Assembly: GCA_965249525.1 (NCBI GenBank) | Contig: OZ252237.1 | Coordinates: 1,156,443-1,220,442 of the forward strand | DNA from: a bacterium | Lineage (GTDB): Bacteria; SAR324; JACQKK01 | Direction of reading: 5' to 3' | Length of the DNA stretch: 64,000 bases | Part shown: piece by piece, positions 1 to 64,000 of the stretch | Layout: each line of letters starts with the position of its first letter | Numbering within the stretch: position 1 is the stretch's first letter | The notes under the pieces: generated by a model | What the model saw: the letters and a program-made list of their open reading frames with translations, nothing else | The model's database searches: none | Told to the model about the DNA's origin: nothing | Made by a program: the position numbers and the translations under genes

Positions 1-1204
1 CCACCACCACCTTCAGCATGCCGTGTTGGATGCCGTCACAAACGGCGCGGTCAATATCTTTAAGCTCAATGGTAAAGGTGCGGTGGGGGATGTTCTCTGC
101 CTTCGCTCGGGTTTCACTAAGACCAGCACTGGCAATTTCAGGCTCTGTGAACACGCACCAAGGAACCGCATGGTATTCCATCCGTGCCTTAAAGGGAAGC
201 AGGGCATTTTGAATCACAATGCGCGCTTGTTGTCCTGCCATGTGGGTAAACAGATAGGGTCCGCAGACATCGCCACAGGCAAAGATATTGCTGATGTTGG
301 TTTGCATGCGGTCGTTGACGCTAATAAAGCCCCTTTGGGTCTCAATGCCCAGTTCTGCTAGTCCTAGGTCTTCGGTATTGGGTTTGCGTCCTACGGCCAG
401 CAGGATTTCATCCACCATCAGCTGGCGGGATTGACCACTGGAGGATTGCAGCTGAACACTTTTTTGCGATGCTTGTTTTGCCACAGCGGTAACCGAATTG
501 TTGGTGTATAGTTGAACACCTTCGTTTTGCAGCACTTGCTGAATGATGGCAGTGATATCTTCATCTTCTGCAGGCAGCAGACGGGGGGCCGCTTCTACCA
601 GATGGACTTCACTGCCCAAACGCCCCAAACTTTGTCCCAGTTCTACGCCGATAGCACCTCCGCCCAGCACCAAGATGGAACGCGGCTGTTGGGGATGAGA
701 AAAAATGGTCTCATTGGTGAGGAAGCCTGCCTCTTTTAAGCCTGGGATGGGTGGTACCGCAGGACGGCCGCCAGTGGAGATTAAAATAGCACGGGCACGC
801 AAAGTGAGCTTGCCATCGTCGCTGGCAACAGTGACCTCAGAACGGGATTTCAGCTTGGCCTTTCCCAGAAAAACATCTACGCCCAGAGAACGGAAGCGCT
901 CCACCGAATCATGCGGGGCGATGGCAGCTATGGAAGCTTGGACATGTGCAATCACATCTTTCCAACTGACCTGGGGCTTAACGGCTGCCACCCCATAGCC
1001 GCCGCTGCGGGCAGCATGGGCTTGCTTGCCGCAGCGAATGAAAGCCTTGGACGGCACGCAGCCATAATTGAGACAGTCGCCTCCCATAGGCCCTGCCTGT
1101 ACCAACGCCACTCTCGCTCCCAAGCCCGCAGCACCTGCAGCTGCCAGCAACCCTCCTGAACCACCACCAATCACGATGAGATTATAAGCCTGTTGATGAT
1201 TCAT
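1..1204 (-). CDS. Class I pyridine nucleotide-disulfide oxidoreductase (dihydrolipoamide dehydrogenase / mercuric reductase-like); 5' end complete, 3' end runs off the window
   Basis: Absent from the ORF track because it is edge-truncated. My reverse-complement translation from ATG 1204..1202 gives MNHQQAYNLIVIGGGSGGLLAAAGAAGLGARVALVQAGPMGGDCLNYGCVPSKAFIRCGKQ... It has a GxGxxG FAD fold, the redox-active disulfide GGDCLNYGCVPSK and a second Rossmann ILVLGGGAIGVELGQ. ATGA overlap with the rsmG stop. Confidence 0.85.
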   Translation of the reverse strand, partial: MNHQQAYNLIVIGGGSGGLLAAAGAAGLGARVALVQAGPMGGDCLNYGCVPSKAFIRCGKQAHAARSGGYGVAAVKPQVSWKDVIAHVQASIAAIAPHDSVERFRSLGVDVFLGKAKLKSRSEVTVASDDGKLTLRARAILISTGGRPAVPPIPGLKEAGFLTNETIFSHPQQPRSILVLGGGAIGVELGQSLGRLGSEVHLVEAAPRLLPAEDEDITAIIQQVLQNEGVQLYTNNSVTAVAKQASQKSVQLQSSSGQSRQLMVDEILLAVGRKPNTEDLGLAELGIETQRGFISVNDRMQTNISNIFACGDVCGPYLFTHMAGQQARIVIQNALLPFKARMEYHAVPWCVFTEPEIASAGLSETRAKAENIPHRTFTIELKDIDRAVCDGIQHGMLKVVV

Positions 1205-1980
1205 GGTGCAGCCTCCTGAGAAGAAAGACGGGTAAAAACCTTGACCACTGCTTGGGGAGAGTTTGCCTGCCCAGGCAGGATGGGGTATGGGTAAGTTGCT
1301 ATCTGTGCCTGAAAGCCGTATTGTGCCAGTTTTTGCTGCATGTTTGCTCCTTGCATATTTTCTCCTTGCATGTTTGCTCCCTGCATGTTTGCTCCTTGCA
1401 TATTTTCTCCTTGCATGTTTGCTCCCTGCATGGAAAACAGACGACCTGCAGGTGCCAAGAAACCCTGTGCCAATCGCAGCTGTACAGACACACTGCCAAA
1501 AGCACGACAGATAAGACCGTCAAAAGCCTGGTGCCAATTGGGCTGACGGGCTAATTGATAAGCATTGTCCACCATAATGCTGACATTGTCCAATGCTAAT
1601 AAGCGGCAAACTTCGGTTTGGAAAGCCGTTTTCTTGGTGGAACTTTCCAGACTGGTGACATGCTGCTGGGGCTGACAAACAGCAATCAGCAGCCCCGGCA
1701 AGCCCGCCCCGCTGCCAAGATCCAGCCAAGCTTTTGTTTGGGCAAAGCCAGGGACGGTTTGCACCACCAGGCAGTCATAGATGTGCCTTTGCCACAGCCG
1801 TTCTAAATGGAGATCTCTTTTAGAGACCAGATTGATACGACTGCCCCAGTGCAGCAGCAAGTGACAATAGCTTTGCAGCTGTTCCAGGGTGTGGGCATCC
1901 AAGCACATCCCCCGTTGTTTCAGGGCAGCACAGACAGCATCCAGACTACCCCTATCCCTGCCCACTGGCTGCTGCATCAT
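1201..1980 (-). CDS. rsmG: 16S rRNA (guanine527-N7)-methyltransferase RsmG/GidB, with an internal repeat insertion
   Basis: 259-aa ORF with a GidB-like N-terminus (LLLHWGSRINLVS) and SAM motif LDLGSGAGLPGLLIAV. Carries an in-frame MQGAN/MQGEN repeat. Confidence 0.9.
   Translation of the reverse strand: MMQQPVGRDRGSLDAVCAALKQRGMCLDAHTLEQLQSYCHLLLHWGSRINLVSKRDLHLERLWQRHIYDCLVVQTVPGFAQTKAWLDLGSGAGLPGLLIAVCQPQQHVTSLESSTKKTAFQTEVCRLLALDNVSIMVDNAYQLARQPNWHQAFDGLICRAFGSVSVQLRLAQGFLAPAGRLFSMQGANMQGENMQGANMQGANMQGENMQGANMQQKLAQYGFQAQIATYPYPILPGQANSPQAVVKVFTRLSSQEAAP
1336..1425. repeat. 15-bp tandem repeat x6 inside rsmG (YTGCATRTTTKCTCC)
   Basis: Direct reading of 1336-1425. In frame, encoding (MQGAN/MQGEN)x6. 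Confidence 0.9.
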
Positions 1981-2026
1981 AGCAGGTATATCGTCAAAAG
2001 TGATGATTGGAGTTCAGCAAGCCCAA

Positions 2027-3406
2027 TTAAAAGCCCCCTTGCAGCCCCACAGAATTGATGTTTCGTTCATAAGGTCTTGAGTTGGAGTCGTTATTGCTGG
2101 CAGTACTTTCCAGCAGGATATTCAAGCCACTGATCAAGCCCAGCAGCAGTCTGCCCTTGATGTGGGTGAGGGTGTCTTCACGCACTTCTAAGTCGCCGTC
2201 AGCTTTTTGGTAGCTGCGTTTTTGCTGCTGGTAGCTAAAGCTAAGGATGTAACGTGACCCAGAGATACGGGAATCAACAGCGATACCGTTATATTCATAT
2301 TCGCTGGCAACGCTGCCTTCAGAAGAATTTCCCAACAATATGTTGGTGCGCAACGATACTGCCTGCGATTGATCCCCCCAGCGAAAAGCCAATTTGCTGT
2401 CGTAATTGGTAACCCCATCTAGATCTTCATCAGCGAATTCTTTTAGCGTTAGCTTTAACTCAAGACCCAGACCACTAGCCCCCAGCAGATATTGACCAGA
2501 ACCGCCAGAAAAGCTAACAGATTGATAAAGCGCATAGTCATCCGTACCGCTTGTTTGGTTACCGGTATTGAGATGATTAAAGCTGTAATTCACTCGCAGC
2601 TGTTTGTCGTTATTGAAGCTCCATAAACGATTGAAGCCGAACACACCCGCACCTGTGTTGTATATATTCAAGTCTTCATCGTCATATTCAATTTGCTGCA
2701 CAGCCAGGTAGAGCTGGGTGCTGGCCTGGTTTAAGCCGACGATCAGGCTGGTAGCGGTACGATCTGCCTCTTGAATATTATCAGAGGAGATGGTGACGTT
2801 GTTATTGAAGGTTACTGTTTCGCTCAGGTCATTCCTGGGGTTGGAGTCTGAATCTGAGCGGTAGGCGTAAGAAACAAACCATTCTAGGGGAGGGCGCACC
2901 TTTTTTTCAGCTGATGATAAAGCTGCTTTTCGCTTTGTTGATGTGGTAGTGGATGTTGTCGGTTGCTTGGCAGCTTGGGCAAACGAGCCCCTCAGCGGTG
3001 AAACCGGCTTAACCACCCGCACTATAAAGATTCTCCTGCTGACATTACCATTTTCATCGGTGGCTTTTACACGAATTCTGTGTTGACGTCTTTGAAAGTG
3101 GTAGAGCTTGTTGATAGTAATAATGCGCCCGGGATTAATTTGCTGGTCTTTGCCATCAATTTGCACACGCACCACCCTATCGGTGTCCGTCACCACAAAG
3201 TCCACCAGTCTTTCACCACTGAGTACTTCTGTGGTCTGTGCCAATTCGGATGAGAGTACCCGAGGAGGCTGCTCTTCAAAGGGCAGCTGTGTCTGCTGTG
3301 CCCAGATCTGTGGCGTAAGCGCGAAAACATACACCAGCAATGCCCATACTGGCATCCCCGCTACAACTCTTTTGCTACAGCATATTGGCTGCCGCCTGGC
3401 TTTCAT
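2027..3406 (-). CDS. Secreted protein with a C-terminal outer-membrane beta-barrel-like domain
   Basis: 459-aa ORF with signal peptide (...FALTPQIWAQQ) and a T/S-rich linker (TTSTTTSTKRK). The C-terminal ~280 aa have alternating-hydrophobic strands and end ...GLQGGF, the aromatic C-terminus typical of OMPs. Directly downstream of the FecR-domain gene. Confidence 0.55.
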   Translation of the reverse strand: MKARRQPICCSKRVVAGMPVWALLVYVFALTPQIWAQQTQLPFEEQPPRVLSSELAQTTEVLSGERLVDFVVTDTDRVVRVQIDGKDQQINPGRIITINKLYHFQRRQHRIRVKATDENGNVSRRIFIVRVVKPVSPLRGSFAQAAKQPTTSTTTSTKRKAALSSAEKKVRPPLEWFVSYAYRSDSDSNPRNDLSETVTFNNNVTISSDNIQEADRTATSLIVGLNQASTQLYLAVQQIEYDDEDLNIYNTGAGVFGFNRLWSFNNDKQLRVNYSFNHLNTGNQTSGTDDYALYQSVSFSGGSGQYLLGASGLGLELKLTLKEFADEDLDGVTNYDSKLAFRWGDQSQAVSLRTNILLGNSSEGSVASEYEYNGIAVDSRISGSRYILSFSYQQQKRSYQKADGDLEVREDTLTHIKGRLLLGLISGLNILLESTASNNDSNSRPYERNINSVGLQGGF

Positions 3407-3564
3407 GGAATTTACTTATTAGAAGCGAAAAAGAACGGGGTGAGGTGCGGTTACTACCCACACATAAATAACAAAACACACCCTGATAATTACTCTTCCT
3501 TTTTAATACAGATGGTTATGCCTCCTTTTTAATACATCCGTCTTAACTCCCAAGTTCCGATGTA

Positions 3565-4587
3565 TTATCTCCCAAAAAATCCCGTTGCTAACTCCCCTCC
3601 TGGTGGCAGCGGCGACCGCAGCGACGGCGGCATGACCGTATCCAAATCAATCAAATCTGATGAAAAGCTTTCCAAAGGATTTTCTACACCACCCAGTTCT
3701 GCATTTACTTCAATACCAGCAAGATTTGCCCCTGAGTCGGATGGAGGCGCTGCAAGTCTCTCGTTGCTTCCTGTCCCTCCTGCAACTCCGGCAACTCCCG
3801 CCGCCGTAGCTTGCGCCAGACTCAGACCATCCCCTCCCTCGTTGGCAGCAGCATAGAAATTTTCGGGGTCTTCAAAATCTGAAGCATCCGCATTTTCAAA
3901 ATTCACTATATCTAATAAAGATTTCCCCCCAGCCTCTCCCTGCCTTGCTACCAGTGCTTGTTCGCCTGAAAGCTGTTGTACTAAATATTGCGGGGCATCC
4001 AAGGGACGCGCCAGATGCCCTTCAATTGTCCCACCAATTTTACCAGCATCTACTATCACTGATTGATTCAAGGGATTCTGCAACTGCACCTGGCTTTCTG
4101 TTACCAATAGCAGTGAGTCGCCTGTCTCATTCACATCCACCGTGTATTCCGTCCCCTTCACCCCCACGATAACACTAGGAATTTTGACCGCAAACCGCTT
4201 GGCCTCCTGGCTATCAGCAATACTCCTTAAACGAAAACGACCAAACAACATCCGCAATTTCCCCTCTAAATTGTTCTGGGAAAAATCCCGCACCATAAAT
4301 ACCGAATTGGCACTCAGTAAAATCTCTACCTCCCGTTCAGGAAGCGTTTGCATCCTGACCATACCTTGCCTTCCAACTTGCAGTATATCCCTGTCCCGTA
4401 TAAAAACTTCTCTGGGCGCCTCCAACAACAATTCTCTGCCACCACGTTTGATAAGTGCCGTCCCTTTTTCCACCTTCAAAACGGCATACTGCGCATGCAC
4501 TGTGCCTGACCACAACATAACCACCACAGCCCCCAACAACAAACCCTGTAATATAGGGAAAAAACTTTTCTGGATATGGTATTGCAT
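3565..4587 (-). CDS. FecR-domain secreted protein
   Basis: The track ORF extends to 4620. ATG at 4587 is preferred because GGTGGGG lies 8 nt upstream and it gives a signal peptide MQYHIQKSFFPILQGLLLGAVVVMLWSGTVHAQ. FecR-like core ...ILLSANSVFMV...FAVKIPSVIVGVKGTEYTV. Confidence 0.55.
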   Translation of the reverse strand: MQYHIQKSFFPILQGLLLGAVVVMLWSGTVHAQYAVLKVEKGTALIKRGGRELLLEAPREVFIRDRDILQVGRQGMVRMQTLPEREVEILLSANSVFMVRDFSQNNLEGKLRMLFGRFRLRSIADSQEAKRFAVKIPSVIVGVKGTEYTVDVNETGDSLLLVTESQVQLQNPLNQSVIVDAGKIGGTIEGHLARPLDAPQYLVQQLSGEQALVARQGEAGGKSLLDIVNFENADASDFEDPENFYAAANEGGDGLSLAQATAAGVAGVAGGTGSNERLAAPPSDSGANLAGIEVNAELGGVENPLESFSSDLIDLDTVMPPSLRSPLPPGGELATGFFGR

Positions 4588-4875
4588 GTATAATCCCCAC
4601 CTTTCTTGAATAATCTTCATAATTGAACTGCTGTGGTGATTTTCATCACAAAAATTTCACTAAAAAAGTATCACACCACAGATTTCATCTAATTTATCGC
4701 ATGAATTATCGCATGAATTGTCTTATCAATTATTGCCTGAAATATCGTATATATTATCGCATCAAGCCCCCCAACCTGCTTGCCAGACAACCCATCTGAA
4801 CATAGCCTGTTATTCATTATCTAATGAAATCACAATTTTTTCAAAGTTTTTCTGAAAACAAGGTAAAAACAATGT

Positions 4876-4947
4876 GAGAACACATTGAGAACACATTGAG
4901 AACACATTGAGAACAACTTGAAAAAAACTTGAAAAAAACTTGAAAAA
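4876..4947. repeat. Two adjacent 11-bp tandem repeats (GAGAACACATT x3.7, CTTGAAAAAAA x3) upstream of atpC
   Basis: Direct reading. Ends 73 bp before the atpC ATG. Confidence 0.9.
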
Positions 4948-5020
4948 TTCCTGCTTGCCTTCCTGCCCCCATAAGGGCATCTATAAGGCCTGTTGTGATA
5001 TTTTGATTGATGTGTTTGTC

Positions 5021-5443
5021 ATGCCTGCTGAAACCCTGCAATTGGAAGTGCTTACCCGCGAGAAAGTCCTCTTGCGCACCCACACCGCTTGGGTCACCCT
5101 GCCCGCTGAGGCCGGCGAAATGGGAATCTTGCCCCAGCACGCCCCCTTGGTCTCCACCCTGGACTCCGGTGTGCTGCGTTGTGAACAGCAGGGCAAAACC
5201 CTCTCTGTTGCCATTCACTACGGCTATGCCCGTGTGGATGGAGAAAAAGTGGTTGTCATGTGCAAACTGGGAGAATTGGCTTCAGAAATAGATCTGCAGC
5301 GCGCACAAACTGCTGAAAAGAAAGCCCAACAAGCCCTGCAGCAAATCAGCAGCCCCGCCGATACTCCCCAGGCTGCCCTTCAACAGCAGCAGCTGTACAC
5401 CTCCAAACTCAAACGCGCAGCCACTAGACAACAAGCCTTTTGA
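5021..5443 (+). CDS. atpC: F1 ATP synthase epsilon subunit
   Basis: From the internal ATG of track ORF 4940..5443: MPAETLQLEVLTREKVLLRTHTAWVTLPAEAGEMGILPQHAPLVSTLDSGVLR..., the typical epsilon beta-sandwich followed by a helical tail. Confidence 0.85.
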   Translation: MPAETLQLEVLTREKVLLRTHTAWVTLPAEAGEMGILPQHAPLVSTLDSGVLRCEQQGKTLSVAIHYGYARVDGEKVVVMCKLGELASEIDLQRAQTAEKKAQQALQQISSPADTPQAALQQQQLYTSKLKRAATRQQAF

Positions 5444-5661
5444 ATAAACTCCGCCTGCCCAGCCAGGCTTGCAAAACCTGCTATACCTTTATTTTAGTAA
5501 GCAAAAAGCATCTCTCAGCCACTCATGGACTAGAAAAAAGGATTGCATTCCCTGCTAGGAATACTCCACACTCAAAGTGTGTTAGTAAAATGGATGTGGC
5601 AGCCAATATTTGCAGCAGATTAGATATGCTGGCAAATTTGCACGCCATAGAGCATCGCCCA

Positions 5662-5706
5662 GGTGAGTGATAAAATGGTGAGCGATAAAATGGTGAGCGA
5701 TAAAAT
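5662..5706. repeat. 15-bp tandem repeat x3 (GGTGAGYGATAAAAT) upstream of the PBP gene
   Basis: Direct reading. Ends 26 bp before ATG 5732. Confidence 0.9.
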
Positions 5707-5731
5707 TTTGTAGCTATCCAAGGGAGGCGTT

Positions 5732-8365
5732 ATGAGAACCAAAGGAACCAAGCTGTTGAAGCTGTTGAAATCGCGGTTATTGGTGCAAGTTGTCCTAGGA
5801 TTGGGCGGCTTGGCATTGCTGTCTTTGCTGTGGTTAAACATCTCTTTGCCCTCCATCAGCACTTTGGAGGACCCCGAATTCAGTCTGCCCACCATCATCT
5901 ATGACCGCCACGGCAATCGTGTGGACGAGTTGTACATCAAAAGGCGTAAATTGGTGCAGTATCAAGAGCTGCCCAGCCACCTGATCAATGCCTTGCTAGC
6001 CAAAGAAGATGCCCGCTTTACCGAACACCACGGTATTGATCCTATCCGCATCATGAAGGCCGCTTGGATTAACCTGCTGGCACTAGATACCTTGCAGGGT
6101 GCCAGTACCTTAACCCAGCAGACGGCGCGTCAGTTCTTTTTGACTCTGGAGAAAACCTGGCTGCGAAAAGTACGCGAGATACTGCTGGCACTAAAGATAG
6201 AGCGTCAGTTTAGCAAGTCGCAGATTATTACCCTTTATCTCAACAAGGTCAATTTTGGGGATGCCTGGGGGGTGTCTGCAGCAGCGGAGCATTATTTTGA
6301 CAAAGAGGTGCAGGATCTTTCCTTAGAGGAAGCAGCCACCTTGGTGGGACTGCTTCCTGCGCCTAATCGTTACAAGCCCACACGCAATCCGCATTTGGCT
6401 TTGCAGCAGCGGAATATTGTGCTCAAACGCATGGAGGAAGAGAAAGCCATCAGCCAGTTGGAGTATTTGTCTGCTGTGGGGCGTCCCTTGACGCTTTCAC
6501 TGCAGGGGAGGCCAGATTCAAGGGCTGCGGCATACTATGTGGAACTGGTAAGGCGACAGCTGCAAGAAAAATTTGGCTCCAAGAAACTGTACGAGGGAGG
6601 GCTGCATATATACACCGCTATGTCCTTAAACTTTCAGCAGGCAGCGCATGCGGCCTTGCTAAAAGGAATAACAAGTCTAACGCTGCGACAAGGATACCGC
6701 CCCCCAGAAGCATTGGCACCATTGAACGCTGAGGGCAAACCCCGCAAAGAGCTGCTAGCGAGTTTGAATCCCCTGCTGTCTTCTCCCAATCCCCAACAAC
6801 GGCTGGGGAATTTGAAAGCCAATGATATCCTGCACGCAGTGGTGGTAAAGGTAAACAGCCGTCAAGCCACCTTGCAGCTGTCACCCCGTCAACAAGGTCT
6901 GCTGTTACTCAGCGACGCTCGGCAGCTTTGGAAGGCTGTGCTGCGCTACCCTAAACCCAAATATAAGATGCAGCAAAGGGCATTTTTCAATCTCACCCAA
7001 GCTCTCCAGCCAGGCAGCATCATTCAGGTAACCCCCTTGAATGCCAGGCAAGGCGAACTGCAGCGCTTTCAACTGCACCAAGAACCCTTGAGCAATGGAG
7101 GCCTGTACGCAGCCAATCCACACACTGGAGAAGTATTGGCTATGGTAGGGGGCATTCGCTTTGGCCGCTCCCAGGGAGAAAGCGAATTCATTCGCGCCAC
7201 CCAAGCAGAAAGACAACCAGGTTCCGCCTTTAAACCCATCATCTACGCAGCTGCCCTAGATGAAGGCTTCAACCCTGCTACCATCCTGGATGACAGCCCC
7301 CGCACCTTCGTACTCCAAACTGGAAAAAAACACACCCCCAACAACTATGACCAACGCTTCTTAGGAAATATCAGCTTCCGCAACTCCCTGGTACGCAGCC
7401 GCAATGTACCCACCGTCCAGCTGGTACATTCTCTGGGGGCTACACGCATCATTGAATACGCCAAGAATTTAGGCATCTCTACCTACATCCCCAATGAAGG
7501 ACTCATCGCACTGGGAACACACTCGGTCAAATTATCCGAACTCACCCGCGCCTACGGAGTCTTTGCTACGGGAGGACAACTCGCCCAACCCATCTACATC
7601 CTGCGGGTAGAAGACAGCAACGGCAATATCCTGCTGGAAAACACCCCCCAAAAACAAGAAGTCATGTCACCTGACACCGCCTACCTCATCACCGATATCC
7701 TGCGCGATGTCGTCCGCAGACCCGGGGGTACCGCTTATGGAGTCATGCATTCCATTAAGCATCCCGCAGCAGGCAAAACCGGCACCACCCAAGATTATAC
7801 CGATGCCTGGTACATAGGCTTCCTTCCCCAACTCACCGCAGGCATCTATGTGGGAATTGATGATCAACGCAAATCCCTTGGACCCTATGAAACAGGCTCG
7901 CGCACAGCCGCCCCCATCTGGAGAGACTTCGTCAACACCATCTCTCCCCGACTAACCCTCCAATCCTTCCACCAACCCAACTCCGTAGTGGCACACCGCG
8001 TAGGAAAAGACGGACAAATACTTTCAAGCTGCCAAACACAAGAAGGCGGACGCTACGAACTATTTAAGCGAGACTCCGTCCCCCACGGAATCAGAGACAG
8101 CAATTGCGGCAATGTCTTCACCCAAAACATCGCAGCCCCCCTCAACGACTTCAACCAACAAGACCCAGAAACCTCCGCAAGCCTAGACCCCGCCCCCCTG
8201 GAAGACTTTGACATCCCTGCGGATGAAATCACCAGCACCGAGATCGAGCTAGAAGACCTGCCAGAAGACCTGCCCGCAGACCTGCCCGCAGACCTGCCCG
8301 CAGACCTGCCCGCAGACCTGCCGCAAGAAAAAGTATTTAGTACAGAAGAAGATTTTGAACTCTAG
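5732..8365 (+). CDS. mrcA: Class A penicillin-binding protein (PBP1A: glycosyltransferase + transpeptidase)
   Basis: 877 aa, GGGAGG SD. GT51 motifs EDARFTEHHGID and GASTLTQQ. Transpeptidase motifs SAFKP, SRN and KTGT. Acidic C-terminal tail with (DLPA) repeats. Confidence 0.9.
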   Translation: MRTKGTKLLKLLKSRLLVQVVLGLGGLALLSLLWLNISLPSISTLEDPEFSLPTIIYDRHGNRVDELYIKRRKLVQYQELPSHLINALLAKEDARFTEHHGIDPIRIMKAAWINLLALDTLQGASTLTQQTARQFFLTLEKTWLRKVREILLALKIERQFSKSQIITLYLNKVNFGDAWGVSAAAEHYFDKEVQDLSLEEAATLVGLLPAPNRYKPTRNPHLALQQRNIVLKRMEEEKAISQLEYLSAVGRPLTLSLQGRPDSRAAAYYVELVRRQLQEKFGSKKLYEGGLHIYTAMSLNFQQAAHAALLKGITSLTLRQGYRPPEALAPLNAEGKPRKELLASLNPLLSSPNPQQRLGNLKANDILHAVVVKVNSRQATLQLSPRQQGLLLLSDARQLWKAVLRYPKPKYKMQQRAFFNLTQALQPGSIIQVTPLNARQGELQRFQLHQEPLSNGGLYAANPHTGEVLAMVGGIRFGRSQGESEFIRATQAERQPGSAFKPIIYAAALDEGFNPATILDDSPRTFVLQTGKKHTPNNYDQRFLGNISFRNSLVRSRNVPTVQLVHSLGATRIIEYAKNLGISTYIPNEGLIALGTHSVKLSELTRAYGVFATGGQLAQPIYILRVEDSNGNILLENTPQKQEVMSPDTAYLITDILRDVVRRPGGTAYGVMHSIKHPAAGKTGTTQDYTDAWYIGFLPQLTAGIYVGIDDQRKSLGPYETGSRTAAPIWRDFVNTISPRLTLQSFHQPNSVVAHRVGKDGQILSSCQTQEGGRYELFKRDSVPHGIRDSNCGNVFTQNIAAPLNDFNQQDPETSASLDPAPLEDFDIPADEITSTEIELEDLPEDLPADLPADLPADLPADLPQEKVFSTEEDFEL
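8255..8326. repeat. 12-bp tandem repeat x6 (GACCTGCCCGCA) in the PBP C-terminal tail
   Basis: Direct reading. In frame, encoding (DLPA)n. Confidence 0.9.
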
Positions 8366-8448
8366 CAGGCCCGCCAATTAGGAAACATCGCCTCGGCGCA
8401 GCTGCTGGGGGGGCTTTATTTAGGCGCGGCGTGGCGAGCCTCCAGGCA

Positions 8449-9093
8449 CTAACAGCTGATGCATAAAAGAGAATGCATCCCGTTACAAGAAGATGCTGAG
8501 CCGCCACCTATTCTATTGACATCGTCACTTCCACTCAGACCAGCAGCTCCAATGCTAGCTGTGGTGGACCAATTAGTGCAGGTAAAGCTAACAGCCTCTC
8601 TTGTAAGACCTGTCCAGTAAGACTGAGAGGAGGCACTATCTGTAACCGCATGCATTACTGTGGGGTTTTCATTAACCTCATAGAATTGCTGATAGCTGTC
8701 GGCAATTATGGTGGTGTCATCAGGGCGGTAGACCTTGCGGGTATCATCATCTTTTATAATCATATCGGGAGTAAATGCATCGTCTGCTATCACTGCCTGG
8801 TGGGTATAGCCCACGCTGTCGGCATGGGGCAGCACACTAGAATCGCTGTCCCCTTCCCTCTGGCATACGGCATCAGCAGCAGCTACTCCACTCAAGTCTC
8901 CCACACTGAAATCTCCGTCAGAGGTCGCAACGCTAACCCATAGATAAATCCTTTGGGGTGCAGGCAGGGTGGGCGTACCACCACCGCCTCCGCCGCCTCC
9001 GCAGGAGGCAAGCAGGCTGCCCAGCAGCATCACTGCCAGTCCGCTTGTCGGCAGCAGCTTCCAAGCTGTTTTGGTTGAAAGTTGAGAAAACAT
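8449..9093 (-). CDS. Secreted lipoprotein of the YLWVS...YRPDD...YWTG...LLC(V/I)S family (DUF1554-like); paralogue of the 32.2-35.0 kb genes
   Basis: ATG at 9093 with AAGGAG 7 nt upstream (the track ORF runs to 9195). Lipobox LLASC followed by a Gly run. Shared motifs IYLWVSVATS, AADAVCQREG, GYTHQAVI, VYRPDDTT, YWTGL, CTNWS, LLCISC. The family name is from memory of Pfam DUF1554 and was not searched. Confidence 0.7.
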   Translation of the reverse strand: MFSQLSTKTAWKLLPTSGLAVMLLGSLLASCGGGGGGGGTPTLPAPQRIYLWVSVATSDGDFSVGDLSGVAAADAVCQREGDSDSSVLPHADSVGYTHQAVIADDAFTPDMIIKDDDTRKVYRPDDTTIIADSYQQFYEVNENPTVMHAVTDSASSQSYWTGLTREAVSFTCTNWSTTASIGAAGLSGSDDVNRIGGGSASSCNGMHSLLCISC

Positions 9094-9139
9094 GATAATA
9101 CTCCTTAAAAAATTCCAAAAAAGCCGTGCTAAAAAATAT

Positions 9140-9230
9140 GCATGGTTCTTGTGCATGGTTCTTGCACATGGTTCTTGTGCATGGTTCTTGCACATGGTTC
9201 TTGTGCATGGTTCTTGTGCATGGTTTTTGC
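9140..9230. repeat. 13-bp tandem repeat x7 (RCATGGTTCTTGY) between divergent lipoprotein and rlpA genes
   Basis: Direct reading. Starts 47 bp upstream of the lipoprotein ATG (9093) and ends 68 bp before rlpA ATG 9298. Confidence 0.9.
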
Positions 9231-9297
9231 ACCCGCATAGATTTGATGCGTGTGTGGAAGGGAATTTGAGCAGTTTTTATTAAGAGGCTTTGCGTGC

Positions 9298-9954
9298 ATG
9301 CGGTTTGTGTGGTTGTTGATTTTATGTGTATGGGGCAGTGGGGAATTGGCTGCGGAGACCGCTTGCAGGGGGGTGAAGGGGGAGGATGGGTTATCGCCGT
9401 GGTTGAGGGGGATAGCTTCTTGGTATGGGCCTGGATTTCACGGCAAGCGCACCGCCAACGGTGAGATTTATGATCAGCATGCCTTAACCGCAGCGCATCC
9501 CAATTTGCCGATGGGAACGCGCATTGAGGTTAAGAATCTGCACAATGGTCACAAGATTAAGCTGCGGGTTAATGATCGTGGGCCTTATTCCCGTGGGCGT
9601 GTTTTGGATGTATCGCGCACGGCTGCCATTCAGCTGCAAATGCTGCGAGTCGGGGTTGCTACGGTGCAGATTCAGGTCTTGTGCTGGCCAACAGATATAG
9701 ATCAGCACTTGGGGCTGATTGCCTATAGACAGTATGTGGTGCAGGTGGGGGTGTTTGACACCCAACTCGAGGCACAGGCAGCCTTGAATCAGCTGGAGAC
9801 GCAGGTGCAGATGCCCCTGCTTTTGGATCTGCGCCCCCATAAGGCTTACGCCCTGGTGGCGGGACCTTATTACTCAATCAGAAAAGCCCGACAGACAGCC
9901 ACCCTGCTGCAAAAAAAGGGTTGGAGTACCTTCATCCGACAGCGGCGAAAATAA
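9298..9954 (+). CDS. rlpA: Septal ring lytic transglycosylase RlpA-like protein (DPBB domain + C-terminal SPOR domain)
   Basis: GIASWYGPGFHGKRTANGEIYDQHALTAAHPNLPMGTRIEVKNL...KIKLRVNDRGPY. The C-terminal YVVQVGVFDTQLEAQAAL...ALVAGPY is SPOR-like. Start taken at the internal ATG that gives signal peptide MRFVWLLILCVWG. Confidence 0.85.
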   Translation: MRFVWLLILCVWGSGELAAETACRGVKGEDGLSPWLRGIASWYGPGFHGKRTANGEIYDQHALTAAHPNLPMGTRIEVKNLHNGHKIKLRVNDRGPYSRGRVLDVSRTAAIQLQMLRVGVATVQIQVLCWPTDIDQHLGLIAYRQYVVQVGVFDTQLEAQAALNQLETQVQMPLLLDLRPHKAYALVAGPYYSIRKARQTATLLQKKGWSTFIRQRRK

Positions 9955-9974
9955 GCCAAATGCCACTCTCCTGC

Positions 9975-11415
<1,441 letters not shown>

Positions 11416-11432
11416 TCCTTTTGTTAGGCATT

Positions 11433-11474
11433 GCGTATTGGTGTTTGCGTATTGGTGTTTGCGTATTGGTGTTT
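11433..11474. repeat. 14-bp tandem repeat x3 (GCGTATTGGTGTTT) in the atpG-atpD spacer
   Basis: Direct reading. Confidence 0.9.
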
Positions 11475-11676
11475 TGCTGCTGGAGGCTGCTGGAAGCTGC
11501 GCTTTGCTGCCAGCTGGAAAAAGGGGATGATGCAGCATCTGCTGTCATCACCATACTGCTGAATCACAGCCTGTGCCAGTACCTGATTTGCCTTTTGTGC
11601 ATGATAATGGCTTGCCCGCAAAGACCAGACCTGAGTGCCTGGCTGCCTGTGTGACTGCCTGGCTGGCTGTCTGCTT

Positions 11677-11740
11677 GGCTGGCTACCTGCATGGCTGGCT
11701 ACCTGCATGGCTGGCTACCTGCATGGCTGGCTACCTGCCT
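11677..11740. repeat. 16-bp tandem repeat x4 (GGCTGGCTACCTGCAT) in the atpG-atpD spacer
   Basis: Direct reading. Embedded in a longer degenerate GGCTG/CCTG-rich stretch, ~11634-11780. Confidence 0.9.
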
Positions 11741-11789
11741 GGCTAGCTGGCTGCCTGCTTGGCTGCTTGGCTGCCTGGCTGCTGGGTCA

Positions 11790-12713
11790 TCATAGTGCCT
11801 GCGCTCCGTTGATGATTTCTATCAGTTCGCGGGTAATCATAGACTGGCGCAGACGGTTGTATTGCAGGGTGAGGGAATCTATCATCTCGCCAGCGTTCTT
11901 GGTGGCAGCTTCCATAGCTACCATGCGGGCACCGTGTTCGCCCGCTTCGGTTTCCAGCAGGGCGGTATAGGCTTGGTTGTGCAGATAATCTGTCAGCAGC
12001 CTTTCCAGCAGCAGCCTCGGTGAGGGTTCCAGCAGTATTTGGCGGGGCAGTTCGGCGGGCGGGGTGGTTGCGGGTCCTGCTGCGGTGGTTGGGGCTGTGG
12101 CTGGGGTGGTGGAATCTGCCTCTGCGGTCTCTGCTGCCAGGGCAGCCAGCGGCAGCAGCTGTGTCAGCACTGGGGTCTGCTTGATAGGGTTGTAAAAGCG
12201 ATTGTGCGCCAGCCACAACTGACCGGTTTCACCCCGCAGGAAGATTTGGGCTAATTCTTCCATCAGGGCATCCATCTGGCTGAAGCGCTCAACTTCTGGC
12301 TGTTGAACAATGGAGCGCTCCAGCTTGTGGTCGCCACTCAGACGCATACGGAAAAACTCCTGCCCCTTGCGACCAAACACATACAGCGCACAGGCGGGCT
12401 GCTGCTGCAAAAAACCCAGCACCTCCTTGTTCAATTGCGAATTAAAAGCCCCCGCCAAGCCTCTGTCAGAAGTCAAGATAATCAAGGACACATGCTGATT
12501 TTGATTGGACTCAAAGAAGGCGTGTCCCGCATCTGCCTGTTCTGCCAGCCAGGCAAGGGTTTTAGAGAGCTCATGGGCATAAGGCTGTGCCTGCTGGGCG
12601 CGCATTTGGGCGCGGTTGAGCTTAACCGCAGAGACCATGCGCATGGCGCTGGTAATCTGTCGGGTGTTGGTGACGCTGTCTATGCGTCTTTTAAGCTCGC
12701 GGGGGGTGGGCAT
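11790..12713 (-). CDS. atpG: F1 ATP synthase gamma subunit
   Basis: 307 aa. N-terminal RIDSVTNTRQITSAMRMVSAVKL and C-terminal ITRELIEIINGAQAL. Contains a low-complexity insert (AAETAEADSTTPATAPTTAAGPATTPP). Confidence 0.9.
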   Translation of the reverse strand: MPTPRELKRRIDSVTNTRQITSAMRMVSAVKLNRAQMRAQQAQPYAHELSKTLAWLAEQADAGHAFFESNQNQHVSLIILTSDRGLAGAFNSQLNKEVLGFLQQQPACALYVFGRKGQEFFRMRLSGDHKLERSIVQQPEVERFSQMDALMEELAQIFLRGETGQLWLAHNRFYNPIKQTPVLTQLLPLAALAAETAEADSTTPATAPTTAAGPATTPPAELPRQILLEPSPRLLLERLLTDYLHNQAYTALLETEAGEHGARMVAMEAATKNAGEMIDSLTLQYNRLRQSMITRELIEIINGAQAL

Positions 12714-12764
12714 AAAAAAGTGCTGACTTTAAGAACCTGACTTAGAACTAGGAAGCATGATCTT

Positions 12765-12824
12765 GCTGCGCGAAGCCTGGTCTGGCTGCGCGAAGCCTGG
12801 TCTGGCTGCGCGAAGCCTGGTCTT
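12765..12824. repeat. 20-bp tandem repeat x3 (GCTGCGCGAAGCCTGGTCTG) in the atpA-atpG spacer
   Basis: Direct reading. The last unit runs into the atpA stop codon (12823-12825). Confidence 0.9.
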
Positions 12825-14334
12825 ACTGCGCTTGGAAGGTCTGCTTGAATTGCTGGATGGCAGCTTCCAGCTGTTGTGCCAGCTCATCAGAAATATCCTG
12901 TTGGGTGGCTAATTGTTCACGCAGTGAGGCGTGGCTGCTGCTGATAAATGCCAAAAACTCGCTTTCAAATTTCTTTACCGCAGCTATGGGAACATCATCC
13001 AAGCCGCCGTGGGTGCCCACAAAAAGACTCAGCACCTGATCCACCACATCCATGGGCTGGTACTGATCCTGCTTCAACAACTCCGTCAAGCGTGCTCCGC
13101 GTGCCAGCTGGGCTTGGGTAGCCTTGTCCAAATCGCTGCCGAATTGGGCAAAGGCAGCCTTCTCACGATACTGCGCCAACTCCAATCGCAGGGTTCCTGC
13201 CACCTTCTTCATGGATTTCACCTGCGCCGCCCCTCCCACACGAGAAACCGACAGCCCCACATTAATGGCAGGACGCAGACCGGCATTAAACAAGTCGGTG
13301 CTGAGGAATATCTGACCGTCGGTGATGGAAATCACATTGGTAGGAATGTAGGCAGAAATGTCTCCCGCTTGGGTTTCAATGATAGGCAGGGCGGTGAGCG
13401 AACCTCCTCCTTGGGAGGGGTTCAACTTGGCAGCCCGTTCCAGCAGACGGCTGTGCAGATAAAAGACATCGCCAGGGTAGGCTTCGCGCCCAGGAGGACG
13501 CCGCAGCAGCAGCGACAGCTGACGATAAGCCACCGCCTGCTTGGAGAGATCATCATACAGGCACAGCACATGTTTGCCCTGATGCATGAAGTACTCCCCG
13601 ATGCTGCACCCCGCCATGGGTGCGATGTACTGCAAAGGGGCGGGGTCTGCGGCACTGGCAGACACCACGATGGTATAATCCATAGCGTTTTCTTCTTCCA
13701 GCCGTTGGACAACATTGACCACACTGGAATTCTTTTGACCGATAGCCACATAAATGCAAATCACATCTGTATGGCGTTGGTTGATGATGGTATCCACGGC
13801 AATGGCGGTTTTGCCCGTTTGACGGTCGCCGATAATCAGTTCGCGCTGCCCACGTCCGATGGGTATCATGCCGTCTATGGCTTTAATGCCAGTTTGCAGG
13901 GGCTGCCTCACCGGTTCTCGGGCGATGATGCCTGGTGCCACAATATCTATCAGACGACTGTCTTGAGCTTTAATGGGCCCCTTGCCGTCTATGGGCTGCC
14001 CCAGGGGGTTGACCACGCGTCCCAGCAAGGCGTCTCCTACGGGGACCGCAGCGATTTTTTGGGTGCGATGGACGGTATCCCCTTCTTTGAGGTGCTGCTG
14101 GTCTCCCATAAGCACAGCACCCACATTGTCTTCTTCTAGGTTTAAGGCAATGCCACTGAGGTTTTGCGGGAAGCTGAGGAGTTCGCCCATTTGCACCTGT
14201 TCCAGTCCGTGAATGCGGGCGATGCCATCACCGACGGTGAGTACGGTGCCTATTTCTTCGCCCTTGGTTTTAAGGTCAACAGCAGCCAGTTCTTTTTGCA
14301 GGATAGTGCTGATTTCTTCGGCACGCAGTTTCAT
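12823..14334 (-). CDS. atpA: F1 ATP synthase alpha subunit
   Basis: 503 aa. Walker A GDRQTGKT, and [27 protein letters not shown]. Confidence 0.97.
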
Positions 14335-14353
14335 GGAGATTTCCTTTTACTAG

Positions 14354-14421
14354 GTTTTTTAGAACAATGGGTTTTTTGGAACAATGGGTTTTTTAGAACA
14401 ATTAGTTTTTTGGAACAATTT
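14354..14421. repeat. 17-bp tandem repeat x4 (GTTTTTTRGAACAATGG) in the atpH-atpA spacer
   Basis: Direct reading. Confidence 0.9.
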
Positions 14422-14444
14422 GGAAGGGACTTATGAGACCTTGG

Positions 14445-14981
14445 CTAGCTGGGGTTCAGCTGCTGCTGGATAGACTGTAATTTGCCACGCAGGCTGCCGT
14501 CCCAGCTGCGGCTGCCAGCGGTGACGGTAACTCCCCCCAGCAATTGGGGGTCGGTTTCCAGCTGCAGGATGACTTTTTTGTGGAGCATGCGTTCTAGTTG
14601 ATGCTGGAGCTGCTGTTGATGCTCTTGCGAGAGAGGAGAAGCCGAGCATACCACAGCTTGGATGCGTCCTGCGGCTTCATCAGCGATGGCAGCGAATGCC
14701 TGTGCCAAGGGAACAAGCAGCCCCAGGCGGCGTTTTCTGCCCAACACAGCGGGGAGATTTTTTAGTACTGTGGGAGCTTGGACTCGCTGAAACAGGGCTT
14801 GGGTGATGCCAATGCCAGCCTCATAAGCGGGACTCTCCAAGGCATGACGCAAGGGGGCGGACTCTTGCAGGGCTTGGGCTACCGCCTGGAGACTGCCAGC
14901 AGTCTGTTCTACCTGATTGTGTTCTTCCGCCAAATGAAACACTGCCAAAGCATAGCGTTTTGCCACCACAGCTGCACTCAT
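14445..14981 (-). CDS. atpH: F1 ATP synthase delta (OSCP) subunit
   Basis: 178 aa, VAKRYALAVFHLAEE... OSCP-like. ATGA overlap with the atpF stop. Confidence 0.85.
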   Translation of the reverse strand: MSAAVVAKRYALAVFHLAEEHNQVEQTAGSLQAVAQALQESAPLRHALESPAYEAGIGITQALFQRVQAPTVLKNLPAVLGRKRRLGLLVPLAQAFAAIADEAAGRIQAVVCSASPLSQEHQQQLQHQLERMLHKKVILQLETDPQLLGGVTVTAGSRSWDGSLRGKLQSIQQQLNPS

Positions 14982-15730
14982 GCGGACTCTCCTTTGCTGG
15001 TCGCCAGATCTTCATTGCCCAGGTTTTTATTGCCCAGCTGCGTCACAAACTGCGCCACAAACTGCTGGTGCTGCCCCTCGTTCAAGCCTGCCTGCAGCTG
15101 CTGCTCCGCCAAACGCACCGCTTCATTCACCAACCGACCCCGCAGCACCCCCAGGGCATGCGCCATCTCTTGCGACGCCTGCTGCTTCATCTGCTCGCCC
15201 AAGCGCCTGGCTCGCAGCTCCGCCTTGGCTATTAACTCCGCCTGCTCCACCTCCAATCTTTGCTTCACCTCTCGCATGCGAACCTCCAACTCCGCCTCCA
15301 TAGCCTCCACCCGTTCACCACGCTCCCGCAGCCGCCCCCTCGCCTCCTCAGCATCATGTTTCAAGCGCTCATATCCCGCACGCTCCTCCTCAACCCCACG
15401 GCGCAGCATCCCCGCCACCAACTTGCGAGCCCCCAAAAACCCCACCCCCAGCAATATCAATAAATTGATGCTCTTCCACAATAACGGCAGCCAAGGACTG
15501 CCCCCCTCTGCATGCACCGCCACCCCCTCCGCACCCCACACCCACAACGGCATCACCCACAACACCCCTAATATCCCCAATATCCCCAACCATCTGCCCC
15601 CTGCCAACACTCTGCCCATGCTAAAAACCAGGCCAAAAACCAGGCTAAAAACCATGCCAAAAACCAGGCCAAAAACCACGCTAAAAACCATGCCAAAACC
15701 TGCGCTAAAACCTGTACTAAAAAATTCCAT
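14978..15730 (-). CDS. atpF: Fo ATP synthase subunit b, with a repeat-derived hydrophobic N-terminal extension
   Basis: Start taken at ATG 15730 (TAATG overlap with the b' stop). One TM segment then a long charged coiled coil (...EEARGRLRERGERVEAMEAELEVRMREVKQRLEVEQAELIAKAE...). Confidence 0.75.
   Translation of the reverse strand: MEFFSTGFSAGFGMVFSVVFGLVFGMVFSLVFGLVFSMGRVLAGGRWLGILGILGVLWVMPLWVWGAEGVAVHAEGGSPWLPLLWKSINLLILLGVGFLGARKLVAGMLRRGVEEERAGYERLKHDAEEARGRLRERGERVEAMEAELEVRMREVKQRLEVEQAELIAKAELRARRLGEQMKQQASQEMAHALGVLRGRLVNEAVRLAEQQLQAGLNEGQHQQFVAQFVTQLGNKNLGNEDLATSKGESA
15620..15715. repeat. 12-bp tandem repeat x~8 (GCYAAAAACCAK) in the 5' end of atpF
   Basis: Direct reading. In frame, encoding (GLVF/GMVF/SLVF)n. 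Confidence 0.85.
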
Positions 15731-16218
15731 TAAGACAGCAAGCGCTTGCTCACTTGCTCCGACAACCACTGCGCCTGCTGAGACAGCACCCGTTCCGCCT
15801 CCGCAACCTGCTGCTTCACCTCAGCCCTGGCCTCCGCCAACTCTCGCTGCGCAGCCTCCCGAGCCTTGGCTACCACCTGCTCCGCCATTTGCTCCGCTGC
15901 CCGCAAACCCTCCCCACGCATGGCATCCAACTGCTGCTTAACCTCTGACAACCTGCGTTCATAATCCGCCAGCATCTTTTCTGACTCCGCAGTGTCCCGC
16001 TCGGCAGACTCTCCCCATCCCTTCAACAATAAACCCCGCGCATCCAAACTGCGCAGCACAGGAGCAAACCACCAACGATTCAACAACCACAACACCACCA
16101 CCACCAACAGCGTCATAAACAAGGGGGTGTTTAACTGCAAATGCAGCAAATCAAAATCAAATATTTCTATTAAATAAGGAGATTCCCGATAATCCATGGC
16201 GCTTTTATCTGACTCCAA
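15730..16218 (-). CDS. Fo ATP synthase subunit b' (second b-type subunit)
   Basis: 162-aa track ORF (TTG at 16218; alternative ATG at 16197). TM LFMTLLVVVVLWLLNRWWFAPV then a coiled coil (AESEKMLADYERRLSEVKQQLDAMR...). Position is immediately upstream of atpF. Confidence 0.7.
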   Translation of the reverse strand: MESDKSAMDYRESPYLIEIFDFDLLHLQLNTPLFMTLLVVVVLWLLNRWWFAPVLRSLDARGLLLKGWGESAERDTAESEKMLADYERRLSEVKQQLDAMRGEGLRAAEQMAEQVVAKAREAAQRELAEARAEVKQQVAEAERVLSQQAQWLSEQVSKRLLS

Positions 16219-16375
16219 CTCTGCGGGTTCTCAGTGTCCCAGCTGCGCTATTTCCATCTCACGAGTACTCGCTCATCAAACCCCTTCACCTAGACCCTCT
16301 CACCTAGACCCCTTCACCACAACTCCAACAACCCAGTATGTGACCTCTGCTGGGCTGCTGTCAATCCATATAAAC

Positions 16376-17803
16376 TCACAAGACATTGGCAGCCAGTTCT
16401 GCCAACGGTGAGCGTTCCCCCTTGCTAAGGGTAACATGCCCCGCAATGGCATGACTTCTCAAGCGTTCCACCACATGACTCAGCCCATTGGAGACCAGGT
16501 CTAGATAAGGATTGTCTATTTGCTGGGGGTCGCCTGTGAGTACGATTTTGGTACCTTTGCCCACCCTGGTGATGATGGTTTTGATTTCATGCGGGGTCAG
16601 GTTTTGCGCTTCATCCACCACCAGGAATTGGTTGGGGATGCTGCGGCCGCGGATGTAAGTGAGGGGTTCAATGGAGATGAGTCCTTGTTCAATGAGGGGT
16701 TGGTAGCCTTGGGGATGGTGGGAGGCAGGGTTTTGGATGAGCAGGCTGAGGTTGTCAAAGATGGGCTGCATCCAGGGTTCCAGCTTTTCTTGTACGTTGC
16801 CTGGGAGGTAGCCGATGTCTTTTCCCATAGGGAAGATGGGTCTGGAGATCAGCATTTTGCGATAGGTTTTGTCATCCATCATTTGCTGGAGGCCTGCGGC
16901 CAGTGCCAGCAGCGTTTTACCGGTGCCGGCTTTTCCCAGCAGGGTAACGATGGAGAGTTTTGCATCTAGCAGCATATCCAGGGCAAGGGCTTGGGCGGGG
17001 TTGCAGGGTTGGAGTCCCCAGACGCCGCCGCAGAAATTTTTCAGCGGCAGGAAGGTTTTTTTATCGGCGTGATAACGCAGCAGGAGAGGAGGTTTTCCAT
17101 TGGAGGAGGTGGTGATGACTCCTTGATTGGGAAAGGGGTTGGAGATGCCGAGGCTGCTGGAGGTGAGATGTTGTTGGCTGGCGAGGAATTGGAGTTTCTG
17201 GGCTGATACCTGCTGAGAGATGCAGCCAGAGTATATTTTTCCATTAGAGAGGGCGGAGGAGGTTTCATAGGCGGCGGCTTCCAGCCCCAGTACATGGGCT
17301 TTAACCCGTGTGTTGACATCTTGGCTGATAAGGATGACTTTTCTTTGCGCCTGGGCGTGGATATCCAGGGCGCAGGCCAGGGTTTGGTTGCCTGGACGGC
17401 GTGCTTCTAATTGGGGAGAAAGGGCTTGGGGAGAAGAACGCCAGACATGAACCCGCAGCCGACCTTGGTTATCCAGAGGGACACCCTTGGCCAATGAGCC
17501 TCGGGCTCGTAAACCATCTAGGGCGATAGAGACCAGGCGGGCGTTGCGTCCTTTTTCGGACATTTCTGCCTTAAAGCGGTCTATCTCTTCTATAACGCTG
17601 ATGGGTGCCACCACCTCTGCATCGGCAAATGCGTACAAGGCATCGGGATCATGCAGCAAGACGTTGGTATCCAACACATAGCAGGACGGGAGACCTCCGT
17701 TTTTTGCTCCGTTTTTTGCTCCGTTTTTTGCTCTGTTTTTTGCTCTGTTTTTTGCTCTGTTTTTTGCTCTGTTTTTTACTCTGTTTTTTACTTGCACAAC
17801 CAA
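16376..17803 (-). CDS. PhoH2-type protein (N-terminal PIN domain + PhoH-like ATPase)
   Basis: YVLDTNVLLHDPDAL (PIN), Walker A GKAGTGKT, LVVDEAQNLTPHE. Non-ATG start (TTG 17803 or GTG 17797). N-terminal (KNRA/KNGA) repeat. Confidence 0.85.
   Translation of the reverse strand: MVVQVKNRVKNRAKNRAKNRAKNRAKNGAKNGAKNGGLPSCYVLDTNVLLHDPDALYAFADAEVVAPISVIEEIDRFKAEMSEKGRNARLVSIALDGLRARGSLAKGVPLDNQGRLRVHVWRSSPQALSPQLEARRPGNQTLACALDIHAQAQRKVILISQDVNTRVKAHVLGLEAAAYETSSALSNGKIYSGCISQQVSAQKLQFLASQQHLTSSSLGISNPFPNQGVITTSSNGKPPLLLRYHADKKTFLPLKNFCGGVWGLQPCNPAQALALDMLLDAKLSIVTLLGKAGTGKTLLALAAGLQQMMDDKTYRKMLISRPIFPMGKDIGYLPGNVQEKLEPWMQPIFDNLSLLIQNPASHHPQGYQPLIEQGLISIEPLTYIRGRSIPNQFLVVDEAQNLTPHEIKTIITRVGKGTKIVLTGDPQQIDNPYLDLVSNGLSHVVERLRSHAIAGHVTLSKGERSPLAELAANVL
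17697..17792. repeat. 12-bp tandem repeat x8 (CYGTTTTTTRCT) at the 5' end of the PhoH2 gene
   Basis: Direct reading. In frame, encoding VKNRVKNRAKNRAKNRAKNRAKNGAKNGAKNG. Confidence 0.9.
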
Positions 17804-17877
17804 GAAGCACTTCCTTTACAAGCTATCCGCCCCGACTAGGCTTGATGGCAAAACCGAATAAAGCCTCGCTGCCAGCA

Positions 17878-18768
17878 TTATATGCTGAGTTCTTGCAGTG
17901 CCTTGATGCGATTTTCCAGCGGTGGGTGGGTAGCAAATAAAGCCATCATACCCTTGGGACGGGAAGAAATCTTCAAAGTATTCAAAGAAGCATGTTCTTT
18001 GCCAGCAGAAGCCATGGCAATGGTGCTTTGCAAGCCCTGCAGCGCCGCAACCATCTTGCCCTTGCCTGCCAAACGCGCCCCTCCTGCATCCGCATGATAC
18101 TCCCGCCAGCGAGAAAACCAACACACCACAATCATGCCTAAGAAACTCAAACCTATCTGCAAAACAATCACCACCATAAACTGCATAAACACCCGCCCCT
18201 CTTCTCGCGCATTGGCGGTAATGGCATATGCAATCACCCGCGCCAAGAACATCACAATGGCGTTTATCACCCCTTGCAACAAGGTCATGGTCACCATGTC
18301 CCCGTTGGTGATATGGGCAACCTCGTGTGCCAGCACCCCTTCTACCTGGTCGTTGTTCATGCGCGACAGCAGCCCACTGGACACCGCCACCAGCGACCTG
18401 TTGCGAGAAGGCCCGGTGGCAAATGCATTCACCTCGGGGCTGTCATAAATCCCCACCTGCGGCATCACCTTCATCTCCGCCTTGTTACAAATGGCATGCA
18501 CCCTCTCCATCAACGCCCGTTCGGAACCCCTGGCTTTATCGGGGGTTATCACCCGCACCCGCATCATCTTCTTTGCCATCCAGCGGGAAATCTGCAGCGA
18601 AATAAACGCCCCTCCCATACCCCACACCAAACAGATCAAAGCCAAAGAACCGTAGTTCAGCCCATACTCGGTTACATAAGAACCTATGCCCAAGAAGCTC
18701 ATCACCACAGTCAAGGTGGTGATAATTAATACATTGACCATCATGAAAAACATCATTCGTCTGAACAT
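17878..18768 (-). CDS. htpX: Membrane zinc metalloprotease HtpX
   Basis: 296 aa. HEVAH (HExxH) motif, 4 TM segments, GGAG SD 6 nt upstream. Confidence 0.9.
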   Translation of the reverse strand: MFRRMMFFMMVNVLIITTLTVVMSFLGIGSYVTEYGLNYGSLALICLVWGMGGAFISLQISRWMAKKMMRVRVITPDKARGSERALMERVHAICNKAEMKVMPQVGIYDSPEVNAFATGPSRNRSLVAVSSGLLSRMNNDQVEGVLAHEVAHITNGDMVTMTLLQGVINAIVMFLARVIAYAITANAREEGRVFMQFMVVIVLQIGLSFLGMIVVCWFSRWREYHADAGGARLAGKGKMVAALQGLQSTIAMASAGKEHASLNTLKISSRPKGMMALFATHPPLENRIKALQELSI

Positions 18769-18822
18769 TTGTTACTCCAATTCTTAAAAAAATGAATGCC
18801 TGTAAAACACCAAAACCGCATG

Positions 18823-18942
18823 CCTAGCGACCTTATACCTAGCGACCTTATACCTAGCGACCTTATACCTAGCGACCTTATACCTAGCGACCTTATACCT
18901 AGCGACCTTATACCTAGCGACCTTATACCTAGCGACCTTAAC
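18823..18942. repeat. 15-bp tandem repeat x8 (CCTAGCGACCTTATA) upstream of htpX
   Basis: Direct reading; seven perfect units and one variant. No spacers, so this is not a CRISPR array. Confidence 0.95.
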
Positions 18943-19197
18943 CACTCTTGCTAGTTGTTATACCATAAAAATCTACCTTCATCACCCTATCAGGACAACA
19001 GCAGGGTTGCAAATGGCTAAAATAGAAAAACCCCAGCTAGAAAAATCCCAGATAGCAACCATCTCCATGCTGCTTTTGAAAATGTACCCACAAATACCGC
19101 TGCTGCAAAATATACCAGAATTTAATCTTGCTGTTTGGGATTTATTTTTTTAGAATGGCGATGGTTGCTTTGCCCCGCCCCGCCAAAAATGTGATAA

Positions 19198-19274
19198 GAA
19201 GGCAGTGAGAAGGGAGAGAGGGGTAGTGAGGAAGGTAGTGAGAAGGCAGTGAGAAGGCAGTGAGAAGGCAGTGA
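19198..19274. repeat. 11-bp tandem repeat x~7 (GAAGGCAGTGA, partly degenerate)
   Basis: Direct reading. Confidence 0.8.
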
Positions 19275-19329
19275 GAGGGCAAAGAGGACACATAAGAGAA
19301 TACGCTGAAAGGGCGTAACAAAGTAAAAA

Positions 19330-19434
19330 CCAAGCAGAAAACCCAGCAGAAAACCCAGCAGAAAACCAAACAGAAAACCCAGCAGAAAACCCAGCAGAAA
19401 ACCCAGCAGAAAACCAAACAGAAAACCCAGCAGA
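19330..19434. repeat. 12-bp tandem repeat x~9 (CAGCAGAAAACC / CAAACAGAAAAC)
   Basis: Direct reading. Ends 12 bp before the AGGAGG of the 19457 ORF. Confidence 0.9.
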
Positions 19435-19456
19435 AGAAGCACGCCAGGAGGACAGC

Positions 19457-19768
19457 ATGCAAAATATCTTATCTGAAAGCCATCAAGAAAATATCAATCG
19501 CGGCATTGTATTGCTCATCTCCGGAGGGGCAACTGTACTATTAAAATGGGTGCTGCCAGCCGTAGCACCTTTGGCAGTAGTAGCATACGGCATTTATCGT
19601 TTATATACACGCAATTTTCGGGAAGGGGGCATTGCCATTATGATTGCCTTGCTGCTGTGGCTGCTGCGACATCAAGTTGGCTGGCTGCTGTGGGCAGTGG
19701 CTGCCTTAATGACAGGTCTCGGTCTGTTCCTGCTGATAGCTGGTCTGCGAGACCAACTCTCCAAATAA
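19457..19768 (+). CDS. Small integral membrane protein (hypothetical)
   Basis: 103 aa. AGGAGG-N5-ATG and three hydrophobic helices. Confidence 0.5.
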   Translation: MQNILSESHQENINRGIVLLISGGATVLLKWVLPAVAPLAVVAYGIYRLYTRNFREGGIAIMIALLLWLLRHQVGWLLWAVAALMTGLGLFLLIAGLRDQLSK

Positions 19769-19809
19769 CCCCCGCCAGCCTTGGAAAAACCTCCCGAGAC
19801 ATACCCGCC

Positions 19810-20505
19810 ATGAAATCTCTCGCTGTACCCATTTGCTTTATATGGCTGCCCCTGGCAGCCCTGCTGCTGCCCCCAACCGCAGCTGCCCAGTCTTCCATTC
19901 GCCTGGATGATTTCTCCTCACACTACCCCGCACAAACCGCCCCAGAAAACTGGGAGAAAAAAACCGTAAAACCCTTTGCCACCAGTAAAGGCGAACAATT
20001 TCAATTCGTCCACCGAGACAACGATCATTACATCCGCATGGCTACAGGACCCAAAAATTTCTTCAGCCTGGGACCCAAATCCACCTTCCAGCCCGCCCAA
20101 TTCCCCCTCATCCGATGGGAATGGCTGGTCAGATCCTTCCCAGGAGACACCGAAGCCTACCAAAGCCAGCGCCGCGACAAAGCTGCTTCACTCTGCCTGT
20201 TTGACAACCCCAAAAGTCGCAAAGCATACCGCGCTGTCTGCTATGTGTGGGAACTGGACGGTCCCAAAAACACCCCCTCCATACCCCCCTACAATAAACG
20301 CACCGCCTTCATCAGCCTGCGCACCCGCAAAGATGACAAGCCCCAGCAATGGAACACAGAACAACGCAACCTGCTGCAAGACTTCCAACGCATCTGGGGC
20401 AAAGCCCCCACCAAGGGACAAATTACCATCTTCGTTGACTCTGACACCTCCAAATCCCGCGCCGAAGCCCTCTTCCGCAATATCATCCTCTTCAAAGCAT
20501 CCTAA
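19810..20505 (+). CDS. Secreted protein, DUF3047-like
   Basis: Internal ATG of track ORF 19546..20505 gives signal peptide MKSLAVPICFIWLPLAALLLPPTAAAQ. IRWEWLV, VCYVWEL and IFVDSDTS...EALFRNIILF match my recollection of DUF3047 (not searched). Confidence 0.55.
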   Translation: MKSLAVPICFIWLPLAALLLPPTAAAQSSIRLDDFSSHYPAQTAPENWEKKTVKPFATSKGEQFQFVHRDNDHYIRMATGPKNFFSLGPKSTFQPAQFPLIRWEWLVRSFPGDTEAYQSQRRDKAASLCLFDNPKSRKAYRAVCYVWELDGPKNTPSIPPYNKRTAFISLRTRKDDKPQQWNTEQRNLLQDFQRIWGKAPTKGQITIFVDSDTSKSRAEALFRNIILFKAS

Positions 20506-20680
20506 GTCTTTCATTAAACCTCGGTTTGCCCGCAAGGCAGGCTGATTGACCATATCCCCCAGCAAACCACCCTCTGCCTGATGAGGAATCCCTGCTGGCA
20601 GCACCCCCCACTCTCGCAAAGAACTTTTGCTGGAAAAAGGGGGGCAAAGGGTATGATTTTTCCATAACCTTTGGCAGTAG

Positions 20681-20740
20681 CCTGGGCAATCTCCTGGGCA
20701 ATCTCCTGGGCAACCGCCTGGGCAACCGCCTGGGTGACAG
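20681..20740. repeat. 12-bp tandem repeat x5 (CCTGGGCAAYCK) upstream of mgtE
   Basis: Direct reading. Ends 45 bp before the mgtE ATG. Confidence 0.9.
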
Positions 20741-20784
20741 TCCTCTGGCAAACAGCAGGGGGGTGATTCCTTTGAGGGTTTCGC

Positions 20785-22149
20785 ATGAATCAAAGCAGCC
20801 AACAAGTTAAGAGGTTGTCGCCGTTGGAGGAACAGCTGCGACTGCTGTTTGCCCAGGGTCGGCGACGGCAGGTGATGAAATTGCTCAGCCAGGCTGCAGC
20901 CCAGGATGTGGCAGATGCGCTGATGGTGCTGGAACACCATGAACGTCAACAAGCGGTAAAGCTGCTGGTGGAAGAGCAATTGCCGCTGGTGGTGAAATCA
21001 TTACCGCATCATGGGCGTGCCCGTGTGCTGGAGGTGTTGTCGGAACGGCGGGTGAAGAAGCTGCTGCCCCAACTGGAATTAGATGATGCAGCCGATGTGC
21101 TGGAATTGCTGCCAGAGGGCTTGCAGCAGCGTATTTTAAGGGGGATGCCACACCGCAAGCGGCGCATGCTGGGGCAGCTGCTGCATTATCCCCAAGACCG
21201 AGCCGGGGGGATTATGAATCCCCATGTGTTGCGCATCAATCAACGTCACACAGTACAGCAGGCTGTGGCCACCATACGTGCCTATCTGCGTTTCACCAAT
21301 ATGGAAGGATTTTACAATGTATTCGTGGTGGATGCAGAAGGTCGCTTGAAGGGGCAGATTCCCGCCTGGCGCCTGATACTGGCATCGCAGCAAGCCCCAG
21401 TGACCGAATTGATGCGCCCCTGTCTGGTGAGTGTACATCCCTATGTGCATCAGCAGGAGGTGGCGCGCTTGGCAGTGCGGCACCGCTTGGTCAGTGTACC
21501 AGTGCTCAATCAGGAGGGGCAGTTGATTGGGCGGGTGACCATTGACGACATTGTGGATGTGATTCAACGCGAGCATCATGAAGATGTGGGTCATTTGAGT
21601 GGTACGGGCAGGGAACAGGTGCATGCTTTATCCTTATGGGAGACCTTGCGTACGCGCATGCCTTGGTTGTGGGTGGCTTTGGCGGGGGAGTTTGCCTTGG
21701 CGATGTTCATGCAGCGCAACGGAGTGGTGCTGGAACGGACACCACAGCTGGCGTTTTTTATTCCCTTGGTGATGGCCATGGGGGGCAATGCTGGGGTGCA
21801 GTCAGCCAGCTTGGTGCTGCGGGGTTTAGCCAGTGGGGAAATTCGTTTGCGGGATTTTTGGCGTCGGATGCAGCGGGAGCTGCTGGTGGCAGGCAGCCTA
21901 GGCACGGTGCTGGCCCTCATGATTGCCCTGGCTGCTGGCGGTTTGACCGCAGGCATCCGCCTGGGGGCAGCGGTGGGACTGGCTGCCTGGGTCAACATCT
22001 TTTTCTCTACCTTGTTTGGTACAGCCATCCCGCTGCTTTTGCAAAAGCTGGGCAAAGACCCCGCCCTGGCCACAGGACCGTTTATTACCACCCTGAATGA
22101 CATCCTGGGCGTTGCCATCTACTTGGGCATTGCGCTATGGTTGCTGTGA
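20785..22149 (+). CDS. mgtE: Magnesium transporter MgtE
   Basis: 454 aa. MgtE N-domain, a CBS pair (...FVVDAEGRLKGQI..., ...PVLNQEGQLIGRVTIDDIVDVI), and a 5-TM C-terminus with GGNAGVQS. Confidence 0.92.
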   Translation: MNQSSQQVKRLSPLEEQLRLLFAQGRRRQVMKLLSQAAAQDVADALMVLEHHERQQAVKLLVEEQLPLVVKSLPHHGRARVLEVLSERRVKKLLPQLELDDAADVLELLPEGLQQRILRGMPHRKRRMLGQLLHYPQDRAGGIMNPHVLRINQRHTVQQAVATIRAYLRFTNMEGFYNVFVVDAEGRLKGQIPAWRLILASQQAPVTELMRPCLVSVHPYVHQQEVARLAVRHRLVSVPVLNQEGQLIGRVTIDDIVDVIQREHHEDVGHLSGTGREQVHALSLWETLRTRMPWLWVALAGEFALAMFMQRNGVVLERTPQLAFFIPLVMAMGGNAGVQSASLVLRGLASGEIRLRDFWRRMQRELLVAGSLGTVLALMIALAAGGLTAGIRLGAAVGLAAWVNIFFSTLFGTAIPLLLQKLGKDPALATGPFITTLNDILGVAIYLGIALWLL

Positions 22150-22185
22150 CCTGCACCGTCACACCCAACCATCTAGGAGGCAGTC

Positions 22186-23079
22186 ATGGTGGAACCCACC
22201 AAAAGCAAAAAGATTGAACTGTTTCTAATAGATGGCACTGCCAACGGAACTATAATTGCTCTTGGAGAAAAATGCCAATTCATCACTGCCCCAAGAGACA
22301 CTCTTCCCTGGTCGTCAGAAGACGAAACTTACCAGCCATACATAAACAAAGGAGTTTATATTATCAAAGGCGAAGAAAAACTGTATGTAGGACAGAGTAA
22401 GAATATCCACACCCGAATTCTCCAACATAGAAGAGAAAAAGATTGGGAGTGGCAGCGTTGCTGTGCTCTCACTTGCAATCACGATTGGTTTGGAGCTGAA
22501 GAGATAGATTACTTGGAAGAACGCCTTATTAAATTGGCTCAAATAGATCCCGATGGAAGAAAACTAGAAACAGATATGCGTCATACACCCGCTTCTGTCC
22601 ATCTTAAGAATAAAGACAAAAAATTTGCAGATGAAATTTTACAGGAAGCCTTGCTGGTATTTCCCTTGCTGGGGTTTGACTTTTTCTATGACAGCAGCAA
22701 TGCTGCCAAAGATGTCAGCATTCCCATTTTTAAGATAGAACAAGGGAAAATAACCGCAAGCGTCCGACTGCAAGACGACAAATGGGTGGTGCTAAAAGAT
22801 TCTCTCGGCAGACTTGAATTCACCCCCTCTTGGAAAACGCACTCTCTGGGCTACTATAAACAGAGAGAACGTTTGAAAGAAAATGGCATCTTGCAGCCAC
22901 AAGGAGACATGTTGGTATTTACCCAAGACACCCCCTTTGACAGTTCCTCCGCAGCAGCATCGGTTATTTATGGAATAGCGCAGAATGGCTACAAAATATG
23001 GAGAGTCCCAGAGGAAGGCAAACGTTACTCCCAGTGGCAGACTTATGGCGAGTGGGAAGACAGCCGACCAGAATCATGA
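22186..23079 (+). CDS. GIY-YIG nuclease-domain protein with C-terminal DUF4357-like module (array copy 1)
   Basis: 297 aa. AGGAGG-N5-ATG, 36 nt after the mgtE stop. KGVYIIKGEEKLYVGQSKNIHTRILQH...YLEERL fits the GIY/YIG/Arg/Glu pattern. C-terminal FDSSSAAASVIYGIAQNGYKIW fits the SxSAA...NG..W signature recalled for DUF4357. Visibly more AT-rich than copies 2, 3 and 5. Confidence 0.8.
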   Translation: MVEPTKSKKIELFLIDGTANGTIIALGEKCQFITAPRDTLPWSSEDETYQPYINKGVYIIKGEEKLYVGQSKNIHTRILQHRREKDWEWQRCCALTCNHDWFGAEEIDYLEERLIKLAQIDPDGRKLETDMRHTPASVHLKNKDKKFADEILQEALLVFPLLGFDFFYDSSNAAKDVSIPIFKIEQGKITASVRLQDDKWVVLKDSLGRLEFTPSWKTHSLGYYKQRERLKENGILQPQGDMLVFTQDTPFDSSSAAASVIYGIAQNGYKIWRVPEEGKRYSQWQTYGEWEDSRPES

Positions 23080-23128
23080 TCATAGTTCTTGATCTTATGC
23101 TACGGTGCAGCAGCAGTAAAATCGCAGG

Positions 23129-23185
23129 ATGACGCATAGCCTGGGCGTTGCCATCTACTTGGGCATTGCGCTATGGTTGCTGTGA
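23129..23185 (+). other. mgtE 3'-tail relic recast as an 18-codon mini-ORF (MTHSLGVAIYLGIALWLL*)
   Basis: 23140-23185 is identical to mgtE 22104-22149. An in-frame ATG lies at 23129. It is followed by GTGAC-N7-GTCAC and AGGAGG. Confidence 0.6.
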
Positions 23186-23221
23186 CTTGCACCGTCACAC
23201 CCAACCATCTAGGAGGCAGTC

Positions 23222-24115
23222 ATGATGGAACCCACCAAAAGCAAGACAGTTCAACTGACTTTTGAGGAGGGCACGCCCCACGGGATTGTCAATGTCAAGA
23301 GCCTCACCTCCCCCTACAATATTATGGCTGCCCCCCGCAACAGCCTGAACCAGCTGCCAGGCGAAAAAACCTACCAAAAACCAGGGAATTATTTGCTTAA
23401 AGGCGAAACAGAGGAGGGTTTAACCTTGTATGTGGGTCAAAGCGATAAGGTGCTCAAGCGCATCAAGCAACATAAGCGTGAAAGAGAATGGTGGACACAC
23501 TGCTGCCTGTTGACCTGCAAAAGCGACTGGCTCAATATTTCTCATGCACGCTACCTGGAACACCGCTTGTACCAACTTGCCCAAAACAACGGTGGTGTAA
23601 AGCTGGATAATGATATTGTGCCCACCCCTTCCTCTCTCTCCGAAGGACAGGCAACCGCCGCAGAAAATTTTCTGCAGGCTGCCTTGCTGGTATTGCCCTT
23701 GCTGGGGTTTGACTTTTTCTATGACAGCAGCAATGCTGCCCAAGATGCCCGCATTCCTATTTTTAAGCTAGAAATAGGCAATTCAAATGCAAGCGCCCGA
23801 CTGCAAGACGACAAATGGGTTGTACTAAAAGGATCTATTGCCAGAGGTGAAGAAGCCGATACTTTGAAAACATACGCTCCAGGATACTCTAAACAGAGAG
23901 AACGTTTGATAGAAAATAAAATTTTGCAGCCACAAGGAGAAGACATGTTGAAATTTATCCAAGACACCCCATTTACCAGCTCTTCCGCAGCAGCATCGGT
24001 TGTTTATGGACAACTGCTGAATGGACGCCAAACATGGAAAGTCCCAGAGGAAGGCAAACCTTACTCTCAGTGCCAGACTTATGGCGAGTGGGAAGACAGC
24101 CGACCAGAATCATGA
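23222..24115 (+). CDS. GIY-YIG nuclease-domain protein with C-terminal DUF4357-like module (array copy 2)
   Basis: 297 aa. GNYLLKGETEEGLTLYVGQSDKVLKRIKQH...YLEHRL, and C-terminal FTSSSAAASVVYGQLLNGRQTW. Confidence 0.8.
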   Translation: MMEPTKSKTVQLTFEEGTPHGIVNVKSLTSPYNIMAAPRNSLNQLPGEKTYQKPGNYLLKGETEEGLTLYVGQSDKVLKRIKQHKREREWWTHCCLLTCKSDWLNISHARYLEHRLYQLAQNNGGVKLDNDIVPTPSSLSEGQATAAENFLQAALLVLPLLGFDFFYDSSNAAQDARIPIFKLEIGNSNASARLQDDKWVVLKGSIARGEEADTLKTYAPGYSKQRERLIENKILQPQGEDMLKFIQDTPFTSSSAAASVVYGQLLNGRQTWKVPEEGKPYSQCQTYGEWEDSRPES

Positions 24116-24164
24116 TCATGGTTCTTGATCTTATGCTACGAGGCAGCAGCAGTAAAATCGCAGG

Positions 24165-24221
24165 ATGACGCATAGCCTGGGCGTTGCCATCTACTTGGGC
24201 ATTGCGCTATGGTTGCTGTGA
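24165..24221 (+). other. mgtE 3'-tail relic / 18-codon mini-ORF
   Basis: Same sequence and geometry as 23129-23185. Confidence 0.6.
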
Positions 24222-24257
24222 CTTGCACCGTCACACCCAACCATCTAGGAGGCAATC

Positions 24258-25148
24258 ATGAAGCAAAACCCGCAATCCAAGACAATTACACTATTTTTGG
24301 AAACTGGCACCCCCAACGGGGTGGTAAAGGCTGATGACCCCTCCTCCAACTGCCAAATTGCCGCTGCCCCCCGCAACCAGTTGCGCCAGCTGCTAGGCCA
24401 GAAAAAGTACCAAAAACCAGGGGCTTATCTGCTGAAAGGCGAACCAGAGGAGGATTTAACCCTGTATGTGGGTAAAACCAATAATTTCTCTGATCGCATT
24501 AAGAACCATGATTCCAAAAAAGACTGGTGGACACACTGCTGCCTGATAAACTCCAAAGATAAATGGCTAAATTCTGCTGATGCAGGCTACCTGGAACACC
24601 ACTTGTACCAACTTGCCAAAAGCAACGGGCAAGTAAGGCTGACTAACGAAAACGAGCCCTCTTCTCCTGATATCGCCGAAGACCGGGCAGTCGTCGCAGA
24701 AAATTTTCTGCAGGCTGCCTTGCTGATTTTCCCTTTGCTGGAGTTTAACTTTTTCTATGACAGTACCAGCACCCCCAAAGATGCCAGCATTCCCATTTTT
24801 AAGCTAGAAACCAAGAAAGTAGAGGCAACTGCCCGACTGCAAGGCGACAAATGGATTGTGCTAAAAGGTTCTTTTGCCGATCTTACAGCTGCCAGCTATT
24901 TAGAAAAGGACTATCCAGGCTACTATAAACGGAGAGAACGTTTGATAGAAAATGACATCTTGAAGAAACAAGGAGACATGTTGGTATTTACCCAAGATGC
25001 CCCATTTAACAGCCCTTCCACAGCAGCATCAATTATTATTGGAAAACCTTCTAATGGACGCCAAACATGGAAAGCACAAGAGAAGGGTAAAGCTTACTCC
25101 CAGTGGCAGACTTATGGCGAGTGGGAAGACAGCCGACCAGAATCATGA
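24258..25148 (+). CDS. GIY-YIG nuclease-domain protein with C-terminal DUF4357-like module (array copy 3)
   Basis: 296 aa. GAYLLKGEPEEDLTLYVGKTNNFSDRIKNH...YLEHHL, and C-terminal FNSPSTAASIIIGKPSNGRQTW. Confidence 0.8.
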   Translation: MKQNPQSKTITLFLETGTPNGVVKADDPSSNCQIAAAPRNQLRQLLGQKKYQKPGAYLLKGEPEEDLTLYVGKTNNFSDRIKNHDSKKDWWTHCCLINSKDKWLNSADAGYLEHHLYQLAKSNGQVRLTNENEPSSPDIAEDRAVVAENFLQAALLIFPLLEFNFFYDSTSTPKDASIPIFKLETKKVEATARLQGDKWIVLKGSFADLTAASYLEKDYPGYYKRRERLIENDILKKQGDMLVFTQDAPFNSPSTAASIIIGKPSNGRQTWKAQEKGKAYSQWQTYGEWEDSRPES

Positions 25149-25197
25149 TCATGGTTCTTGATCTTATGCTACGAGGCAGCAGCAGTAAAATCGCAGG

Positions 25198-25290
25198 ATG
25201 ACGCATAGCCTGGGCGTTGCCATCTGCCTGGGCGTTGCCATCTGCCTGGGCGTTGCCATCTACTTGGGCATTGCGCTATGGTTGCTGTAA
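25198..25290 (+). other. mgtE 3'-tail relic / 30-codon mini-ORF, extended by two in-frame 18-bp repeats
   Basis: CCTGGGCGTTGCCATCTG x3 at 25209-25262. The ORF stays open and ends at TAA 25288-25290. Confidence 0.6.
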
Positions 25291-25326
25291 CCTGCACCGT
25301 CACACCCAACCATCTAGGAGGCAATC

Positions 25327-26220
25327 ATGATGGAACCCACCAAAAGCAAAAAGATTGAACTGTTTCTAATAGATGGCACTGCCAACGGAACTATAATTGC
25401 TCTTGGAGAAAAATGCCAATTCATCACTGCCCCAAGAGACACTCTTCCCTGGTCGTCAGAAGACGAAACTTACCAGCCATACATAAACAAAGGAGTTTAT
25501 ATTATCAAAGGCGAAGAAAAACTGTATGTAGGACAGAGTAAGAATATCCACACCCGAATTCTCCAACATAGAAGAGAAAAAGATTGGGAGTGGCAGCGTT
25601 GCTGTGCTCTCACTTGCAATCACGATTGGTTTGGAGCTGAAGAGATAGATTACTTGGAAGAACGCCTTATTAAATTGGCTCAAATAGATCCCGATGGAAG
25701 AAAACTAGAAACAGATATGCGTCATACACCCGCTTCTGTCCATCTTAAGAATAAAGACAAAAAATTTGCAGATGAAATTTTACAGGAAGCCTTGCTGGTA
25801 TTTCCCTTGCTGGGGTTTGACTTTTTCTATGACAGCAGCAATGCTGCCAAAGATGTCAGCATTCCCATTTTTAAGATAGAACAAGGCAAAATAACCGCAA
25901 GCGTCCGACTGCAAGACGACAAATGGGTGGTGCTAAAAGATTCTCTCGGCAGACTTGAATTCACCCCCTCTTGGAAAACGCACTCTCTGGGCTACTATAA
26001 ACAGAGAGAACGTTTGAAAGAAAATGGCATCTTGCAGCCACAAGGAGACATGTTGGTATTTACCCAAGACACCCCCTTTGACAGTTCCTCCGCAGCAGCA
26101 TCGGTTATTTATGGAATAGCGCAGAATGGCTACAAAATATGGAGAGTCCCAGAGGAAGGCAAACGTTACTCCCAGTGGCAGACTTATGGCGAGTGGGAAG
26201 ACAGCCGACCAGAATCATGA
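25327..26220 (+). CDS. GIY-YIG nuclease-domain protein with C-terminal DUF4357-like module (array copy 4, near-identical to copy 1)
   Basis: Line-by-line comparison with 22186-23079 (offset 3141) shows only 2 substitutions: 22189 G/A (V2M) and 22746 G/C (synonymous). Confidence 0.8.
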   Translation: MMEPTKSKKIELFLIDGTANGTIIALGEKCQFITAPRDTLPWSSEDETYQPYINKGVYIIKGEEKLYVGQSKNIHTRILQHRREKDWEWQRCCALTCNHDWFGAEEIDYLEERLIKLAQIDPDGRKLETDMRHTPASVHLKNKDKKFADEILQEALLVFPLLGFDFFYDSSNAAKDVSIPIFKIEQGKITASVRLQDDKWVVLKDSLGRLEFTPSWKTHSLGYYKQRERLKENGILQPQGDMLVFTQDTPFDSSSAAASVIYGIAQNGYKIWRVPEEGKRYSQWQTYGEWEDSRPES

Positions 26221-26269
26221 TCATGGTTCTTGATCTTATGCTACGGTGCAGCAGCAGTAAAATCGCAGG

Positions 26270-26344
26270 ATGACGCATAGCCTGGGCGTTGCCATCTGCC
26301 TGGGCGTTGCCATCTACTTGGGCATTGCGCTATGGTTGCTGTGA
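26270..26344 (+). other. mgtE 3'-tail relic / 24-codon mini-ORF, with one extra in-frame 18-bp repeat
   Basis: CCTGGGCGTTGCCATCTG x2 at 26281-26316. The ORF is open through TGA 26342-26344. Confidence 0.6.
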
Positions 26345-26380
26345 CTTGCACCGTCACACCCAACCATCTAGGAGGCAGTC

Positions 26381-27781
26381 ATGATGGAACCCACCAAAAG
26401 CAAGACAGTTCAACTGACTTTTGAGAATGGCACGCCCCACGGGATTGTCAATGTCAAGAGCCTCACCTCCCCCTACAATATTATGGCTGCCCCCCGCAAC
26501 AGCCTGAGCCAGCTGCCAGGCGAAAAAACCTACCAAAAACCAGGGAATTATTTGCTTAAAGGCGAAACAGAAGAAGATTTAACCCTGTATGTGGGTCAAA
26601 GCGATGATGTCCTCAAACGCATCAAGCAACATTATCAAAAAAAAGAATGGTGGACACACTGCTGCCTGTTGACCAGTAAAGGCGACGAACTCAACATCTC
26701 TCATACACGCTATCTGGAACGCTGCTTGTACGATCTTGCCCAAGACAACGGTTATGTAAAGCTGGACAATGAGAAGGCACCCGACTCTTCCCCTCTCTCC
26801 CAAGAACAGAAAAACGAAGCAGAACATTTTCTTCAGGATGCCTTGCTGGTATTTCCCTCGCTGGGTTTTAACTTTTTCTATGACAGCGCCGGCCGTCCCC
26901 AAGCTGCCAGCCCTGCCATTGCTAAGGATAAGAAAGAATCATCCGACAGCACCCCTGCTGCCAAAGATGTGAGCATTCCCATTTTTAAGATAAAACAAGG
27001 CAAAATAACCGCAACTGTCCAACTGCAAGACGACAAATGGGTGGTGCTAAAAGATTCTCTCGGCAGACTTGAATTCACCCCCTCTTGGAAAACGCACTCT
27101 CTGGGCTACTATAAACAGAGAGAACGTTTGAAAGAAAATGGCATTTTGCAGAAACAAGGAGAAACCTTAATTTTTACCCAAGACACCCCATTTACCAGCC
27201 CTTCCGCAGCAGCATCCATTGTTCTTGCAAGCACCATGAATGGTTACAAAACATGGAGAGTCCCAGAGGAAAACAAACCTTACTCCCAGTGGCAGACTTA
27301 TGGCGAGTGGGAAAAAATCTACCTAGAAGCTACCTCAGATGCCAGCCTTCCCGTTTCCAAGAGTGAAAGAGACCCATCCTATGACGGTGCCAGTGCTGCC
27401 AAAGATGCCAGCCTTCCCATTTTTAAGGTAAAAATAGGCAAAGCAAATGCAAGCGCCCGACTGCAAGGCGACAAATGGGTGGTGCTAAAAGGTTCTCTCG
27501 GCAGACTTGAATTCACCCCCTCTTTGAAAACGCACTTTCTGGGCTACTATAAACAGAGAGAACGTTTGAAAGAAAATGGCATTTTGCAGGAACAAGAAGA
27601 CACCTTAATTTTTACCCAAGACACCCCATTTACCAGCTCTTCCGCAGCAGCATCCATTGTTCTTGCAAGACCCCTGAATGGCTACAAAACATGGAAAGTC
27701 CCAGAAAAAGACAAACCTTACTCCCAGTGGCAGACTTATGGCGAGTGGGAAGCAACCCAGCTAGAAGCCGCCGCCTCATGA
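26381..27781 (+). CDS. GIY-YIG nuclease-domain protein with two tandem C-terminal DUF4357-like modules (array copy 5)
   Basis: 466 aa. The N-terminus is nearly identical to copy 2 for about the first 60 codons. The C-module (AAKD.S.PIFK...QTYGEWE) occurs twice with a 438-bp period (from 26960 and from 27398). Confidence 0.8.
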   Translation: MMEPTKSKTVQLTFENGTPHGIVNVKSLTSPYNIMAAPRNSLSQLPGEKTYQKPGNYLLKGETEEDLTLYVGQSDDVLKRIKQHYQKKEWWTHCCLLTSKGDELNISHTRYLERCLYDLAQDNGYVKLDNEKAPDSSPLSQEQKNEAEHFLQDALLVFPSLGFNFFYDSAGRPQAASPAIAKDKKESSDSTPAAKDVSIPIFKIKQGKITATVQLQDDKWVVLKDSLGRLEFTPSWKTHSLGYYKQRERLKENGILQKQGETLIFTQDTPFTSPSAAASIVLASTMNGYKTWRVPEENKPYSQWQTYGEWEKIYLEATSDASLPVSKSERDPSYDGASAAKDASLPIFKVKIGKANASARLQGDKWVVLKGSLGRLEFTPSLKTHFLGYYKQRERLKENGILQEQEDTLIFTQDTPFTSSSAAASIVLARPLNGYKTWKVPEKDKPYSQWQTYGEWEATQLEAAAS

Positions 27782-27821
27782 TGCTGTGTGCCTGTTTCTC
27801 ATATAGAATGGACAGCTGCCT

Positions 27822-28667
27822 ATGAAAGGTGTGATTCTAGCCGCCGGCTACGGCAGCCGTTTTCTGCCCGCCTCTAAAACCATTCCCAAAGAACTCTTTC
27901 CCCTGCTGGACAAGCCTGCCATTGCCTTCATCGTAGAAGAATTTATCCAGGCAGGCATTGAACAGCTGATTGTGGTCACCTCCCGTCGTAAAAAACCACT
28001 GGATGATTTCTTTGACCGCGAAATAGAACTAGAACAAGCCCTAACTGGCGAAAAAAGAAAGTGCATTATCCCTCCCCAATTGGATGTATGCCTGCTGCAC
28101 CAGCAGCGCATGCTGGGTTCTGGCGACGCCTTAATGCAGCTGGAAGCCTGGGTAGGCAAGGAAGCCTTTGTGGTAGCTTATCCCGATGACATCCATATGG
28201 ATGGACCCTCGCTGACCGCACAGCTGATGGCAGTACACCAGCGCAGCCAGCGCAGTGTGCTTTCTTTGCAGGAAACCCCAGGCGATATCTCACGCTACGG
28301 CGTGGCAGTAGTCAAATCGCAGCATGGCGTACAACTGGTCACCCAACTGGTAGAAAAACCCCCCCAGGGCAAAGAACCCAGTCGCTTGGTCAGTTATGGA
28401 CGCTACCTGTACACCTCAGAAATTTTCAGCGCACTTAAACAAACACGGGCGTATTTCAGTGGCTCGGGTGAATTTACCCAAACCCAAGCCATCCAGCAGC
28501 TGGCCACAGAAGGACGCATGGCAGCGGTAACTTTTGAGGGTCGCATTTTGGATGTGGGAGAACCAGCAGGATACTTAAAATCCATCATAGCGTATGCCCT
28601 CACACGCCCAGATCTTAAAGAAGAACTGCTGCATTTTATCAAAGAGGTCAGTGCCCGCCACAACTAA
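27822..28667 (+). CDS. galU: UTP--glucose-1-phosphate uridylyltransferase
   Basis: MKGVILAAGYGSRFLPASKTIPKELFPLLDKPAIAFIVEE..., the canonical GalU N-terminus. Confidence 0.9.
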   Translation: MKGVILAAGYGSRFLPASKTIPKELFPLLDKPAIAFIVEEFIQAGIEQLIVVTSRRKKPLDDFFDREIELEQALTGEKRKCIIPPQLDVCLLHQQRMLGSGDALMQLEAWVGKEAFVVAYPDDIHMDGPSLTAQLMAVHQRSQRSVLSLQETPGDISRYGVAVVKSQHGVQLVTQLVEKPPQGKEPSRLVSYGRYLYTSEIFSALKQTRAYFSGSGEFTQTQAIQQLATEGRMAAVTFEGRILDVGEPAGYLKSIIAYALTRPDLKEELLHFIKEVSARHN

Positions 28668-28726
28668 GCCCCTGGTAAAAGCAGCGGGCAGGATTTTATG
28701 AAGGCAGGGAGGAGATTTGACACAGC

Positions 28727-30043
28727 ATGGCAGGATTGGTTGTAGTAGGAGCGCAGTGGGGGGATGAAGGCAAGGGCAAATTGGTGGATTTGCTCACGCA
28801 GCACGCAGAAATGGTGGTGCGGTTTCAAGGAGGCAGCAACGCAGGACACACCGTATATGTTGGGAATAAAAGCTTTGTGCTGCATTTAATTCCCTCGGGG
28901 ATTTTTCATGCCAAGACCGTAAGCGTGCTGGGCAACGGGGTGGTGATAGACCCCCAGGCGCTGCTAAAAGAAATCCAACAGCTGCAAGCAGGGGGAGTCA
29001 ATGTAGCCAAGAATTTACGCATCAGCAGAACCGCGCACTTGGTCATGCCTTACCACAAAGCCTTTGACCTGCTGCGAGAAAAACTACGCGGTGCTGGCAA
29101 AATTGGCACCACAGGTCGGGGCATCGGCCCTACCTATGAAGACAAAATGGCACGTCGCGGCATACGCTTTTGCGACCTGGAAGAGTTGTCAGCCGACAAC
29201 CTGCGCCTAAACCTGACACAGATCCTAGCAGAGAAAAATCTGCTGCTGCACCAACTATACGGCAGCCAGCAAGCCCCCCTGCAAGCCGATGCCATTCTGC
29301 AGGAGTACCTGCAATACCATCAACAACTCAAACCCTTCCTGTGTGATGCCTCTCAACTGGTCAACCAAGCCCTGGATGCAGGCAAACTGGTACTATTTGA
29401 AGGCGCTCAAGGCTGCGGACTAGATGTAGACCACGGCAGCTACCCCTATGTCACCTCCTCCAATACAGTGGCAGGCGGTGCCTGCACTGGCAGCGGAGTG
29501 GGACCCACCCGCATCTCGCAGGTACTGGGCATCACCAAGGCCTACACCACCCGCGTGGGAGAAGGACCCTTCCCCACAGAACTGCAGCAAGACCCCGTGG
29601 GAGAACACTTGAGCCAGCAGGGGCAAGAATTCGGTGCCACCACAGGAAGAACAAGACGCTGCGGCTGGTTTGATGCCGTCATCGTCAAACAAGCCATCCG
29701 CCTCAGTTCCATCACAGCCCAAGCCCTCACCAAACTGGATGTACTCAGCGGACTAAAAATACTCAAAATCGCCCACGCCTGGTGCGATGACCAAGGCAAC
29801 CACTTCCAAGACGCTCCCCATCACTTCAGCCAGCGCAGCAACCTGCGCCCCGTCTATGAAGAACTCCCAGGATGGCAAACCTCCCTGCGCAACATCACCC
29901 AATGGCAGCATCTCCCCCAAAATGCCCAACGCTACGTCCAACGTATAGAAACCCTCACCGGCGTCCCCGCAGCCATCATCTCCGTGGGGCCGCATCGCCA
30001 TGAAACCATATGGAGAGAACCCCTGCTGCAACTGATGAAATAA
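28727..30043 (+). CDS. purA: Adenylosuccinate synthetase
   Basis: 438 aa. GAQWGDEGKGK, GTTGRGIGPTYEDK. Confidence 0.97.
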   Translation: MAGLVVVGAQWGDEGKGKLVDLLTQHAEMVVRFQGGSNAGHTVYVGNKSFVLHLIPSGIFHAKTVSVLGNGVVIDPQALLKEIQQLQAGGVNVAKNLRISRTAHLVMPYHKAFDLLREKLRGAGKIGTTGRGIGPTYEDKMARRGIRFCDLEELSADNLRLNLTQILAEKNLLLHQLYGSQQAPLQADAILQEYLQYHQQLKPFLCDASQLVNQALDAGKLVLFEGAQGCGLDVDHGSYPYVTSSNTVAGGACTGSGVGPTRISQVLGITKAYTTRVGEGPFPTELQQDPVGEHLSQQGQEFGATTGRTRRCGWFDAVIVKQAIRLSSITAQALTKLDVLSGLKILKIAHAWCDDQGNHFQDAPHHFSQRSNLRPVYEELPGWQTSLRNITQWQHLPQNAQRYVQRIETLTGVPAAIISVGPHRHETIWREPLLQLMK

Positions 30044-30051
30044 GCCCCGCC

Positions 30052-30936
30052 ATGCACCCCTCCCGCCTCCCACAACAACTGGTAGCCTGGCTGGAAAACC
30101 TCCAGCGAAGCAAAATGCGCTACCTCAGCGGTATTCAACCCCTGTCTGCACTCCCTGTCCCCACAACTCCGCAGCCCACACCGCAGCCCACACCACAGCC
30201 CACACCACAGCCCACACCGCAGCCCACACCACAGCCCACACCACAGCCCACACCACAGCCCACACCACAGCCCACGGCACAGCCCACACCGCAGCCCCCT
30301 GCCACACCCCCCATGACCAACCATCCCAGCTTCCAAGACTCCCTGCTGTTCCATCACAGCCAAGCCGAAAAAATCGCCGCCCAAACCCATACCCTGGAAG
30401 ACCTCCACACCGCCTTTGCCACCTGCACCCGCTGCCGATTGGCGCAAAACCGCATCCAACTAGTCTTCGGCTGCGGCAACCCGCATCCAGGCATCGTCTT
30501 CATCGGTGAAGGTCCAGGGGCAGAAGAAGACCAACAAGGACTCCCCTTCGTGGGAGCCGCAGGACGCCTGCTCACCGACCTCATCTCCGCTATGGGATTA
30601 ACCCGCCAGGATGTCTATATCGCTAATATCGTTAAATGCCGACCCCCAAGCAATCGCAACCCCCAGCCCGATGAAATCCAAGCCTGCATGCCCATCCTCA
30701 ACCACCAACTCCAATTGCTCAACCCCAAACTCATGGTGACACTAGGTGCTGTGCCCCTCAATGCTCTGATACCCAACTCCCCAGGCATTACCCACGCCCG
30801 CGGACACCTGACCCAGTACCGACAATGGCCGCTGCTGCCCACCTACCACCCCTCCTACCTGCTGCGAAAACCCTCAGCACTGGACGAATGCTGGCAGGAT
30901 TTTCACCAGGCCCTCAAACAGGTCTATGCCAGTTAG
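30052..30936 (+). CDS. Family-4 uracil-DNA glycosylase with an N-terminal (PQPT)n extension
   Basis: GNPHPGIVFIGEGPGAEEDQQGLPFVGAAGRLL...IANIVKCRPPSNRNP...HPSYLLR. Start taken at the ATG just after the purA stop. Confidence 0.85.
   Translation: MHPSRLPQQLVAWLENLQRSKMRYLSGIQPLSALPVPTTPQPTPQPTPQPTPQPTPQPTPQPTPQPTPQPTPQPTAQPTPQPPATPPMTNHPSFQDSLLFHHSQAEKIAAQTHTLEDLHTAFATCTRCRLAQNRIQLVFGCGNPHPGIVFIGEGPGAEEDQQGLPFVGAAGRLLTDLISAMGLTRQDVYIANIVKCRPPSNRNPQPDEIQACMPILNHQLQLLNPKLMVTLGAVPLNALIPNSPGITHARGHLTQYRQWPLLPTYHPSYLLRKPSALDECWQDFHQALKQVYAS
30169..30297. repeat. 12-bp tandem repeat x~11 (CCRCAGCCCACA) in the UDG N-terminal extension
   Basis: Direct reading. In frame, encoding (PQPT)n. Confidence 0.9.
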
Positions 30937-30983
30937 ACCTGCTGCTGATGCTGAGTCTCTCCCATAAGCTCAGCCCATCCAAG

Positions 30984-31020
30984 CTGCCCCCTAGAACACT
31001 GCCCCCTAGAACACTGCCCA
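30984..31020. repeat. 15-bp tandem repeat x2.4 (CTGCCCCCTAGAACA)
   Basis: Direct reading. Confidence 0.8.
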
Positions 31021-31054
31021 CAAAGCTCTTGCTTTAAATATCTCCTTAAACGGT

Positions 31055-31083
31055 TTGACAAATCGGGGTTGTGTCGTTAAGGT
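31055..31083 (+). promoter_or_regulatory. Sigma-70-like promoter candidate (TTGACA-17 nt-TAAGGT)
   Basis: Perfect -35 at 31055-31060, a 17-nt spacer, and a TAnnnT -10 at 31078-31083. It faces the ORF-poor region. Sequence match only. Confidence 0.3.
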
Positions 31084-31089
31084 AAGTTA

Positions 31090-31802
31090 TGCCAGCAGGT
31101 TCCTCCCCGTTTGGGGCATGAATTGTGTGTCACCAGGCCAGTGAAGCTCATATGGTTTGCGTGATCTCTGTGATGCGTTAGGGTTGCTTGGGTAACCATA
31201 GCAGCCATAACGTCACCTGGGATATGGTAAGTGAATTATTATCATGTTCTATGTGGTTGATGTCTTGGACGGCTGTGGGTTCATAAGTGAGGAACACTGC
31301 CTGTCGGCATGGGCGTTGGTTAACAGCCAGGCATGCCCTGCAGCTATGGACGCATAGCAGGAGGTATTGCAGCGCCGGTGATGGACAGACAGAGGGTGTT
31401 TGCACCCACCATGTGGATGGGGGTTGAAGGGATTTGGGAGTCTGCCGAGGACTAGATAGAGTCAATGGCAGACAGCACGGACTGTAGCTGATCTTGTTTC
31501 TTCTGCAAACAGAGAGACACAGGTGACAGACAGCCAACTGCCTAAGGCAGGGCTGATGATGGCCTCTTGGGCAGACCGCGGCGGACAGCGGTTGCAGCTT
31601 GGCTGCGTACTTGCTGGCTGTGCGGTTAATGCAATTCCTGCTGAGGTGAACAATCGGCAGGTTCAGCAATGGGAGTCGGAGGCTGCGTCATGCCGCAAGA
31701 TACTTCCAAATCAATATCCACAGCGTCACAGGTGTGGAATGAATGACGCCCGCGAAAACTGAGGCTTATAGGCTGCGCCAGAAAGTTTTTCCTTTAATAT
31801 CC
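31090..31802 (+). ncRNA. Candidate large structured non-coding RNA (unclassified)
   Basis: ~0.7 kb with no credible ORF, average GC, downstream of the promoter-like element. Many local hairpins: 31344-31359 GCTATG-GACG-CATAGC; 31440-31472 GTCTGCC/GGCAGAC; 31393-31406 GGGTG-TTTG-CACCC; 31685-31749 GCGTCAT/ATGACGC enclosing CCACA/TGTGG. No known RNA family was recognised by eye. Confidence 0.25.
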
Positions 31803-31916
31803 GTTGTTCCCTAAACGGAATGAGTCAGCCTGCTGCTGAGAAAAAACAGCACAAGTCAAGCAGTATCCCACACCCTGGCAACCCCCCTTCAACCCCCATC
31901 CATCCACATTTTTTAA

Positions 31917-32090
31917 AACATTGATAAATTTTCTGTGAGGAGGAGATAAGCAGTTTTTTTGGAACATTGATAAATTTTCTGCGAGGAGGAGATAAGCAGT
32001 TCTAAAAAGTTCTAAAAAGTTCTAAAAAAAGCTGCAACTCTGCTGTAAGGAAGAGGCAAGCAGTTCTAAAAAATTCTAAAAAATATTGTG
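31917..32090. repeat. Composite repeat: 46-bp unit x2 (AACATTGATAAATTTTCTGYGAGGAGGAGATAAGCAG...), GTTCTAAAAA x3, and a further core copy
   Basis: Core CTGYGAGGAGGAGATAAGCAG at 31933 and 31979; a variant at 32043. Confidence 0.85.
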
Positions 32091-32183
32091 CTGTACAGCG
32101 ATGGCTGATAGGATTCTGATTATAGCTTTTTATGGTGCGCTGCCACAAAAAGCATTTTTAGAATACACAAGCGGAGTATCGCT

Positions 32184-32922
32184 ATGTTTGCTCAATTCCC
32201 AACCAAAACAGCTTGGAGGCTGCTGCTGGCAGGCGGACTGGCAGTGATGCTGCTGGGTGCCTTGCTTGCCTCCTGCGGCGGGGGTGGTGGAGGCGGCGGC
32301 GGAGAATGATGGTACTCCCATTGCCGACAATGGTGGGACCGACCCCATGCCCGACCCCATCGTCCTGATTCCATCCACAAAGATTTATCTATGGGTTAGC
32401 GTTGCGACCTCTAACGGAAATTTCAGTGTGGGAGATTTCAGTGAGGGAGATTTGAGTGGAGTAGCTGCTGCCCATGCCGTATGCCAGAGGGAAGGGAACG
32501 GCGAGCGCAGTGTCCTGCCCAACACCGATAGCGTGGAATATACCCACCAGGCAGTGATAGGAAGCAAAGACCCTGTAACTCTCAATATCACTTTTCATCC
32601 CAGCACCATTATAGCAACTGGTGATACCCGTGGTGTCTACCGCCCTGACGACAGCACCAAAATTGCCAACAGCTATGCGAATTTTATTAGTGATCCTGAT
32701 GTTTTGGCGGCTGTGGCTTCAGGTTCTGCGAAGAGATACTGGACAGGTCTTGGAGACATGGGAAATATTGGCGACACCTGTCTTAGTTGGAGCTCTTCCT
32801 CTTCTTCAAACAATGGAATTCGTGGTAGAAGTAACAAACTTGCCTTCAACAGAATAGGCGGCTCCACCAACAAATCTTCTTGTAATAACTCGACTTTCCA
32901 TCTTTTATGTGTCAGCCATTAG
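32184..32922 (+). pseudogene. DUF1554-like lipoprotein paralogue, frameshifted just after the lipobox
   Basis: GGAG-N7-ATG 32184 gives [41 protein letters not shown], stopping at 32307-32309. The mature domain ([12 protein letters not shown]...IYLWVSVATS...YRPDDST...YWTG...LLCVSH) continues in the +1 frame to 32922. A G5 run (32280-32284) and an extra A relative to the next paralogue (GAGAATGAT vs GAGATGAT) lie between the two frames. Confidence 0.6.
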
Positions 32923-32996
32923 TGCCTGGAGACCGCCGCAACCCCTATTTCAACCTCCCAAAAAGCATTTTTAGAATACACAAGCGGAGTATCGCT

Positions 32997-33843
32997 ATGT
33001 TTGCTCAATTCCCAACCAAAACAGCTTGGAGGCTGCTGCTGGCAGGCGGACTGGCAGTGATGCTGCTGGGTGCCTTGCTTGCCTCCTGCGGAGGTGGCGG
33101 AGGCGGCGGCGGAGATGATGGTACTCCCATTGCCGACAATGGTGGGACCAACGCCCATGCCTGACACGCCCGACCCCATGCCCGACCCCATGCCCGACAC
33201 CATGCCTGACACCACGCCCGACACCACGCCCGACCCCACGCCCGACCCCACGCCCGACCCCACGCCCGACCCCACGCCCGACACCACGCCCGACCCGCCT
33301 CCGCCGCCACCCCCACCCCCACCTACAAGGGCTTATCTGTGGGTTAGTGCTGCGGACTCTACGCCAGAGAATACCGCTACGACCCTTAAAGGAGATTTTG
33401 GTGGTACAGTTGCTGCCGATGTCGTATGCAGGGGGCGGGCAAGCGGTGCTGGACTGCCCGCTGCTGCTGCTGGCTATACGCACAAGGCAGTGGTAGCAAC
33501 CAATTCATTTAATCCCAGTAACATTCCAGTAAATAATTCCCATAAGGTCTACCGCCCTGACGACAGCACCAAAATTGCCAACAGCTATGCAGACTTTTTT
33601 AATGCTTCTATATCTGTAACCAACTCGGTGGCAAGTACAAGTGGTAAATACTGGACAGGTATTGATGTTGATGATGGTGCTTTTAAGATTTCGGAGAGTA
33701 ATTGCACCGATTGGAGTTCCGATACTGCTAGTAGTAGCTTCGGCGATCCTCGCCAAAAAGATCATAAAAGATTAGGGGAACCAAGCGTCTTCTTATCATG
33801 TACTAGGGCACGCCCTCTGTTATGTGTCAGCTATCAGCCTTAA
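32997..33843 (+). pseudogene. DUF1554-like lipoprotein paralogue with (PDPT)n linker, frameshifted after the lipobox
   Basis: It has the same leader and signal peptide as 32184. The first frame stops at 33162-33164 (...DNGGTNAHA*). The mature part (PMPDTPDP...[10 protein letters not shown]...VYRPDDST...YWTG...LLCVSYQP) lies in another frame, shifted near the CCC at 33154-33156. Confidence 0.6.
33169..33300. repeat. 12-bp tandem repeat x11 (CCCGACMCCAYG) encoding the Pro/Asp/Thr linker
   Basis: Direct reading. In frame with the mature-domain frame. Confidence 0.9.
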
Positions 33844-33960
33844 ATGAGTCAGCCTGCTGCTGGGAAAAACCAGCACAAGTCAAGTAGATGCCACACCCTG
33901 GCAATCCTCTTCAACCCTCATCCATCCACACCATATTTTTTTAGAAGCTTGAGAAATTTC

Positions 33961-34130
33961 CTTTAAGGAAGAGGCAAGCAGTTTTTTTGGAACATTGATA
34001 AATTTCCTGTGAGGAAGAGATAAGCAGTTTTTTTGGAACATTGATAAATTTCCTGTAAGGAGGAGATAAGCAGTTCTAAAAAAAGCAGTTCTAAAAAAAG
34101 CAGTTCTAAAAAAGCAGTTCTAAAAAAATA
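33961..34130. repeat. Composite repeat: 46-bp unit x3 (cores at 33961, 34007, 34053) followed by AGCAGTTCTAAAAAA x4
   Basis: Direct reading. Same unit family as 31917-32090. Confidence 0.85.
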
Positions 34131-34259
34131 TCCTTTTATAAGGAGATAAGTAGCTAAAAATATTGCGCCTTATAGTGCTGACGGGTATGATCTTGTTGCT
34201 AGTTTTTTATGGCACTCTGCCACAAAAGATACTTTTACAAAACACCTGGGGATGTCGCT

Positions 34260-34949
34260 ATGCGCTTTCAATTTCAAATTGGTTCTATACTTTCTTATAA
34301 ACTTGCGTCTCTTAAGACAGCTTTGGTTCTGCTGCTGGCAGTGATGCTGTTGGGCGCCTTGCTTGCCTCCTGTAAAGACAAGGGTCGCAGCAAGAAGGGA
34401 GGATCTGCCAGCTCCGACAGTGAAGATGCTTCCGAAGCCACTACCCTGGATGATTCTGATAAGATTTATCTGTGGCTTAGCAGTGCGAGATCTGGCGGAG
34501 CTTTGGGCGGCGCAGCTGGTGCCCATACCGTATGCCAGGGGGAAGGGAACGGCGAGGACAGTGTCCTGCCCAATACCGATACCGTGGGCTATACCCACCA
34601 GGCAGTGATAGGAGACAGTTTATTTAATCCGGGTGATATTATAGAAGATGGAGATGAGCGTGGGGTCTACCGCCCTGACGACAGCACCCAAATTGCCAAC
34701 AGCTATGCGGACTTCTTTGATGTGTTGGGTGTCGATGCACTGGCTACGGTGGCAGACGGCTCTAATAAATTTTACTGGACAGGTCTTGAGAGTGAGATGG
34801 TTTCCTCAAGCACCTGTTCTAATTGGACCACATCCGACGGCAGTATACGTGGATCTATTGGTTCAAGTGGAGTAGTCAGCTTCTCCAGATTAGGCAACTC
34901 CGAGGTATTTTGTTCCTCGCAGTTGCATCTTTTATGTGTCAGCCATTAG
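34260..34949 (+). CDS. DUF1554-like secreted lipoprotein paralogue (intact)
   Basis: The internal ATG of the track ORF gives MRFQFQIGSILSYKLASLKTALVLLLAVMLLGALLASC (lipobox). Family motifs IYLWLSSARS, AHTVCQGEG, GYTHQAVI, VYRPDDST, YWTGL, CSNWT, LLCVSH. Confidence 0.75.
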   Translation: MRFQFQIGSILSYKLASLKTALVLLLAVMLLGALLASCKDKGRSKKGGSASSDSEDASEATTLDDSDKIYLWLSSARSGGALGGAAGAHTVCQGEGNGEDSVLPNTDTVGYTHQAVIGDSLFNPGDIIEDGDERGVYRPDDSTQIANSYADFFDVLGVDALATVADGSNKFYWTGLESEMVSSSTCSNWTTSDGSIRGSIGSSGVVSFSRLGNSEVFCSSQLHLLCVSH

Positions 34950-35062
34950 TGCCTGCAGGCCGCGCACGCCGCCGCTGCTGCCAAATAAAGCCCCGCCCAG
35001 TAATGCGGTTCTAAAAAAAGCTGCAACTCTGCTGTGAGGAAGGGGTAAGCCGTTCTAAAAAA

Positions 35063-35446
35063 TTAGTCGCGCTGGATGAGTTCAATGGCGTGACCATCAG
35101 GATCGCGCACAAAGGCAATTACCGAACCGCCGAATTTCATAGGACCTGGCTTGCGATAGACATCCGCACCTGCTGCCTCCATGCGCTGGCACATGCCGTG
35201 GATGTCTTTTACTCCTACAGCTAGGTGTCCCCAGGAGTCGCCGTCGGCATAGTCGCTGGCTTGATCCCAGTTATAGGTCAATTCTATTTCTGCCTGCTGG
35301 GGTGAGGCTTCATAGCCCACAAAGGTGAGGGTGAAGCGTCCATTGGGGAATTCTTTTTGCCTCAGTACTTTCATATTCAGTTGTTTGGTATAAAAGGCGA
35401 TGGCTTTATCTTGGTCGCGTACGCGGATCATGGTGTGCAAGTACAT
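35063..35446 (-). CDS. gloA: Lactoylglutathione lyase (glyoxalase I)
   Basis: 127 aa. MYLHTMIRVRDQDKAIAFYTKQL...ELTYNWD...GHLAVGV...FVRDPDGHAIELI. Confidence 0.9.
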   Translation of the reverse strand: MYLHTMIRVRDQDKAIAFYTKQLNMKVLRQKEFPNGRFTLTFVGYEASPQQAEIELTYNWDQASDYADGDSWGHLAVGVKDIHGMCQRMEAAGADVYRKPGPMKFGGSVIAFVRDPDGHAIELIQRD

Positions 35447-35524
35447 GGTTTCCTTAGGTTGAGGGGGAGGGAGGAGGTTGTAACTCTGCTGTGAGGAGGA
35501 GATAAGCAGTTCTAAAAAAGCTGC

Positions 35525-36643
35525 TTAGGTGCTCAGGGCTTTTTCTGGTGGTGTATAGGGAAGTTGCTGTGCTTGGGCTACGGCTTGGTAGGTGAGTTTT
35601 TCTTGGTGGATGTTGAGTCCTGCCAACAGATGGGGGTTTTCCAACATGGCTTTTCGAGGACCTTGGTCAGCCAGGTTGATAATGAAGGGCAGGGTGGCAT
35701 TGCCCAGGGCGTAGGCAGAGGTGCGAGCCACAGCACCAGGCATATTGGTAACGCAGTAGTGAACGATGCCGTCCTCGCTAAAGGTGGGTTTGTCATGGGT
35801 GGTGGGTCTGGAGGTTTCAAAGCAGCCTCCTTGGTCAATGGATACATCTACCAGTGCTGCTGCTGGTTTCATGCTGGAGAGCATGGGTCGTGTAATCAGT
35901 TTGGGGGCTGTAGCCCCAGCGACCAGTACCGCACCGATGATCAGATCTGCTGCAGCGATGGCTTGGTAGAGGTTATCTTGATTGGAGTAAAGGGTGTGTA
36001 TGCGGCCTCCAAATTGGGTGTCAATCCATTCCAGACGAGGCAGGGAGCGATCTAGTACTGTGACCCGTGCCCGCAAGCCCATAGCCATCAGTGCTGAGTT
36101 GATTCCCACCACACCGCCTCCTAGGATGACCACATGGGCGGGAGGGACTCCTGGCACCCCTCCCAGTAGGATGCCAGCACCACCGTGACTTTTTTCTAGG
36201 CAGTATGCGCCAGCTTGAATAGCCATGCGTCCTGCTACTTCGCTCATGGGCGCCAGTAGGGGCAGATTGCCTTGGGGGGAAGTGACGGTTTCATAGGCAA
36301 TGGCGGTGCATCCGCTGCCCAGCAAGCCTTGGGTTTGCTGGGAGTCTGGGGCTAGGTGCAGGTAGGTGAACAGGGTTTGACCCCGCCGCAGCATGGCAAT
36401 TTCTGAAGCTTGTGGTTCTTTGACCTTAATCACCAGCTGTGCCTTTTCAAAGACCTCTTGCGCTGAACCAACAATGCGGGCTCCCACTTGGCGATAGGCA
36501 GCATCATCGCAGCCAATGCCCAGTCCGCAGCCGCTTTCTGCCAGTACTTGGTGTCCGTGATGAGTCAACTCGCGTACAGCAGCGGGGGTTAAGCCCACGC
36601 GGTGTTCTTGCACCTTGATTTCTTTGGGAACGCCTATTTGCAT
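35525..36643 (-). CDS. ald: Alanine dehydrogenase
   Basis: 372 aa. [26 protein letters not shown]..., and NAD fold [14 protein letters not shown]. Confidence 0.93.
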
Positions 36644-36722
36644 CGCTTGCCTAATCGCTTGCCTAATCGCCTGTTTAATTGATTGCCTAATCGCCTGTTT
36701 AATTGATTGCCTAATCGCCTGC
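36644..36722. repeat. 12-bp x2 (CGCTTGCCTAAT) then 24-bp x2 (CGCCTGTTTAATTGATTGCCTAAT), abutting the ald start codon
   Basis: Direct reading. Begins 1 nt upstream of the ald ATG (36643..36641). Confidence 0.9.
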
Positions 36723-36865
36723 TTATTTGGGCACTTATGGCATCCATCAATCTAGCAAAAGACAGTGATGCTTGTAAAGCCTGGTACCCAGGTGGTTGGT
36801 CTGACAAAGTGTTATGCTGGGGCATATTTTGCTGTAAGCAAGCAGTAGATCTAAGGACAAAAGGC

Positions 36866-38260
36866 ATGGCAGCACAGGATTTAACCAAGGGCTCTATTGG
36901 TAAATGGGTGTTGCGTTTGGCTTGGCCTACCTTGGTGGCTTTTTTACTGCAGAATTTGTATACGCTGGCAGATTTGTTTTTTCTGGGCAAGTTAGGGGCC
37001 AAGGTACTGGCAGCATTTGCCATATCCTTTAACTCATTTTTCTTGGTGCTGGCACTGGCATCTATTTTTGGGGTGGGTTCATTGGCACAGATGGCGCAGC
37101 ATTATGGTGCTGGCAATATCAAAGCGGTAAAGCAGGTGTTTCCGCAGACGGTGTTATTGGTGGTGGTGGTGGGAGGGATATGCTGGCTGCTGGCGGCTTT
37201 GGCAGCGCCTTGGTATTTTGATTTTTTTACTGATGACGCTGCGGTAGTAGCCTTGGGGGTGCCATTTTATCGGATTTATAGTTCTGCCTTATTGCTGCAG
37301 GTGCTGTTGTTTTCCCTGGGGCATTGTTGGCGTGCTGTGGGGGATTTTCGCACGCCCATGCGGCTGATGAGTTTCAGTGTGTGCTTAAATTTGCTGTTGG
37401 ATCCGCTGCTGATTTTTGGCTGGGGACCTGTGAGAGGGCTGGGGATGAATGGGGCCGCTTGGGCTACCTTGATTTCACAAGGGGCAGCCAATGCCATCTA
37501 TTTGTGGTTGAGCATACGCCATGATGATTCAGCTGCTGGTGATGACATGCACCCCTTGGGACTGCAGCTGCCCTTGTATCCTGACTGGGCGCAGATGGCA
37601 AATACGCTGCGCATAGGATTTCCTGCGGGGGTGCAGTATTTGTTTGTGGCACTGGGGATGATGGCTACTTATGCTTGGCTGCGTCCCTTGGGGTCGCTGG
37701 CCATAGCTGCGGCGGGGGTGGGTTTTCGTTTATTTGAGACCGGCATTTTACCGATTGTATCGGTGGGCATTGGCGTAGCTAGTTTGGTGGGGCAGAATCG
37801 CGGGGCGGGAGAGATATTGCGGGCGCGGGCAGCTTTTTGGTGGGGACTGCGTTACAGCTTGCTGATGGCATTATTTGGTTGTGTGTTAGCTTGGAGTGCT
37901 CCTTATTTCTGGCTGGGCTTGTTCACAGACAACCCACAGCTGCTGCCCTTGGGGGTGGCTTACCTGAATATTCATGTACTGGCACTGCCTGTTTTTGCTT
38001 GGGTCTTTAGTGTTAATGCTGTATCCATAGGGCTGGGTCGCACCGACCTCTCCCTAGCCAGCGAACTCATGCGCATTGTGATACTATTGAGTTGGTTAAT
38101 CGGCAGCTGGATGCTGTTAGGCAGCAACCTGCTAGCTATCTTTTGGACCAACAATATCGCTGGCTTTTTCCAGGCTTTGTTTGTTTGCTGGGTGCTTTAC
38201 TACTTGTGGAAGGGCCCCTTAAAGCTGCCTGCCAACCCCCTCCCCACCTCATCCCTCTAG
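36866..38260 (+). CDS. MATE family efflux transporter
   Basis: The internal ATG gives MAAQDLTKGSIGKWVLRLAWPTLVAFLLQNLYTLADLFFLGKLG, a typical MATE N-terminus. About 12 TM segments. Confidence 0.85.
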   Translation: MAAQDLTKGSIGKWVLRLAWPTLVAFLLQNLYTLADLFFLGKLGAKVLAAFAISFNSFFLVLALASIFGVGSLAQMAQHYGAGNIKAVKQVFPQTVLLVVVVGGICWLLAALAAPWYFDFFTDDAAVVALGVPFYRIYSSALLLQVLLFSLGHCWRAVGDFRTPMRLMSFSVCLNLLLDPLLIFGWGPVRGLGMNGAAWATLISQGAANAIYLWLSIRHDDSAAGDDMHPLGLQLPLYPDWAQMANTLRIGFPAGVQYLFVALGMMATYAWLRPLGSLAIAAAGVGFRLFETGILPIVSVGIGVASLVGQNRGAGEILRARAAFWWGLRYSLLMALFGCVLAWSAPYFWLGLFTDNPQLLPLGVAYLNIHVLALPVFAWVFSVNAVSIGLGRTDLSLASELMRIVILLSWLIGSWMLLGSNLLAIFWTNNIAGFFQALFVCWVLYYLWKGPLKLPANPLPTSSL

Positions 38261-38276
38261 ATAACAGGAGCTGCTG

Positions 38277-38465
38277 ATGGACACATTCACAGACATTCAA
38301 TTAAGTAGACAATTGGTAATTACAGTATTCTTGGGCTTGGTGGCACTGGCTCTCTTTGGCTTCTTTATGGTGCTGGCTTGGCAAGAAACCCTGCGCGATT
38401 GGCGCAGATGGCGCAGCAAGGATAAAAATTCCAAGCGCAAGCGTCCTCCTCCTGCCTTGTCTTGA
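38277..38465 (+). CDS. Small membrane protein (one TM helix + basic tail)
   Basis: 62 aa. AGGAG 6 nt upstream; TM LVITVFLGLVALALFGFFMVLAW; TGATG overlap with the next gene. Confidence 0.55.
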   Translation: MDTFTDIQLSRQLVITVFLGLVALALFGFFMVLAWQETLRDWRRWRSKDKNSKRKRPPPALS

Positions 38466-39079
38466 TGCCCTCCCCAGATCCGCAGGACGCCAAACAACTG
38501 CTTCGCCGCAAAATCCTGGCGAAAAGACGCTCCCTCTCGCCCCAAGCACTTCAACAAGCCAGCCTGGCCATCGCCCACAGACTCTTTCAGCTGCCAGCTT
38601 GGAAACAGGCCTGCGGCATCCACTGCTTCCTCAGCCTCCCCCATGAACCCAGCACCCTGCCCATCTGGCAGGCAGCCAGCCCTGAAAAAACCTGCTTTGC
38701 CCCGGTGCAGCTGCCCCAGCATCAGCTGGGCGCAGCCCCCTGGAACCCCCGCCAACCCCTGGTTCAAGCAGCATTTGGCGTATTAGAACCTCCCCCCCCG
38801 CCCCAAGGACACCAGCCCCTCTCTCCCTCTCAAGCAGCAGCCATTGACATAGTGATTGTCCCCGGCATCGCCTTTGACCAACAACGCCAGCGCCTAGGCT
38901 ACGGCAAAGGCTTTTATGACCGCTTCATCACCCAGCTGAAAGCCCTGAAAAAATCCCCCCCAACCCTGATCGGCTTAGCCTTGGAACTGCAATGCCTGCC
39001 CACGCTTCCCAGCGAACCCCACGATATCCCCCTGGACATCATCCTCACGCCCTCTTTCTCCATACCCCCAGGCTGCTGA
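38465..39079 (+). CDS. 5-formyltetrahydrofolate cyclo-ligase
   Basis: RRKILAKRRSLSPQ...VIVPGIAFDQQRQRLGYGKGFYDRF. ATG at 38465; the track starts one codon earlier at TTG. Confidence 0.85.
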   Translation: MPSPDPQDAKQLLRRKILAKRRSLSPQALQQASLAIAHRLFQLPAWKQACGIHCFLSLPHEPSTLPIWQAASPEKTCFAPVQLPQHQLGAAPWNPRQPLVQAAFGVLEPPPPPQGHQPLSPSQAAAIDIVIVPGIAFDQQRQRLGYGKGFYDRFITQLKALKKSPPTLIGLALELQCLPTLPSEPHDIPLDIILTPSFSIPPGC

Positions 39080-39179
39080 TGAACACCCGCCGCCAAGCAT
39101 GGGGGCAGCTGCTGGGGCGCATACACCCCCCAGGCTGCGCAAAAGACGGGCTGTTTTTTTGGCATGCAGGCATGCATCA

Positions 39180-39227
39180 GCCAAGAAAAGAGCCAATAAA
39201 AGAGCTAAGAAAAGAGCCAAGAAAAGA
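39180..39227. repeat. 12-bp tandem repeat x4 (GCCAAGAAAAGA)
   Basis: Direct reading. Confidence 0.85.
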
Positions 39228-39352
39228 GCATAGTGTTTCGGGTGCAGCTTTAAGGGTTGCATCTCCATCCATAGAATGCGATACCATAAGCATGATCATT
39301 CCTTAGTGGAATTGTATTTGGATAGTCTATCTCAGTAACCATAACCCGCCCC

Positions 39353-39748
39353 ATGCCCCAGACTGCCAAGTTCAAAAGCAGCGGTATGCAGCACCTGATG
39401 ACCCTAGCAAAGCTGTTGCTCATCAGCGGAGCGGTGGTATTGCAGCTTGCCTGGGTACAGCTTGCCTGGGTACAACCTGCCTGGGCACAGCCTGCCTTTG
39501 CAGATGGCGCTAAGTTGTATATTTCCAAAGGATGTGCTGCCTGTCATGGACAGCAAGGACGCCAGCCCATTGCTGCTAACTATCCCAAGTTGGCGGGACA
39601 AAACGCTGTGTATACCGCAGCCCAGCTCAAAGCTTATAAAGATCGTTCCCGCACCAGTGCTTTGGCGGGAGTGATGTGGCTCTCAGCTGCCAGCCTGAAC
39701 GATGACCAAATACGCCAAATTGCTGACTATTTGCAGTCATTGAAGTAA
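39353..39748 (+). CDS. Monoheme class I cytochrome c (cytochrome c4-half-like)
   Basis: Signal peptide, CAACHG heme site, YPKLAGQNAVYTAAQLKAYK, distal Met (GVMW), and ...DDQIRQIADYLQSL. Confidence 0.8.
   Translation: MPQTAKFKSSGMQHLMTLAKLLLISGAVVLQLAWVQLAWVQPAWAQPAFADGAKLYISKGCAACHGQQGRQPIAANYPKLAGQNAVYTAAQLKAYKDRSRTSALAGVMWLSAASLNDDQIRQIADYLQSLK
39443..39502. repeat. 15-bp tandem repeat x4 (CAGCTTGCCTGGGTA) in the cytochrome c signal peptide
   Basis: Direct reading. In frame (QLAWV QLAWV QPAWA QPAFA). Confidence 0.85.
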
Positions 39749-39760
39749 GCTGGTGTCTTT

Positions 39761-39796
39761 CTCTTCCCTCTCTTCCCCCTCTTCCCCCTCTTCCCC
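39761..39796. repeat. 9-bp tandem repeat x4 (CTCTTCCCC)
   Basis: Direct reading. Lies between the two cytochrome genes. Confidence 0.8.
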
Positions 39797-39804
39797 GCCT
39801 GACG

Positions 39805-40185
39805 ATGCCAGCTTTTGCTTCTTTGCCCCGTCTGTTTGCAGCCCCGAGCGCTTCCCCTAGCCGACGATGCTGCTGGCTGCTGCTGCTCATGCTGGGCTGC
39901 TGGCTGGGCGTTGCCAAGCAGGTGCAGGCACAGCCTGCGGGAGCTAGTGCCTATCAGCGCCAGGCTTGTGCTGCCTGCCACGGAGAGAGGGGACAGCAGC
40001 CCATCGGCAACGGCGTACCCAAATTGGCAGGACAAAACGCTGCCTACCTCAGCGAACAGCTGCTGGCTTTCCGCAACCTCACACGCAACAGTGCAGCCTC
40101 ACAAGCCATGTGGACGCACGCCCGTCGCCTCAGCAATACCGAAATACAACAAATCGCCTCCTGGTTATCTGCACAAAAACCTTAG
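39805..40185 (+). CDS. Monoheme class I cytochrome c (cytochrome c4-half-like), paralogue of 39353..39748
   Basis: CAACHG, VPKLAGQNAAYLSEQLLAFR, AMW, NTEIQQIASWLS. Confidence 0.8.
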   Translation: MPAFASLPRLFAAPSASPSRRCCWLLLLMLGCWLGVAKQVQAQPAGASAYQRQACAACHGERGQQPIGNGVPKLAGQNAAYLSEQLLAFRNLTRNSAASQAMWTHARRLSNTEIQQIASWLSAQKP

Positions 40186-40206
40186 CCCTAGCCGCATCAC
40201 CCCAGC

Positions 40207-40635
40207 ATGTCCGCCTCTTTCCAGCTGGATTTTCAGGTCCGCGACTATGAATTGGACCAATTCGGTGTGGTCAACAATGCGGTCTATCTCAATTACCTAG
40301 AACACACCCGTCATGTCTTCTTGCTGAAAATCGGCATGGATACTGCCCAAATCGCCAGCAATAACCAATCCCTGGCACTCTCAGAAATCCACTTGCAGTT
40401 CCACCAATCCCTGCGTGCGCATCAAACTTTCAGCGTCCATCTCCAAATCAGCAAACTGCGCCGCACCAGCCTGGTTATCAGCCAACAAATCACACGCCCT
40501 GCTGCCACCCCCAGCCAGCCGCCTGAACCCATCCTCAGCGCAGCAGCCACCGCCGTCTTCTTAAACCAACAAGCAAAGCCCACCCGTCTCACCCATGAAC
40601 TCCAACAGCGTCTGCAGCCTTATATCTCCTCATAG
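40207..40635 (+). CDS. Acyl-CoA thioesterase (4HBT/YbgC-like hotdog fold)
   Basis: FQVRDYELDQFGVVNNAVYLNYLEHTRHVFL, a typical 4HBT N-terminus. Confidence 0.7.
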   Translation: MSASFQLDFQVRDYELDQFGVVNNAVYLNYLEHTRHVFLLKIGMDTAQIASNNQSLALSEIHLQFHQSLRAHQTFSVHLQISKLRRTSLVISQQITRPAATPSQPPEPILSAAATAVFLNQQAKPTRLTHELQQRLQPYISS

Positions 40636-40880
40636 TCTACGGCAGCTGTACGGGTCTGCTTAGACTCACAAGCCTCCAACCTGGCAGCCAACAACCCTTT
40701 TATTAAAAAAAACAGGCTGCTGTTTTGATGGATAACTTTTGTGCTATACTGCAAGCAGCAGCAGTTTTTACAAACCCTCACAGCCATTATGAAACCGAAT
40801 CGCCCCTTTTGCTGCTAGGATTTTGTTGCTGGAAACAAATCCCCGCTTCTCTTATTCCCTTATCTTTATATGGAGCAACC

Positions 40881-41366
40881 ATGTACCAACACACCCCTCC
40901 CCTGTTCATGCGCCCGTGGATGCTGGCATTGGCCCTAACTGCCGCCATGGGGCTGCAAGCCTCAGTGTTTTCCTCGCCTGCCTGGGCCTTGGAACCCACA
41001 TTCCAAGCCAATGGCTTGGCTATTAGCGGCTATGACCCCGTGGCCTACTTCACTGAGAAACGCCCCGTCCCTGGCAAGGCAGAATTTGAAACCCAATGGA
41101 AGGGTGCCACCTGGCGCTTTGCCTCTAAGGAAAACCGTCAACGTTTCTTGAAGAACCCCAAAAGTTACGCCCCTCAATACGGGGGTTATTGCGCTTATGC
41201 CGTTTCCAAAAACTCCACCGCTTCTACCGACCCCCAGGCCTGGACAGTGGACAACAACAAGCTGTACCTCAACTACAACGTTCTGGTGAGAACCATTTGG
41301 CAACGCAAGCAAGCAGAAAACATCAAAAAAGGCAATATATTCTGGCCCCAACTGCTGAAGCAGTAG
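40881..41366 (+). CDS. Secreted YHS-domain protein
   Basis: TGGAG-N5-ATG 40881, then a signal peptide. GYDPVAYFTEKRPVPG...WKGATWRFASKENRQRFLKNPKSYAPQYGGYCAY. Confidence 0.7.
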   Translation: MYQHTPPLFMRPWMLALALTAAMGLQASVFSSPAWALEPTFQANGLAISGYDPVAYFTEKRPVPGKAEFETQWKGATWRFASKENRQRFLKNPKSYAPQYGGYCAYAVSKNSTASTDPQAWTVDNNKLYLNYNVLVRTIWQRKQAENIKKGNIFWPQLLKQ

Positions 41367-41388
41367 TGAACCAGAACAGCAGGCAAAG

Positions 41389-42003
41389 CTATTTGCTAGG
41401 CTGGTAGTAGGGGTTGTCGCCTTGGTCGTGGTTTGTAACGTCCACCAGCGCAGTCATATCAGGGAAGACCTCGCGCATGCGTTTTTCTACACCTTGGCGC
41501 AGGGTGACATCCACCATCCCGCAGCCTTGGCAGCCGCCGCCCAGTTCTACATAGACCTTGTTGTCTTTCACATCCACCAATGAAAAGTGGCCTCCGTGGG
41601 ATGCCACAGCAGGATTGATTTCTATATCCAGCAGATTCTGCATGACTTCTTTTTGTATTTCCACCGCATCATCCTTGCTGCAAGAGAGCTTGATATCGTA
41701 GGAAGAGTCTTTAAGGAGGGTTTTCAGGGACTCATGTCCTTCTTCCACGAAGTAATAGTCGCTGAAGCCGTTATCGCAGAGAATGTCTGATGCTTGTTTG
41801 GCGATGCCTTCACCGCCGTCATAAAAGAGGATTTCACCGCTGAAGGGCAAACGATGCAGGTTGGATTCAAAGTGCTGAAATGGAAGGTTGTGAGCCCCTG
41901 CCAGGTGCTCGGTCTCATATTCCTCGGCAGAACGCAGGTCAAACACATAGGCGGGTTGTGCTTCTTTGCGTTTTTTGGCAAATTCTTCAATAGAAAGTTT
42001 CAT
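41389..42003 (-). CDS. Rhodanese-homology domain fused to an Nfu/NifU C-terminal-type Fe-S scaffold domain
   Basis: YVFDLRSAEEYETEHLAGAHNLP...ILFYDGGEGIA is a rhodanese fold with Asp in place of the catalytic Cys. The C-terminal HGGHFSLVDV...VELGGGCQGCGMVDVTL is Nfu-like. Confidence 0.7.
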   Translation of the reverse strand: MKLSIEEFAKKRKEAQPAYVFDLRSAEEYETEHLAGAHNLPFQHFESNLHRLPFSGEILFYDGGEGIAKQASDILCDNGFSDYYFVEEGHESLKTLLKDSSYDIKLSCSKDDAVEIQKEVMQNLLDIEINPAVASHGGHFSLVDVKDNKVYVELGGGCQGCGMVDVTLRQGVEKRMREVFPDMTALVDVTNHDQGDNPYYQPSK

Positions 42004-42105
42004 AGTTTCACCAGGGGGATGAGAGGGGAGCAAAATCTACCTTACCAGAATATCCTAGCTGATTTGACAACTATCTGCAAAGGCAATCGTCATGAGAAAT
42101 AATGG

Positions 42106-44604
42106 TTGATTGCAAACAGCAGTCTGGCTAACGATGGGAGACGGGGTGTGTACGCTGAGAAGCAACGGATTTTTTTGATAGCAAGCTTGAAAAAACAGTG
42201 GAGAGCTGAGTATGCAAGCACCGCTGCTTGGGTGCTGCTGTTGGCGGGTTGTTGTATCTGGTGGCGGATTTTTGTTGACAGACTTCCTGCGGGGTGGGTT
42301 TGGGGTCTAGAAAAGGACCTCATAGAGTCTTTATTTAGTTGGAATTATTTTGGTCGCTGGATAGACTGGCTGCCGTTTCCACAGCTGCTGCCTGGTGGGG
42401 ATGTGCACAGCTATCCTTACCAGGGGGGAGTGCTGGTGCAGCCTTGGGTACTTGAGCTGTATGTGTTCATGTCTCTGGGACAGCAATGGCAGGTGGGTGG
42501 CGGTTGGCTGGTGTACTATGCGGTGTTCAGCGTGTTGGCGGGCTGTTTGGGAAGTTTTTGGCTGCTGCGGGGGGTGTATGGAGAACAGCGCGCTGGTTGG
42601 TTTGCTTTACTGGTTACGGTTTTCAATTTTTATATTGGCTTCAAGCAGAATGTCCATTTGAATATTAGTTTTTACCACTGGCTGCTGTTGGGGGTGGTGG
42701 TGGATTTTCTGTTGTTTCGACAGCTGGTAAGAGAAAGACGGCTGCATTTGCCCTTGGTGATGCTGCGGGGGCTGCTGCTGCTGCTGGGTCTGGGACATGA
42801 CTTGAGCTATATAGCAGCAATGAATGTTACTTCGTTGGTGCTGGTGCTGATATTTGGACTGGGCTGGGTGTGGCGTCAACAATGGCTGGCAGCGGGCAGT
42901 TGGTGGCAGTTGGCGGGGCGAGCCTGGCGGGACGCCTGGAGGCAGTGGCGGGAGATGCCCTGGCGGCATGGTCTCTTGTTGGCGGGCATGCTGCTGGTGG
43001 GTTGGTTGTATGTGCCCTTGGTGCTGCAGTTGCTGCAGGCTATTCCGTCCTCGGATCTGGAAACTGATCATTATCGTATTTTCTGGTTTGCCAACCCGCT
43101 GCGGATACTGCTGCCATATCTGCAGGGGAGTTTCTCTTTGGAATTGCTTGATCTCAGGGAGCATCCCTTCAGTGGCACTGCTGGCTGGAGCTTGTTGTCG
43201 CTGGGGGTGCTGGGGTGGCTGGCAGCCATAAGAAGCCGCAGGCATGCTGGGGTATCTGCACCTGCACCACAAGCCTCTGCCTGGGTCTGGCTGCTTCCTA
43301 GTGCGGTGTTGTTGGGACTGCTGGTATTCAATATCCCGCGGCTGCTGCCCACGCTGCAGATCTTTCCTTGGCATCATTTTTCACGGGTGGGAGGACGGGG
43401 AACCTTGCTTTATCCTGTGCTGCTGCTGCTGCCTGCCTTGGAGATCAAACGCTGGCAGGTTCCCAAGTGGTTTTGGGCTGCCTGGCTGGTGGTGGGCGGT
43501 TTGGAATTGCACACCTTCACCCGCATTCTTCCCCAACCTGCACCGGCAGCAGCCGATGGGCAGAAAGTGCTGGCGTACAGCGCTTTTGTCCAGCAGCAGC
43601 CAGGGGAGGCTATCTTTGAGTGGCCGTTTTGTCTGCGCAGACGCGGCTTTCGTGAATTATGCCCCTTTAATTTCTGGGCAGAGGACATTGGCTTCTTGCG
43701 AATGTACCATGGCAAAAAGGGTCTGGCTGGGGTTTGGAATATATGGCCTGCTGGACATCTGATGGAAGCCTTAAAGATACAGGGCTGGCCGCATCTGCTG
43801 CTGCCAGAAGCCCGTCAATGGGGAGAGTATCAAGAACCACGCCGTCAACAACGCTGCTTGCAAGAACACGAATACCGATTTCTGGAACGCCATTTGGCGC
43901 AGCACGATTTTGCTGGCATTCAAGTGCAAGAAGACTTGCTGGCACCTGGCTGTGCAGCGGGGTTTTACCGTCGTTTTGGACAGCCAACCGCACGCCTGCT
44001 GGCCAATCGCCACAAGCCCACACAGCTGAGTTTTGTGCCTCTGGATGACAGCTGGCGCCAACGGCATCAAAAGGATGCCCAGAGCGACCCTCCTCCGCTG
44101 ATTTTATTTGAAGCCCCCCTGGCAGATTTTGTAGCCTTGGAACGCCCCTACGGGCTTAGCTTCAAAGGACTGAAGCGCCGTTCAAAACGTACAGGTACAT
44201 ACCGCAGCATCGGGCGCGAACGCTACTCCTTGGGGAAAACAACCCAGCTGCGCTGGCATGCAGCACAAGCTGGTCAAGTACAACTGCATGCCGAACTGGA
44301 AAGCCTGTATCAAAACCAGCAGGTGCGCCTGATATGCAACCATACGCCGCTAGGGCAGTGGGGGCCGCTTGCCAAGGGGCAACAGCTGCGCATCCAACAG
44401 ACTTGCCCCACCTCAGCAGGTCTCAACGAATTGCACCTAGAATACACCGTACAGGGAGGAAACAATCTGTGGATAGCTGTCCAGAAGCAGCTGTTTGAGG
44501 AGGGTTTAAGCGGCTTGTCACAAAGCAAATTGCAGCAGGCGCATCAACGTTATCTGGCATCAGCCGTGCGCTTCACCAGACTGCAATTAAAAAACCTCCC
44601 CTAG
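42106..44604 (+). CDS. Large polytopic membrane protein (N-terminal ~480 aa multi-TM, C-terminal ~350 aa soluble), unknown function; copy 1
   Basis: 832-aa track ORF starting at TTG (alternative GTG at 42141; no early ATG). Trp/Leu-rich TM region with no motif I can name. Confidence 0.65.
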   Translation: MIANSSLANDGRRGVYAEKQRIFLIASLKKQWRAEYASTAAWVLLLAGCCIWWRIFVDRLPAGWVWGLEKDLIESLFSWNYFGRWIDWLPFPQLLPGGDVHSYPYQGGVLVQPWVLELYVFMSLGQQWQVGGGWLVYYAVFSVLAGCLGSFWLLRGVYGEQRAGWFALLVTVFNFYIGFKQNVHLNISFYHWLLLGVVVDFLLFRQLVRERRLHLPLVMLRGLLLLLGLGHDLSYIAAMNVTSLVLVLIFGLGWVWRQQWLAAGSWWQLAGRAWRDAWRQWREMPWRHGLLLAGMLLVGWLYVPLVLQLLQAIPSSDLETDHYRIFWFANPLRILLPYLQGSFSLELLDLREHPFSGTAGWSLLSLGVLGWLAAIRSRRHAGVSAPAPQASAWVWLLPSAVLLGLLVFNIPRLLPTLQIFPWHHFSRVGGRGTLLYPVLLLLPALEIKRWQVPKWFWAAWLVVGGLELHTFTRILPQPAPAAADGQKVLAYSAFVQQQPGEAIFEWPFCLRRRGFRELCPFNFWAEDIGFLRMYHGKKGLAGVWNIWPAGHLMEALKIQGWPHLLLPEARQWGEYQEPRRQQRCLQEHEYRFLERHLAQHDFAGIQVQEDLLAPGCAAGFYRRFGQPTARLLANRHKPTQLSFVPLDDSWRQRHQKDAQSDPPPLILFEAPLADFVALERPYGLSFKGLKRRSKRTGTYRSIGRERYSLGKTTQLRWHAAQAGQVQLHAELESLYQNQQVRLICNHTPLGQWGPLAKGQQLRIQQTCPTSAGLNELHLEYTVQGGNNLWIAVQKQLFEEGLSGLSQSKLQQAHQRYLASAVRFTRLQLKNLP

Positions 44605-44695
44605 CACCAGCAGTCTCTGGCTAGGCGCACCCAAACAGTTTGTCCCCTGGCTGATGCTCATGACGGGAATGTCTCCGCTAGTCACAAAATAATGC

Positions 44696-47203
44696 TTGAT
44701 TGCAAACAGCAGTCTGGCTAAGGATGGGAGACGGGATGTGTACGCTGAGAAGCAACGGATTTTTTTGATAGCAAGCTTGAAAAAACAGTGGAGAGCTGAG
44801 TATGCAAGCACCGCTGCTTGGGTGCTGCTGTTGGCGGGTTGTTGTATCTGGTGGCGGATTTTTGTTGACAGACTTCCTGCGGGGTGGGTTTGGGGTCTAG
44901 AAAAGGACCTCATAGAGGCTTTATTCGGTTGGAATTATTTTGGTCGTTGGATAGACTGGCTGCCGTTTCCACAGCTGCTGCCTGGTGGGGATGTGCACAG
45001 CTATCCCTACCAGGGGGGAGGGCTGGTGCAGCCTTGGGTATTTGAACTGTCTTTGTTCATGTCTCTGGCACAGCAATGGCAGGTGGGCGGAGGTTGGCTG
45101 GTGTACTATGCGGTGTTCAGCGTGTTGGCGGGCTGTTTGGGAAGTTTTTGGCTGCTGCGGGGGGCCTATGGAGAACAGCGTGCTGGTTGGTTTGCTTTAC
45201 TGGTTACGGTTTTCAATTTTTATATTGGCTTCAAGCAGAATGTCCATTTGAACACTGGCTTTTACCACTGGCTGCTGTTGGGGGTGGTGGTGGATTTTCT
45301 GTTGTTTCGACAGCTGGTAAGAGAAAGACGGCTGCATTTGCCCTTGGTGATGCTGCGGGGGCTGCTGCTGCTGCTGGGGCTGGGACATGCCCTGGAATAT
45401 GTAGCAGCAATGAATGTTACTTCGTTGGTGCTGGTGCTGATATTTGGACTGGGCTGGGTGTGGCGTCAACAATGGCTGGCAGCGGGCAGTTGGTGGCAGT
45501 TGGCGGGGCGAGCCTGGCGGGACGCCTGGAGGCAGTGGCGGGAGATGCCCTGGAGGCATGGTCTCTTGTTGGCGGGCATGCTGCTGGTGGGTTGGTTGTA
45601 TGTGCCCTTGGTGCTGCAGTTATTGCAGGCTATTCCGTCCTCGGATCTGGAAACTGATCATTATCGTATTTTCTGGTTTGCCAACCCGCTGCGGATACTG
45701 CTGCCATATCTGCAGGGGAGTTTCTCTTTGGAATTGCTTGATCTCAGGGAGCATCCCTTCAGTGGCACTGCTGGCTGGAGCTTGTTGTCGCTGGGGGTGC
45801 TGGGGTGGCTGGCAGCCATAAGAAGCCGCAGGCGGGCGGGGATGTCTGCGCCAGCAGCGATGCCTGCACCACATGCCCCTGCCTGGGTCTGGCTGCTTCC
45901 TAGTGCGGTGTTGTTGGGACTGCTGGTATTCAATATCCCGCGGCTGCTGCCCACGCTGCAGATCTTTCCTTGGCATCATTTTTCACGGGTGGGAGGACGG
46001 GGAACCTTGCTTTATCCTGTGCTGCTGCTGCTGCCTGCCTTGGAGATCAAACGCTGGCAGGTTCCCAAGTGGTTTTGGGCTGCCTGGCTGGTGGTGGGCG
46101 GTTTGGAATTGCACACCTTCACCCGCATTCTTCCTGAGCGTTCACCTGCCGCAGCCGATGGGCAGAAAGTGCTGGCGTACAGTGCTTTTGTCCAGCAGCA
46201 GCCAGGGGAAGCCATCTTTGAGTGGCCGTTTTGTCTGCACAGACGCGGCTTTCGTGAATTATGCCCCCTTGATTTCTGGGCAGAGGACATTGGCTTCTTG
46301 CGAATGTATCATGGCAAGAAGGGTCTGGCTGGGGTTTGGAGTGTATGGCCTAGCATAGATCTGATGGAAGCTTTAAAGATACAGGGCTGGCCGCATCTGC
46401 TACTGCCAGAAGCCCGTCAATGGGGAGAGTATAAAGAACCACGCCGTCAACAACGCTGCTTGCAAGAACACGAATACCGATTTCTGGAACGCCATTTGGC
46501 GCAGCACGATTTTGCTGGCATTCAAGTGCAAGAAGACTTGCTGGCACCTGGCTGTGCAGCGGAGTTTTACCGTCGTTTTGGACAGCCAACCGCACGCCTG
46601 CTGGCCAATCGCCACAAGCCCACACAGCTGAGTTTTGTGCCTCTGGATGACAGCTGGCGCCAACGGCATCAAAAGGATGCCCAGAGCGACCCTCCGCTGA
46701 TTTTATTTGAAGCCCCCCTGGCTGATTTTGTAGCCTTGGAACGCCCCTACGGGCTTAGCTTCAAAGGACTGAAGTTTCGCGCAAAACGTACAGGTACATA
46801 CCGCAGCATCGGGCGCGAACGCTACTCCTTGGGGAAAGTAACCCAGCTGCGCTGGCATGCAGCACAAGCTGGTCAAGTACAACTGCATGCCGAACTGGAA
46901 AGCCTGTATCAAAACCAGCAGGTGCGCCTGATATGCAACCATACGCCGCTAGGGCAGTGGGGGCCGCTTGCCAAGGGGCAACAGCTGCGCATCCAACAGA
47001 CTTGCCCCACCTCAGCAGGTCTCAACGAATTGCACCTAGAATACACCGTACAGGGAGGAAACAATCTGTGGATAGCTGTCCAGAAGCAGCTGTTTGAGGA
47101 GGGTTTAAGCGGCTTGTCACAAAGCAAATTGCAGCAGGCGCATCAACGTTATCTGGCATCAGCCGTGCGCTTCACCAGACTGCAATTAAAAAACCTCCCC
47201 TAG
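44696..47203 (+). CDS. Large polytopic membrane protein, copy 2 (paralogue of 42106..44604)
   Basis: 835 aa, colinear with copy 1. Differences cluster at SAPAPQASAWVW vs SAPAAMPAPHAPAWVW and NIWPAGHLMEAL vs SVWPSIDLMEAL. Confidence 0.65.
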   Translation: MIANSSLAKDGRRDVYAEKQRIFLIASLKKQWRAEYASTAAWVLLLAGCCIWWRIFVDRLPAGWVWGLEKDLIEALFGWNYFGRWIDWLPFPQLLPGGDVHSYPYQGGGLVQPWVFELSLFMSLAQQWQVGGGWLVYYAVFSVLAGCLGSFWLLRGAYGEQRAGWFALLVTVFNFYIGFKQNVHLNTGFYHWLLLGVVVDFLLFRQLVRERRLHLPLVMLRGLLLLLGLGHALEYVAAMNVTSLVLVLIFGLGWVWRQQWLAAGSWWQLAGRAWRDAWRQWREMPWRHGLLLAGMLLVGWLYVPLVLQLLQAIPSSDLETDHYRIFWFANPLRILLPYLQGSFSLELLDLREHPFSGTAGWSLLSLGVLGWLAAIRSRRRAGMSAPAAMPAPHAPAWVWLLPSAVLLGLLVFNIPRLLPTLQIFPWHHFSRVGGRGTLLYPVLLLLPALEIKRWQVPKWFWAAWLVVGGLELHTFTRILPERSPAAADGQKVLAYSAFVQQQPGEAIFEWPFCLHRRGFRELCPLDFWAEDIGFLRMYHGKKGLAGVWSVWPSIDLMEALKIQGWPHLLLPEARQWGEYKEPRRQQRCLQEHEYRFLERHLAQHDFAGIQVQEDLLAPGCAAEFYRRFGQPTARLLANRHKPTQLSFVPLDDSWRQRHQKDAQSDPPLILFEAPLADFVALERPYGLSFKGLKFRAKRTGTYRSIGRERYSLGKVTQLRWHAAQAGQVQLHAELESLYQNQQVRLICNHTPLGQWGPLAKGQQLRIQQTCPTSAGLNELHLEYTVQGGNNLWIAVQKQLFEEGLSGLSQSKLQQAHQRYLASAVRFTRLQLKNLP

Positions 47204-47252
47204 CACACCCTCTATGGCTGGGCATACCAAACAACTCGTCTCCTGATGTGGT

Positions 47253-47960
47253 TCATGAGCAGAGCGTCTCCGCCTTCAACAATCGCAGCACCAGAGACAT
47301 CAAACTGGGCGGGAGTTGACCAACAGCAAAGAAGTCTGTAATGGCAGCCTCAAACGGCAAGATGCAGGCATTCACTGTAAGCCCGCAGCTGTGCACCTGT
47401 TCCAGCAGGGTGTGTTCTGTGGAATGCGGCGGGTATGGGGGTTGAAACTGCTGCAAAGAGACTTGGTTAAACACCACTTGCGCCAAAGGGGCAGCTGGTT
47501 CTCTTTGCTTGAGCTGCCGCTTGACCAAGGCCGCCAGCCAGGTGAGAGTCCACACATCAGGCAGTGCCGCACGACAAGGTATCAGCAGCAGATCTGCCAC
47601 ACCCACAATACTCTCTGTCAGCGCAGAAAGCCCCGGGGGTCCGTCTATCACTACCCAATCCACATCCGTTCTGCTGCCTAGTTCCACATGCATCTCTGGC
47701 AGAGGCAGTGCTGCTAACTCAATCCCTGCAGGCAACCCGTGCATGGCACACCAATCGCTGCTGGTGGCTTGAGGATCCGCATCCACCAACAGCACCCTGG
47801 CATCGTCTTGCTGCAAAGCCATTGCAGTCAGCAAAGACAAGGTACTCTTGCCCACCCCGCCCTTTTGATGTAAAAAACCCACCACCCCCGCCCTGTACTC
47901 AGGACACCAAGAGATTCCCTGCCTCCCCGCACGAACAGCATGCTTACTGATGGGCTTCAT
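47253..47960 (-). CDS. ParA/MinD-family P-loop ATPase (orphan)
   Basis: Deviant Walker A HQKGGVGKST and LLVDADPQAT. Confidence 0.8.
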   Translation of the reverse strand: MKPISKHAVRAGRQGISWCPEYRAGVVGFLHQKGGVGKSTLSLLTAMALQQDDARVLLVDADPQATSSDWCAMHGLPAGIELAALPLPEMHVELGSRTDVDWVVIDGPPGLSALTESIVGVADLLLIPCRAALPDVWTLTWLAALVKRQLKQREPAAPLAQVVFNQVSLQQFQPPYPPHSTEHTLLEQVHSCGLTVNACILPFEAAITDFFAVGQLPPSLMSLVLRLLKAETLCS

Positions 47961-47981
47961 CGCTGATCCCTGCTGCTGCAG

Positions 47982-48308
47982 TTATTCTTGGTCTTTATCG
48001 CTGACAAAAAGATATCTTTGGGCAGCATCCCCGCTGTCCTCACTATGCCCTTCAGCCAGGTGCTCCAACTCTGCAGTCATTTCACCAGCTGGAGTACCCG
48101 CAATAACATAACGATTGTCCGCCCAGTCGCCCAAGTCTATTTGTTTGCAACGTTCTGAACAGAAAGGTTTATGGGGATTGCCACCCCAGATAGACACCTG
48201 ACCACAACGGGGACAAGGAACTTGCAGCAGCGCATCGTCTGATGTTTGCTGCTGGCTACCAGCAACTGGCTTGCCGACTGCTGCTTGGGAAGGTTTGTTC
48301 TGCTTCAT
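47982..48308 (-). CDS. yacG: DNA gyrase inhibitor YacG (zinc finger) with extended termini
   Basis: CPRCGQ...PFCSERCKQIDLGDWA. ATG at 48308 preferred; the track ORF extends to GTG at 48374. Confidence 0.8.
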   Translation of the reverse strand: MKQNKPSQAAVGKPVAGSQQQTSDDALLQVPCPRCGQVSIWGGNPHKPFCSERCKQIDLGDWADNRYVIAGTPAGEMTAELEHLAEGHSEDSGDAAQRYLFVSDKDQE

Positions 48309-48350
48309 GATTGCCCGATGATTGCCCGATGATTGCCTGATGATTGCCTG
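48307..48350. repeat. 11-bp tandem repeat x4 (ATGATTGCCYG) at or upstream of the yacG start
   Basis: Direct reading. Confidence 0.9.
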
Positions 48351-48577
48351 CATATGCTGTAAAGAAATCCGCACTGCCCCTACCAGCAGTGGTGCTTCAT
48401 GATACTAAAAATACCCCATATCACAGGCAAATTCAAAATAGCAATCCAGGTTGAAGTCTGCTGGAGCTTTTTTTTATAAAAAAAATAGTGTTTTGAACAA
48501 ATTTTTTTTGACTTTAGTTTTTTATTGCGATAGATTGAACCTAAGAAACAAGTGGGATGTGCTTATATCCCTTTTTT

Positions 48578-48653
48578 TAGTATCTTTTCAGTACCTTTTT
48601 TCAGTACCTTTTTTCAGTACCTTTTTTCAATACTTTTTTTCAGTACCTTATTT
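48578..48653. repeat. 13-bp tandem repeat x~6 (CAGTACCTTTTTT)
   Basis: Direct reading. Ends 17 bp before ATG 48670. Confidence 0.9.
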
Positions 48654-48669
48654 TCAGCAGAGTTGCAGC

Positions 48670-49173
48670 ATGGAAGCTATCCAAACAAAGCAAATAACCG
48701 CAGACCAGCACAAGAAAACGCCAGCCTCACAGAGCCACAGGCACGGGAAGCAGCAGCTTCCAAGCAAGACAAGTGGTTGCGAACAGAATATAGACCCCTG
48801 GCGCAATCCTGCCCATGTGCTGTCTCCACCGCGGCACTGGATAGAAAATCTGCGCAGCGGTCACTGGCCCTGGATGATGTTTCGTTTTGCCTACAAAAAT
48901 CTGCTGAGCAGTCGCTGGAATGCAGAACCCCAACGCTTTGTCCACTTGCTGCCCCGCCCCAGAAGACCCTTGCCTGCCTTGGTGTGTGGCTGTGGATATC
49001 CCCATCACTGTCATGTTGCTTTGGCTTTAGAATTTCTGCAAGACTTGTTTCAGTCGCAGCAAGCCCTTGAATGCCGTGTGCAAGCTGTCCCTGCGCCCTT
49101 GAATCCCGCACCAGATTTGCATACCATCCTAGCCACGCTTGCCGAATCCCCCACAGCATCCTCTGCAGACTAA
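48670..49173 (+). CDS. Hypothetical protein, possible SWIM-like zinc finger
   Basis: Internal ATG of track ORF 48451..49173. LVCGCGYPHHCHVALALEFL loosely resembles CxCxnCxH. A weak hairpin plus T-rich tract lies downstream. Overlapping ORFs on the other strand make this uncertain. Confidence 0.35.
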   Translation: MEAIQTKQITADQHKKTPASQSHRHGKQQLPSKTSGCEQNIDPWRNPAHVLSPPRHWIENLRSGHWPWMMFRFAYKNLLSSRWNAEPQRFVHLLPRPRRPLPALVCGCGYPHHCHVALALEFLQDLFQSQQALECRVQAVPAPLNPAPDLHTILATLAESPTASSAD

Positions 49174-49224
49174 TTCTTGATAAAGGACTCTGCTGAGAAA
49201 CCCCTAGCGCTTCTGAGCCCAGGG

Positions 49225-49260
49225 GGCGTGTTTTTACATAGGACGCACGCCTTATTTATT
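49225..49260 (+). terminator. Weak intrinsic terminator candidate
   Basis: GGCGTG (49225-49230) pairs with CACGCC (49246-49251) across a 15-nt loop, followed by TTATTTATT. Confidence 0.3.
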
Positions 49261-49446
49261 GAAAAATCCTTACAGCCAGCAAGCCCTGCTGCTTTACTAG
49301 ACACAACCAAACAATAATCAAGAACTGCTTGCCATAAACAATTGTATCCTTTATAGTGTTAAATGATTGTTTATTAACAACACCTTCAAGCGCTGGTAGC
49401 AACGGCGCTGAGCTCATTTTTGAAATCTTGCAGATAAACGGCTTGC

Positions 49447-50769
49447 ATGTGCACTACCCCTGAGACCATAACCAGCGGCAAATTGATGGGAGCCATGCCT
49501 TTCACTGTTTACCGCTTGGCAAATGGGATGGTGGTGGCCTTGCTGCAGAACCACATCAGCTCGGTTGCTTCCTGCTTGCTGCATTATCGCGTGGGAAGTA
49601 CATCTGAGAGGGATGGTAAACGGGGTTTGGCGCATTTTTTTGAACACATGATGTTCCGTGAGACCAACACGCTGGCTGACGGTGATTTTGACCGCATCGT
49701 GTCAGAGTTAGGCGGGGTGGGATTGAATGCCTTTACCAGCTATGACACCACGGCTTATCATGTCAGTGTATCCACGCCCCAACTGGAAAAAATACTGCAT
49801 TTAGAAGCAGAGCGCATGGTGCGTCTGCAGCTGAGTGATGAGCAAATTGAAGCAGAACGGGGTGCGGTGTTGGGGGAAATTCTCATGTACCAAGACATGC
49901 CCTCTGAGCAATTAGCCAATCGCATGATGGCAGAAGCCTTCCAACAGCATGCCTATCAGTATCCGATTATTGGTTACTATGACCAAGTGGCAGCTTTTGG
50001 ACGGAAAGATTTTGAAGATTTTTACCAGCGTCACTATGCACCCAATCAGGCTGTGTTGGTGGTGGCAGGTGGTTTTGATGAACAACAAGTACTCAGATGG
50101 GCAAATGATGCTTTTGGAGCATTGCCTGCGGGCACACAGCAGTCGGAATCCCAGGTGCAGGATGCGCCCTGGGAGAAATCACGGCAGATAGAGTTGCGTC
50201 ATTCCAAAGTACAGACCGAGACCTTGCTCATTAGCTGGCGTTCTTCTGGGGTGCAGCACCCAGATTACCCAACCCTGATACTCATGACTTGCTGGCTAAG
50301 TGTAGGAAGCGCCTCCCCGCTGTATCAAGAATTGGTACGCGGAGGCTTGGCGGCATATTATTCCTTCTCGCTGCAAGAACAAGACCTGCTTTTGTGCGAC
50401 CCCGCCCTGATTATAATGGAAGCAGGACTCAACCCTGGCATCTCTTGTGAACAAGTCGAAGAAGCCTTTCAACAATTGCTGAAGAAACTTGCCCAAAACC
50501 CTCCTCCAGAAGCAGACATGCTGCGAGCACTTAACCAACTGCGACTGGGAATATATTCTGTGCTAGAACACAACATGCACATGGCTAGAATGCTGGGAGG
50601 CGGCTTGATCACCTGCAATGACCCTTTGCACGGGGAAAAAATCTTGCAGCAAGTAGAACGCACCACCGCAGCTGACTTACAACAAATCTTAAACACCTGG
50701 CTGCTGCAAGCTCCCCATTTGTGTCTACGACAACGTCCCGAAACTCCCGCTGCTGCAAGCCCCTCTTAA
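49447..50769 (+). CDS. M16 family zinc peptidase (active subunit)
   Basis: HFFEHMMF (inverted HxxEH zinc motif) with a downstream Glu. Alternative starts at 49486 and 49495. Confidence 0.85.
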   Translation: MCTTPETITSGKLMGAMPFTVYRLANGMVVALLQNHISSVASCLLHYRVGSTSERDGKRGLAHFFEHMMFRETNTLADGDFDRIVSELGGVGLNAFTSYDTTAYHVSVSTPQLEKILHLEAERMVRLQLSDEQIEAERGAVLGEILMYQDMPSEQLANRMMAEAFQQHAYQYPIIGYYDQVAAFGRKDFEDFYQRHYAPNQAVLVVAGGFDEQQVLRWANDAFGALPAGTQQSESQVQDAPWEKSRQIELRHSKVQTETLLISWRSSGVQHPDYPTLILMTCWLSVGSASPLYQELVRGGLAAYYSFSLQEQDLLLCDPALIIMEAGLNPGISCEQVEEAFQQLLKKLAQNPPPEADMLRALNQLRLGIYSVLEHNMHMARMLGGGLITCNDPLHGEKILQQVERTTAADLQQILNTWLLQAPHLCLRQRPETPAAASPS

Positions 50770-50792
50770 AGCCCCTAAGGAAATCCTTACCT

Positions 50793-52109
50793 ATGGACAT
50801 TCTTCATCAGCATATCCCCAGCCGTATTTCCCAAATCTATGTGATCTTGCCACGCACCGGCTACTCCCTTGATCCCGCCTCTCGCTGCGGACTCACCAGA
50901 TTAATGCTGCGCATGCTGGAACAAGGCGCAGCAGGGCTTAGCTCGCAGGCATTCAGCAGCCAATTAGAACAACTGGGGGCCGACATCAGCCATTCTCTGA
51001 CTTGTGACCATATTTCCCTGTGCCTCAGCACGTTGACAGAAAACCTAGAACCTGCTGTAAAGCTGTTCACCCAAGCCCTGCTGCAGCCCAACTTCGCTAA
51101 AGAAAGCCTTGAACAAATCAGACTAGAAATGATGAGTACCTGGATCATAGAACGCCAAGAATCCAAACGGCTGCGCGCCACAGAAATGTTCTTCCAATGC
51201 CTGCACCAAGACCGTCCCCAGGGCAACTCTTCCCACGGAGACCCCCAAGGAATGAAAAATATCTCCATGCAAGATGTCCACAGGCAGTACCAAAAACTGT
51301 TCGCTGCCAAAGGAACCTTCTTTGCTACCATCTCCAGCCTGCCCCAAGAAAAAATCGCAACCCTGCTGCAACCACTGCAAGCCCTGGAATCCTCACAACC
51401 ATTGCCAGAACACCCCTGGGACAACTACCAGCCCCTCACCCCTCCAGGCCGCCGAGTAACCATCGTCCCCGATAACAACACCAACACCGATGAAATCTTG
51501 CTGGGCCGCTTCGGTGCAGTCCAAACCGCATCAAATTGGTACATCCATCAATTAGCCGACCTGGTGCTGGGCGGCGATATGGCCTCACGTTTATTCCATG
51601 AAATCCGCAGCCAGCGCGGCTACTCCTACGGTGCCAGCTGTCGACACGACCACCTCAGCGGAAACACCCCCAAAAACACCCGTCTTCCTTTCTTCATTTA
51701 TACCTTCCCCAGCGGCGAACACACCGCAAACACCCTCTCATTGGCACTCAACCTTTATGAAAACTTCGTAAAAAAAGGCATCACAGAAAAAGAACTGAAC
51801 CGCACCCGCAAATACCTGATCCATTCCTATCCTTTCAAAAAAGACACCCCCAAAAAACAGCTCGGCTGGCGCATTGGGCATAAACTCTACGGCATCCAGC
51901 TGCCATCTGCAGCAGAACACCACCAACGGCTGCAAGACCTCAGCGTTGCAGATGTATTAAAAGCGCTGCAAAGCAGCCACGATGTTTCTGCCATGGAAAT
52001 TGTACTACTGGGAGACCCCAAACGACTGCGCAAAGCCATAGATTGCATCCCCCCACCAGAACACATACGCACCATAGAGTATCCTAAACAGACCACCATT
52101 GCAGCCTAA
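50793..52109 (+). CDS. M16 family peptidase, non-catalytic partner subunit
   Basis: Same fold pattern, ~440 aa, without HxxEH. Immediately downstream of the active subunit. Confidence 0.7.
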   Translation: MDILHQHIPSRISQIYVILPRTGYSLDPASRCGLTRLMLRMLEQGAAGLSSQAFSSQLEQLGADISHSLTCDHISLCLSTLTENLEPAVKLFTQALLQPNFAKESLEQIRLEMMSTWIIERQESKRLRATEMFFQCLHQDRPQGNSSHGDPQGMKNISMQDVHRQYQKLFAAKGTFFATISSLPQEKIATLLQPLQALESSQPLPEHPWDNYQPLTPPGRRVTIVPDNNTNTDEILLGRFGAVQTASNWYIHQLADLVLGGDMASRLFHEIRSQRGYSYGASCRHDHLSGNTPKNTRLPFFIYTFPSGEHTANTLSLALNLYENFVKKGITEKELNRTRKYLIHSYPFKKDTPKKQLGWRIGHKLYGIQLPSAAEHHQRLQDLSVADVLKALQSSHDVSAMEIVLLGDPKRLRKAIDCIPPPEHIRTIEYPKQTTIAA

Positions 52110-52175
52110 ACATTTTTCTGGCAAGCTTAACCAAGCCACAAGCCCTGCAAGCCCTACAAAAATATAGCTAAACTT

Positions 52176-53675
52176 ATGAGCAATGAACTCTATCACTTCG
52201 TTCAAGGCGAACCCCAGCAAGGCATCAGCCAGCGCTTTGGCGAGGTCATGAATCCCACCGAAGGCAGCCTGCGCTTTAAGCTGCCGCTGGCCAACACCAA
52301 AGAAATTGAAGCTGCCATTCAGCTTGCTGACAAGGCTTTTGTAGCCTGGGCGCAATTATCGGTACTCAAACGCTCTCGGGTGTTTTTTCGCTGGCTGCGT
52401 TTGCTGGAAGAACACACCGAAGAACTGGCACAGCTGATTTGCCTGGAACACGGCAAAGTCATCAACGATGCCCGCGGAGAAGTCCAACGCGGGTTAGAAC
52501 ACGTGGAATTTAGCTGCGGCATACCCCATCTGCTCAAGGGCGAGTTTTCTGATGGAGTCAGCACGGCAGTTGACATGTACTCCATGCGCAAACCATTGGG
52601 CGTAGTGGGCTGCATTACCCCTTTCAATTTCCCGGTGATGGTAGCTTTGTGGATGGTAGCCAACGCTTTGGCATGCGGTAATGCGGTATTACTAAAACCT
52701 TCAGAAAAAGACCCCAGCTCATCCATCAAACTGGCAGAGCTGTTTATTGAAGCTGGCGGTCCGCCGGGCGTGTTTAATGTGCTCAACGGAGACAAAGAAG
52801 CCGTGGATGGACTCTTGCAGCATCCTCTGGTGCGAGCCATTAGTTTTGTAGGCTCCACTCCCATTGCGCGCTATGTCTACACTGAAGCCGCCAAGGGCGG
52901 CAAACGCTGCCAAGCCATGGGTGGAGCAAAAAATCACCTGGTGGTCATGCCAGACGCCGATATGGATGCTGTTGCCAAGGCCCTGATGGGGGCAGGATAC
53001 GGTTCCGCAGGCGAACGCTGTATGGCTATCTCTGTAGCCGTGGCTGCGGGAGCCCAGGTGGCTGAACAAATTAGTGAAGCACTTATGCCCAAGCTGCAAG
53101 CCTTAAAAATCGGACCCTCTCTAGAGGAAAGCTCAGAAATGGGACCCTTGGTCACCGCAGCACATCGCCAACGGGTCTCAGGATACCTAGACCTAGCGGA
53201 AAAAGAAGGCGCCCAGCTGCTGATTGACGGACGTGGCTTTTCCCTCCCCAGCCATCCCCACGGCTTCTTCCTGGGAGGCTCTCTGCTGGATAAAGTCACC
53301 CCCAACATGCAAAGCTACCAAGAAGAAATCTTTGGCCCCGTACTGCAAATCACCCGTGCACAGTCTTTTGAGGAAGCCCTTAAACTACCCAACCAACACC
53401 CCTACGGCAACGGCGCCTCCATCTTTACCAAGGACGGCCGCATTGCCAGGGCCTTCGTCAATCAAGTTCAAGCTGGCATGGTGGGAGTCAACATCCCTAT
53501 CCCAGTGCCACTGGCATTCTACAGCTTTGGAGGCTGGAAAGACTCCGCACTGGGAGACCATAACCAACACGGCATGGAAGGTATCCGCTTCTTTACCAAG
53601 AACAAGGTCGTCACCACACGCTGGCAAGACAACTTTCCCAAGGACTCCCAGTTCTCCATGCCCACCCTCAGCTAA
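52176..53675 (+). CDS. mmsA: CoA-acylating methylmalonate-semialdehyde dehydrogenase
   Basis: 499 aa ALDH. ITPFNFPVMV, LKPSEKDP, GERCMA (catalytic Cys), and an MmsA-type N-terminus. Confidence 0.88.
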   Translation: MSNELYHFVQGEPQQGISQRFGEVMNPTEGSLRFKLPLANTKEIEAAIQLADKAFVAWAQLSVLKRSRVFFRWLRLLEEHTEELAQLICLEHGKVINDARGEVQRGLEHVEFSCGIPHLLKGEFSDGVSTAVDMYSMRKPLGVVGCITPFNFPVMVALWMVANALACGNAVLLKPSEKDPSSSIKLAELFIEAGGPPGVFNVLNGDKEAVDGLLQHPLVRAISFVGSTPIARYVYTEAAKGGKRCQAMGGAKNHLVVMPDADMDAVAKALMGAGYGSAGERCMAISVAVAAGAQVAEQISEALMPKLQALKIGPSLEESSEMGPLVTAAHRQRVSGYLDLAEKEGAQLLIDGRGFSLPSHPHGFFLGGSLLDKVTPNMQSYQEEIFGPVLQITRAQSFEEALKLPNQHPYGNGASIFTKDGRIARAFVNQVQAGMVGVNIPIPVPLAFYSFGGWKDSALGDHNQHGMEGIRFFTKNKVVTTRWQDNFPKDSQFSMPTLS

Positions 53676-53723
53676 CCCCAGTGGGGAATAGGGTGCCAGG
53701 CTCAGCTCTGTGGATCCAGAAAA

Positions 53724-53815
53724 TTAACAGCCAGAGGTTAACAGCCAAGGGTTAACAGCCAAGGGTTAACAGCCAGGGTTAACAGCCAGGGGTTAACAGC
53801 GGGGGTTAAAACAGC
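53724..53815. repeat. 13/14-bp tandem repeat x~7 (GGTTAACAGCCARG) between convergent mmsA and ldcA
   Basis: Direct reading. The last units overlap the ldcA stop codon (53806-53808). Confidence 0.9.
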
Positions 53816-54756
53816 AGGGTGCAGTTTTTTTCGCTGAGAGGGTCAGGTGCGTGGAGGGTGGCAGTGCGACCGAAGGGGAGGCTATGGTTGACATCTCCGT
53901 GTCCTGCAGGAATTTGGTGAACGACGGGGAAGGGGGCGTGCTGGAAGAGGTCTTCCCAGAGTTGTCCCAGCAAACCCGGGGGTTGATCACAGCGTTGGAA
54001 ATTCCCCAGCAAGAGGGCGCCAATGTGCTGCAGTGCGCCTGCTTGTTGGAGCTGGGTAAGCAGGCGATCCAGGCGGTAGGGGGGTTCATCGGTATCCTCC
54101 AGGAAGAGAAAGGCTTGCTCGGTGTGGGGCTGCCAAGGGGTGCCCATGCCGCTGGCCAGTACCGAGAGACAACCGCCGATGAGTTCGCCTTCTAGGTGGT
54201 TGGGGGTGTCCTGAGGCCAGTGAATAATTTGGCAGTTGAGGGAGTAGGTTCGCTGTGGATTGAAGAGCATGTGATGCAGGATGGTGAGGTTTTCGTTGCG
54301 TGCGGGGCTGTTCATCAGCTGAGAGGTAGCCAGGCAAGGGGCGTGGAGGGTGGCGAGGTTGGTGTGTCGCCTCAGCCAGCAGAGGAGGGAGGTGATATCG
54401 CTCATACCGATGACATGCTTAGGCGGAGCATTGTTGAGGGCCTGCTTGTCAAGGTGTGGCAGCATGCGTGCGCTGCCCCAGCCTCCGCGGGTGGCGAAAA
54501 GGGCTTTGATGTCGGGCTGCAGGTAGAGTCGCTGGAAGGCTTGGGCGCGGGCCTGGTCTGGTCCTGCCAGATAGAGATGTCGTGTGGATTCAAGAGGCAG
54601 TTCTGCCCTGAGTCCCCAGGACTTCAAGATTTCAAGGGCTTGCTGGAGGCGTTCTGTGGGTTCGCTGCCTTGGTGAGAAGCAGGAGCAAATAGTACCACA
54701 CGGTCTCCTGGAAGCAGTGGCGAAGGAATGCGGATGGGAGAAGCTGCGGGGTTCAT
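53806..54756 (-). CDS. ldcA: LD-carboxypeptidase (peptidase S66, muramoyl-tetrapeptide carboxypeptidase)
   Basis: GDRVVLFAPAS, ATRGGWGSARMLPHLD, GMSDITSLL (Ser nucleophile). Confidence 0.85.
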   Translation of the reverse strand: MNPAASPIRIPSPLLPGDRVVLFAPASHQGSEPTERLQQALEILKSWGLRAELPLESTRHLYLAGPDQARAQAFQRLYLQPDIKALFATRGGWGSARMLPHLDKQALNNAPPKHVIGMSDITSLLCWLRRHTNLATLHAPCLATSQLMNSPARNENLTILHHMLFNPQRTYSLNCQIIHWPQDTPNHLEGELIGGCLSVLASGMGTPWQPHTEQAFLFLEDTDEPPYRLDRLLTQLQQAGALQHIGALLLGNFQRCDQPPGLLGQLWEDLFQHAPFPVVHQIPAGHGDVNHSLPFGRTATLHAPDPLSEKNCTLLF

Positions 54757-56258
54757 GGCTGGCGTTGGGATGGGGTGTGGGTTGCGGAGGGTTTGGGCTG
54801 AGCGAAGACCAGTTCCAAGGGAGAGTCCTTAGCCGCAGCCCATTCCATAGGGGGCATTTGCTGAGGCAGCAGCCAGGCATGATTGGGGGACAGCGAAACA
54901 GCTGGTTGGTTGGCATGCTGCATGCTGCCTTGACCGTGTGCCACAAAAAGCAGCTGGTAACACCCCGCATGAGGAAATTGGGCGCGCTGACCTGGTTCAA
55001 ACAGGCAGCAGTGGGCAGTGAATTGAGGAAAATCGGCAAGCGACTGGCATTGGACACCGTTCACCCGAAACCTGGATTTTGCAGCTGGAGAGATTAGCTG
55101 CATGTTGGCTAATTGCAGGGCAGCTTGGGTATCCCAGTGGGGTTGGGTGAGTACTTTTTGTGAAGACATGGCAATCAAACGCTCATAGGTGGGGGTTTGG
55201 AATTCCAGTACACGGATGCCAGCCCGCAGGGAGTGCAAGGTGGTGGGAGGCAGGGTGACCACATCACCACGCTGAAGCGGAAGGGCTGCCAGCAGACTTT
55301 CAACAGCTTTGCGTCGGTGATGTTCTTCTTCCAGCCATTCAACAGGCAGACAGGCTTGGGCATGCTGGCGGGCGGGTAAATCTGCCTGGGCGATGCCGCC
55401 AACATCGGCAAGGACTTGATCCAACTGTGTATCAATGGTGCGCCGAATACCCTGATAGGCTTGAATGCGATGCTGCAGCTGTTGACGCAGGGCATCGGCA
55501 TCTAATTGCTGCAAAGCCTCCGCCAAAGGACCACACAGCAGCTCACCCCTATTATCAGGCCAGACCGCAGAGTCCACTTCCAGCACCAGATACACTTCCC
55601 ATTTTTCCCGATGCACCTCTAAGTACAAATTGCCCCAACCTTCGACAGCATGGGGTTCCAACACCTTCAAGAGTATGGGAGGCTGTCCCGCAAAGCTGCC
55701 CAGTATGGCTTGGGGCAGCAAATCCAAGGCATGCTGCAGCCAGGGCGCCTGGGCTGTCTCACCCACCCGCGCACTCCCGCGCCGCTCGCTGCCTGTGAAC
55801 CACCTCTCACACCCCCACAGCTTGTCCACCTCACAGGGAGACAAAGGCATCGGGCACAGAGGGGCAATCACTTCGGTTTGCGCGGACTCTGCTGCTGCAT
55901 CCAAGGCACTCTTTGGTGATTCATGCAACCAGGTTTGCAGCTGTTCCCTGCTCCAAGTCCCATCAAGCGCACAGCTGGCACGCAGCTGCCAATTATCGCC
56001 TGCACGGCAGGCTTCCAGCAGTTCTTGCAGCGGCTGTCGCAGGCTGCCTGTCCGCCCATCATCCAACCAAGGCGCAGGCGCATGCCGCTGCCGCAGGCAC
56101 AGTACCAACTGAACCCCCTCCAAAGACACATCTCCCGCAGCCAGCCACGACTCCCAGGCAGCTTCCAAAGAAGCCCCCTCCCACCCTTGCCACTCTGTTA
56201 GCAGCAGCCCCCGCCCCGCAGCTTTTGCACTCACCCTTTTGCCGTTAGCATCTTGCAT
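54753..56258 (-). CDS. Hypothetical protein with a divergent type I phosphomannose isomerase-like cupin region
   Basis: 501 aa, ATGA overlap with ldcA. ILLKVLEP...LEVHREKWEVYLVLE and LQRGDVVTLPPTTLHSLRAGIRVLEFQTPTYERL resemble PMI class I motifs. The assignment is weak. Confidence 0.45.
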   Translation of the reverse strand: MQDANGKRVSAKAAGRGLLLTEWQGWEGASLEAAWESWLAAGDVSLEGVQLVLCLRQRHAPAPWLDDGRTGSLRQPLQELLEACRAGDNWQLRASCALDGTWSREQLQTWLHESPKSALDAAAESAQTEVIAPLCPMPLSPCEVDKLWGCERWFTGSERRGSARVGETAQAPWLQHALDLLPQAILGSFAGQPPILLKVLEPHAVEGWGNLYLEVHREKWEVYLVLEVDSAVWPDNRGELLCGPLAEALQQLDADALRQQLQHRIQAYQGIRRTIDTQLDQVLADVGGIAQADLPARQHAQACLPVEWLEEEHHRRKAVESLLAALPLQRGDVVTLPPTTLHSLRAGIRVLEFQTPTYERLIAMSSQKVLTQPHWDTQAALQLANMQLISPAAKSRFRVNGVQCQSLADFPQFTAHCCLFEPGQRAQFPHAGCYQLLFVAHGQGSMQHANQPAVSLSPNHAWLLPQQMPPMEWAAAKDSPLELVFAQPKPSATHTPSQRQP

Positions 56259-56430
56259 GGAGCTTTACGATGCCTTTCTTGAAACGAATAGACCTACCAG
56301 TACCACCAGGCAAAACGACAACAACTGTCTTCTGCTAAACTTAGTATGCCATTTCATGCCCATAACGGGCAACAGGGCACAAGAGGCCTGCAGCCTGCGT
56401 GCTTTGCATCATAAACTACCCATGCTCTTC

Positions 56431-56491
56431 ATGCGAAAAAACCATCATGCAAAAAACTACCATGCAAAAAACCATCGTCCAAAAAACCAGG
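56431..56491. repeat. 15-bp tandem repeat x~4 (ATGCAAAAAACYAYC) spanning the speA start
   Basis: Direct reading. Encodes MQKTT MQKTI VQKTR. Confidence 0.8.
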
Positions 56492-58486
56492 CAGCAGACC
56501 CCTTGGAGTATTCAAGACGCCCTGGAACTGTACCAGATAGCAGGCTGGGGAGGGGGGTATTTTGGCATCAGCCCTCAGGGCTGTATGACGGTGCGCCCCC
56601 GAGGGGTGGATGGTCCAGAAATAGAACTGCCAGCTTTGTTGAAAGCAGCCCCGCAGCTTTCCCCACCTTTTTTGGTGAGATTTTTAGACATTTTGCAGCA
56701 TCGCACCCACACCCTGCATCAACAGTTTGAAAAGGCCATGCAGTCCAGCAGCTGGCAGGGCGGGTGGAAGGTCTTGTATCCCTTGAAGGTCAATCAGCAG
56801 CATTCTGTGGTGAAGACCTTGCTGCAGGCAGGTACACAGTGGCAGATGGGGCTTGAGGCTGGTTCACGACCAGAGTTGCTGGCTGCCATGGCTATGCTGC
56901 TGCAGCAAGCATCAGGGAAGCTGCTGGTGTGCAACGGATACAAAGATACGGGGATGTTTCGCCTGCTGCTGGAAGCCCAGCGGCTGGGGTTGGAATGCTT
57001 TATGGTGGCAGACCATCTGGATGAATTGACAGCAACGCTCAAACTGGCTAAGGCAGAAGGTTTGGTGATTCGGCTGGGGATACGGGTGCGCTTGGCGACT
57101 TCAGGCGGAGGGCGCTGGGAGGATTCCAGCGGAGACGCCTCCAAGTTTGGCTTGGGGGTGGTGGAATTGATGGAAGCCGTACGCGTCTTGCAACAAGCGG
57201 ATGCTTTGGGATGGCTGCGTATGCTGCATATCCATTTGGGCAGCCAGCTGCCGCGTTTGGACAGTCTGCGACAAGCCTTGCAGGAGGCAGGACGCTTGTA
57301 TGTGGAACTGCGCCGTCTGGGATGCCAGGTGGACTGCCTGAATGTGGGGGGAGGCTTGGGAGTGAACTACAACCCCGCTGGCAGTGAAACCAGCTTTGGC
57401 ATTGGGTACACCGAACTGGAATACGCACAATGTGTTACAGAGACCCTGGCAGAGATTTGCCGTCAGGCGCACCAACCCCATCCACTGCTGCTGAATGAGC
57501 CCGGCCGCGCCCTGACTGCCCACCATGCCATGCTGGTGATGCCCGTGCTGCGAGCAACTTCCCGCAGCGCACACCCCCCGCTGCCACCGCCCGCCAAAGA
57601 CAGCTCTTCCTCCTCAACCGCTGAGGCCTTGACAGAACGCCTGCATGGCGCTCTCGCCGCAACCCATCCAGACAACCTGCACAGCCAGTGGCGCACAGCA
57701 CTGCAAATCCGTGCCGAAGCCCAGCAGCATTTCTCCCTAGGGATGCTCTCATTAAGTGAGAGCGCACAACTGGAACAGGGCTGTTGGCAGCTGGCACACC
57801 ACATCCAAGACTTGGCAGTCCAGACAACCACAGCTTTCCAAGGGACTCCTCTCAAAGACCTGCAGGCTTGGCTGAACCAGCATTACTTCTGCGGATTTTC
57901 TGTGTTCCAATCGCTGCCAGATGCCTGGGGACTGGGGCAGGAATTCCCCCTAGCCCCTCTGCAGCGCCTGCATCAGCGCCCCTCCTGCGCTGCTGTGCTG
58001 CAAGACATCACTTGTGATTCCGATGGACTGCTGCGTCAATATGTGGGACCCCAGGGGCTGCAGCCCTGCCTCCCTCTTCATTCCCTAAAACCCCATGAAC
58101 CCTACTGGCTGGGGGTGTTCCTGCTGGGGGCTTATCAGGAAACCCTAGGAGAACAACACAACCTCCTAGGTCCCACCCAGGTACTCCAGGTTCAACTAGA
58201 TAAAAACAACCGCTGGCAGCAGCAAGTCACATCCTCCAACACAGATGCCTCCAGCATGCTCCAAGGCGTTGGCTACTCCCCCCAGCAGCTGCTGCAAGTG
58301 CTGACGGCCGCTGCCACTAAATCCCTCCAACAAGGACACCTCACCCCAGCGCAGGCAGCCCGTCTGCGAAGCTATTACACCCAAAACCTCAAAGCCAGTC
58401 CCTATCCCCAAAGTCCCTCTCCCCAAAGTCCCTCTCCCCAAAGTCCCCCTCCCCAAACCCCCCCTCCCCAAACCCCCCAGCCATAA
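56447..58486 (+). CDS. speA: Biosynthetic arginine decarboxylase
   Basis: WSIQDALELYQIAGWGGGYFGISPQG..., a PLP-fold type III body. Pro/Gln/Ser repeat tail. Confidence 0.9.
   Translation: MQKTTMQKTIVQKTRQQTPWSIQDALELYQIAGWGGGYFGISPQGCMTVRPRGVDGPEIELPALLKAAPQLSPPFLVRFLDILQHRTHTLHQQFEKAMQSSSWQGGWKVLYPLKVNQQHSVVKTLLQAGTQWQMGLEAGSRPELLAAMAMLLQQASGKLLVCNGYKDTGMFRLLLEAQRLGLECFMVADHLDELTATLKLAKAEGLVIRLGIRVRLATSGGGRWEDSSGDASKFGLGVVELMEAVRVLQQADALGWLRMLHIHLGSQLPRLDSLRQALQEAGRLYVELRRLGCQVDCLNVGGGLGVNYNPAGSETSFGIGYTELEYAQCVTETLAEICRQAHQPHPLLLNEPGRALTAHHAMLVMPVLRATSRSAHPPLPPPAKDSSSSSTAEALTERLHGALAATHPDNLHSQWRTALQIRAEAQQHFSLGMLSLSESAQLEQGCWQLAHHIQDLAVQTTTAFQGTPLKDLQAWLNQHYFCGFSVFQSLPDAWGLGQEFPLAPLQRLHQRPSCAAVLQDITCDSDGLLRQYVGPQGLQPCLPLHSLKPHEPYWLGVFLLGAYQETLGEQHNLLGPTQVLQVQLDKNNRWQQQVTSSNTDASSMLQGVGYSPQQLLQVLTAAATKSLQQGHLTPAQAARLRSYYTQNLKASPYPQSPSPQSPSPQSPPPQTPPPQTPQP
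58406..58480. repeat. 15-bp tandem repeat x5 (CCCCAAAGTCCCTCT) at the speA 3' end
   Basis: Direct reading. In frame (PQSPS)n. Confidence 0.9.
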
Positions 58487-61240
58487 CTACGCCCCAGGTG
58501 ACAGTAATTGACGCAGCACAGTTTGCAAAATGCCCCCATTGCGATAGTAATTGACCTCCACCGGGGTATCCAGTCTCATTTTGACTTGAAAGCGCATCTC
58601 CGTCCCATCAGGTTTGGCTGCCAGCACTTCCAAATGTCCCCCAGCAATGCTGCGGTCTCCCTTAAAGGAGTAGATCTCCTCACCCGTTAGTCCTAGTGAG
58701 GCCGCATTGTGATGCTGCATAAACTCTAAGGGCAGCACCCCCATGCCCAACAGGTTGCTGCGGTGGATGCGCTCAAAGCCTTCTACCAGAACCACCCGCA
58801 AACCCAGCAGCCGCGAGCCCTTGGCTGCCCAGTCTCGTGAACTGCCCGTACCATATTCCTTGCCGCCTATCAGCATCAAGGGCACCCCTTCCTCAGCATA
58901 GCGCCTGGCAGCCTGGTAGATATTCAACTGCTCCCCGCTGGGAAAATGGCGGGTAAAACTGCCTTCTTGGGGGGCAACCAATAGATTCTTCAAACGAATA
59001 TTACCAAAGCTGCCGCGCATCATCACGCGGTGATTGCCACGCCTAGCACCGAATGAGTTAAAGTCGTCTGGTTGTATGTTCAGTTGTTGCAGATATTGTC
59101 CGGCCGCACTGTCTGGCATAATAGTACCTGCAGGCGAGATATGATCGGTGGTGATGGAATCCCCCAAGACAGCCAGCACCCGCAAATTGTTGAGTTGGGG
59201 CAGGGGTGGCACCTCAAGAGAGAAATCTTGAAAAAAGGGCGGCTGCTGGATGTAGCTGGAATGGGCATCCCAGTTGTAGAGCTTGTCCGCAGACACCGGC
59301 ACTTGATTCCAACGCTGATTGCCATCCAACATGGAGGCATAACAGCGCTTAAAACCAGCTGCGGTGACATGCTGCTTGACCAGGGCATCCACCTCTGCTG
59401 GTGCAGGCCAGATATCCCGCAGGAAGACAGATTTGCCTTGGGTATCCTGCCCCAGGGGCTGCTGGGTGAGATCAATATCCACCGTGCCTGCCAAGGCATA
59501 AGCCACCACCAAGGGCGGCGATGCCAAATAATTGGCTTGGGTGTGGGGGTTGACTCTTCCCTCAAAGTTGCGATTGCCACTCAGCACCGATGCCGCCACC
59601 AGCTGGTTGGACTGAACAGCCTGAGAAATCTCTGGCAGCAGCGGTCCACTGTTGCCGATGCAAGTGGTACAGCCATAACCCACGGTGTAAAAGCCCAGAG
59701 CTTCTAGGTCTTTGCTAAAGCCAGCCTGGTTGAGGTAGTCGGTTACCACCCGAGAGCCTGGTGCCAAACTGGTCTTGACAGAGGGGGATACGCGCAGTCC
59801 CCGTTCTCGGGCTTTGCGCGCCAGCAGACCTGCTGTCAGCAGCACGGTGGGATTGGAGGTGTTGGTGCAGCTGGTGATAGCTGCAATGGCTACAGAACCC
59901 TGCTTTATGGTGCATGATTCTCCCTGTACTTGAATTTGCACCTGTTTATTCAGTTCTGTTTCATCCAGCCCAAAGCCCCGCTGACCGATAGGGGTGGTGA
60001 GACTGCGGCGAAATCCTGCCTGCATATCCTGCAAGGGTACGCGGTCTTGGGGGCGTTTGGGACCTGCCAAACAAGCCTCCACTGTGCCCATATCCAAAGA
60101 CAATGACACACTGCATGGGGGTTCTTTGCTGTCGCCGTCAACGAACAGCTGCTGCTGCTTGCAATAGCGTTCCACCAATGCCACCTGTTCTGGCGAGCGT
60201 GCGGTGGTGCGCAAATATTCCAGCGTAACCCCATCCACTGGGAAAAAGCCCACCGTCGCCCCATATTCAGGCGCCATATTAGCCAAAGTAGCCCGATCTG
60301 CCAAACTCAGGCTGGCCATCCCCTCACCATGAAACTCCACAAATTTGCCCACCACTCCCAACTCGCGCAGCATCTGGGTAACATGCAGCACCAAATCCGT
60401 AGCCAGCACACCTGCACACAGCCTGCCCTGCAAATTGACACCCACCACCTCTGGCAGCTGCAAATAGTAGGGCTGACCCAGCATGGCTGCTTCCGCCTCA
60501 ATGCCTCCCACTCCCCAACCCAATACTCCCAGACCATTCACCATGGTGGTGTGTGAATCCATCCCCACCAAGGTATCAGGGAACACCAAGGCACCACCAT
60601 TGGCTCCATGCGCCGCAGCCCTGCTTAAACACACCACCTGAGACAAATATTCCAAATTGACCTGGTGGACAATTCCCATAGAAGGCGGCACCACAGTGAA
60701 ACCATCAAATGCCTGCTGACCCCACTTCAAAAAAGCATAGCGCTCCCGATTGCGCTCAAATTCCCGCTGCTCATTGCTTGCCAAAGCATCCGCCGAACCA
60801 TATGCATCCACCTGCACCGAATGATCCACCACCAATTCTGTGGGAATTAAGGGATTAATCCGCTCCGCATCTCCTCCCATACGCTCCATGGCATTGCGCA
60901 TGGCTGCCAAATCCACCACCGCTGGCACCCCAGTGAAATCCTGCATCAAAACCCGACCCGGCATAAACGGCGCCTCCCGTTCAGGCAGCTGCCCAGGCTT
61001 CCATGACGCTACCGACGCCACATCTTCTTCTGTAACCAATCCCCCCCCCGCATGGCGCAATACCGACTCCAGCATAATACGAATGCTGTACGGCAACTCT
61101 GCTATGCAACACAGTCCCTCTGCTTCCAAAGCCTGCAAGTCAAACCATCCCGCCTCCCCCGCAGAGGTCTGCATGGTACGCCGTGAACCAAACGGATTGC
61201 GCTCGCCACCCCCTTGTACTGTGCCAGCATCTGATTCCAT
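58487..61240 (-). CDS. acnA: Aconitate hydratase A
   Basis: ~917 aa from ATG 61240 (the track GTG start is at 61258). Aconitase/IRP-type sequence throughout (...ITSCTNTSNP..., ...GYGCTTCIGNSG..., ...GSSRDWAAKG...). Confidence 0.95.
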   Translation of the reverse strand: MESDAGTVQGGGERNPFGSRRTMQTSAGEAGWFDLQALEAEGLCCIAELPYSIRIMLESVLRHAGGGLVTEEDVASVASWKPGQLPEREAPFMPGRVLMQDFTGVPAVVDLAAMRNAMERMGGDAERINPLIPTELVVDHSVQVDAYGSADALASNEQREFERNRERYAFLKWGQQAFDGFTVVPPSMGIVHQVNLEYLSQVVCLSRAAAHGANGGALVFPDTLVGMDSHTTMVNGLGVLGWGVGGIEAEAAMLGQPYYLQLPEVVGVNLQGRLCAGVLATDLVLHVTQMLRELGVVGKFVEFHGEGMASLSLADRATLANMAPEYGATVGFFPVDGVTLEYLRTTARSPEQVALVERYCKQQQLFVDGDSKEPPCSVSLSLDMGTVEACLAGPKRPQDRVPLQDMQAGFRRSLTTPIGQRGFGLDETELNKQVQIQVQGESCTIKQGSVAIAAITSCTNTSNPTVLLTAGLLARKARERGLRVSPSVKTSLAPGSRVVTDYLNQAGFSKDLEALGFYTVGYGCTTCIGNSGPLLPEISQAVQSNQLVAASVLSGNRNFEGRVNPHTQANYLASPPLVVAYALAGTVDIDLTQQPLGQDTQGKSVFLRDIWPAPAEVDALVKQHVTAAGFKRCYASMLDGNQRWNQVPVSADKLYNWDAHSSYIQQPPFFQDFSLEVPPLPQLNNLRVLAVLGDSITTDHISPAGTIMPDSAAGQYLQQLNIQPDDFNSFGARRGNHRVMMRGSFGNIRLKNLLVAPQEGSFTRHFPSGEQLNIYQAARRYAEEGVPLMLIGGKEYGTGSSRDWAAKGSRLLGLRVVLVEGFERIHRSNLLGMGVLPLEFMQHHNAASLGLTGEEIYSFKGDRSIAGGHLEVLAAKPDGTEMRFQVKMRLDTPVEVNYYRNGGILQTVLRQLLSPGA

Positions 61241-61375
61241 GGCTATGTTTCTCAGCACCTATGAACTTCCTTATAAAAAACTTCCCGCACTTACCCCAAG
61301 CATACAAACAAATAGCGCAGTCTGGCAACCCCCAGCCTGCCGTGATGCCTGGAACTTGCCCGTACAGCTTTTCTG

Positions 61376-61450
61376 TTTGCCTGGACTTCTTGTCTTGGGA
61401 CTTCTATTTGCCTGGACTTCTTGCCTGGGACTTCTTGCCTGGGACTTCCT
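61376..61450. repeat. 15-bp tandem repeat x5 (CTTGCCTGGGACTTC) straddling the stop codon of the 61404 gene
   Basis: Direct reading. Units lie on both sides of the TAG (61404-61406). Confidence 0.85.
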
Positions 61451-62834
61451 GCAAAGCAGCCAGCGATCGCCAAGCAGCAGGAAACACCGCTGCAGTAATG
61501 CCTGCCAGCCAGGCTGAACCTTGCTGCCTGGCTTTGGGCCTTAGGGCAGCGATGGTGCGGGTGTAGACACCTTCTGCTTGGGCTGCTGCTTCATCCAATG
61601 CCTGTATGAAAGTTGCTGGCGGGGGAGGCAGCTGCTGCTGGACAGCCTGAACCTGGCGCATGAGTGCAGGCCAATGTCGTGCCCAGGCTTCTTGCTGGCT
61701 GCGTGCCTCAGAAGACCTGGCAGCAGTGTCTGCTGACATGGTTGGGATTTTTTGCTCCAGTTTTTTGATAGAAGCAGGCAGACATGCTGCCAAGCGGGTG
61801 CACTCTGTCAAACGATGTTCCAGGTTGCTTTGAACCGCCAGCAGTCCCTGATGATACAGGCTGCTGCGCGCTGGGTTGTTTTTTGCCAAGTGCTTGCGCA
61901 CATACAGATACCAAGCTTCCAGCCCGCACAATTCTGCGATTATGCGCATTTGGCTTTGATAGATATGCTCAACGGCACCATAGACCTGGCTGTCATAGGC
62001 ACGCAGACGCCCAGCAGCTGAAGCAGCCAATGGGGCGGGGAGGTTCAACCCCGCTGACAAATGCCTGCCATAAACTCCCCCTGCTGGTGCCAGTGCGCCA
62101 AAATCAGCCGAAATAGGACCCACCAGGCTGCTGTTGCCACCGATGAAAATGCGTTGGCTGCCAAGAAACACCCCTTGGGTTACATTACCCAAACAGGAAC
62201 CAGTAGCTTTATCGCCCCGAGGGGTATAGTTAAAGTGCACGGTACCGCTGCCGACCTCGCTGAAGCAGCCAGGCTGACTGCTTGTTCCACCGCTGATAAA
62301 CACATCACACCAGTTAATCTGACTGCCCAAGGTAACCCAAGGAAACAGGATGCTCATTTTGGTATCGGTATGCTGGGCACTGCGGGCGTTTTCTTCAAAC
62401 AGTGTCCCGCTGCGGGCGTTAAAGCCCATACCTGTGATACTATGCTCTCCTGCGTCTCCGCCCAAAAATACCGCCCCCTCTGCGCATCCCGCACCCATAA
62501 CACAATGGGGACCCACACAGCTGTCACGCAGCACCACCTGCCCCTGCACCCCCAAACGACAGCCCTCTCCCACCTGGCTGTCCACCAAGGTAACAGCCCC
62601 AGCCTCCCCTATGACAGCAGAGGCCCCCACTTGTGTGCTGCTTCCCTCCATACGAACCCCCGGCATCAAGCAGGCTCCAGGGGCTATGGACTCTAAGCAA
62701 ACATCTTGCGCAATACATACTTGCTGCGGCACAGGTATCTCCACCCCCTGGTCACGCAGCCAGTTGACAGCCGTGCTGTCATAGAAAGCGGTCTTCGCTG
62801 CAATCTTCGCTGCAATCTTCGCTGCAATCTTCAC
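61404..62834 (-). CDS. Left-handed beta-helix (hexapeptide-repeat) protein with a helical C-terminal domain
   Basis: 476 aa, GTG start. Successive [LIV]-G-x-x-x-x turns (VIGEAGAVTLVDSQVGEGCRLGVQGQVVLRDSCVGPHCVMGAG...). Function not assignable. Confidence 0.6.
   Translation of the reverse strand: MKIAAKIAAKIAAKTAFYDSTAVNWLRDQGVEIPVPQQVCIAQDVCLESIAPGACLMPGVRMEGSSTQVGASAVIGEAGAVTLVDSQVGEGCRLGVQGQVVLRDSCVGPHCVMGAGCAEGAVFLGGDAGEHSITGMGFNARSGTLFEENARSAQHTDTKMSILFPWVTLGSQINWCDVFISGGTSSQPGCFSEVGSGTVHFNYTPRGDKATGSCLGNVTQGVFLGSQRIFIGGNSSLVGPISADFGALAPAGGVYGRHLSAGLNLPAPLAASAAGRLRAYDSQVYGAVEHIYQSQMRIIAELCGLEAWYLYVRKHLAKNNPARSSLYHQGLLAVQSNLEHRLTECTRLAACLPASIKKLEQKIPTMSADTAARSSEARSQQEAWARHWPALMRQVQAVQQQLPPPPATFIQALDEAAAQAEGVYTRTIAALRPKARQQGSAWLAGITAAVFPAAWRSLAALQEVPGKKSQARSPGK
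62793..62831. repeat. 12-bp tandem repeat x3 (CTTCGCTGCAAT) at the 5' end of the 61404..62834 gene
   Basis: Direct reading. In frame (KIAA)x3. Confidence 0.9.
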
Positions 62835-62918
62835 TTAAAGAACACCCCAGACCTTCAACAAAAAAAGAACCTCTAGCATACGCATGCCCTGTTCACCTGG
62901 CAGTGTTGTATCACAGCA

Positions 62919-63995
62919 CTAAATAGCTATTTTTGACAAACCAATCCCATCCGTCCCCGGCAGCTGAATGAATCCATCTTGGAACAAACAAGGATCTTTT
63001 GCTAAATCCTCCCGCATCAGCACACCAGAACCCAACCCATGCGCATGAATCGGCAGCTTGGTCTGCTTGCGCATGGCTTCCACCACACAGGCAGCATGCA
63101 CCGCCCCCAAGCGACCCACCACACCATCCAACGCCGTGGTCACCACCACAGGAATTCCAGCCCCTAAGGCCTGCTCCGCCCATGACAATGAACGCAGCAT
63201 CCCCCCCATAAAATGCGGCTTTAATACCAACACATCCATTATCTTTTCTCCAATCACCCGCTTCATCCCTTCATCATCCAAACTGGCATCATCCAATGCC
63301 AACGGTATGGGACTCTGCTCTCGCAGTTCTGGATGCTTTAACCACTCCTCCGTGGCTACTGGCTGCTCTATATACTCCAACCCCCAAGGCATCAGCCGCT
63401 GCAAATAACCAAGCGCATGCGACACCTTCCAAGCACCCCTTGCATCTCCTCGTATAATAGCCGCACTCCCCACAGCCTCACGCAGTCCACGCAACTGCGA
63501 TTCTGCCTGCTTGATGTCAGAACCCAGTTTAACCTTCAAACAACCAAAGCCCTCTTTCAACCGCTCTTGGGCATCCTTGACCAAGTCCGCCACCTCATCA
63601 CGCACCAACACCGCCCCCACGGGCAAACGGGACTCCCCCCCAGGATGCAGCAGCCTCGCCAGCGACACCCCCTCACGGCGCGCACACAAATCCAAGGTTG
63701 CCAACTCTATGGCAAAACGCGCACAAGGTCTGCGCTCTAGGGGTCTCAGCCATTCCTCCCAACGGCTGTCTGCCTTCAATAACCCTTGCTGTGACCGAGA
63801 CAAATCTTGAAACTCCTGCTGCCTGATACATCTCTGCTTGATCTCTAAAGCCAGCTTTGTTTCTTCCAAGGTTTCCACCCCCTGCCCCTTCAAGGGGGCT
63901 GCTTCCCCAAAACCCTGCAAACCCCTCTCATCTTGCAGCACAACCCGCATCCCCTGGCGCAAATGCATTTTCTTCTCCCTAGGTACAATACCCAT
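62919..63995 (-). CDS. Enolase-superfamily enzyme (o-succinylbenzoate synthase / dipeptide epimerase-like)
   Basis: 358 aa. LKVKLG, IRGDARGAW, LEYIEQP, LALDDAS (metal-ligand pattern of the MR/MLE subgroup). Confidence 0.7.
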   Translation of the reverse strand: MGIVPREKKMHLRQGMRVVLQDERGLQGFGEAAPLKGQGVETLEETKLALEIKQRCIRQQEFQDLSRSQQGLLKADSRWEEWLRPLERRPCARFAIELATLDLCARREGVSLARLLHPGGESRLPVGAVLVRDEVADLVKDAQERLKEGFGCLKVKLGSDIKQAESQLRGLREAVGSAAIIRGDARGAWKVSHALGYLQRLMPWGLEYIEQPVATEEWLKHPELREQSPIPLALDDASLDDEGMKRVIGEKIMDVLVLKPHFMGGMLRSLSWAEQALGAGIPVVVTTALDGVVGRLGAVHAACVVEAMRKQTKLPIHAHGLGSGVLMREDLAKDPCLFQDGFIQLPGTDGIGLSKIAI

Positions 63996-64000
63996 GGGGT

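What the first reader, a model, noticed from the sequence alone, without database searches (positions are those of the whole stretch)
23080..26380. Every array spacer keeps a relic of the mgtE 3' end as an open mini-ORF, plus the same hairpin and SD
Each of the four spacers ends with the last 46 bp of mgtE (CCTGGGCGTTGCCATCTACTTGGGCATTGCGCTATGGTTGCTGTGA; native copy 22104-22149). That is followed by the same 36-nt stop-to-start linker, containing a GTGAC-N7-GTCAC hairpin that overlaps the stop codon, and the AGGAGG. An in-frame ATG (GGATGACGCATAGC) converts each relic into a mini-ORF MTHS-LGVAIYLGIALWLL* of 18, 18, 30 and 24 codons. The extra 18-bp CCTGGGCGTTGCCATCTG units in spacers 3 and 4 are in frame and keep it open. 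The 'terminating ribosome, hairpin, SD' geometry that links mgtE to copy 1 is thus rebuilt before every paralogue. This suggests translational coupling or leader-peptide control. It also marks the duplication junction, which could arise by unequal crossing-over or by repeated insertion at the mgtE 3' end, analogous to att-site duplication.
Basis: seen in the sequence. Interest (0 to 1): 0.7.

Follow-up and report, generated by a model that had tools for sequence, protein, structure and literature searches.

The report
Duplication scars between tandem defence genes
The repeated "mgtE tail plus mini-ORF" between five tandem nuclease genes is a leftover scar of one segmental duplication that was then amplified, so it is an ordinary by-product with no evidence of being a regulatory device.

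Summary
The last 44-46 nt of mgtE, the 36-nt linker, a hairpin and an AGGAGG recur before each of five tandem GIY-YIG/DUF4357 genes (PADLOC candidate PDC-S14). An in-frame ATG gives mini-ORFs of 18, 18, 30 and 24 codons.

Each spacer also holds a ~43-nt fragment from inside the downstream NTP-transferase gene, fused to the mgtE relic. The same composite junction occurs in all four spacers and in both spacers of a ~5%-diverged relative (L007). The spacer is therefore the join point of one tandem duplication, running from 46 nt before the mgtE stop to about NTP-transferase codon 170. It was later trimmed and amplified by unequal recombination.

The mini-ORF ATG comes from that fragment, out of the NTP-transferase reading frame. 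A random fusion gives such an ORF about 26-30% of the time. The extra units are 18 nt, so they are in frame by arithmetic. The mini-ORF has no Shine-Dalgarno sequence, while each array gene has a strong one.

Spacers diverge between the two genomes at the neutral rate but are near-identical within a genome, which points to concerted evolution and not constraint. Translational coupling is untested, and att-like insertion is contradicted. Interest is low to moderate.

The parts
20785..22149 (+). mgtE (454 aa; MgtE_N, CBS and MgtE domains). Its last 46 nt (22104-22149) are the source of the relics.
22150..22185 (+). Native 36-nt stop-to-start linker. The hairpin spans 22137-22172 (ATGGTTGcTGTGAC-N7-GTCACAccCAACCAT) and the SD AGGAGG is at 22175-22180.
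22186..23079 (+). Array gene c1 (297 aa; GIY-YIG + DUF4357; PADLOC PDC-S14).
23080..23221 (+). Spacer 1 (142 nt). It contains the NTP-transferase-derived fragment 23092-23134, the mgtE relic 23140-23185, the hairpin 23173-23208 and the SD 23211-23216. ORF-a is 23076-23132 and the relic mini-ORF is 23129-23185.
23222..24115 (+). Array gene c2 (297 aa).
24116..24257 (+). Spacer 2 (142 nt). It contains the NTP-transferase fragment 24128-24170 and the relic 24176-24221. ORF-a is 24112-24168 and the relic mini-ORF is 24165-24221.
24258..25148 (+). Array gene c3 (296 aa).
25149..25326 (+). Spacer 3 (178 nt). It contains the NTP-transferase fragment 25161-25203, two extra 18-nt units 25208-25243 and the relic 25245-25290, which ends in a TAA stop that breaks the inner stem. 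The relic mini-ORF is 25198-25290 (30 codons).
25327..26220 (+). Array gene c4 (297 aa), 99.8% identical in DNA to c1, so a very recent duplicate.
26221..26380 (+). Spacer 4 (160 nt). It contains the NTP-transferase fragment 26233-26275, one extra 18-nt unit 26280-26297 and the relic 26299-26344. The relic mini-ORF is 26270-26344 (24 codons).
26381..27781 (+). Terminal array gene c5 (466 aa). A 438-nt internal duplication gives it two DUF4357 domains. Its native tail is ...EATQLEAAAS*, and no relic follows it.
27778..27825 (+). Native 15-codon bridging ORF. Its ATG overlaps the c5 stop (TCATGA) and its TGA overlaps the NTP-transferase ATG. ORF-a in the spacers begins at the same inherited ATGA.
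27822..28667 (+). NTP-transferase gene (281 aa). Its internal segment 28287-28329 (codons 156-170, ISRYGVAVVKSQHG; weaker similarity continues to about 28338) is the source of the fragment in every spacer.

Best explanation
**What the spacers are.** The four spacers are copies of a single duplication join point.

**Proposed history.**
1. An ancestral locus read mgtE, 36-nt linker, one GIY-YIG/DUF4357 gene, NTP-transferase.
2. It underwent a tandem duplication. The left breakpoint lay 46 nt before the mgtE stop. The right breakpoint lay inside the NTP-transferase gene near codon 170, possibly at a CTGG microhomology.
3. Most of the duplicated NTP-transferase 5' part was later deleted, leaving about 43 nt.
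4. The roughly 220 nt of near-identical DNA at each boundary then served as substrate for unequal homologous recombination and gene conversion. That stretch is the last ~60 nt of a gene, the spacer, and the first ~20 nt of the next gene.
5. This recombination amplified the unit to five copies and produced mosaic paralogues. It also keeps the spacers homogenised within a genome.
6. Slippage of an 18-nt unit, in a genome full of short tandem repeats, added the extra units.

**What is functional.** What the spacer usefully carries is the native ribosome-binding region (AGGAGG, 5 nt, ATG). This lets each paralogue be translated from a polycistronic transcript. The relic mini-ORF is an accidental fusion of an out-of-frame ATG in the NTP-transferase fragment with the mgtE tail.

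**Shown versus inferred.** Shown: the composite anatomy, the shared junction in two genomes and the divergence pattern. Inferred: the order of events, co-transcription and the lack of function of the mini-ORF.
For: **Origin of the spacer.**
- Outside the array, the only significant match of the pre-relic spacer DNA is inside the adjacent NTP-transferase gene, at the orthologous position in both genomes. It is window 28287-28329 (E 2e-5) and L007 13039-13078 (35/40 identical, E 8e-10 to 1e-8).
- The background local-alignment score was 18.3 +/- 2.2 (maximum 24), against observed scores of 36-50.
- The same junction is present in all 4 window spacers and both L007 spacers.
- No relic follows the last copy, and the internal coding tails (EDSRPES*) are homologous to the terminal tail.

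**Divergence pattern.**
- Spacers are 97-100% identical, whereas the N-terminal gene halves are 40-60% identical in DNA.
- Paralogue dS is 0.2-0.67 overall and up to 1.6 in the N-terminal half. Between the two genomes, flanking genes have dS of only 0.05.
- Between the genomes the spacers differ by 2-4 of 60 nt, which is about the neutral rate.
- Exact mosaic tracts occur, for example c1:582-704 = c5:642-764, and c1 and c4 are 99.8% identical.
- The array's gene number, and the order of paralogue types by N-terminal similarity, differ between the genomes. The window has 5 genes and L007 has 3.

**Mini-ORF is not special.**
- A chance fusion gives an ATG-initiated ORF in 26-30% of trials.
- The mini-ORF ATG has no SD, while the array genes pair at -10.2 kcal/mol.
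- No terminator-like site lies in the spacers.
- The genome is rich in tandem repeats, with 97 TRF rows in 64 kb.
Against: **Limited comparison.** Only two genomes of this lineage exist in the collections searched. Selection on the mini-ORF or hairpin therefore cannot be excluded.

**Points that fit a functional reading.**
- All six relic mini-ORFs are open.
- The hairpin is retained, with two wobble changes and one mismatch in the outer helix, even in the L007 spacer whose linker has otherwise diverged.
- The spacer is fully tiled by two mini-ORFs joined by ATGA overlaps. The A that creates the second ATGA is derived relative to the NTP-transferase source.

**Uncertain details.** The exact breakpoint and the CTGG microhomology are uncertain within about 12 nt. 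The origin of the 12 nt just after the stop codon is unexplained.
Confidence: 0.78

Rival explanations
1. **Translational relay.** Ribosomes finishing one array gene would reinitiate at the overlapping ATG of ORF-a (TCATGA). They would then reinitiate at the relic mini-ORF (GGATGA). They would terminate inside the hairpin 25 nt before the SD, melting it and boosting initiation of the next paralogue. Expression of all copies would then be coupled to mgtE and to each other.
For: - The spacers contain a gap-free ATGA-linked chain: gene, then an 18-codon ORF-a, then the relic ORF. A native ATGA / 15 codons / ATGA bridge also links c5 to the SD-less NTP-transferase in both genomes.
- Among about 20 same-strand gene junctions in the window, ATG/ATGA-linked chains occur only here. 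One other junction shows a weak TTG-started chain.
- The stop codon lies within a 13-pair hairpin next to the SD.
- The mini-ORFs are open in all 6 spacers of the two genomes.
Against: - Each array gene has its own strong SD (-10.2 kcal/mol, 5-nt spacing), which is largely unpaired in the predicted folds.
- Hairpin z-scores range from -2.0 to +0.5, so the hairpin is not exceptionally stable, and spacer 3 has lost the inner stem.
- There is a 36-nt gap between the relic stop and the next start.
- The hairpin shows no compensatory changes.
- Three of four substitutions in the relic ORF between the genomes change the amino acid.
- All copies are one inherited sequence, and its features are expected by chance at about 30%.
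Confidence: 0.1
2. **Internal promoter.** The relic would matter because the mgtE 3' end contains a promoter (TTGCCA-18-TATGGT). That promoter would have been copied with each unit and would give every paralogue its own transcription start.
For: A sigma-70-like match (9 of 12 positions) lies inside every relic, at 22112-22141, 23148-23177, 24184-24213, 25253-25282 and 26307-26336.
Against: - The match is weak, with an 18-nt spacer and a poor -10 box.
- The scan finds 13 sites against 7.6 +/- 2.8 expected, and five of them are the same repeated sequence.
- The promoter type of this uncultured lineage is unknown.
- The relic is not conserved beyond the neutral rate.
Confidence: 0.08
3. **Site-specific cassette insertion.** Each gene would be a mobile cassette inserted at an att-like site in the mgtE 3' end, duplicating the target. 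This would resemble integrative elements or integron cassettes, with the hairpin as the recombination site.
For: A repeated copy of a gene's 3' end plus an inverted repeat precedes every cassette, and the gene bodies are far more diverged than their flanks.
Against: - Every spacer also contains the same fragment of the neighbouring NTP-transferase gene.
- There is no relic after the last gene.
- There is no integrase or transposase among the called genes of the syntenic locus L007, about 7.5 kb upstream of mgtE and 4 kb downstream of the array.
- The hairpin is a plain 13-pair stem, not an attC-like structure, and it is part of the native mgtE end.
- Homologues elsewhere are single-copy genes in defence islands.
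Confidence: 0.03
4. **Leader-peptide attenuation.** Translation of the hydrophobic mini-ORF peptide would control a downstream terminator/antiterminator choice.
For: A short ORF ends within a hairpin upstream of the gene.
Against: - No T-run or terminator-like site lies in any spacer.
- There is no Rfam match.
- There are no alternative stable structures (z = -0.06).
- The peptide is simply the MgtE C-terminus plus repeat units.
Confidence: 0.02

Closest known systems
Tandem segmental duplication or amplification with a novel join point, followed by RecA-dependent unequal crossing-over. This is the classic picture of bacterial gene amplification. It is stated here from general knowledge; reviews such as PMC11721125 and PMC1428787 were seen only as titles and abstracts.
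   Same: - Units lie head to tail.
- One junction fuses the right end of the unit (inside the NTP-transferase gene) to its left end (inside mgtE).
- That junction is repeated in every spacer and absent after the last copy.
- Copy number and order differ between close relatives.
- A short microhomology may be present at the junction.
   Different: - The array is old and stable enough to be shared by genomes about 5% apart, unlike transient amplifications.
- The units have diverged strongly, with dS up to 1.6, while the junctions stay homogenised.
- The duplicated NTP-transferase part has been trimmed to about 43 nt.
Concerted evolution of tandem paralogues by gene conversion (general knowledge).
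   Same: Within a genome the spacers are more alike than between genomes. Window relics all carry GTT and L007 relics all carry ATT. Exact mosaic tracts run between paralogues.
   Different: Homogenisation is confined to about 220 nt at the gene boundaries plus a few internal tracts. The N-terminal halves escape it, possibly through diversifying selection (dN/dS 0.5-0.94) or import of foreign alleles.
ATGA-type translational coupling by termination-reinitiation in operons (general knowledge).
   Same: Stop/start overlaps (TCATGA, GGATGA) chain the array-gene stop, ORF-a and the relic ORF. The native c5 to NTP-transferase junction has the same design, and NTP-transferase has no SD.
   Different: The last step to the next array gene is a 36-nt gap with a strong independent SD. 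No expression data exist, and all copies are one inherited sequence.
att-site duplication by integrative elements that target the 3' end of a gene, and integron cassette arrays (general knowledge).
   Same: A copy of a gene's 3' end recurs at each unit boundary.
   Different: - There is no recombinase.
- There is no terminal repeat after the last unit.
- The spacers carry a fragment of the adjacent chromosomal gene.
- There is no attC-like site.
PADLOC PDC-S14, a single-gene phage-defence candidate predicted by 'guilt by embedding' (bioRxiv 10.1101/2024.01.29.577857).
   Same: All five array proteins match the PDC-S14 HMMs (E 1e-53 to 1e-101) and have GIY-YIG plus DUF4357 domains. One homologue sits inside a Type I R-M operon next to GmrSD.
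   Different: Homologues elsewhere are single-copy, whereas here there is a five-gene tandem array beside housekeeping genes. Per that preprint, the 145 PDC systems as a class are untested.

Membership tests
Tandem duplication/amplification scar | Direct head-to-tail repeats of one unit | tested here: met
   Five units of about 1.04-1.07 kb (the last about 1.5 kb).
Tandem duplication/amplification scar | A junction that joins sequence from the right end of the unit to its left end, identical in every repeat | tested here: met
   An NTP-transferase internal fragment is fused to the mgtE 3' end in all 4 window spacers and both L007 spacers. blastn E values are 2e-5 and 8e-10 to 1e-8.
Tandem duplication/amplification scar | No junction after the last unit; the last unit keeps its native downstream flank | tested here: met
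   The c5 tail and the 40-nt intergenic stretch lead straight into NTP-transferase, with no relic.
Tandem duplication/amplification scar | Microhomology or repeat at the breakpoints | tested here: inconclusive
   CTGG is shared by NTP-transferase (..CAACTGG|TC) and mgtE (..ATCCTGG|GC). However, similarity over the last ~12 nt of the fragment is weak, so the breakpoint is not exact.
Integrative element with att duplication / integron cassette array | Site-specific recombinase encoded nearby | tested here: not met
   Precomputed Pfam families for all called genes of L007 show no integrase or transposase. These genes cover about 7.5 kb upstream of mgtE and 4 kb downstream of the array. The rest of the 64-kb window was not scanned protein by protein.
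Integrative element with att duplication / integron cassette array | att repeats flank each element on both sides, and the element DNA is foreign | tested here: not met
   No relic follows the last gene. The spacers contain a piece of the adjacent chromosomal NTP-transferase gene.
Translational coupling (termination-reinitiation) | Stop and start codons overlap or abut | tested here: met
   ATGA overlaps link gene to ORF-a and ORF-a to the relic ORF. The relic ORF stop to the next gene start is 36 nt.
Translational coupling (termination-reinitiation) | The downstream start depends on upstream translation (weak or occluded SD) | tested here: not met
   The array genes have AGGAGG at 5-nt spacing, pairing at -10.2 kcal/mol. 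The SD is largely unpaired in the MFE folds, and fold z-scores range from -2.0 to +0.5.
Translational coupling (termination-reinitiation) | Measured dependence of downstream expression on upstream translation | not testable with these tools
   This needs reporter fusions or ribosome profiling.
Leader-peptide attenuator | Terminator/antiterminator alternative structures with a T-run after the leader ORF | tested here: not met
   There is no terminator-like site in any spacer, no Rfam family, and the whole-spacer fold has z = -0.06.
PADLOC PDC-S14 (array genes) | Match to the family HMMs with GIY-YIG + DUF4357 architecture | tested here: met
   PDLC04923 E values are 1.6e-53 to 1e-101. DUF4357 is above the Pfam cut-off in all copies, and GIY-YIG is at or near the cut-off.
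PADLOC PDC-S14 (array genes) | Anti-phage activity | not testable with these tools
   The 145 PDC systems, the class PDC-S14 belongs to, are described as untested candidates (bioRxiv 10.1101/2024.01.29.577857).

The most novel reading that the evidence does not exclude
The scar may have been co-opted. The two ATGA-linked mini-ORFs plus the stop-codon hairpin would form a ribosome relay. That relay would pass translation from mgtE through all five nuclease paralogues and on to the SD-less NTP-transferase, tying expression of a defence-gene array to a Mg2+ channel. At the same time, the homogenised spacers would act as portable homology that lets the array shuffle and resize.
Probability: 0.1. 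Interest if true: 0.5.

Novelty: new member of a known kind. Interest (0 to 1): 0.25.

Why it matters
The main value is as a worked example. A repeated, open, neatly placed mini-ORF with a hairpin and an SD looks like a regulatory device. Here it can be explained entirely by the anatomy of one duplication junction, with fragments of both flanking genes fused together, and by concerted evolution.

A secondary point concerns defence genes. The locus shows a candidate defence gene (PDC-S14, a GIY-YIG nuclease with a DUF4357 domain) expanded into a five-copy array in an uncultured deep-branching bacterium. The array is mosaic and fast-evolving, and it differs in copy number and order between two genomes only about 5% apart. 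This could interest people who study how defence repertoires diversify.

Tried and rejected
**Searches for relatives.**
- Genome-contig scan with MgtE: no close relative, best 38% identity.
- Exact-protein look-ups of MgtE and of c2 (P0001): not on record.
- Metagenome scan for the 40-nt junction: 0 hits.
- The 70%-PurA relative L015 keeps NTP-transferase-purA but has a recN-like gene upstream, with no mgtE and no array. It gives no ancestral state.

**RNA and structure.**
- Rfam at gathering and E<=1 thresholds: nothing in the window or the array, and no M-box before mgtE.
- Hairpin covariation: 0 compensatory pairs, so there is no power.
- AlphaFold model of c3 (pLDDT 92.4) against the PDB: no match with E<=0.001 for the whole chain, so no functional inference.

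**Origin of the spacer DNA.**
- The post-stop 60 nt was compared with the terminal intergenic region: no similarity, with 476 of 500 shuffles scoring as high. This led to the search that found the NTP-transferase fragment.
- GCCTGGGC as a genome-wide motif: enriched only because of the array itself.
- The hairpin as a dispersed REP-like element: rejected, because it occurs only at the 5 sites.

Full report
**1. What is there**

The + strand carries mgtE (20785-22149), which has MgtE_N, CBS and MgtE domains. Five tandem genes follow:
- c1, 22186-23079
- c2, 23222-24115
- c3, 24258-25148
- c4, 25327-26220
- c5, 26381-27781

After them come an NTP-transferase gene (27822-28667) and purA (28727-30043). 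Each array protein has a GIY-YIG motif and a DUF4357 domain. Each matches the PADLOC candidate PDC-S14, with E values from 1.6e-53 to 1e-101.

The PDC systems as a class are untested defence candidates predicted from embedding in R-M, BREX or DISARM loci (bioRxiv 10.1101/2024.01.29.577857). DUF4357 is known as a domain fused to GmrSD, McrB-like and GIY-YIG proteins (PMC4619093, PMC11090510). More distant homologues are single-copy. One lies inside a Type I R-M operon next to GmrSD, one lies next to a YhcG-family gene, and one lies near a D12-class methyltransferase gene. PurA places the organism in an uncultured lineage. The best named hits, at about 60% identity, are Lambdaproteobacteria/SAR324 MAGs.

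**2. Check of the observation**

The exact 44-nt mgtE tail occurs at 22104, 23140, 24176, 25245 and 26299. It is followed each time by the 36-nt linker and AGGAGG.

Three corrections apply:
- Spacer 3 ends in TAA, which breaks a stem pair, and its predicted fold loses the hairpin.
- The inverted repeat is really 13 pairs: ATGGTTGcTGTGAC-N7-GTCACAccCAACCAT.
- The loops differ slightly between copies.

The hairpin motif is found only at these five places in 64 kb.

**3. What the spacer is made of**

I compared the 60 nt between an array-gene stop and the relic with everything outside the array. One significant match appeared. It is a segment inside the downstream NTP-transferase gene, at window 28287-28329 (codons 156-170), with blastn E 2e-5. 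The local score was 36, against a background of 18.3 +/- 2.2 with a maximum of 24.

A syntenic locus from a related genome is available as L007 (ENA ERZ25069801 contig_58). Its flanks are 94-96% identical to the window. It has three array genes and two spacers with the same anatomy. There the fragment matches the L007 NTP-transferase gene at the orthologous position, 35/40 identical with E 8e-10 to 1e-8.

The coding tail of the internal copies (…GEWEDSRPES*) is homologous to the terminal tail (…GEWEATQLEAAAS*), with a 9-nt indel.

So each spacer reads, in order:
- the array-gene tail;
- about 12 nt of unknown origin;
- about 43 nt of NTP-transferase;
- the junction;
- 46 nt of mgtE;
- the native 36-nt linker.

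This is the join point of one tandem duplication. The duplicated segment ran from 46 nt before the mgtE stop to about NTP-transferase codon 170. Most of the duplicated NTP-transferase part was later deleted. A CTGG shared by both parents at the junction may be the microhomology used, but the last ~12 nt align weakly, so the breakpoint is approximate. No relic follows the last gene.

**4. How the array evolved**

Spacers, together with the last ~60 nt of one gene and the first ~20 nt of the next, are 97-100% identical. The N-terminal gene halves are only 40-60% identical in DNA.

| Comparison | Measure | Value |
|---|---|---|
| Paralogues, whole gene | dS | 0.20-0.67 |
| c1 vs others, N-terminal half | dS | 1.3-1.6 |
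| Paralogues | dN/dS | 0.5-0.94 |
| mgtE, NTP-transferase, purA between genomes | dS | about 0.05 |
| Pre-junction 60 nt, between genomes | differences | 2-4 |
| Pre-junction 60 nt, within the window | differences | 0-3 |

Between the genomes, then, the spacers diverge at about the neutral rate. Relic variants are also genome-specific. All window relics carry GTT. All L007 relics carry ATT, although the native L007 mgtE has GTT.

This pattern indicates concerted evolution (unequal crossing-over or gene conversion), not purifying selection. Three further observations agree:
- c1 and c4 are 99.8% identical.
- Exact mosaic tracts exist, such as c1:582-704 = c5:642-764.
- The number of array genes, and the order of paralogue types by N-terminal similarity, differ between the two genomes.

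The extra 18-nt units (GCCTGGGCGTTGCCATCT) include the junction G, so they arose after the junction formed. The mgtE tail is itself an imperfect 18-nt doublet encoding LGVAIY/LGIALW. The window carries 97 TRF rows of short tandem repeats, so slippage is unsurprising here.

**5. Is the mini-ORF meaningful?**

Several tests bear on this, and none supports a function:
- The ATG lies in the NTP-transferase-derived fragment. L007 NTP-transferase reads CAGGATG, and the ATG is out of that gene's frame.
- Fusing the mgtE tail to every position of the NTP-transferase gene, or of 30 kb of the window, gives an ATG-initiated in-frame ORF in 30% and 26% of cases.
- Because all spacers descend from one junction, this is a single event.
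- The 18-nt units cannot shift the frame.
- The mini-ORF ATG has no SD (-2.0 kcal/mol at zero spacing). Every array gene has AGGAGG at 5-nt spacing (-10.2 kcal/mol).
- Stop-linker-start folds are no more stable than shuffles, with z from -2.0 to +0.5, and they leave the SD largely unpaired. The whole spacer has z = -0.06.
- Across eight copies the hairpin shows 0 compensatory changes, 2 wobble changes and 2 breaks.
- Between the genomes the relic ORF has three amino-acid-changing substitutions (T>R, V>I, Y>C) and one silent substitution.
- There is no Rfam family and no terminator-like site in the spacers.

**6. What keeps the coupling idea alive**

- I found a second mini-ORF, ORF-a, of 18 codons. 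Its ATG overlaps the array-gene stop (TCATGA), and its TGA overlaps the relic-ORF ATG (GGATGA).
- The native c5 to NTP-transferase junction has the same design, ATGA / 15 codons / ATGA. NTP-transferase has no SD, and the bridge is open in both genomes.
- Among about 20 same-strand gene junctions in the window, ATG/ATGA-linked chains occur only at these sites. One other junction shows a weak TTG-started chain.
- The A that makes the second ATGA is derived relative to the NTP-transferase source.
- The hairpin persists in the L007 spacer whose linker has otherwise diverged.

These observations are suggestive, but they are post hoc and rest on one inherited sequence. I give a functional relay about 10%.

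A weak promoter-like match (TTGCCA-18-TATGGT, 9 of 12 positions) lies in each relic. It is a further rival that does not exclude the others.

**7. Verdict**

The "duplication junction" reading is supported and refined. The att-like insertion reading is contradicted. The regulatory reading is unsupported but untested. This is a new instance of a known kind of feature: a tandem amplification scar under concerted evolution.

**8. Limits**

- Only two genomes of the lineage were found.
- The L007 frameshifts in two array genes lie at or beside short homopolymer runs and may be assembly errors.
- No expression data are available.

Noticed in passing
window 42097-47203: This is a second tandem duplication. 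Two 2.59-kb units are 97-98% identical, and each encodes an ~830-aa protein (42106-44604 and 44696-47203) with no Pfam match.
   Followed up: partly
window 27778-27825; L007 12530-12577: A 15-codon ORF bridges c5 and the NTP-transferase gene. Its ATG overlaps the c5 stop and its TGA overlaps the NTP-transferase start. NTP-transferase has no SD (-3.0 kcal/mol). The ORF is open in both genomes despite 3 substitutions, so it may be a genuine translational-coupling bridge.
   Followed up: partly
whole window, e.g. 20680-20734, 18823-18940, 30172-30297, 33165-33296: Short tandem repeats of period 9-20 are unusually dense, with 97 TRF rows in 64 kb. One example is (GCCTGGGCAACC)n just upstream of mgtE, which is also present in L007.
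   Followed up: no
window 26956-27751 (inside c5); L007 gene B 10001-11383: An internal 438-nt tandem duplication (91% identity) gives c5 two DUF4357 domains. The same architecture occurs in an internal, non-terminal array gene of L007.
   Followed up: partly
L007 9032, 9186, 11130: Array genes A and B of the related genome carry frameshifts. All lie at or beside short homopolymer runs: C5 vs C6, an A-run one base longer than in the window genes, and an extra A interrupting a C-run. They could be real decay or long-read assembly errors.
   Followed up: partly
window 22186-27781: The paralogues have high dN/dS (0.5-0.94). In the N-terminal half of c2 versus c3, dN exceeds dS. The c1/c4 N-terminal half is near saturation against the others (dS 1.3-1.6). 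These values suggest diversifying selection or import of distant alleles.
   Followed up: partly
window 24258-25148 (c3): The AlphaFold model is confident (pLDDT 92.4, pTM 0.72), yet the whole chain has no PDB match at E<=0.001. A domain-wise search was not done.
   Followed up: no
L015 7281-11320: In a more distant relative (PurA 70% identical), NTP-transferase-purA is preceded by a recN-like SMC gene, with no mgtE and no array. The juxtaposition of mgtE, the array and NTP-transferase is therefore lineage-specific.
   Followed up: no

Follow-up and report, generated by a model that had tools for sequence, protein, structure and literature searches.

In Neisseria, genic SSR phase variation takes place in or just after the export signal, as with the CTCTT repeats of opa and the poly-G tracts of hpuA and pilC. 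In Mycoplasma, vsp, vlp and vpma are families of variable surface lipoproteins with conserved 5' cassettes. The N-terminal bias of phase-variation repeats has been discussed previously (PMC3315296). The Len proteins of Leptospira (LenA-LenF) are small endostatin-like DUF1554 lipoproteins that form a multi-copy paralogous family; lenA (in three serovars) and lenB (in most) have strain-specific 5'-end mutations that preclude an intact lipoprotein, and the len genes show recombination and common 5' non-coding regions (PMC2063517).

In the present study, we analyzed a stretch of 64,000 nucleotides (the window) in which four DUF1554 lipoprotein genes, here genes 1 to 4, are found. The whole genome has nine such copies, six of them in frame; the three broken ones are genes 1 and 2 and a copy outside the window, at genome position 779 kb. 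Like the Len proteins, these are small multi-copy lipoproteins with the same Pfam domain, an endostatin-like fold, proline-rich linkers, diversity made by recombination and 5'-end knock-outs. However, the sequence similarity to Len is only distant, a single domain with post-lipobox Gly tracts is present, and the host is an uncultivated bacterium with a 1.7-Mb genome, not a spirochaete pathogen. As in the SSR genes of Neisseria, the break is located between the export signal and the mature surface domain, and the multi-copy family is partly on and partly off, but here the breaks have no hypermutable repeat and are single-base surpluses in non-repetitive context, with mixed Gly codons. The Mycoplasma families are similar in that a near-invariant upstream region, leader and signal peptide are joined to fast-diverging mature parts, with tandem arrays and gene conversion. 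In contrast to these families, no site-specific recombinase, promoter poly-A or inversion system was identified here, and the whole 1.2-kb block, including the lesion, has been copied between distant loci. On balance, we think it probable that the lesions are real and recent loss-of-function alleles in the indel-prone linker of a recombining surface-protein family.

The DUF1554 lipoprotein family

The preliminary description of this locus grouped the genes starting at 32184, 32997 and 34260 with that at 8449-9093 as paralogous Cys-containing lipoproteins with common motifs. An alignment of 13 family members, that is, the nine copies of this genome and the four tandem copies of a related metagenome contig, bears this out with 31 invariant columns, including four Cys. 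The motifs common to the mature part are YLW, VCxG, YTHQAV, RPDxT, YWTG, CxxW and LLCVS. The suggested assignment to DUF1554 also held in an HMM comparison with PF07588, in which genes 1 to 4 scored 28.9, 31.7, 33.0 and 28.3 bits, respectively, values that are marginal but consistently above the gathering score of 27.5. Gene 3 (34260-34949, plus strand; 229 aa; lipobox LLASC followed by KDKG) and gene 4 (8449-9093, minus strand; 214 aa; lipobox LLASC followed by GGGGGGGG) are intact, and the leader and signal peptide of gene 4 are of the same type as those of genes 1 and 2. By our own pattern scan and inspection, MFAQFPTKTAWRLLLAGGLAVMLLGALLAS followed by Cys, as well as its relatives, has the features of an SPII lipoprotein, namely, a positive n-region, a hydrophobic h-region and a lipobox of the form [LVI][ASTVI][GAS]C no more than about 35 residues from the start. 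Each family member combines a predicted Sec/SPII signal and lipobox (L-L/F-A/S-S-C) with a flexible linker rich in Gly or in Pro and Asp and with a single DUF1554 domain, which is predicted to contain two disulfides and to have an endostatin-like (C-type-lectin-like) fold.

A profile made from the 13 members matched 15,311 representative clusters at E<=1e-3, and in the PDB it matched endostatin 1koe (E=1.6e-5), as well as 1dy0 and 1bnl. An AF2 model, whose confidence is only moderate (pLDDT 67, pTM 0.69), returned endostatins as the top matches in Foldseek (TM 0.53-0.58, probability 1.0), followed by C-type lectins with weak scores. As modelled, the domain is predicted to be endostatin-like/C-type-lectin-like, in the sense of the collagen XVIII/XV endostatins. 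The LenA/LenB equivalog model (NCBIfam NF047482) gave only 18-27 bits against a curated cut-off of 300; the genes described here are members of the same domain superfamily as Len, not Len orthologues.

Orthologues of genes 1-3 were found in no collection searched. The genus-mate and 29 further relatives lack the family, except for two weak matches in one genome of the same order. In the protein database, only the copies of this genome and one 62.9-kb ENA contig were found. In a scan of metagenomes, all relatives found were at 26-29% identity, and a scan of genomes yielded no relative. The dN/dS ratio is high in broken and intact copies alike (0.5-2.3 in both); because pairs of intact copies have equally high values (0.9-2.35), the ratio is uninformative on relaxed constraint in the broken copies.

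Position and history of the frame breaks

In genes 1 and 2, the mature domain had been described as out of frame with the signal peptide, with the shifts at different sites. The open reading frames agree with both statements, and the mature frame is +1 in each gene. In gene 1, the signal-peptide frame (32184-32309, plus strand) encodes MFAQFPTKTAWRLLLAGGLAVMLLGALLASC, nine Gly and a Glu and ends at the stop TGA at 32307-32309. The +1 frame, uninterrupted between 32257 and its stop at 32920-32922, encodes the mature DUF1554 domain (32310-32922, plus strand), in which all of the family-invariant residues are kept. Placed by paralog comparison, the lesion of gene 1 is at 32305-32306 (plus strand), where AA corresponds to a single A (33114) in an otherwise identical segment of gene 2 (GGAGAATGATGG in gene 1 vs GGAGATGATGG in gene 2), and the two sequences agree fully over 17 nt on the 5' side and 34 nt on the 3' side of the surplus A. 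The break had been located in or after a Gly-codon run containing G5; this homopolymer is indeed present at 32280-32284, but the lesion is 21 nt downstream of it. The Gly tracts of all 13 family members are composed of mixed GGA/GGC/GGT codons and have no homopolymer longer than five. Eleven of the 13 members have no G run longer than 2-3, and a run of 5 is confined to gene 1 and the copy at 779 kb. The repeats that are present have periods of 3 and 12 nt.

In gene 2, the signal-peptide frame (32997-33164, plus strand) passes through the Gly tract, ends with NAHA and stops at TGA 33162-33164. The +1 frame is open from 33070 to 33843 and encodes the linker and the DUF1554 domain (33165-33843, plus strand); the linker is (P-D-P-T/M)n, encoded by about ten 12-nt repeats, and a Pro run separates it from the domain. 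The break site (33147-33161, plus strand) reads ACCAAC-G-CCCATGCC, with one surplus base compared with gene 1 and the 779-kb copy. The CCC at 33154-33156, near which the shift had been placed, is present, and the surplus G directly precedes it (AAC-G-CCC, at about 33153). The 15-mer at the break site occurs only three times in the genome, the others being an inverted copy at 31306-31320 and the duplicate of that copy. A decayed inverted DUF1554 gene in the 1.2-kb upstream block would explain the 15-mer, but tblastn of this block gave nothing below E=0.19, and this idea was discarded. Gene 2 is the most divergent family member, and it alone among the broken copies departs from the alignment at several near-invariant positions. 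The GTG at 32257 or 33070 was considered as an internal start for the mature frame; its product would have no export signal, and such a product is unlikely to be functional for a disulfide-bonded domain.

Gene 1 is preceded by a 5' cassette of 1185 bp (31167-32351, plus strand), which is duplicated at genome positions 781125-779941 with 99.6% identity (megablast). The two copies differ at only 3 of about 1180 positions, all within 31386-31389, and are 100% identical from 31390 to 32340; identity falls to about 50% directly after GGTGGGACC. The cassette consists of an ORF-poor upstream block, repeated 46-nt elements, a leader with SD, the signal peptide, the Gly tract and the lesion, and its second copy stands before the third broken DUF1554 gene, in which the lesion of gene 1 recurs. 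Between these two genes, on the other hand, the mature domains have a dS of about 0.7. Because the same lesion is found inside a 99.6%-identical block, it appears to have been spread by gene conversion. The lesion of gene 1 would thus have a single origin, and a conversion or duplication event that involved the 1.2-kb cassette would very recently have carried it from gene 1 to the 779-kb gene or the other way; that of gene 2, at the 3' edge of the common 5' block, would be independent.

The 46-nt elements (AACATTGATAAATTT..GAGGAGGAGATAAGCAG) and GCAGTTCTAAAAA units at 31909-32075 (plus strand) are repeat families that are found again upstream of gene 3 (33937-34130) and near 35008-35064, and within the genome they are specific to this subfamily of DUF1554 genes. 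Rfam and tRNA scans of the window gave no matches, and sigma-70 and terminator sites between 30900 and 35300 were no commoner than in shuffled sequence; two called "terminators" in this region are a small hairpin overlapping the SD.

In all three broken copies, the surplus base is in the linker, at most 65 nt from the lipobox Cys codon, and none of the nine copies in the genome is broken outside the post-lipobox linker. Each broken copy has one lesion, and the 31 invariant columns are all retained, which is not the picture of a decayed pseudogene and points to recent inactivation rather than old decay.

Origin of the breaks

To what extent such breaks occur elsewhere in the genome can be estimated from about 1390 ORF matches to the genus-mate (392,000 aligned residues), among which only a handful of frame splits, mostly homopolymer-linked, were found in this genome. 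This gives a background of about 3-5 frame breaks per Mb, including a frameshift at an A3/A4 run in the single-copy gene dxs that is a probable assembly error (ispG and ispH are intact). At this rate, the 6.3 kb of DUF1554 genes should contain about 0.03 breaks, whereas three were observed, representing two independent events; random error is thus unlikely to explain the cluster. A self-comparison of the genome found only one further broken lipoprotein paralog, an RCC1 copy with G5 vs G6, in addition to a methyltransferase. Furthermore, a genome-wide lipobox scan gave about 60 plausible lipoprotein signals, and a stop within 60 codons after the Cys with another frame continuing was found only in the three broken DUF1554 genes, which is more than would be expected by chance.

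The related metagenome contig is syntenic, with 88-95% DNA identity, and two of its four tandem copies are broken in the post-lipobox Gly tract by length changes of +4 and +2 nt. The name of this contig is Flye-style; it is possibly a long-read assembly, in which GGC-rich tracts may be miscalled. Breaks in this same tract mark the linker as a hot spot for indels. The two members of one orthologous pair are in different states: in the related contig, copy A is broken, and its counterpart at 1278676 in this genome is intact. Tract lengths also differ by non-multiples of three between paralogs and orthologues, although the relative belongs to another species-level lineage and its assembly may contain errors. 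Over this genome and the related contig, four independent lesions can be counted, none of them farther than about 65 nt downstream of the Cys codon in genes that measure 650-850 nt; for this clustering, a uniform model gives about 7e-5 by our own arithmetic.

The preliminary description named pseudogenisation and homopolymer sequencing error as other causes of the same picture. If the second were the case, the genes would truly be in frame and the breaks would be residual long-read indel errors in G+C-rich low-complexity sequence. Such an origin would suit a single 1.72-Mb contig with at least one probable indel error in the essential dxs, the G5-vs-G6 break in the RCC1 paralog and the location of the related contig's breaks inside (GGC)n tracts; by our own reading, a change of G5 to G4 at 32280-32284 would likewise restore the frame of gene 1. 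However, with about 3-5 breaks per Mb, fewer than 0.01 errors are expected in nine 65-nt linker windows, in which two independent ones were found, and according to the paralog alignment neither lesion in the window is in a homopolymer of three or more. An identical context of about 50 nt was called differently in genes 1 and 2, although a context-specific base-calling error should strike both, while the same call was made at the two separate loci of gene 1 and the 779-kb copy, and elsewhere in the genome eight further (GGN)n tracts keep their frame. Through its break, gene 2 matches a unique sequence 1.8 kb upstream perfectly over 15 nt, and random miscalling would not bring this about. We therefore consider an artefact rather improbable. 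Far less probable still is programmed recoding, that is, a +1 ribosomal frameshift at GAA-UGA in gene 1 and GCC-UGA in gene 2, or transcriptional slippage. Both mature frames are indeed +1, both zero-frame ORFs end in UGA, and a G-rich SD-like GGCGGAG is located just upstream in gene 1, an arrangement with UGA that we take to recall prfB loosely. But a P-site codon prone to shifting is absent from both sites (no re-pairing is possible from GAA to AAU or from GCC to CCU), the sites have no motif in common, no A/T run for transcriptional slippage is present, and six paralogs need no recoding. The broken copies of the relative would need +1 and -1 shifts, respectively, and have no nearby stop. 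A frameshift of the prfB type was rejected on the same differences between the sites, failure to re-pair and opposite shift directions in the relative.

A more serious competitor, which we nevertheless regard as doubtful, is reversible contingency switching that needs no homopolymer, in which an indel-prone (GGN)n/(PDPT)n linker and recombination of the 5' cassettes (those of genes 1, 2 and 4 and the 779-kb copy) would flip family members on and off, the genome having been caught with three copies off. Frameshifting at the N terminus is an established, simple means of phase variation (PMC3315296). Five of the 13 members in the two genomes are off, their breaks all falling no more than about 65 nt behind the Cys codon and their mature domains being fully intact; the differing states of copy A and the copy at 1278676, the tract-length changes by non-multiples of three between close copies and the diversifying selection on the family also favor such switching. 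Furthermore, the lesions of genes 1 and 2 flank an identical segment of 34 nt in 96%-identical blocks 813 bp apart, and since they are on opposite sides of this segment, each gene has unbroken sequence opposite the lesion of the other. However, the break between export signal and mature domain, which had been called the classic geometry of phase-variable surface proteins, is not accompanied by the long homopolymer or non-triplet repeat units of SSR contingency loci at either lesion in the window, and the lesion of gene 1 is outside the G5. The changes are A to AA and a G between C's, and the Gly codons are interrupted, so switching would be about as rare as ordinary mutation. Triplet repeats slip in frame. 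Alleles that died very recently would be just as likely to have intact mature domains, and the cassette copies, as described above, are nearly identical. An extended version, in which the linker and the exchangeable 1.2-kb cassette together switch and shuffle a set of endostatin-like surface binding proteins with no need of repeats, is speculative and seems to us improbable. Linker indels would then silence copies, compensating indels or gene conversion of the cassette would re-activate them, and one indel might be templated by the inverted 15-mer in the cassette itself. If true, such a system would explain why so many copies in two genomes are broken at one place with perfect domains.

Given the low background, error is unlikely in general, and of the causes named previously we prefer inactivation, with the qualification that it would be recent. 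We infer that the lesions are real rather than consensus errors, are recent and abolish export. The family probably evolves by tandem duplication, gene conversion and diversifying selection, as in variable surface binding proteins, with gene 1, gene 2 and the 779-kb copy as the current null alleles; in these, the surplus linker base would uncouple the export signal from the domain, and the product would be only a short lipopeptide. The clustering of lesions behind the lipobox is probably attributable to a linker that is of low complexity, indel-prone and weakly constrained, so that frameshifts appear there first, while the remainder of the gene has not yet decayed. The tight post-lipobox clustering and the perfect mature domains are also what a selected ON/OFF device would produce, and to that extent they count against plain inactivation. 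If the lesions are real, a variable surface-protein family is losing members through mutations of the segment most prone to indels, gene conversion has spread a null allele between distant loci, and the behavior of Leptospira Len is paralleled in a very distant, uncultivated bacterium with a small genome. The endostatin-like lipoproteins are hereby extended to a lineage that has many other surface proteins of eukaryote-like type (RCC1, ankyrin), a hint of interaction with a eukaryotic host or prey. For annotation of this genome, the three broken DUF1554 genes and dxs need care.

DUF1554 lipoprotein genes and their reading frames

The genome studied (G000) is a single contig of 1.72 Mb, with 49.8% G+C and an estimated completeness of 89.7%. 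In the window (G000:C1:1156443-1220442), the DUF1554 lipoprotein genes 1, 2 and 3 form a head-to-tail trio, flanked on one side by a UDG-like gene (ending at 30936) and on the other, from 35063 onwards, by minus-strand gloA/ald. The preliminary description held that the signal peptide and the mature domain of genes 1 and 2 are in different frames, and the present analysis confirmed and extended this observation: both mature domains are in the +1 frame. The signal-peptide frame of gene 1 starts at 32184, reads MFAQFPTKTAWRLLLAGGLAVMLLGALLASC-G9-E, and ends with TGA at 32307-32309, and the mature domain (...KIYLWVS...LLCVSH) continues to 32922. Gene 2, with a signal peptide identical to that of gene 1, starts at 32997; this frame passes through a G8 tract and then NAHA to the TGA at 33162-33164, and the mature domain (PTPMPD(TPDP)n...RAYLWVS...LLCVSYQP) continues to 33843. 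Gene 3 (34260-34949) and gene 4 (8449-9093, minus strand) are intact, with the signal peptide and mature domain in frame. G000 has nine DUF1554 copies, and the two parts share one frame in six of them; the third broken copy (hereafter the 779-kb copy) is on the minus strand at 779385-780120 of the genome.

The family assignment holds: all four window genes matched Pfam DUF1554 (PF07588) at 28-33 bits, above the gathering score of 27.5. The NCBIfam LenA/B model matched them weakly (18-27 bits; cut-off 300). An alignment of 13 family members contains 31 invariant columns, including four cysteines, and the profile made from it found endostatin in PDB (1koe, E=1.6e-5). With an AlphaFold model based on the family alignment (pLDDT 67, pTM 0.69), Foldseek ranked endostatins first (TM 0.53-0.58, probability 1.0) and C-type lectin-like domains next. 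On the basis of the Pfam, profile, model and Foldseek results, the proteins are predicted to be lipid-anchored, single-domain and endostatin-like (CTLD superfamily); the analogy to the Len adhesins of Leptospira (PMC2063517) makes surface binding their most plausible function.

Lesions and the shared 5' cassette

A block of some 210 bp that extends from the leader through the signal peptide and Gly tract to the following segment is 96% identical in genes 1 and 2. After the common GGAGGCGGCGGCGGAGA, gene 1 has A-TGATGG and gene 2 has TGATGG. All other length differences in the shared block are multiples of three. The segment after GGAGGCGGCGGCGGAGA continues the signal-peptide frame in gene 2 and the domain frame in gene 1, so the lesion of gene 1 is the surplus A at 32305-32306. 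The G5 run (32280-32284) and the CCC (33154-33156) to which the shifts had been related are correctly located; of the proposal that the gene 1 shift is in or after the G5-containing Gly run, a position after the run stands and one in the G5 run does not. At the other break, ACCAAC-G-CCCATGCC of gene 2 corresponds to ACCGAC-CCCATGCC of gene 1 and ACCAAC-CCCACGCC of the 779-kb copy, that is, one surplus base at about 33153, which coincides exactly with the end of the shared 5' block. Both lesions are +1, and both are outside homopolymers and outside repeats with a period other than a multiple of three. The Gly tract consists of mixed GGA/GGC/GGT codons in 13 of 13 family members, and its longest G run is 2-3; only gene 1 and the 779-kb copy have a longer one, of G5.

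A 5' cassette of 1185 bp (window 31167-32351) is 99.6% identical between the gene 1 locus and the 779-kb locus (781125-779941); all differences are within 31386-31389, and 31390-32340 is identical at both loci. Because of this near-identity, the 779-kb copy has the exact signal peptide, Gly tract, stop and following segment of gene 1. Identity drops to about 50% directly after GGTGGGACC but rises again to about 90% in a second conversion patch at 32540-32680, and the dS between the two mature domains is about 0.7. The near-identical 5' block, together with this dS, indicates that gene conversion or duplication recently moved the lesion-bearing cassette between old paralogs, and the lesions of gene 1 and the 779-kb copy are counted as one mutational event.

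The 15-mer across the gene 2 lesion, ACCAACGCCCATGCC (33147-33161), occurs three times in 1.72 Mb (chance expectation, about 0.003 matches); the other two sites are its reverse complement at 31306-31320, in the upstream cassette, and the duplicate of the latter at 780972. Our hypothesis for the surplus G of gene 2 is a templated insertion by a process of the quasi-palindrome-correction kind, which would change an imperfect 14/15 match into a perfect 15/15 match, exactly as seen. The distance between the arms (1.8 kb) is large for this mechanism. If true, the hypothesis would add to the evidence that the surplus G is a biological event.

The upstream block gave no protein-level trace of a DUF1554 gene remnant. 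The ORF-poor region of about 1 kb upstream of gene 1 (31167-32183) is not unique, as it falls within the duplicated 1185 bp, and a 206-bp piece (31702-31905) recurs at 484604-484804 of the genome with 77.7% identity. Within the cassette, an 18-nt perfect inverted repeat (31414-31431 and 31885-31902) brackets 453 bp upstream of gene 1, with the geometry of an invertible segment. Tandem elements of 46 nt (AACATTGATAAATTT...GAGGAGGAGATAAGCAG) and GCAGTTCTAAAAA units are located at 31909-32075, 33937-34130 and 35008-35064; 6-9 copies are present genome-wide, every one adjoining this DUF1554 subfamily, and they may be candidate promoter or UP-type elements.

Background frame breaks and the related contig

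The background rate of frame breaks was estimated by a tblastn search of the ORFs of a whole genus-mate genome (G001, 1.599 Mb) against G000. In about 1390 matches (392,000 residues), G000 showed no more than a few frame splits: dxs (G000:C1:522277-522440; an A3 run where A4 is expected, with several G5 runs adjoining), a gene at 80 kb (A9/C5 context), a DPPY-motif DNA methyltransferase (G000:C1:1026108-1026850; just upstream of the motif, in an A4/T4-rich context), and one or two doubtful cases. The methyltransferase could be a pseudogene or a phase-variable enzyme. The dxs gene is broken near codon 43 (AAA-CTGGGGGAC), where the genus-mate implies one extra base. Since G000 has a single dxs and its ispG and ispH are intact, this break is probably a residual consensus or assembly indel error, and it provides a useful internal control of assembly error; the assembly is therefore good, but imperfect. 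Self-comparison of G000 found only one further broken lipoprotein paralog, of the RCC1 type (G000:C1:1271800-1272860, broken at about 1272045), with G5 where the repeat consensus (KCWG-xNG) implies G6. A genome-wide lipobox scan of G000 found no other credible lipoprotein signal severed from its protein.

Outside G000, sequences that closely resemble the family lie on only a single contig of an ENA metagenome (ERZ25069801 contig_54, locus L012), syntenic with G000 1272622-1283748 at 88-95% DNA identity. It has four tandem DUF1554 lipoprotein genes (A-D, 6001-8951), compared with two (1278676 and 1279397) in the G000 counterpart; the array thus expands and contracts between close lineages. Of these, B and D are intact, and A and C have a break after the lipobox: their signal-peptide frame reads through the Gly tract into nonsense, and the domain, itself intact, is in another frame. 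In DNA alignments, copy A has a net +4 nt relative to the intact G000 orthologue and copy C has +2 nt relative to copy B, which adjoins it and is nearly identical; each change falls within the (GGN)n tract. These breaks are less secure, being inside GGC repeats of what is probably a long-read assembly. Over the two genomes, 5 of 13 genes are broken, by four independent events, and each of the five has its only lesion no more than about 65 nt past the Cys codon; by our own arithmetic, such clustering has a probability of about 7e-5 under a uniform model with genes of 650-850 nt.

No DUF1554 gene was found in G001. Its interval between the UDG-like gene and gloA (G001:C1:1156054-1204774) holds 48.7 kb of other DNA in place of the 4.1-kb cluster of G000 (30937-35062), and the lipoprotein cluster is lineage-specific. 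This interval could mark a rearrangement or the boundary of a variable region.

Error, switching and loss of function

At about 3-5 breaks per Mb, about 0.03 breaks would be expected in the 6.3 kb of DUF1554 genes, and three were observed. A context-specific sequencing error is also unlikely, because the call for one 50-nt context differs between gene 2 (A) and gene 1 (AA), the latter call is repeated at a second locus, and 8 other (GGN)n tracts of G000 are in frame. The lesions of G000 are, in our judgment, probably real. The preliminary description had suggested phase variation, with pseudogenisation or sequencing error as alternatives; in its classical form, phase variation is unsupported: the lesion sites lack a hypermutable tract, slippage of the triplet and 12-nt repeats keeps the frame, and the broken copies share no recoding signal. 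Each broken gene has one lesion, no stops over about 200 further codons and every invariant residue, features that speak against old decay. The cassette transfer was very recent (3 differences in about 1180 bp), and thus intact domains are expected for dead genes too. Values of dN/dS (0.5-2.35) are alike in intact-intact, intact-broken and broken-broken pairs, so that broken and intact copies are inseparable by this measure, and the DUF1554 family as a whole is diversifying. A reversible ON/OFF flux at a low rate, by compensating linker indels or by conversion between the 96-100% identical cassettes, seems to us rather improbable.

Most likely, the broken copies are real alleles that lost function recently through changes in an indel-prone linker, and gene conversion spread one of them. 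Linker length differs in every paralog pair of the 13-member alignment, which points to the linker as an indel-prone, weakly constrained part of the gene. Lin and Kussell (PMC3315296) found a ratio of in-frame to out-of-frame indels of about 1:1, with higher indel variability at gene termini; given these data and the variable length of the linker, frameshifts would be expected to arise there preferentially. In a redundant and rapidly evolving family, such frameshifts would be retained if the affected copy is not needed or is harmful. The Leptospira Len family behaves in the same way, with 5'-end knock-outs, recombination and common 5' sequence: in three serovars, lenA has mutations that preclude an intact lipoprotein, the first 19 codons of lenB are absent in most serovars, and the len paralogs recombine and have 5' non-coding sequence in common (PMC2063517). 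The DUF1554-type domain itself is far more widely spread than its Leptospira-centred description implies; metagenome clusters with this domain number 15,311 representatives at E<=1e-3, and many are giant proteins with up to 13 copies, for example 2,000-3,500 aa with 6-13 tandem copies.
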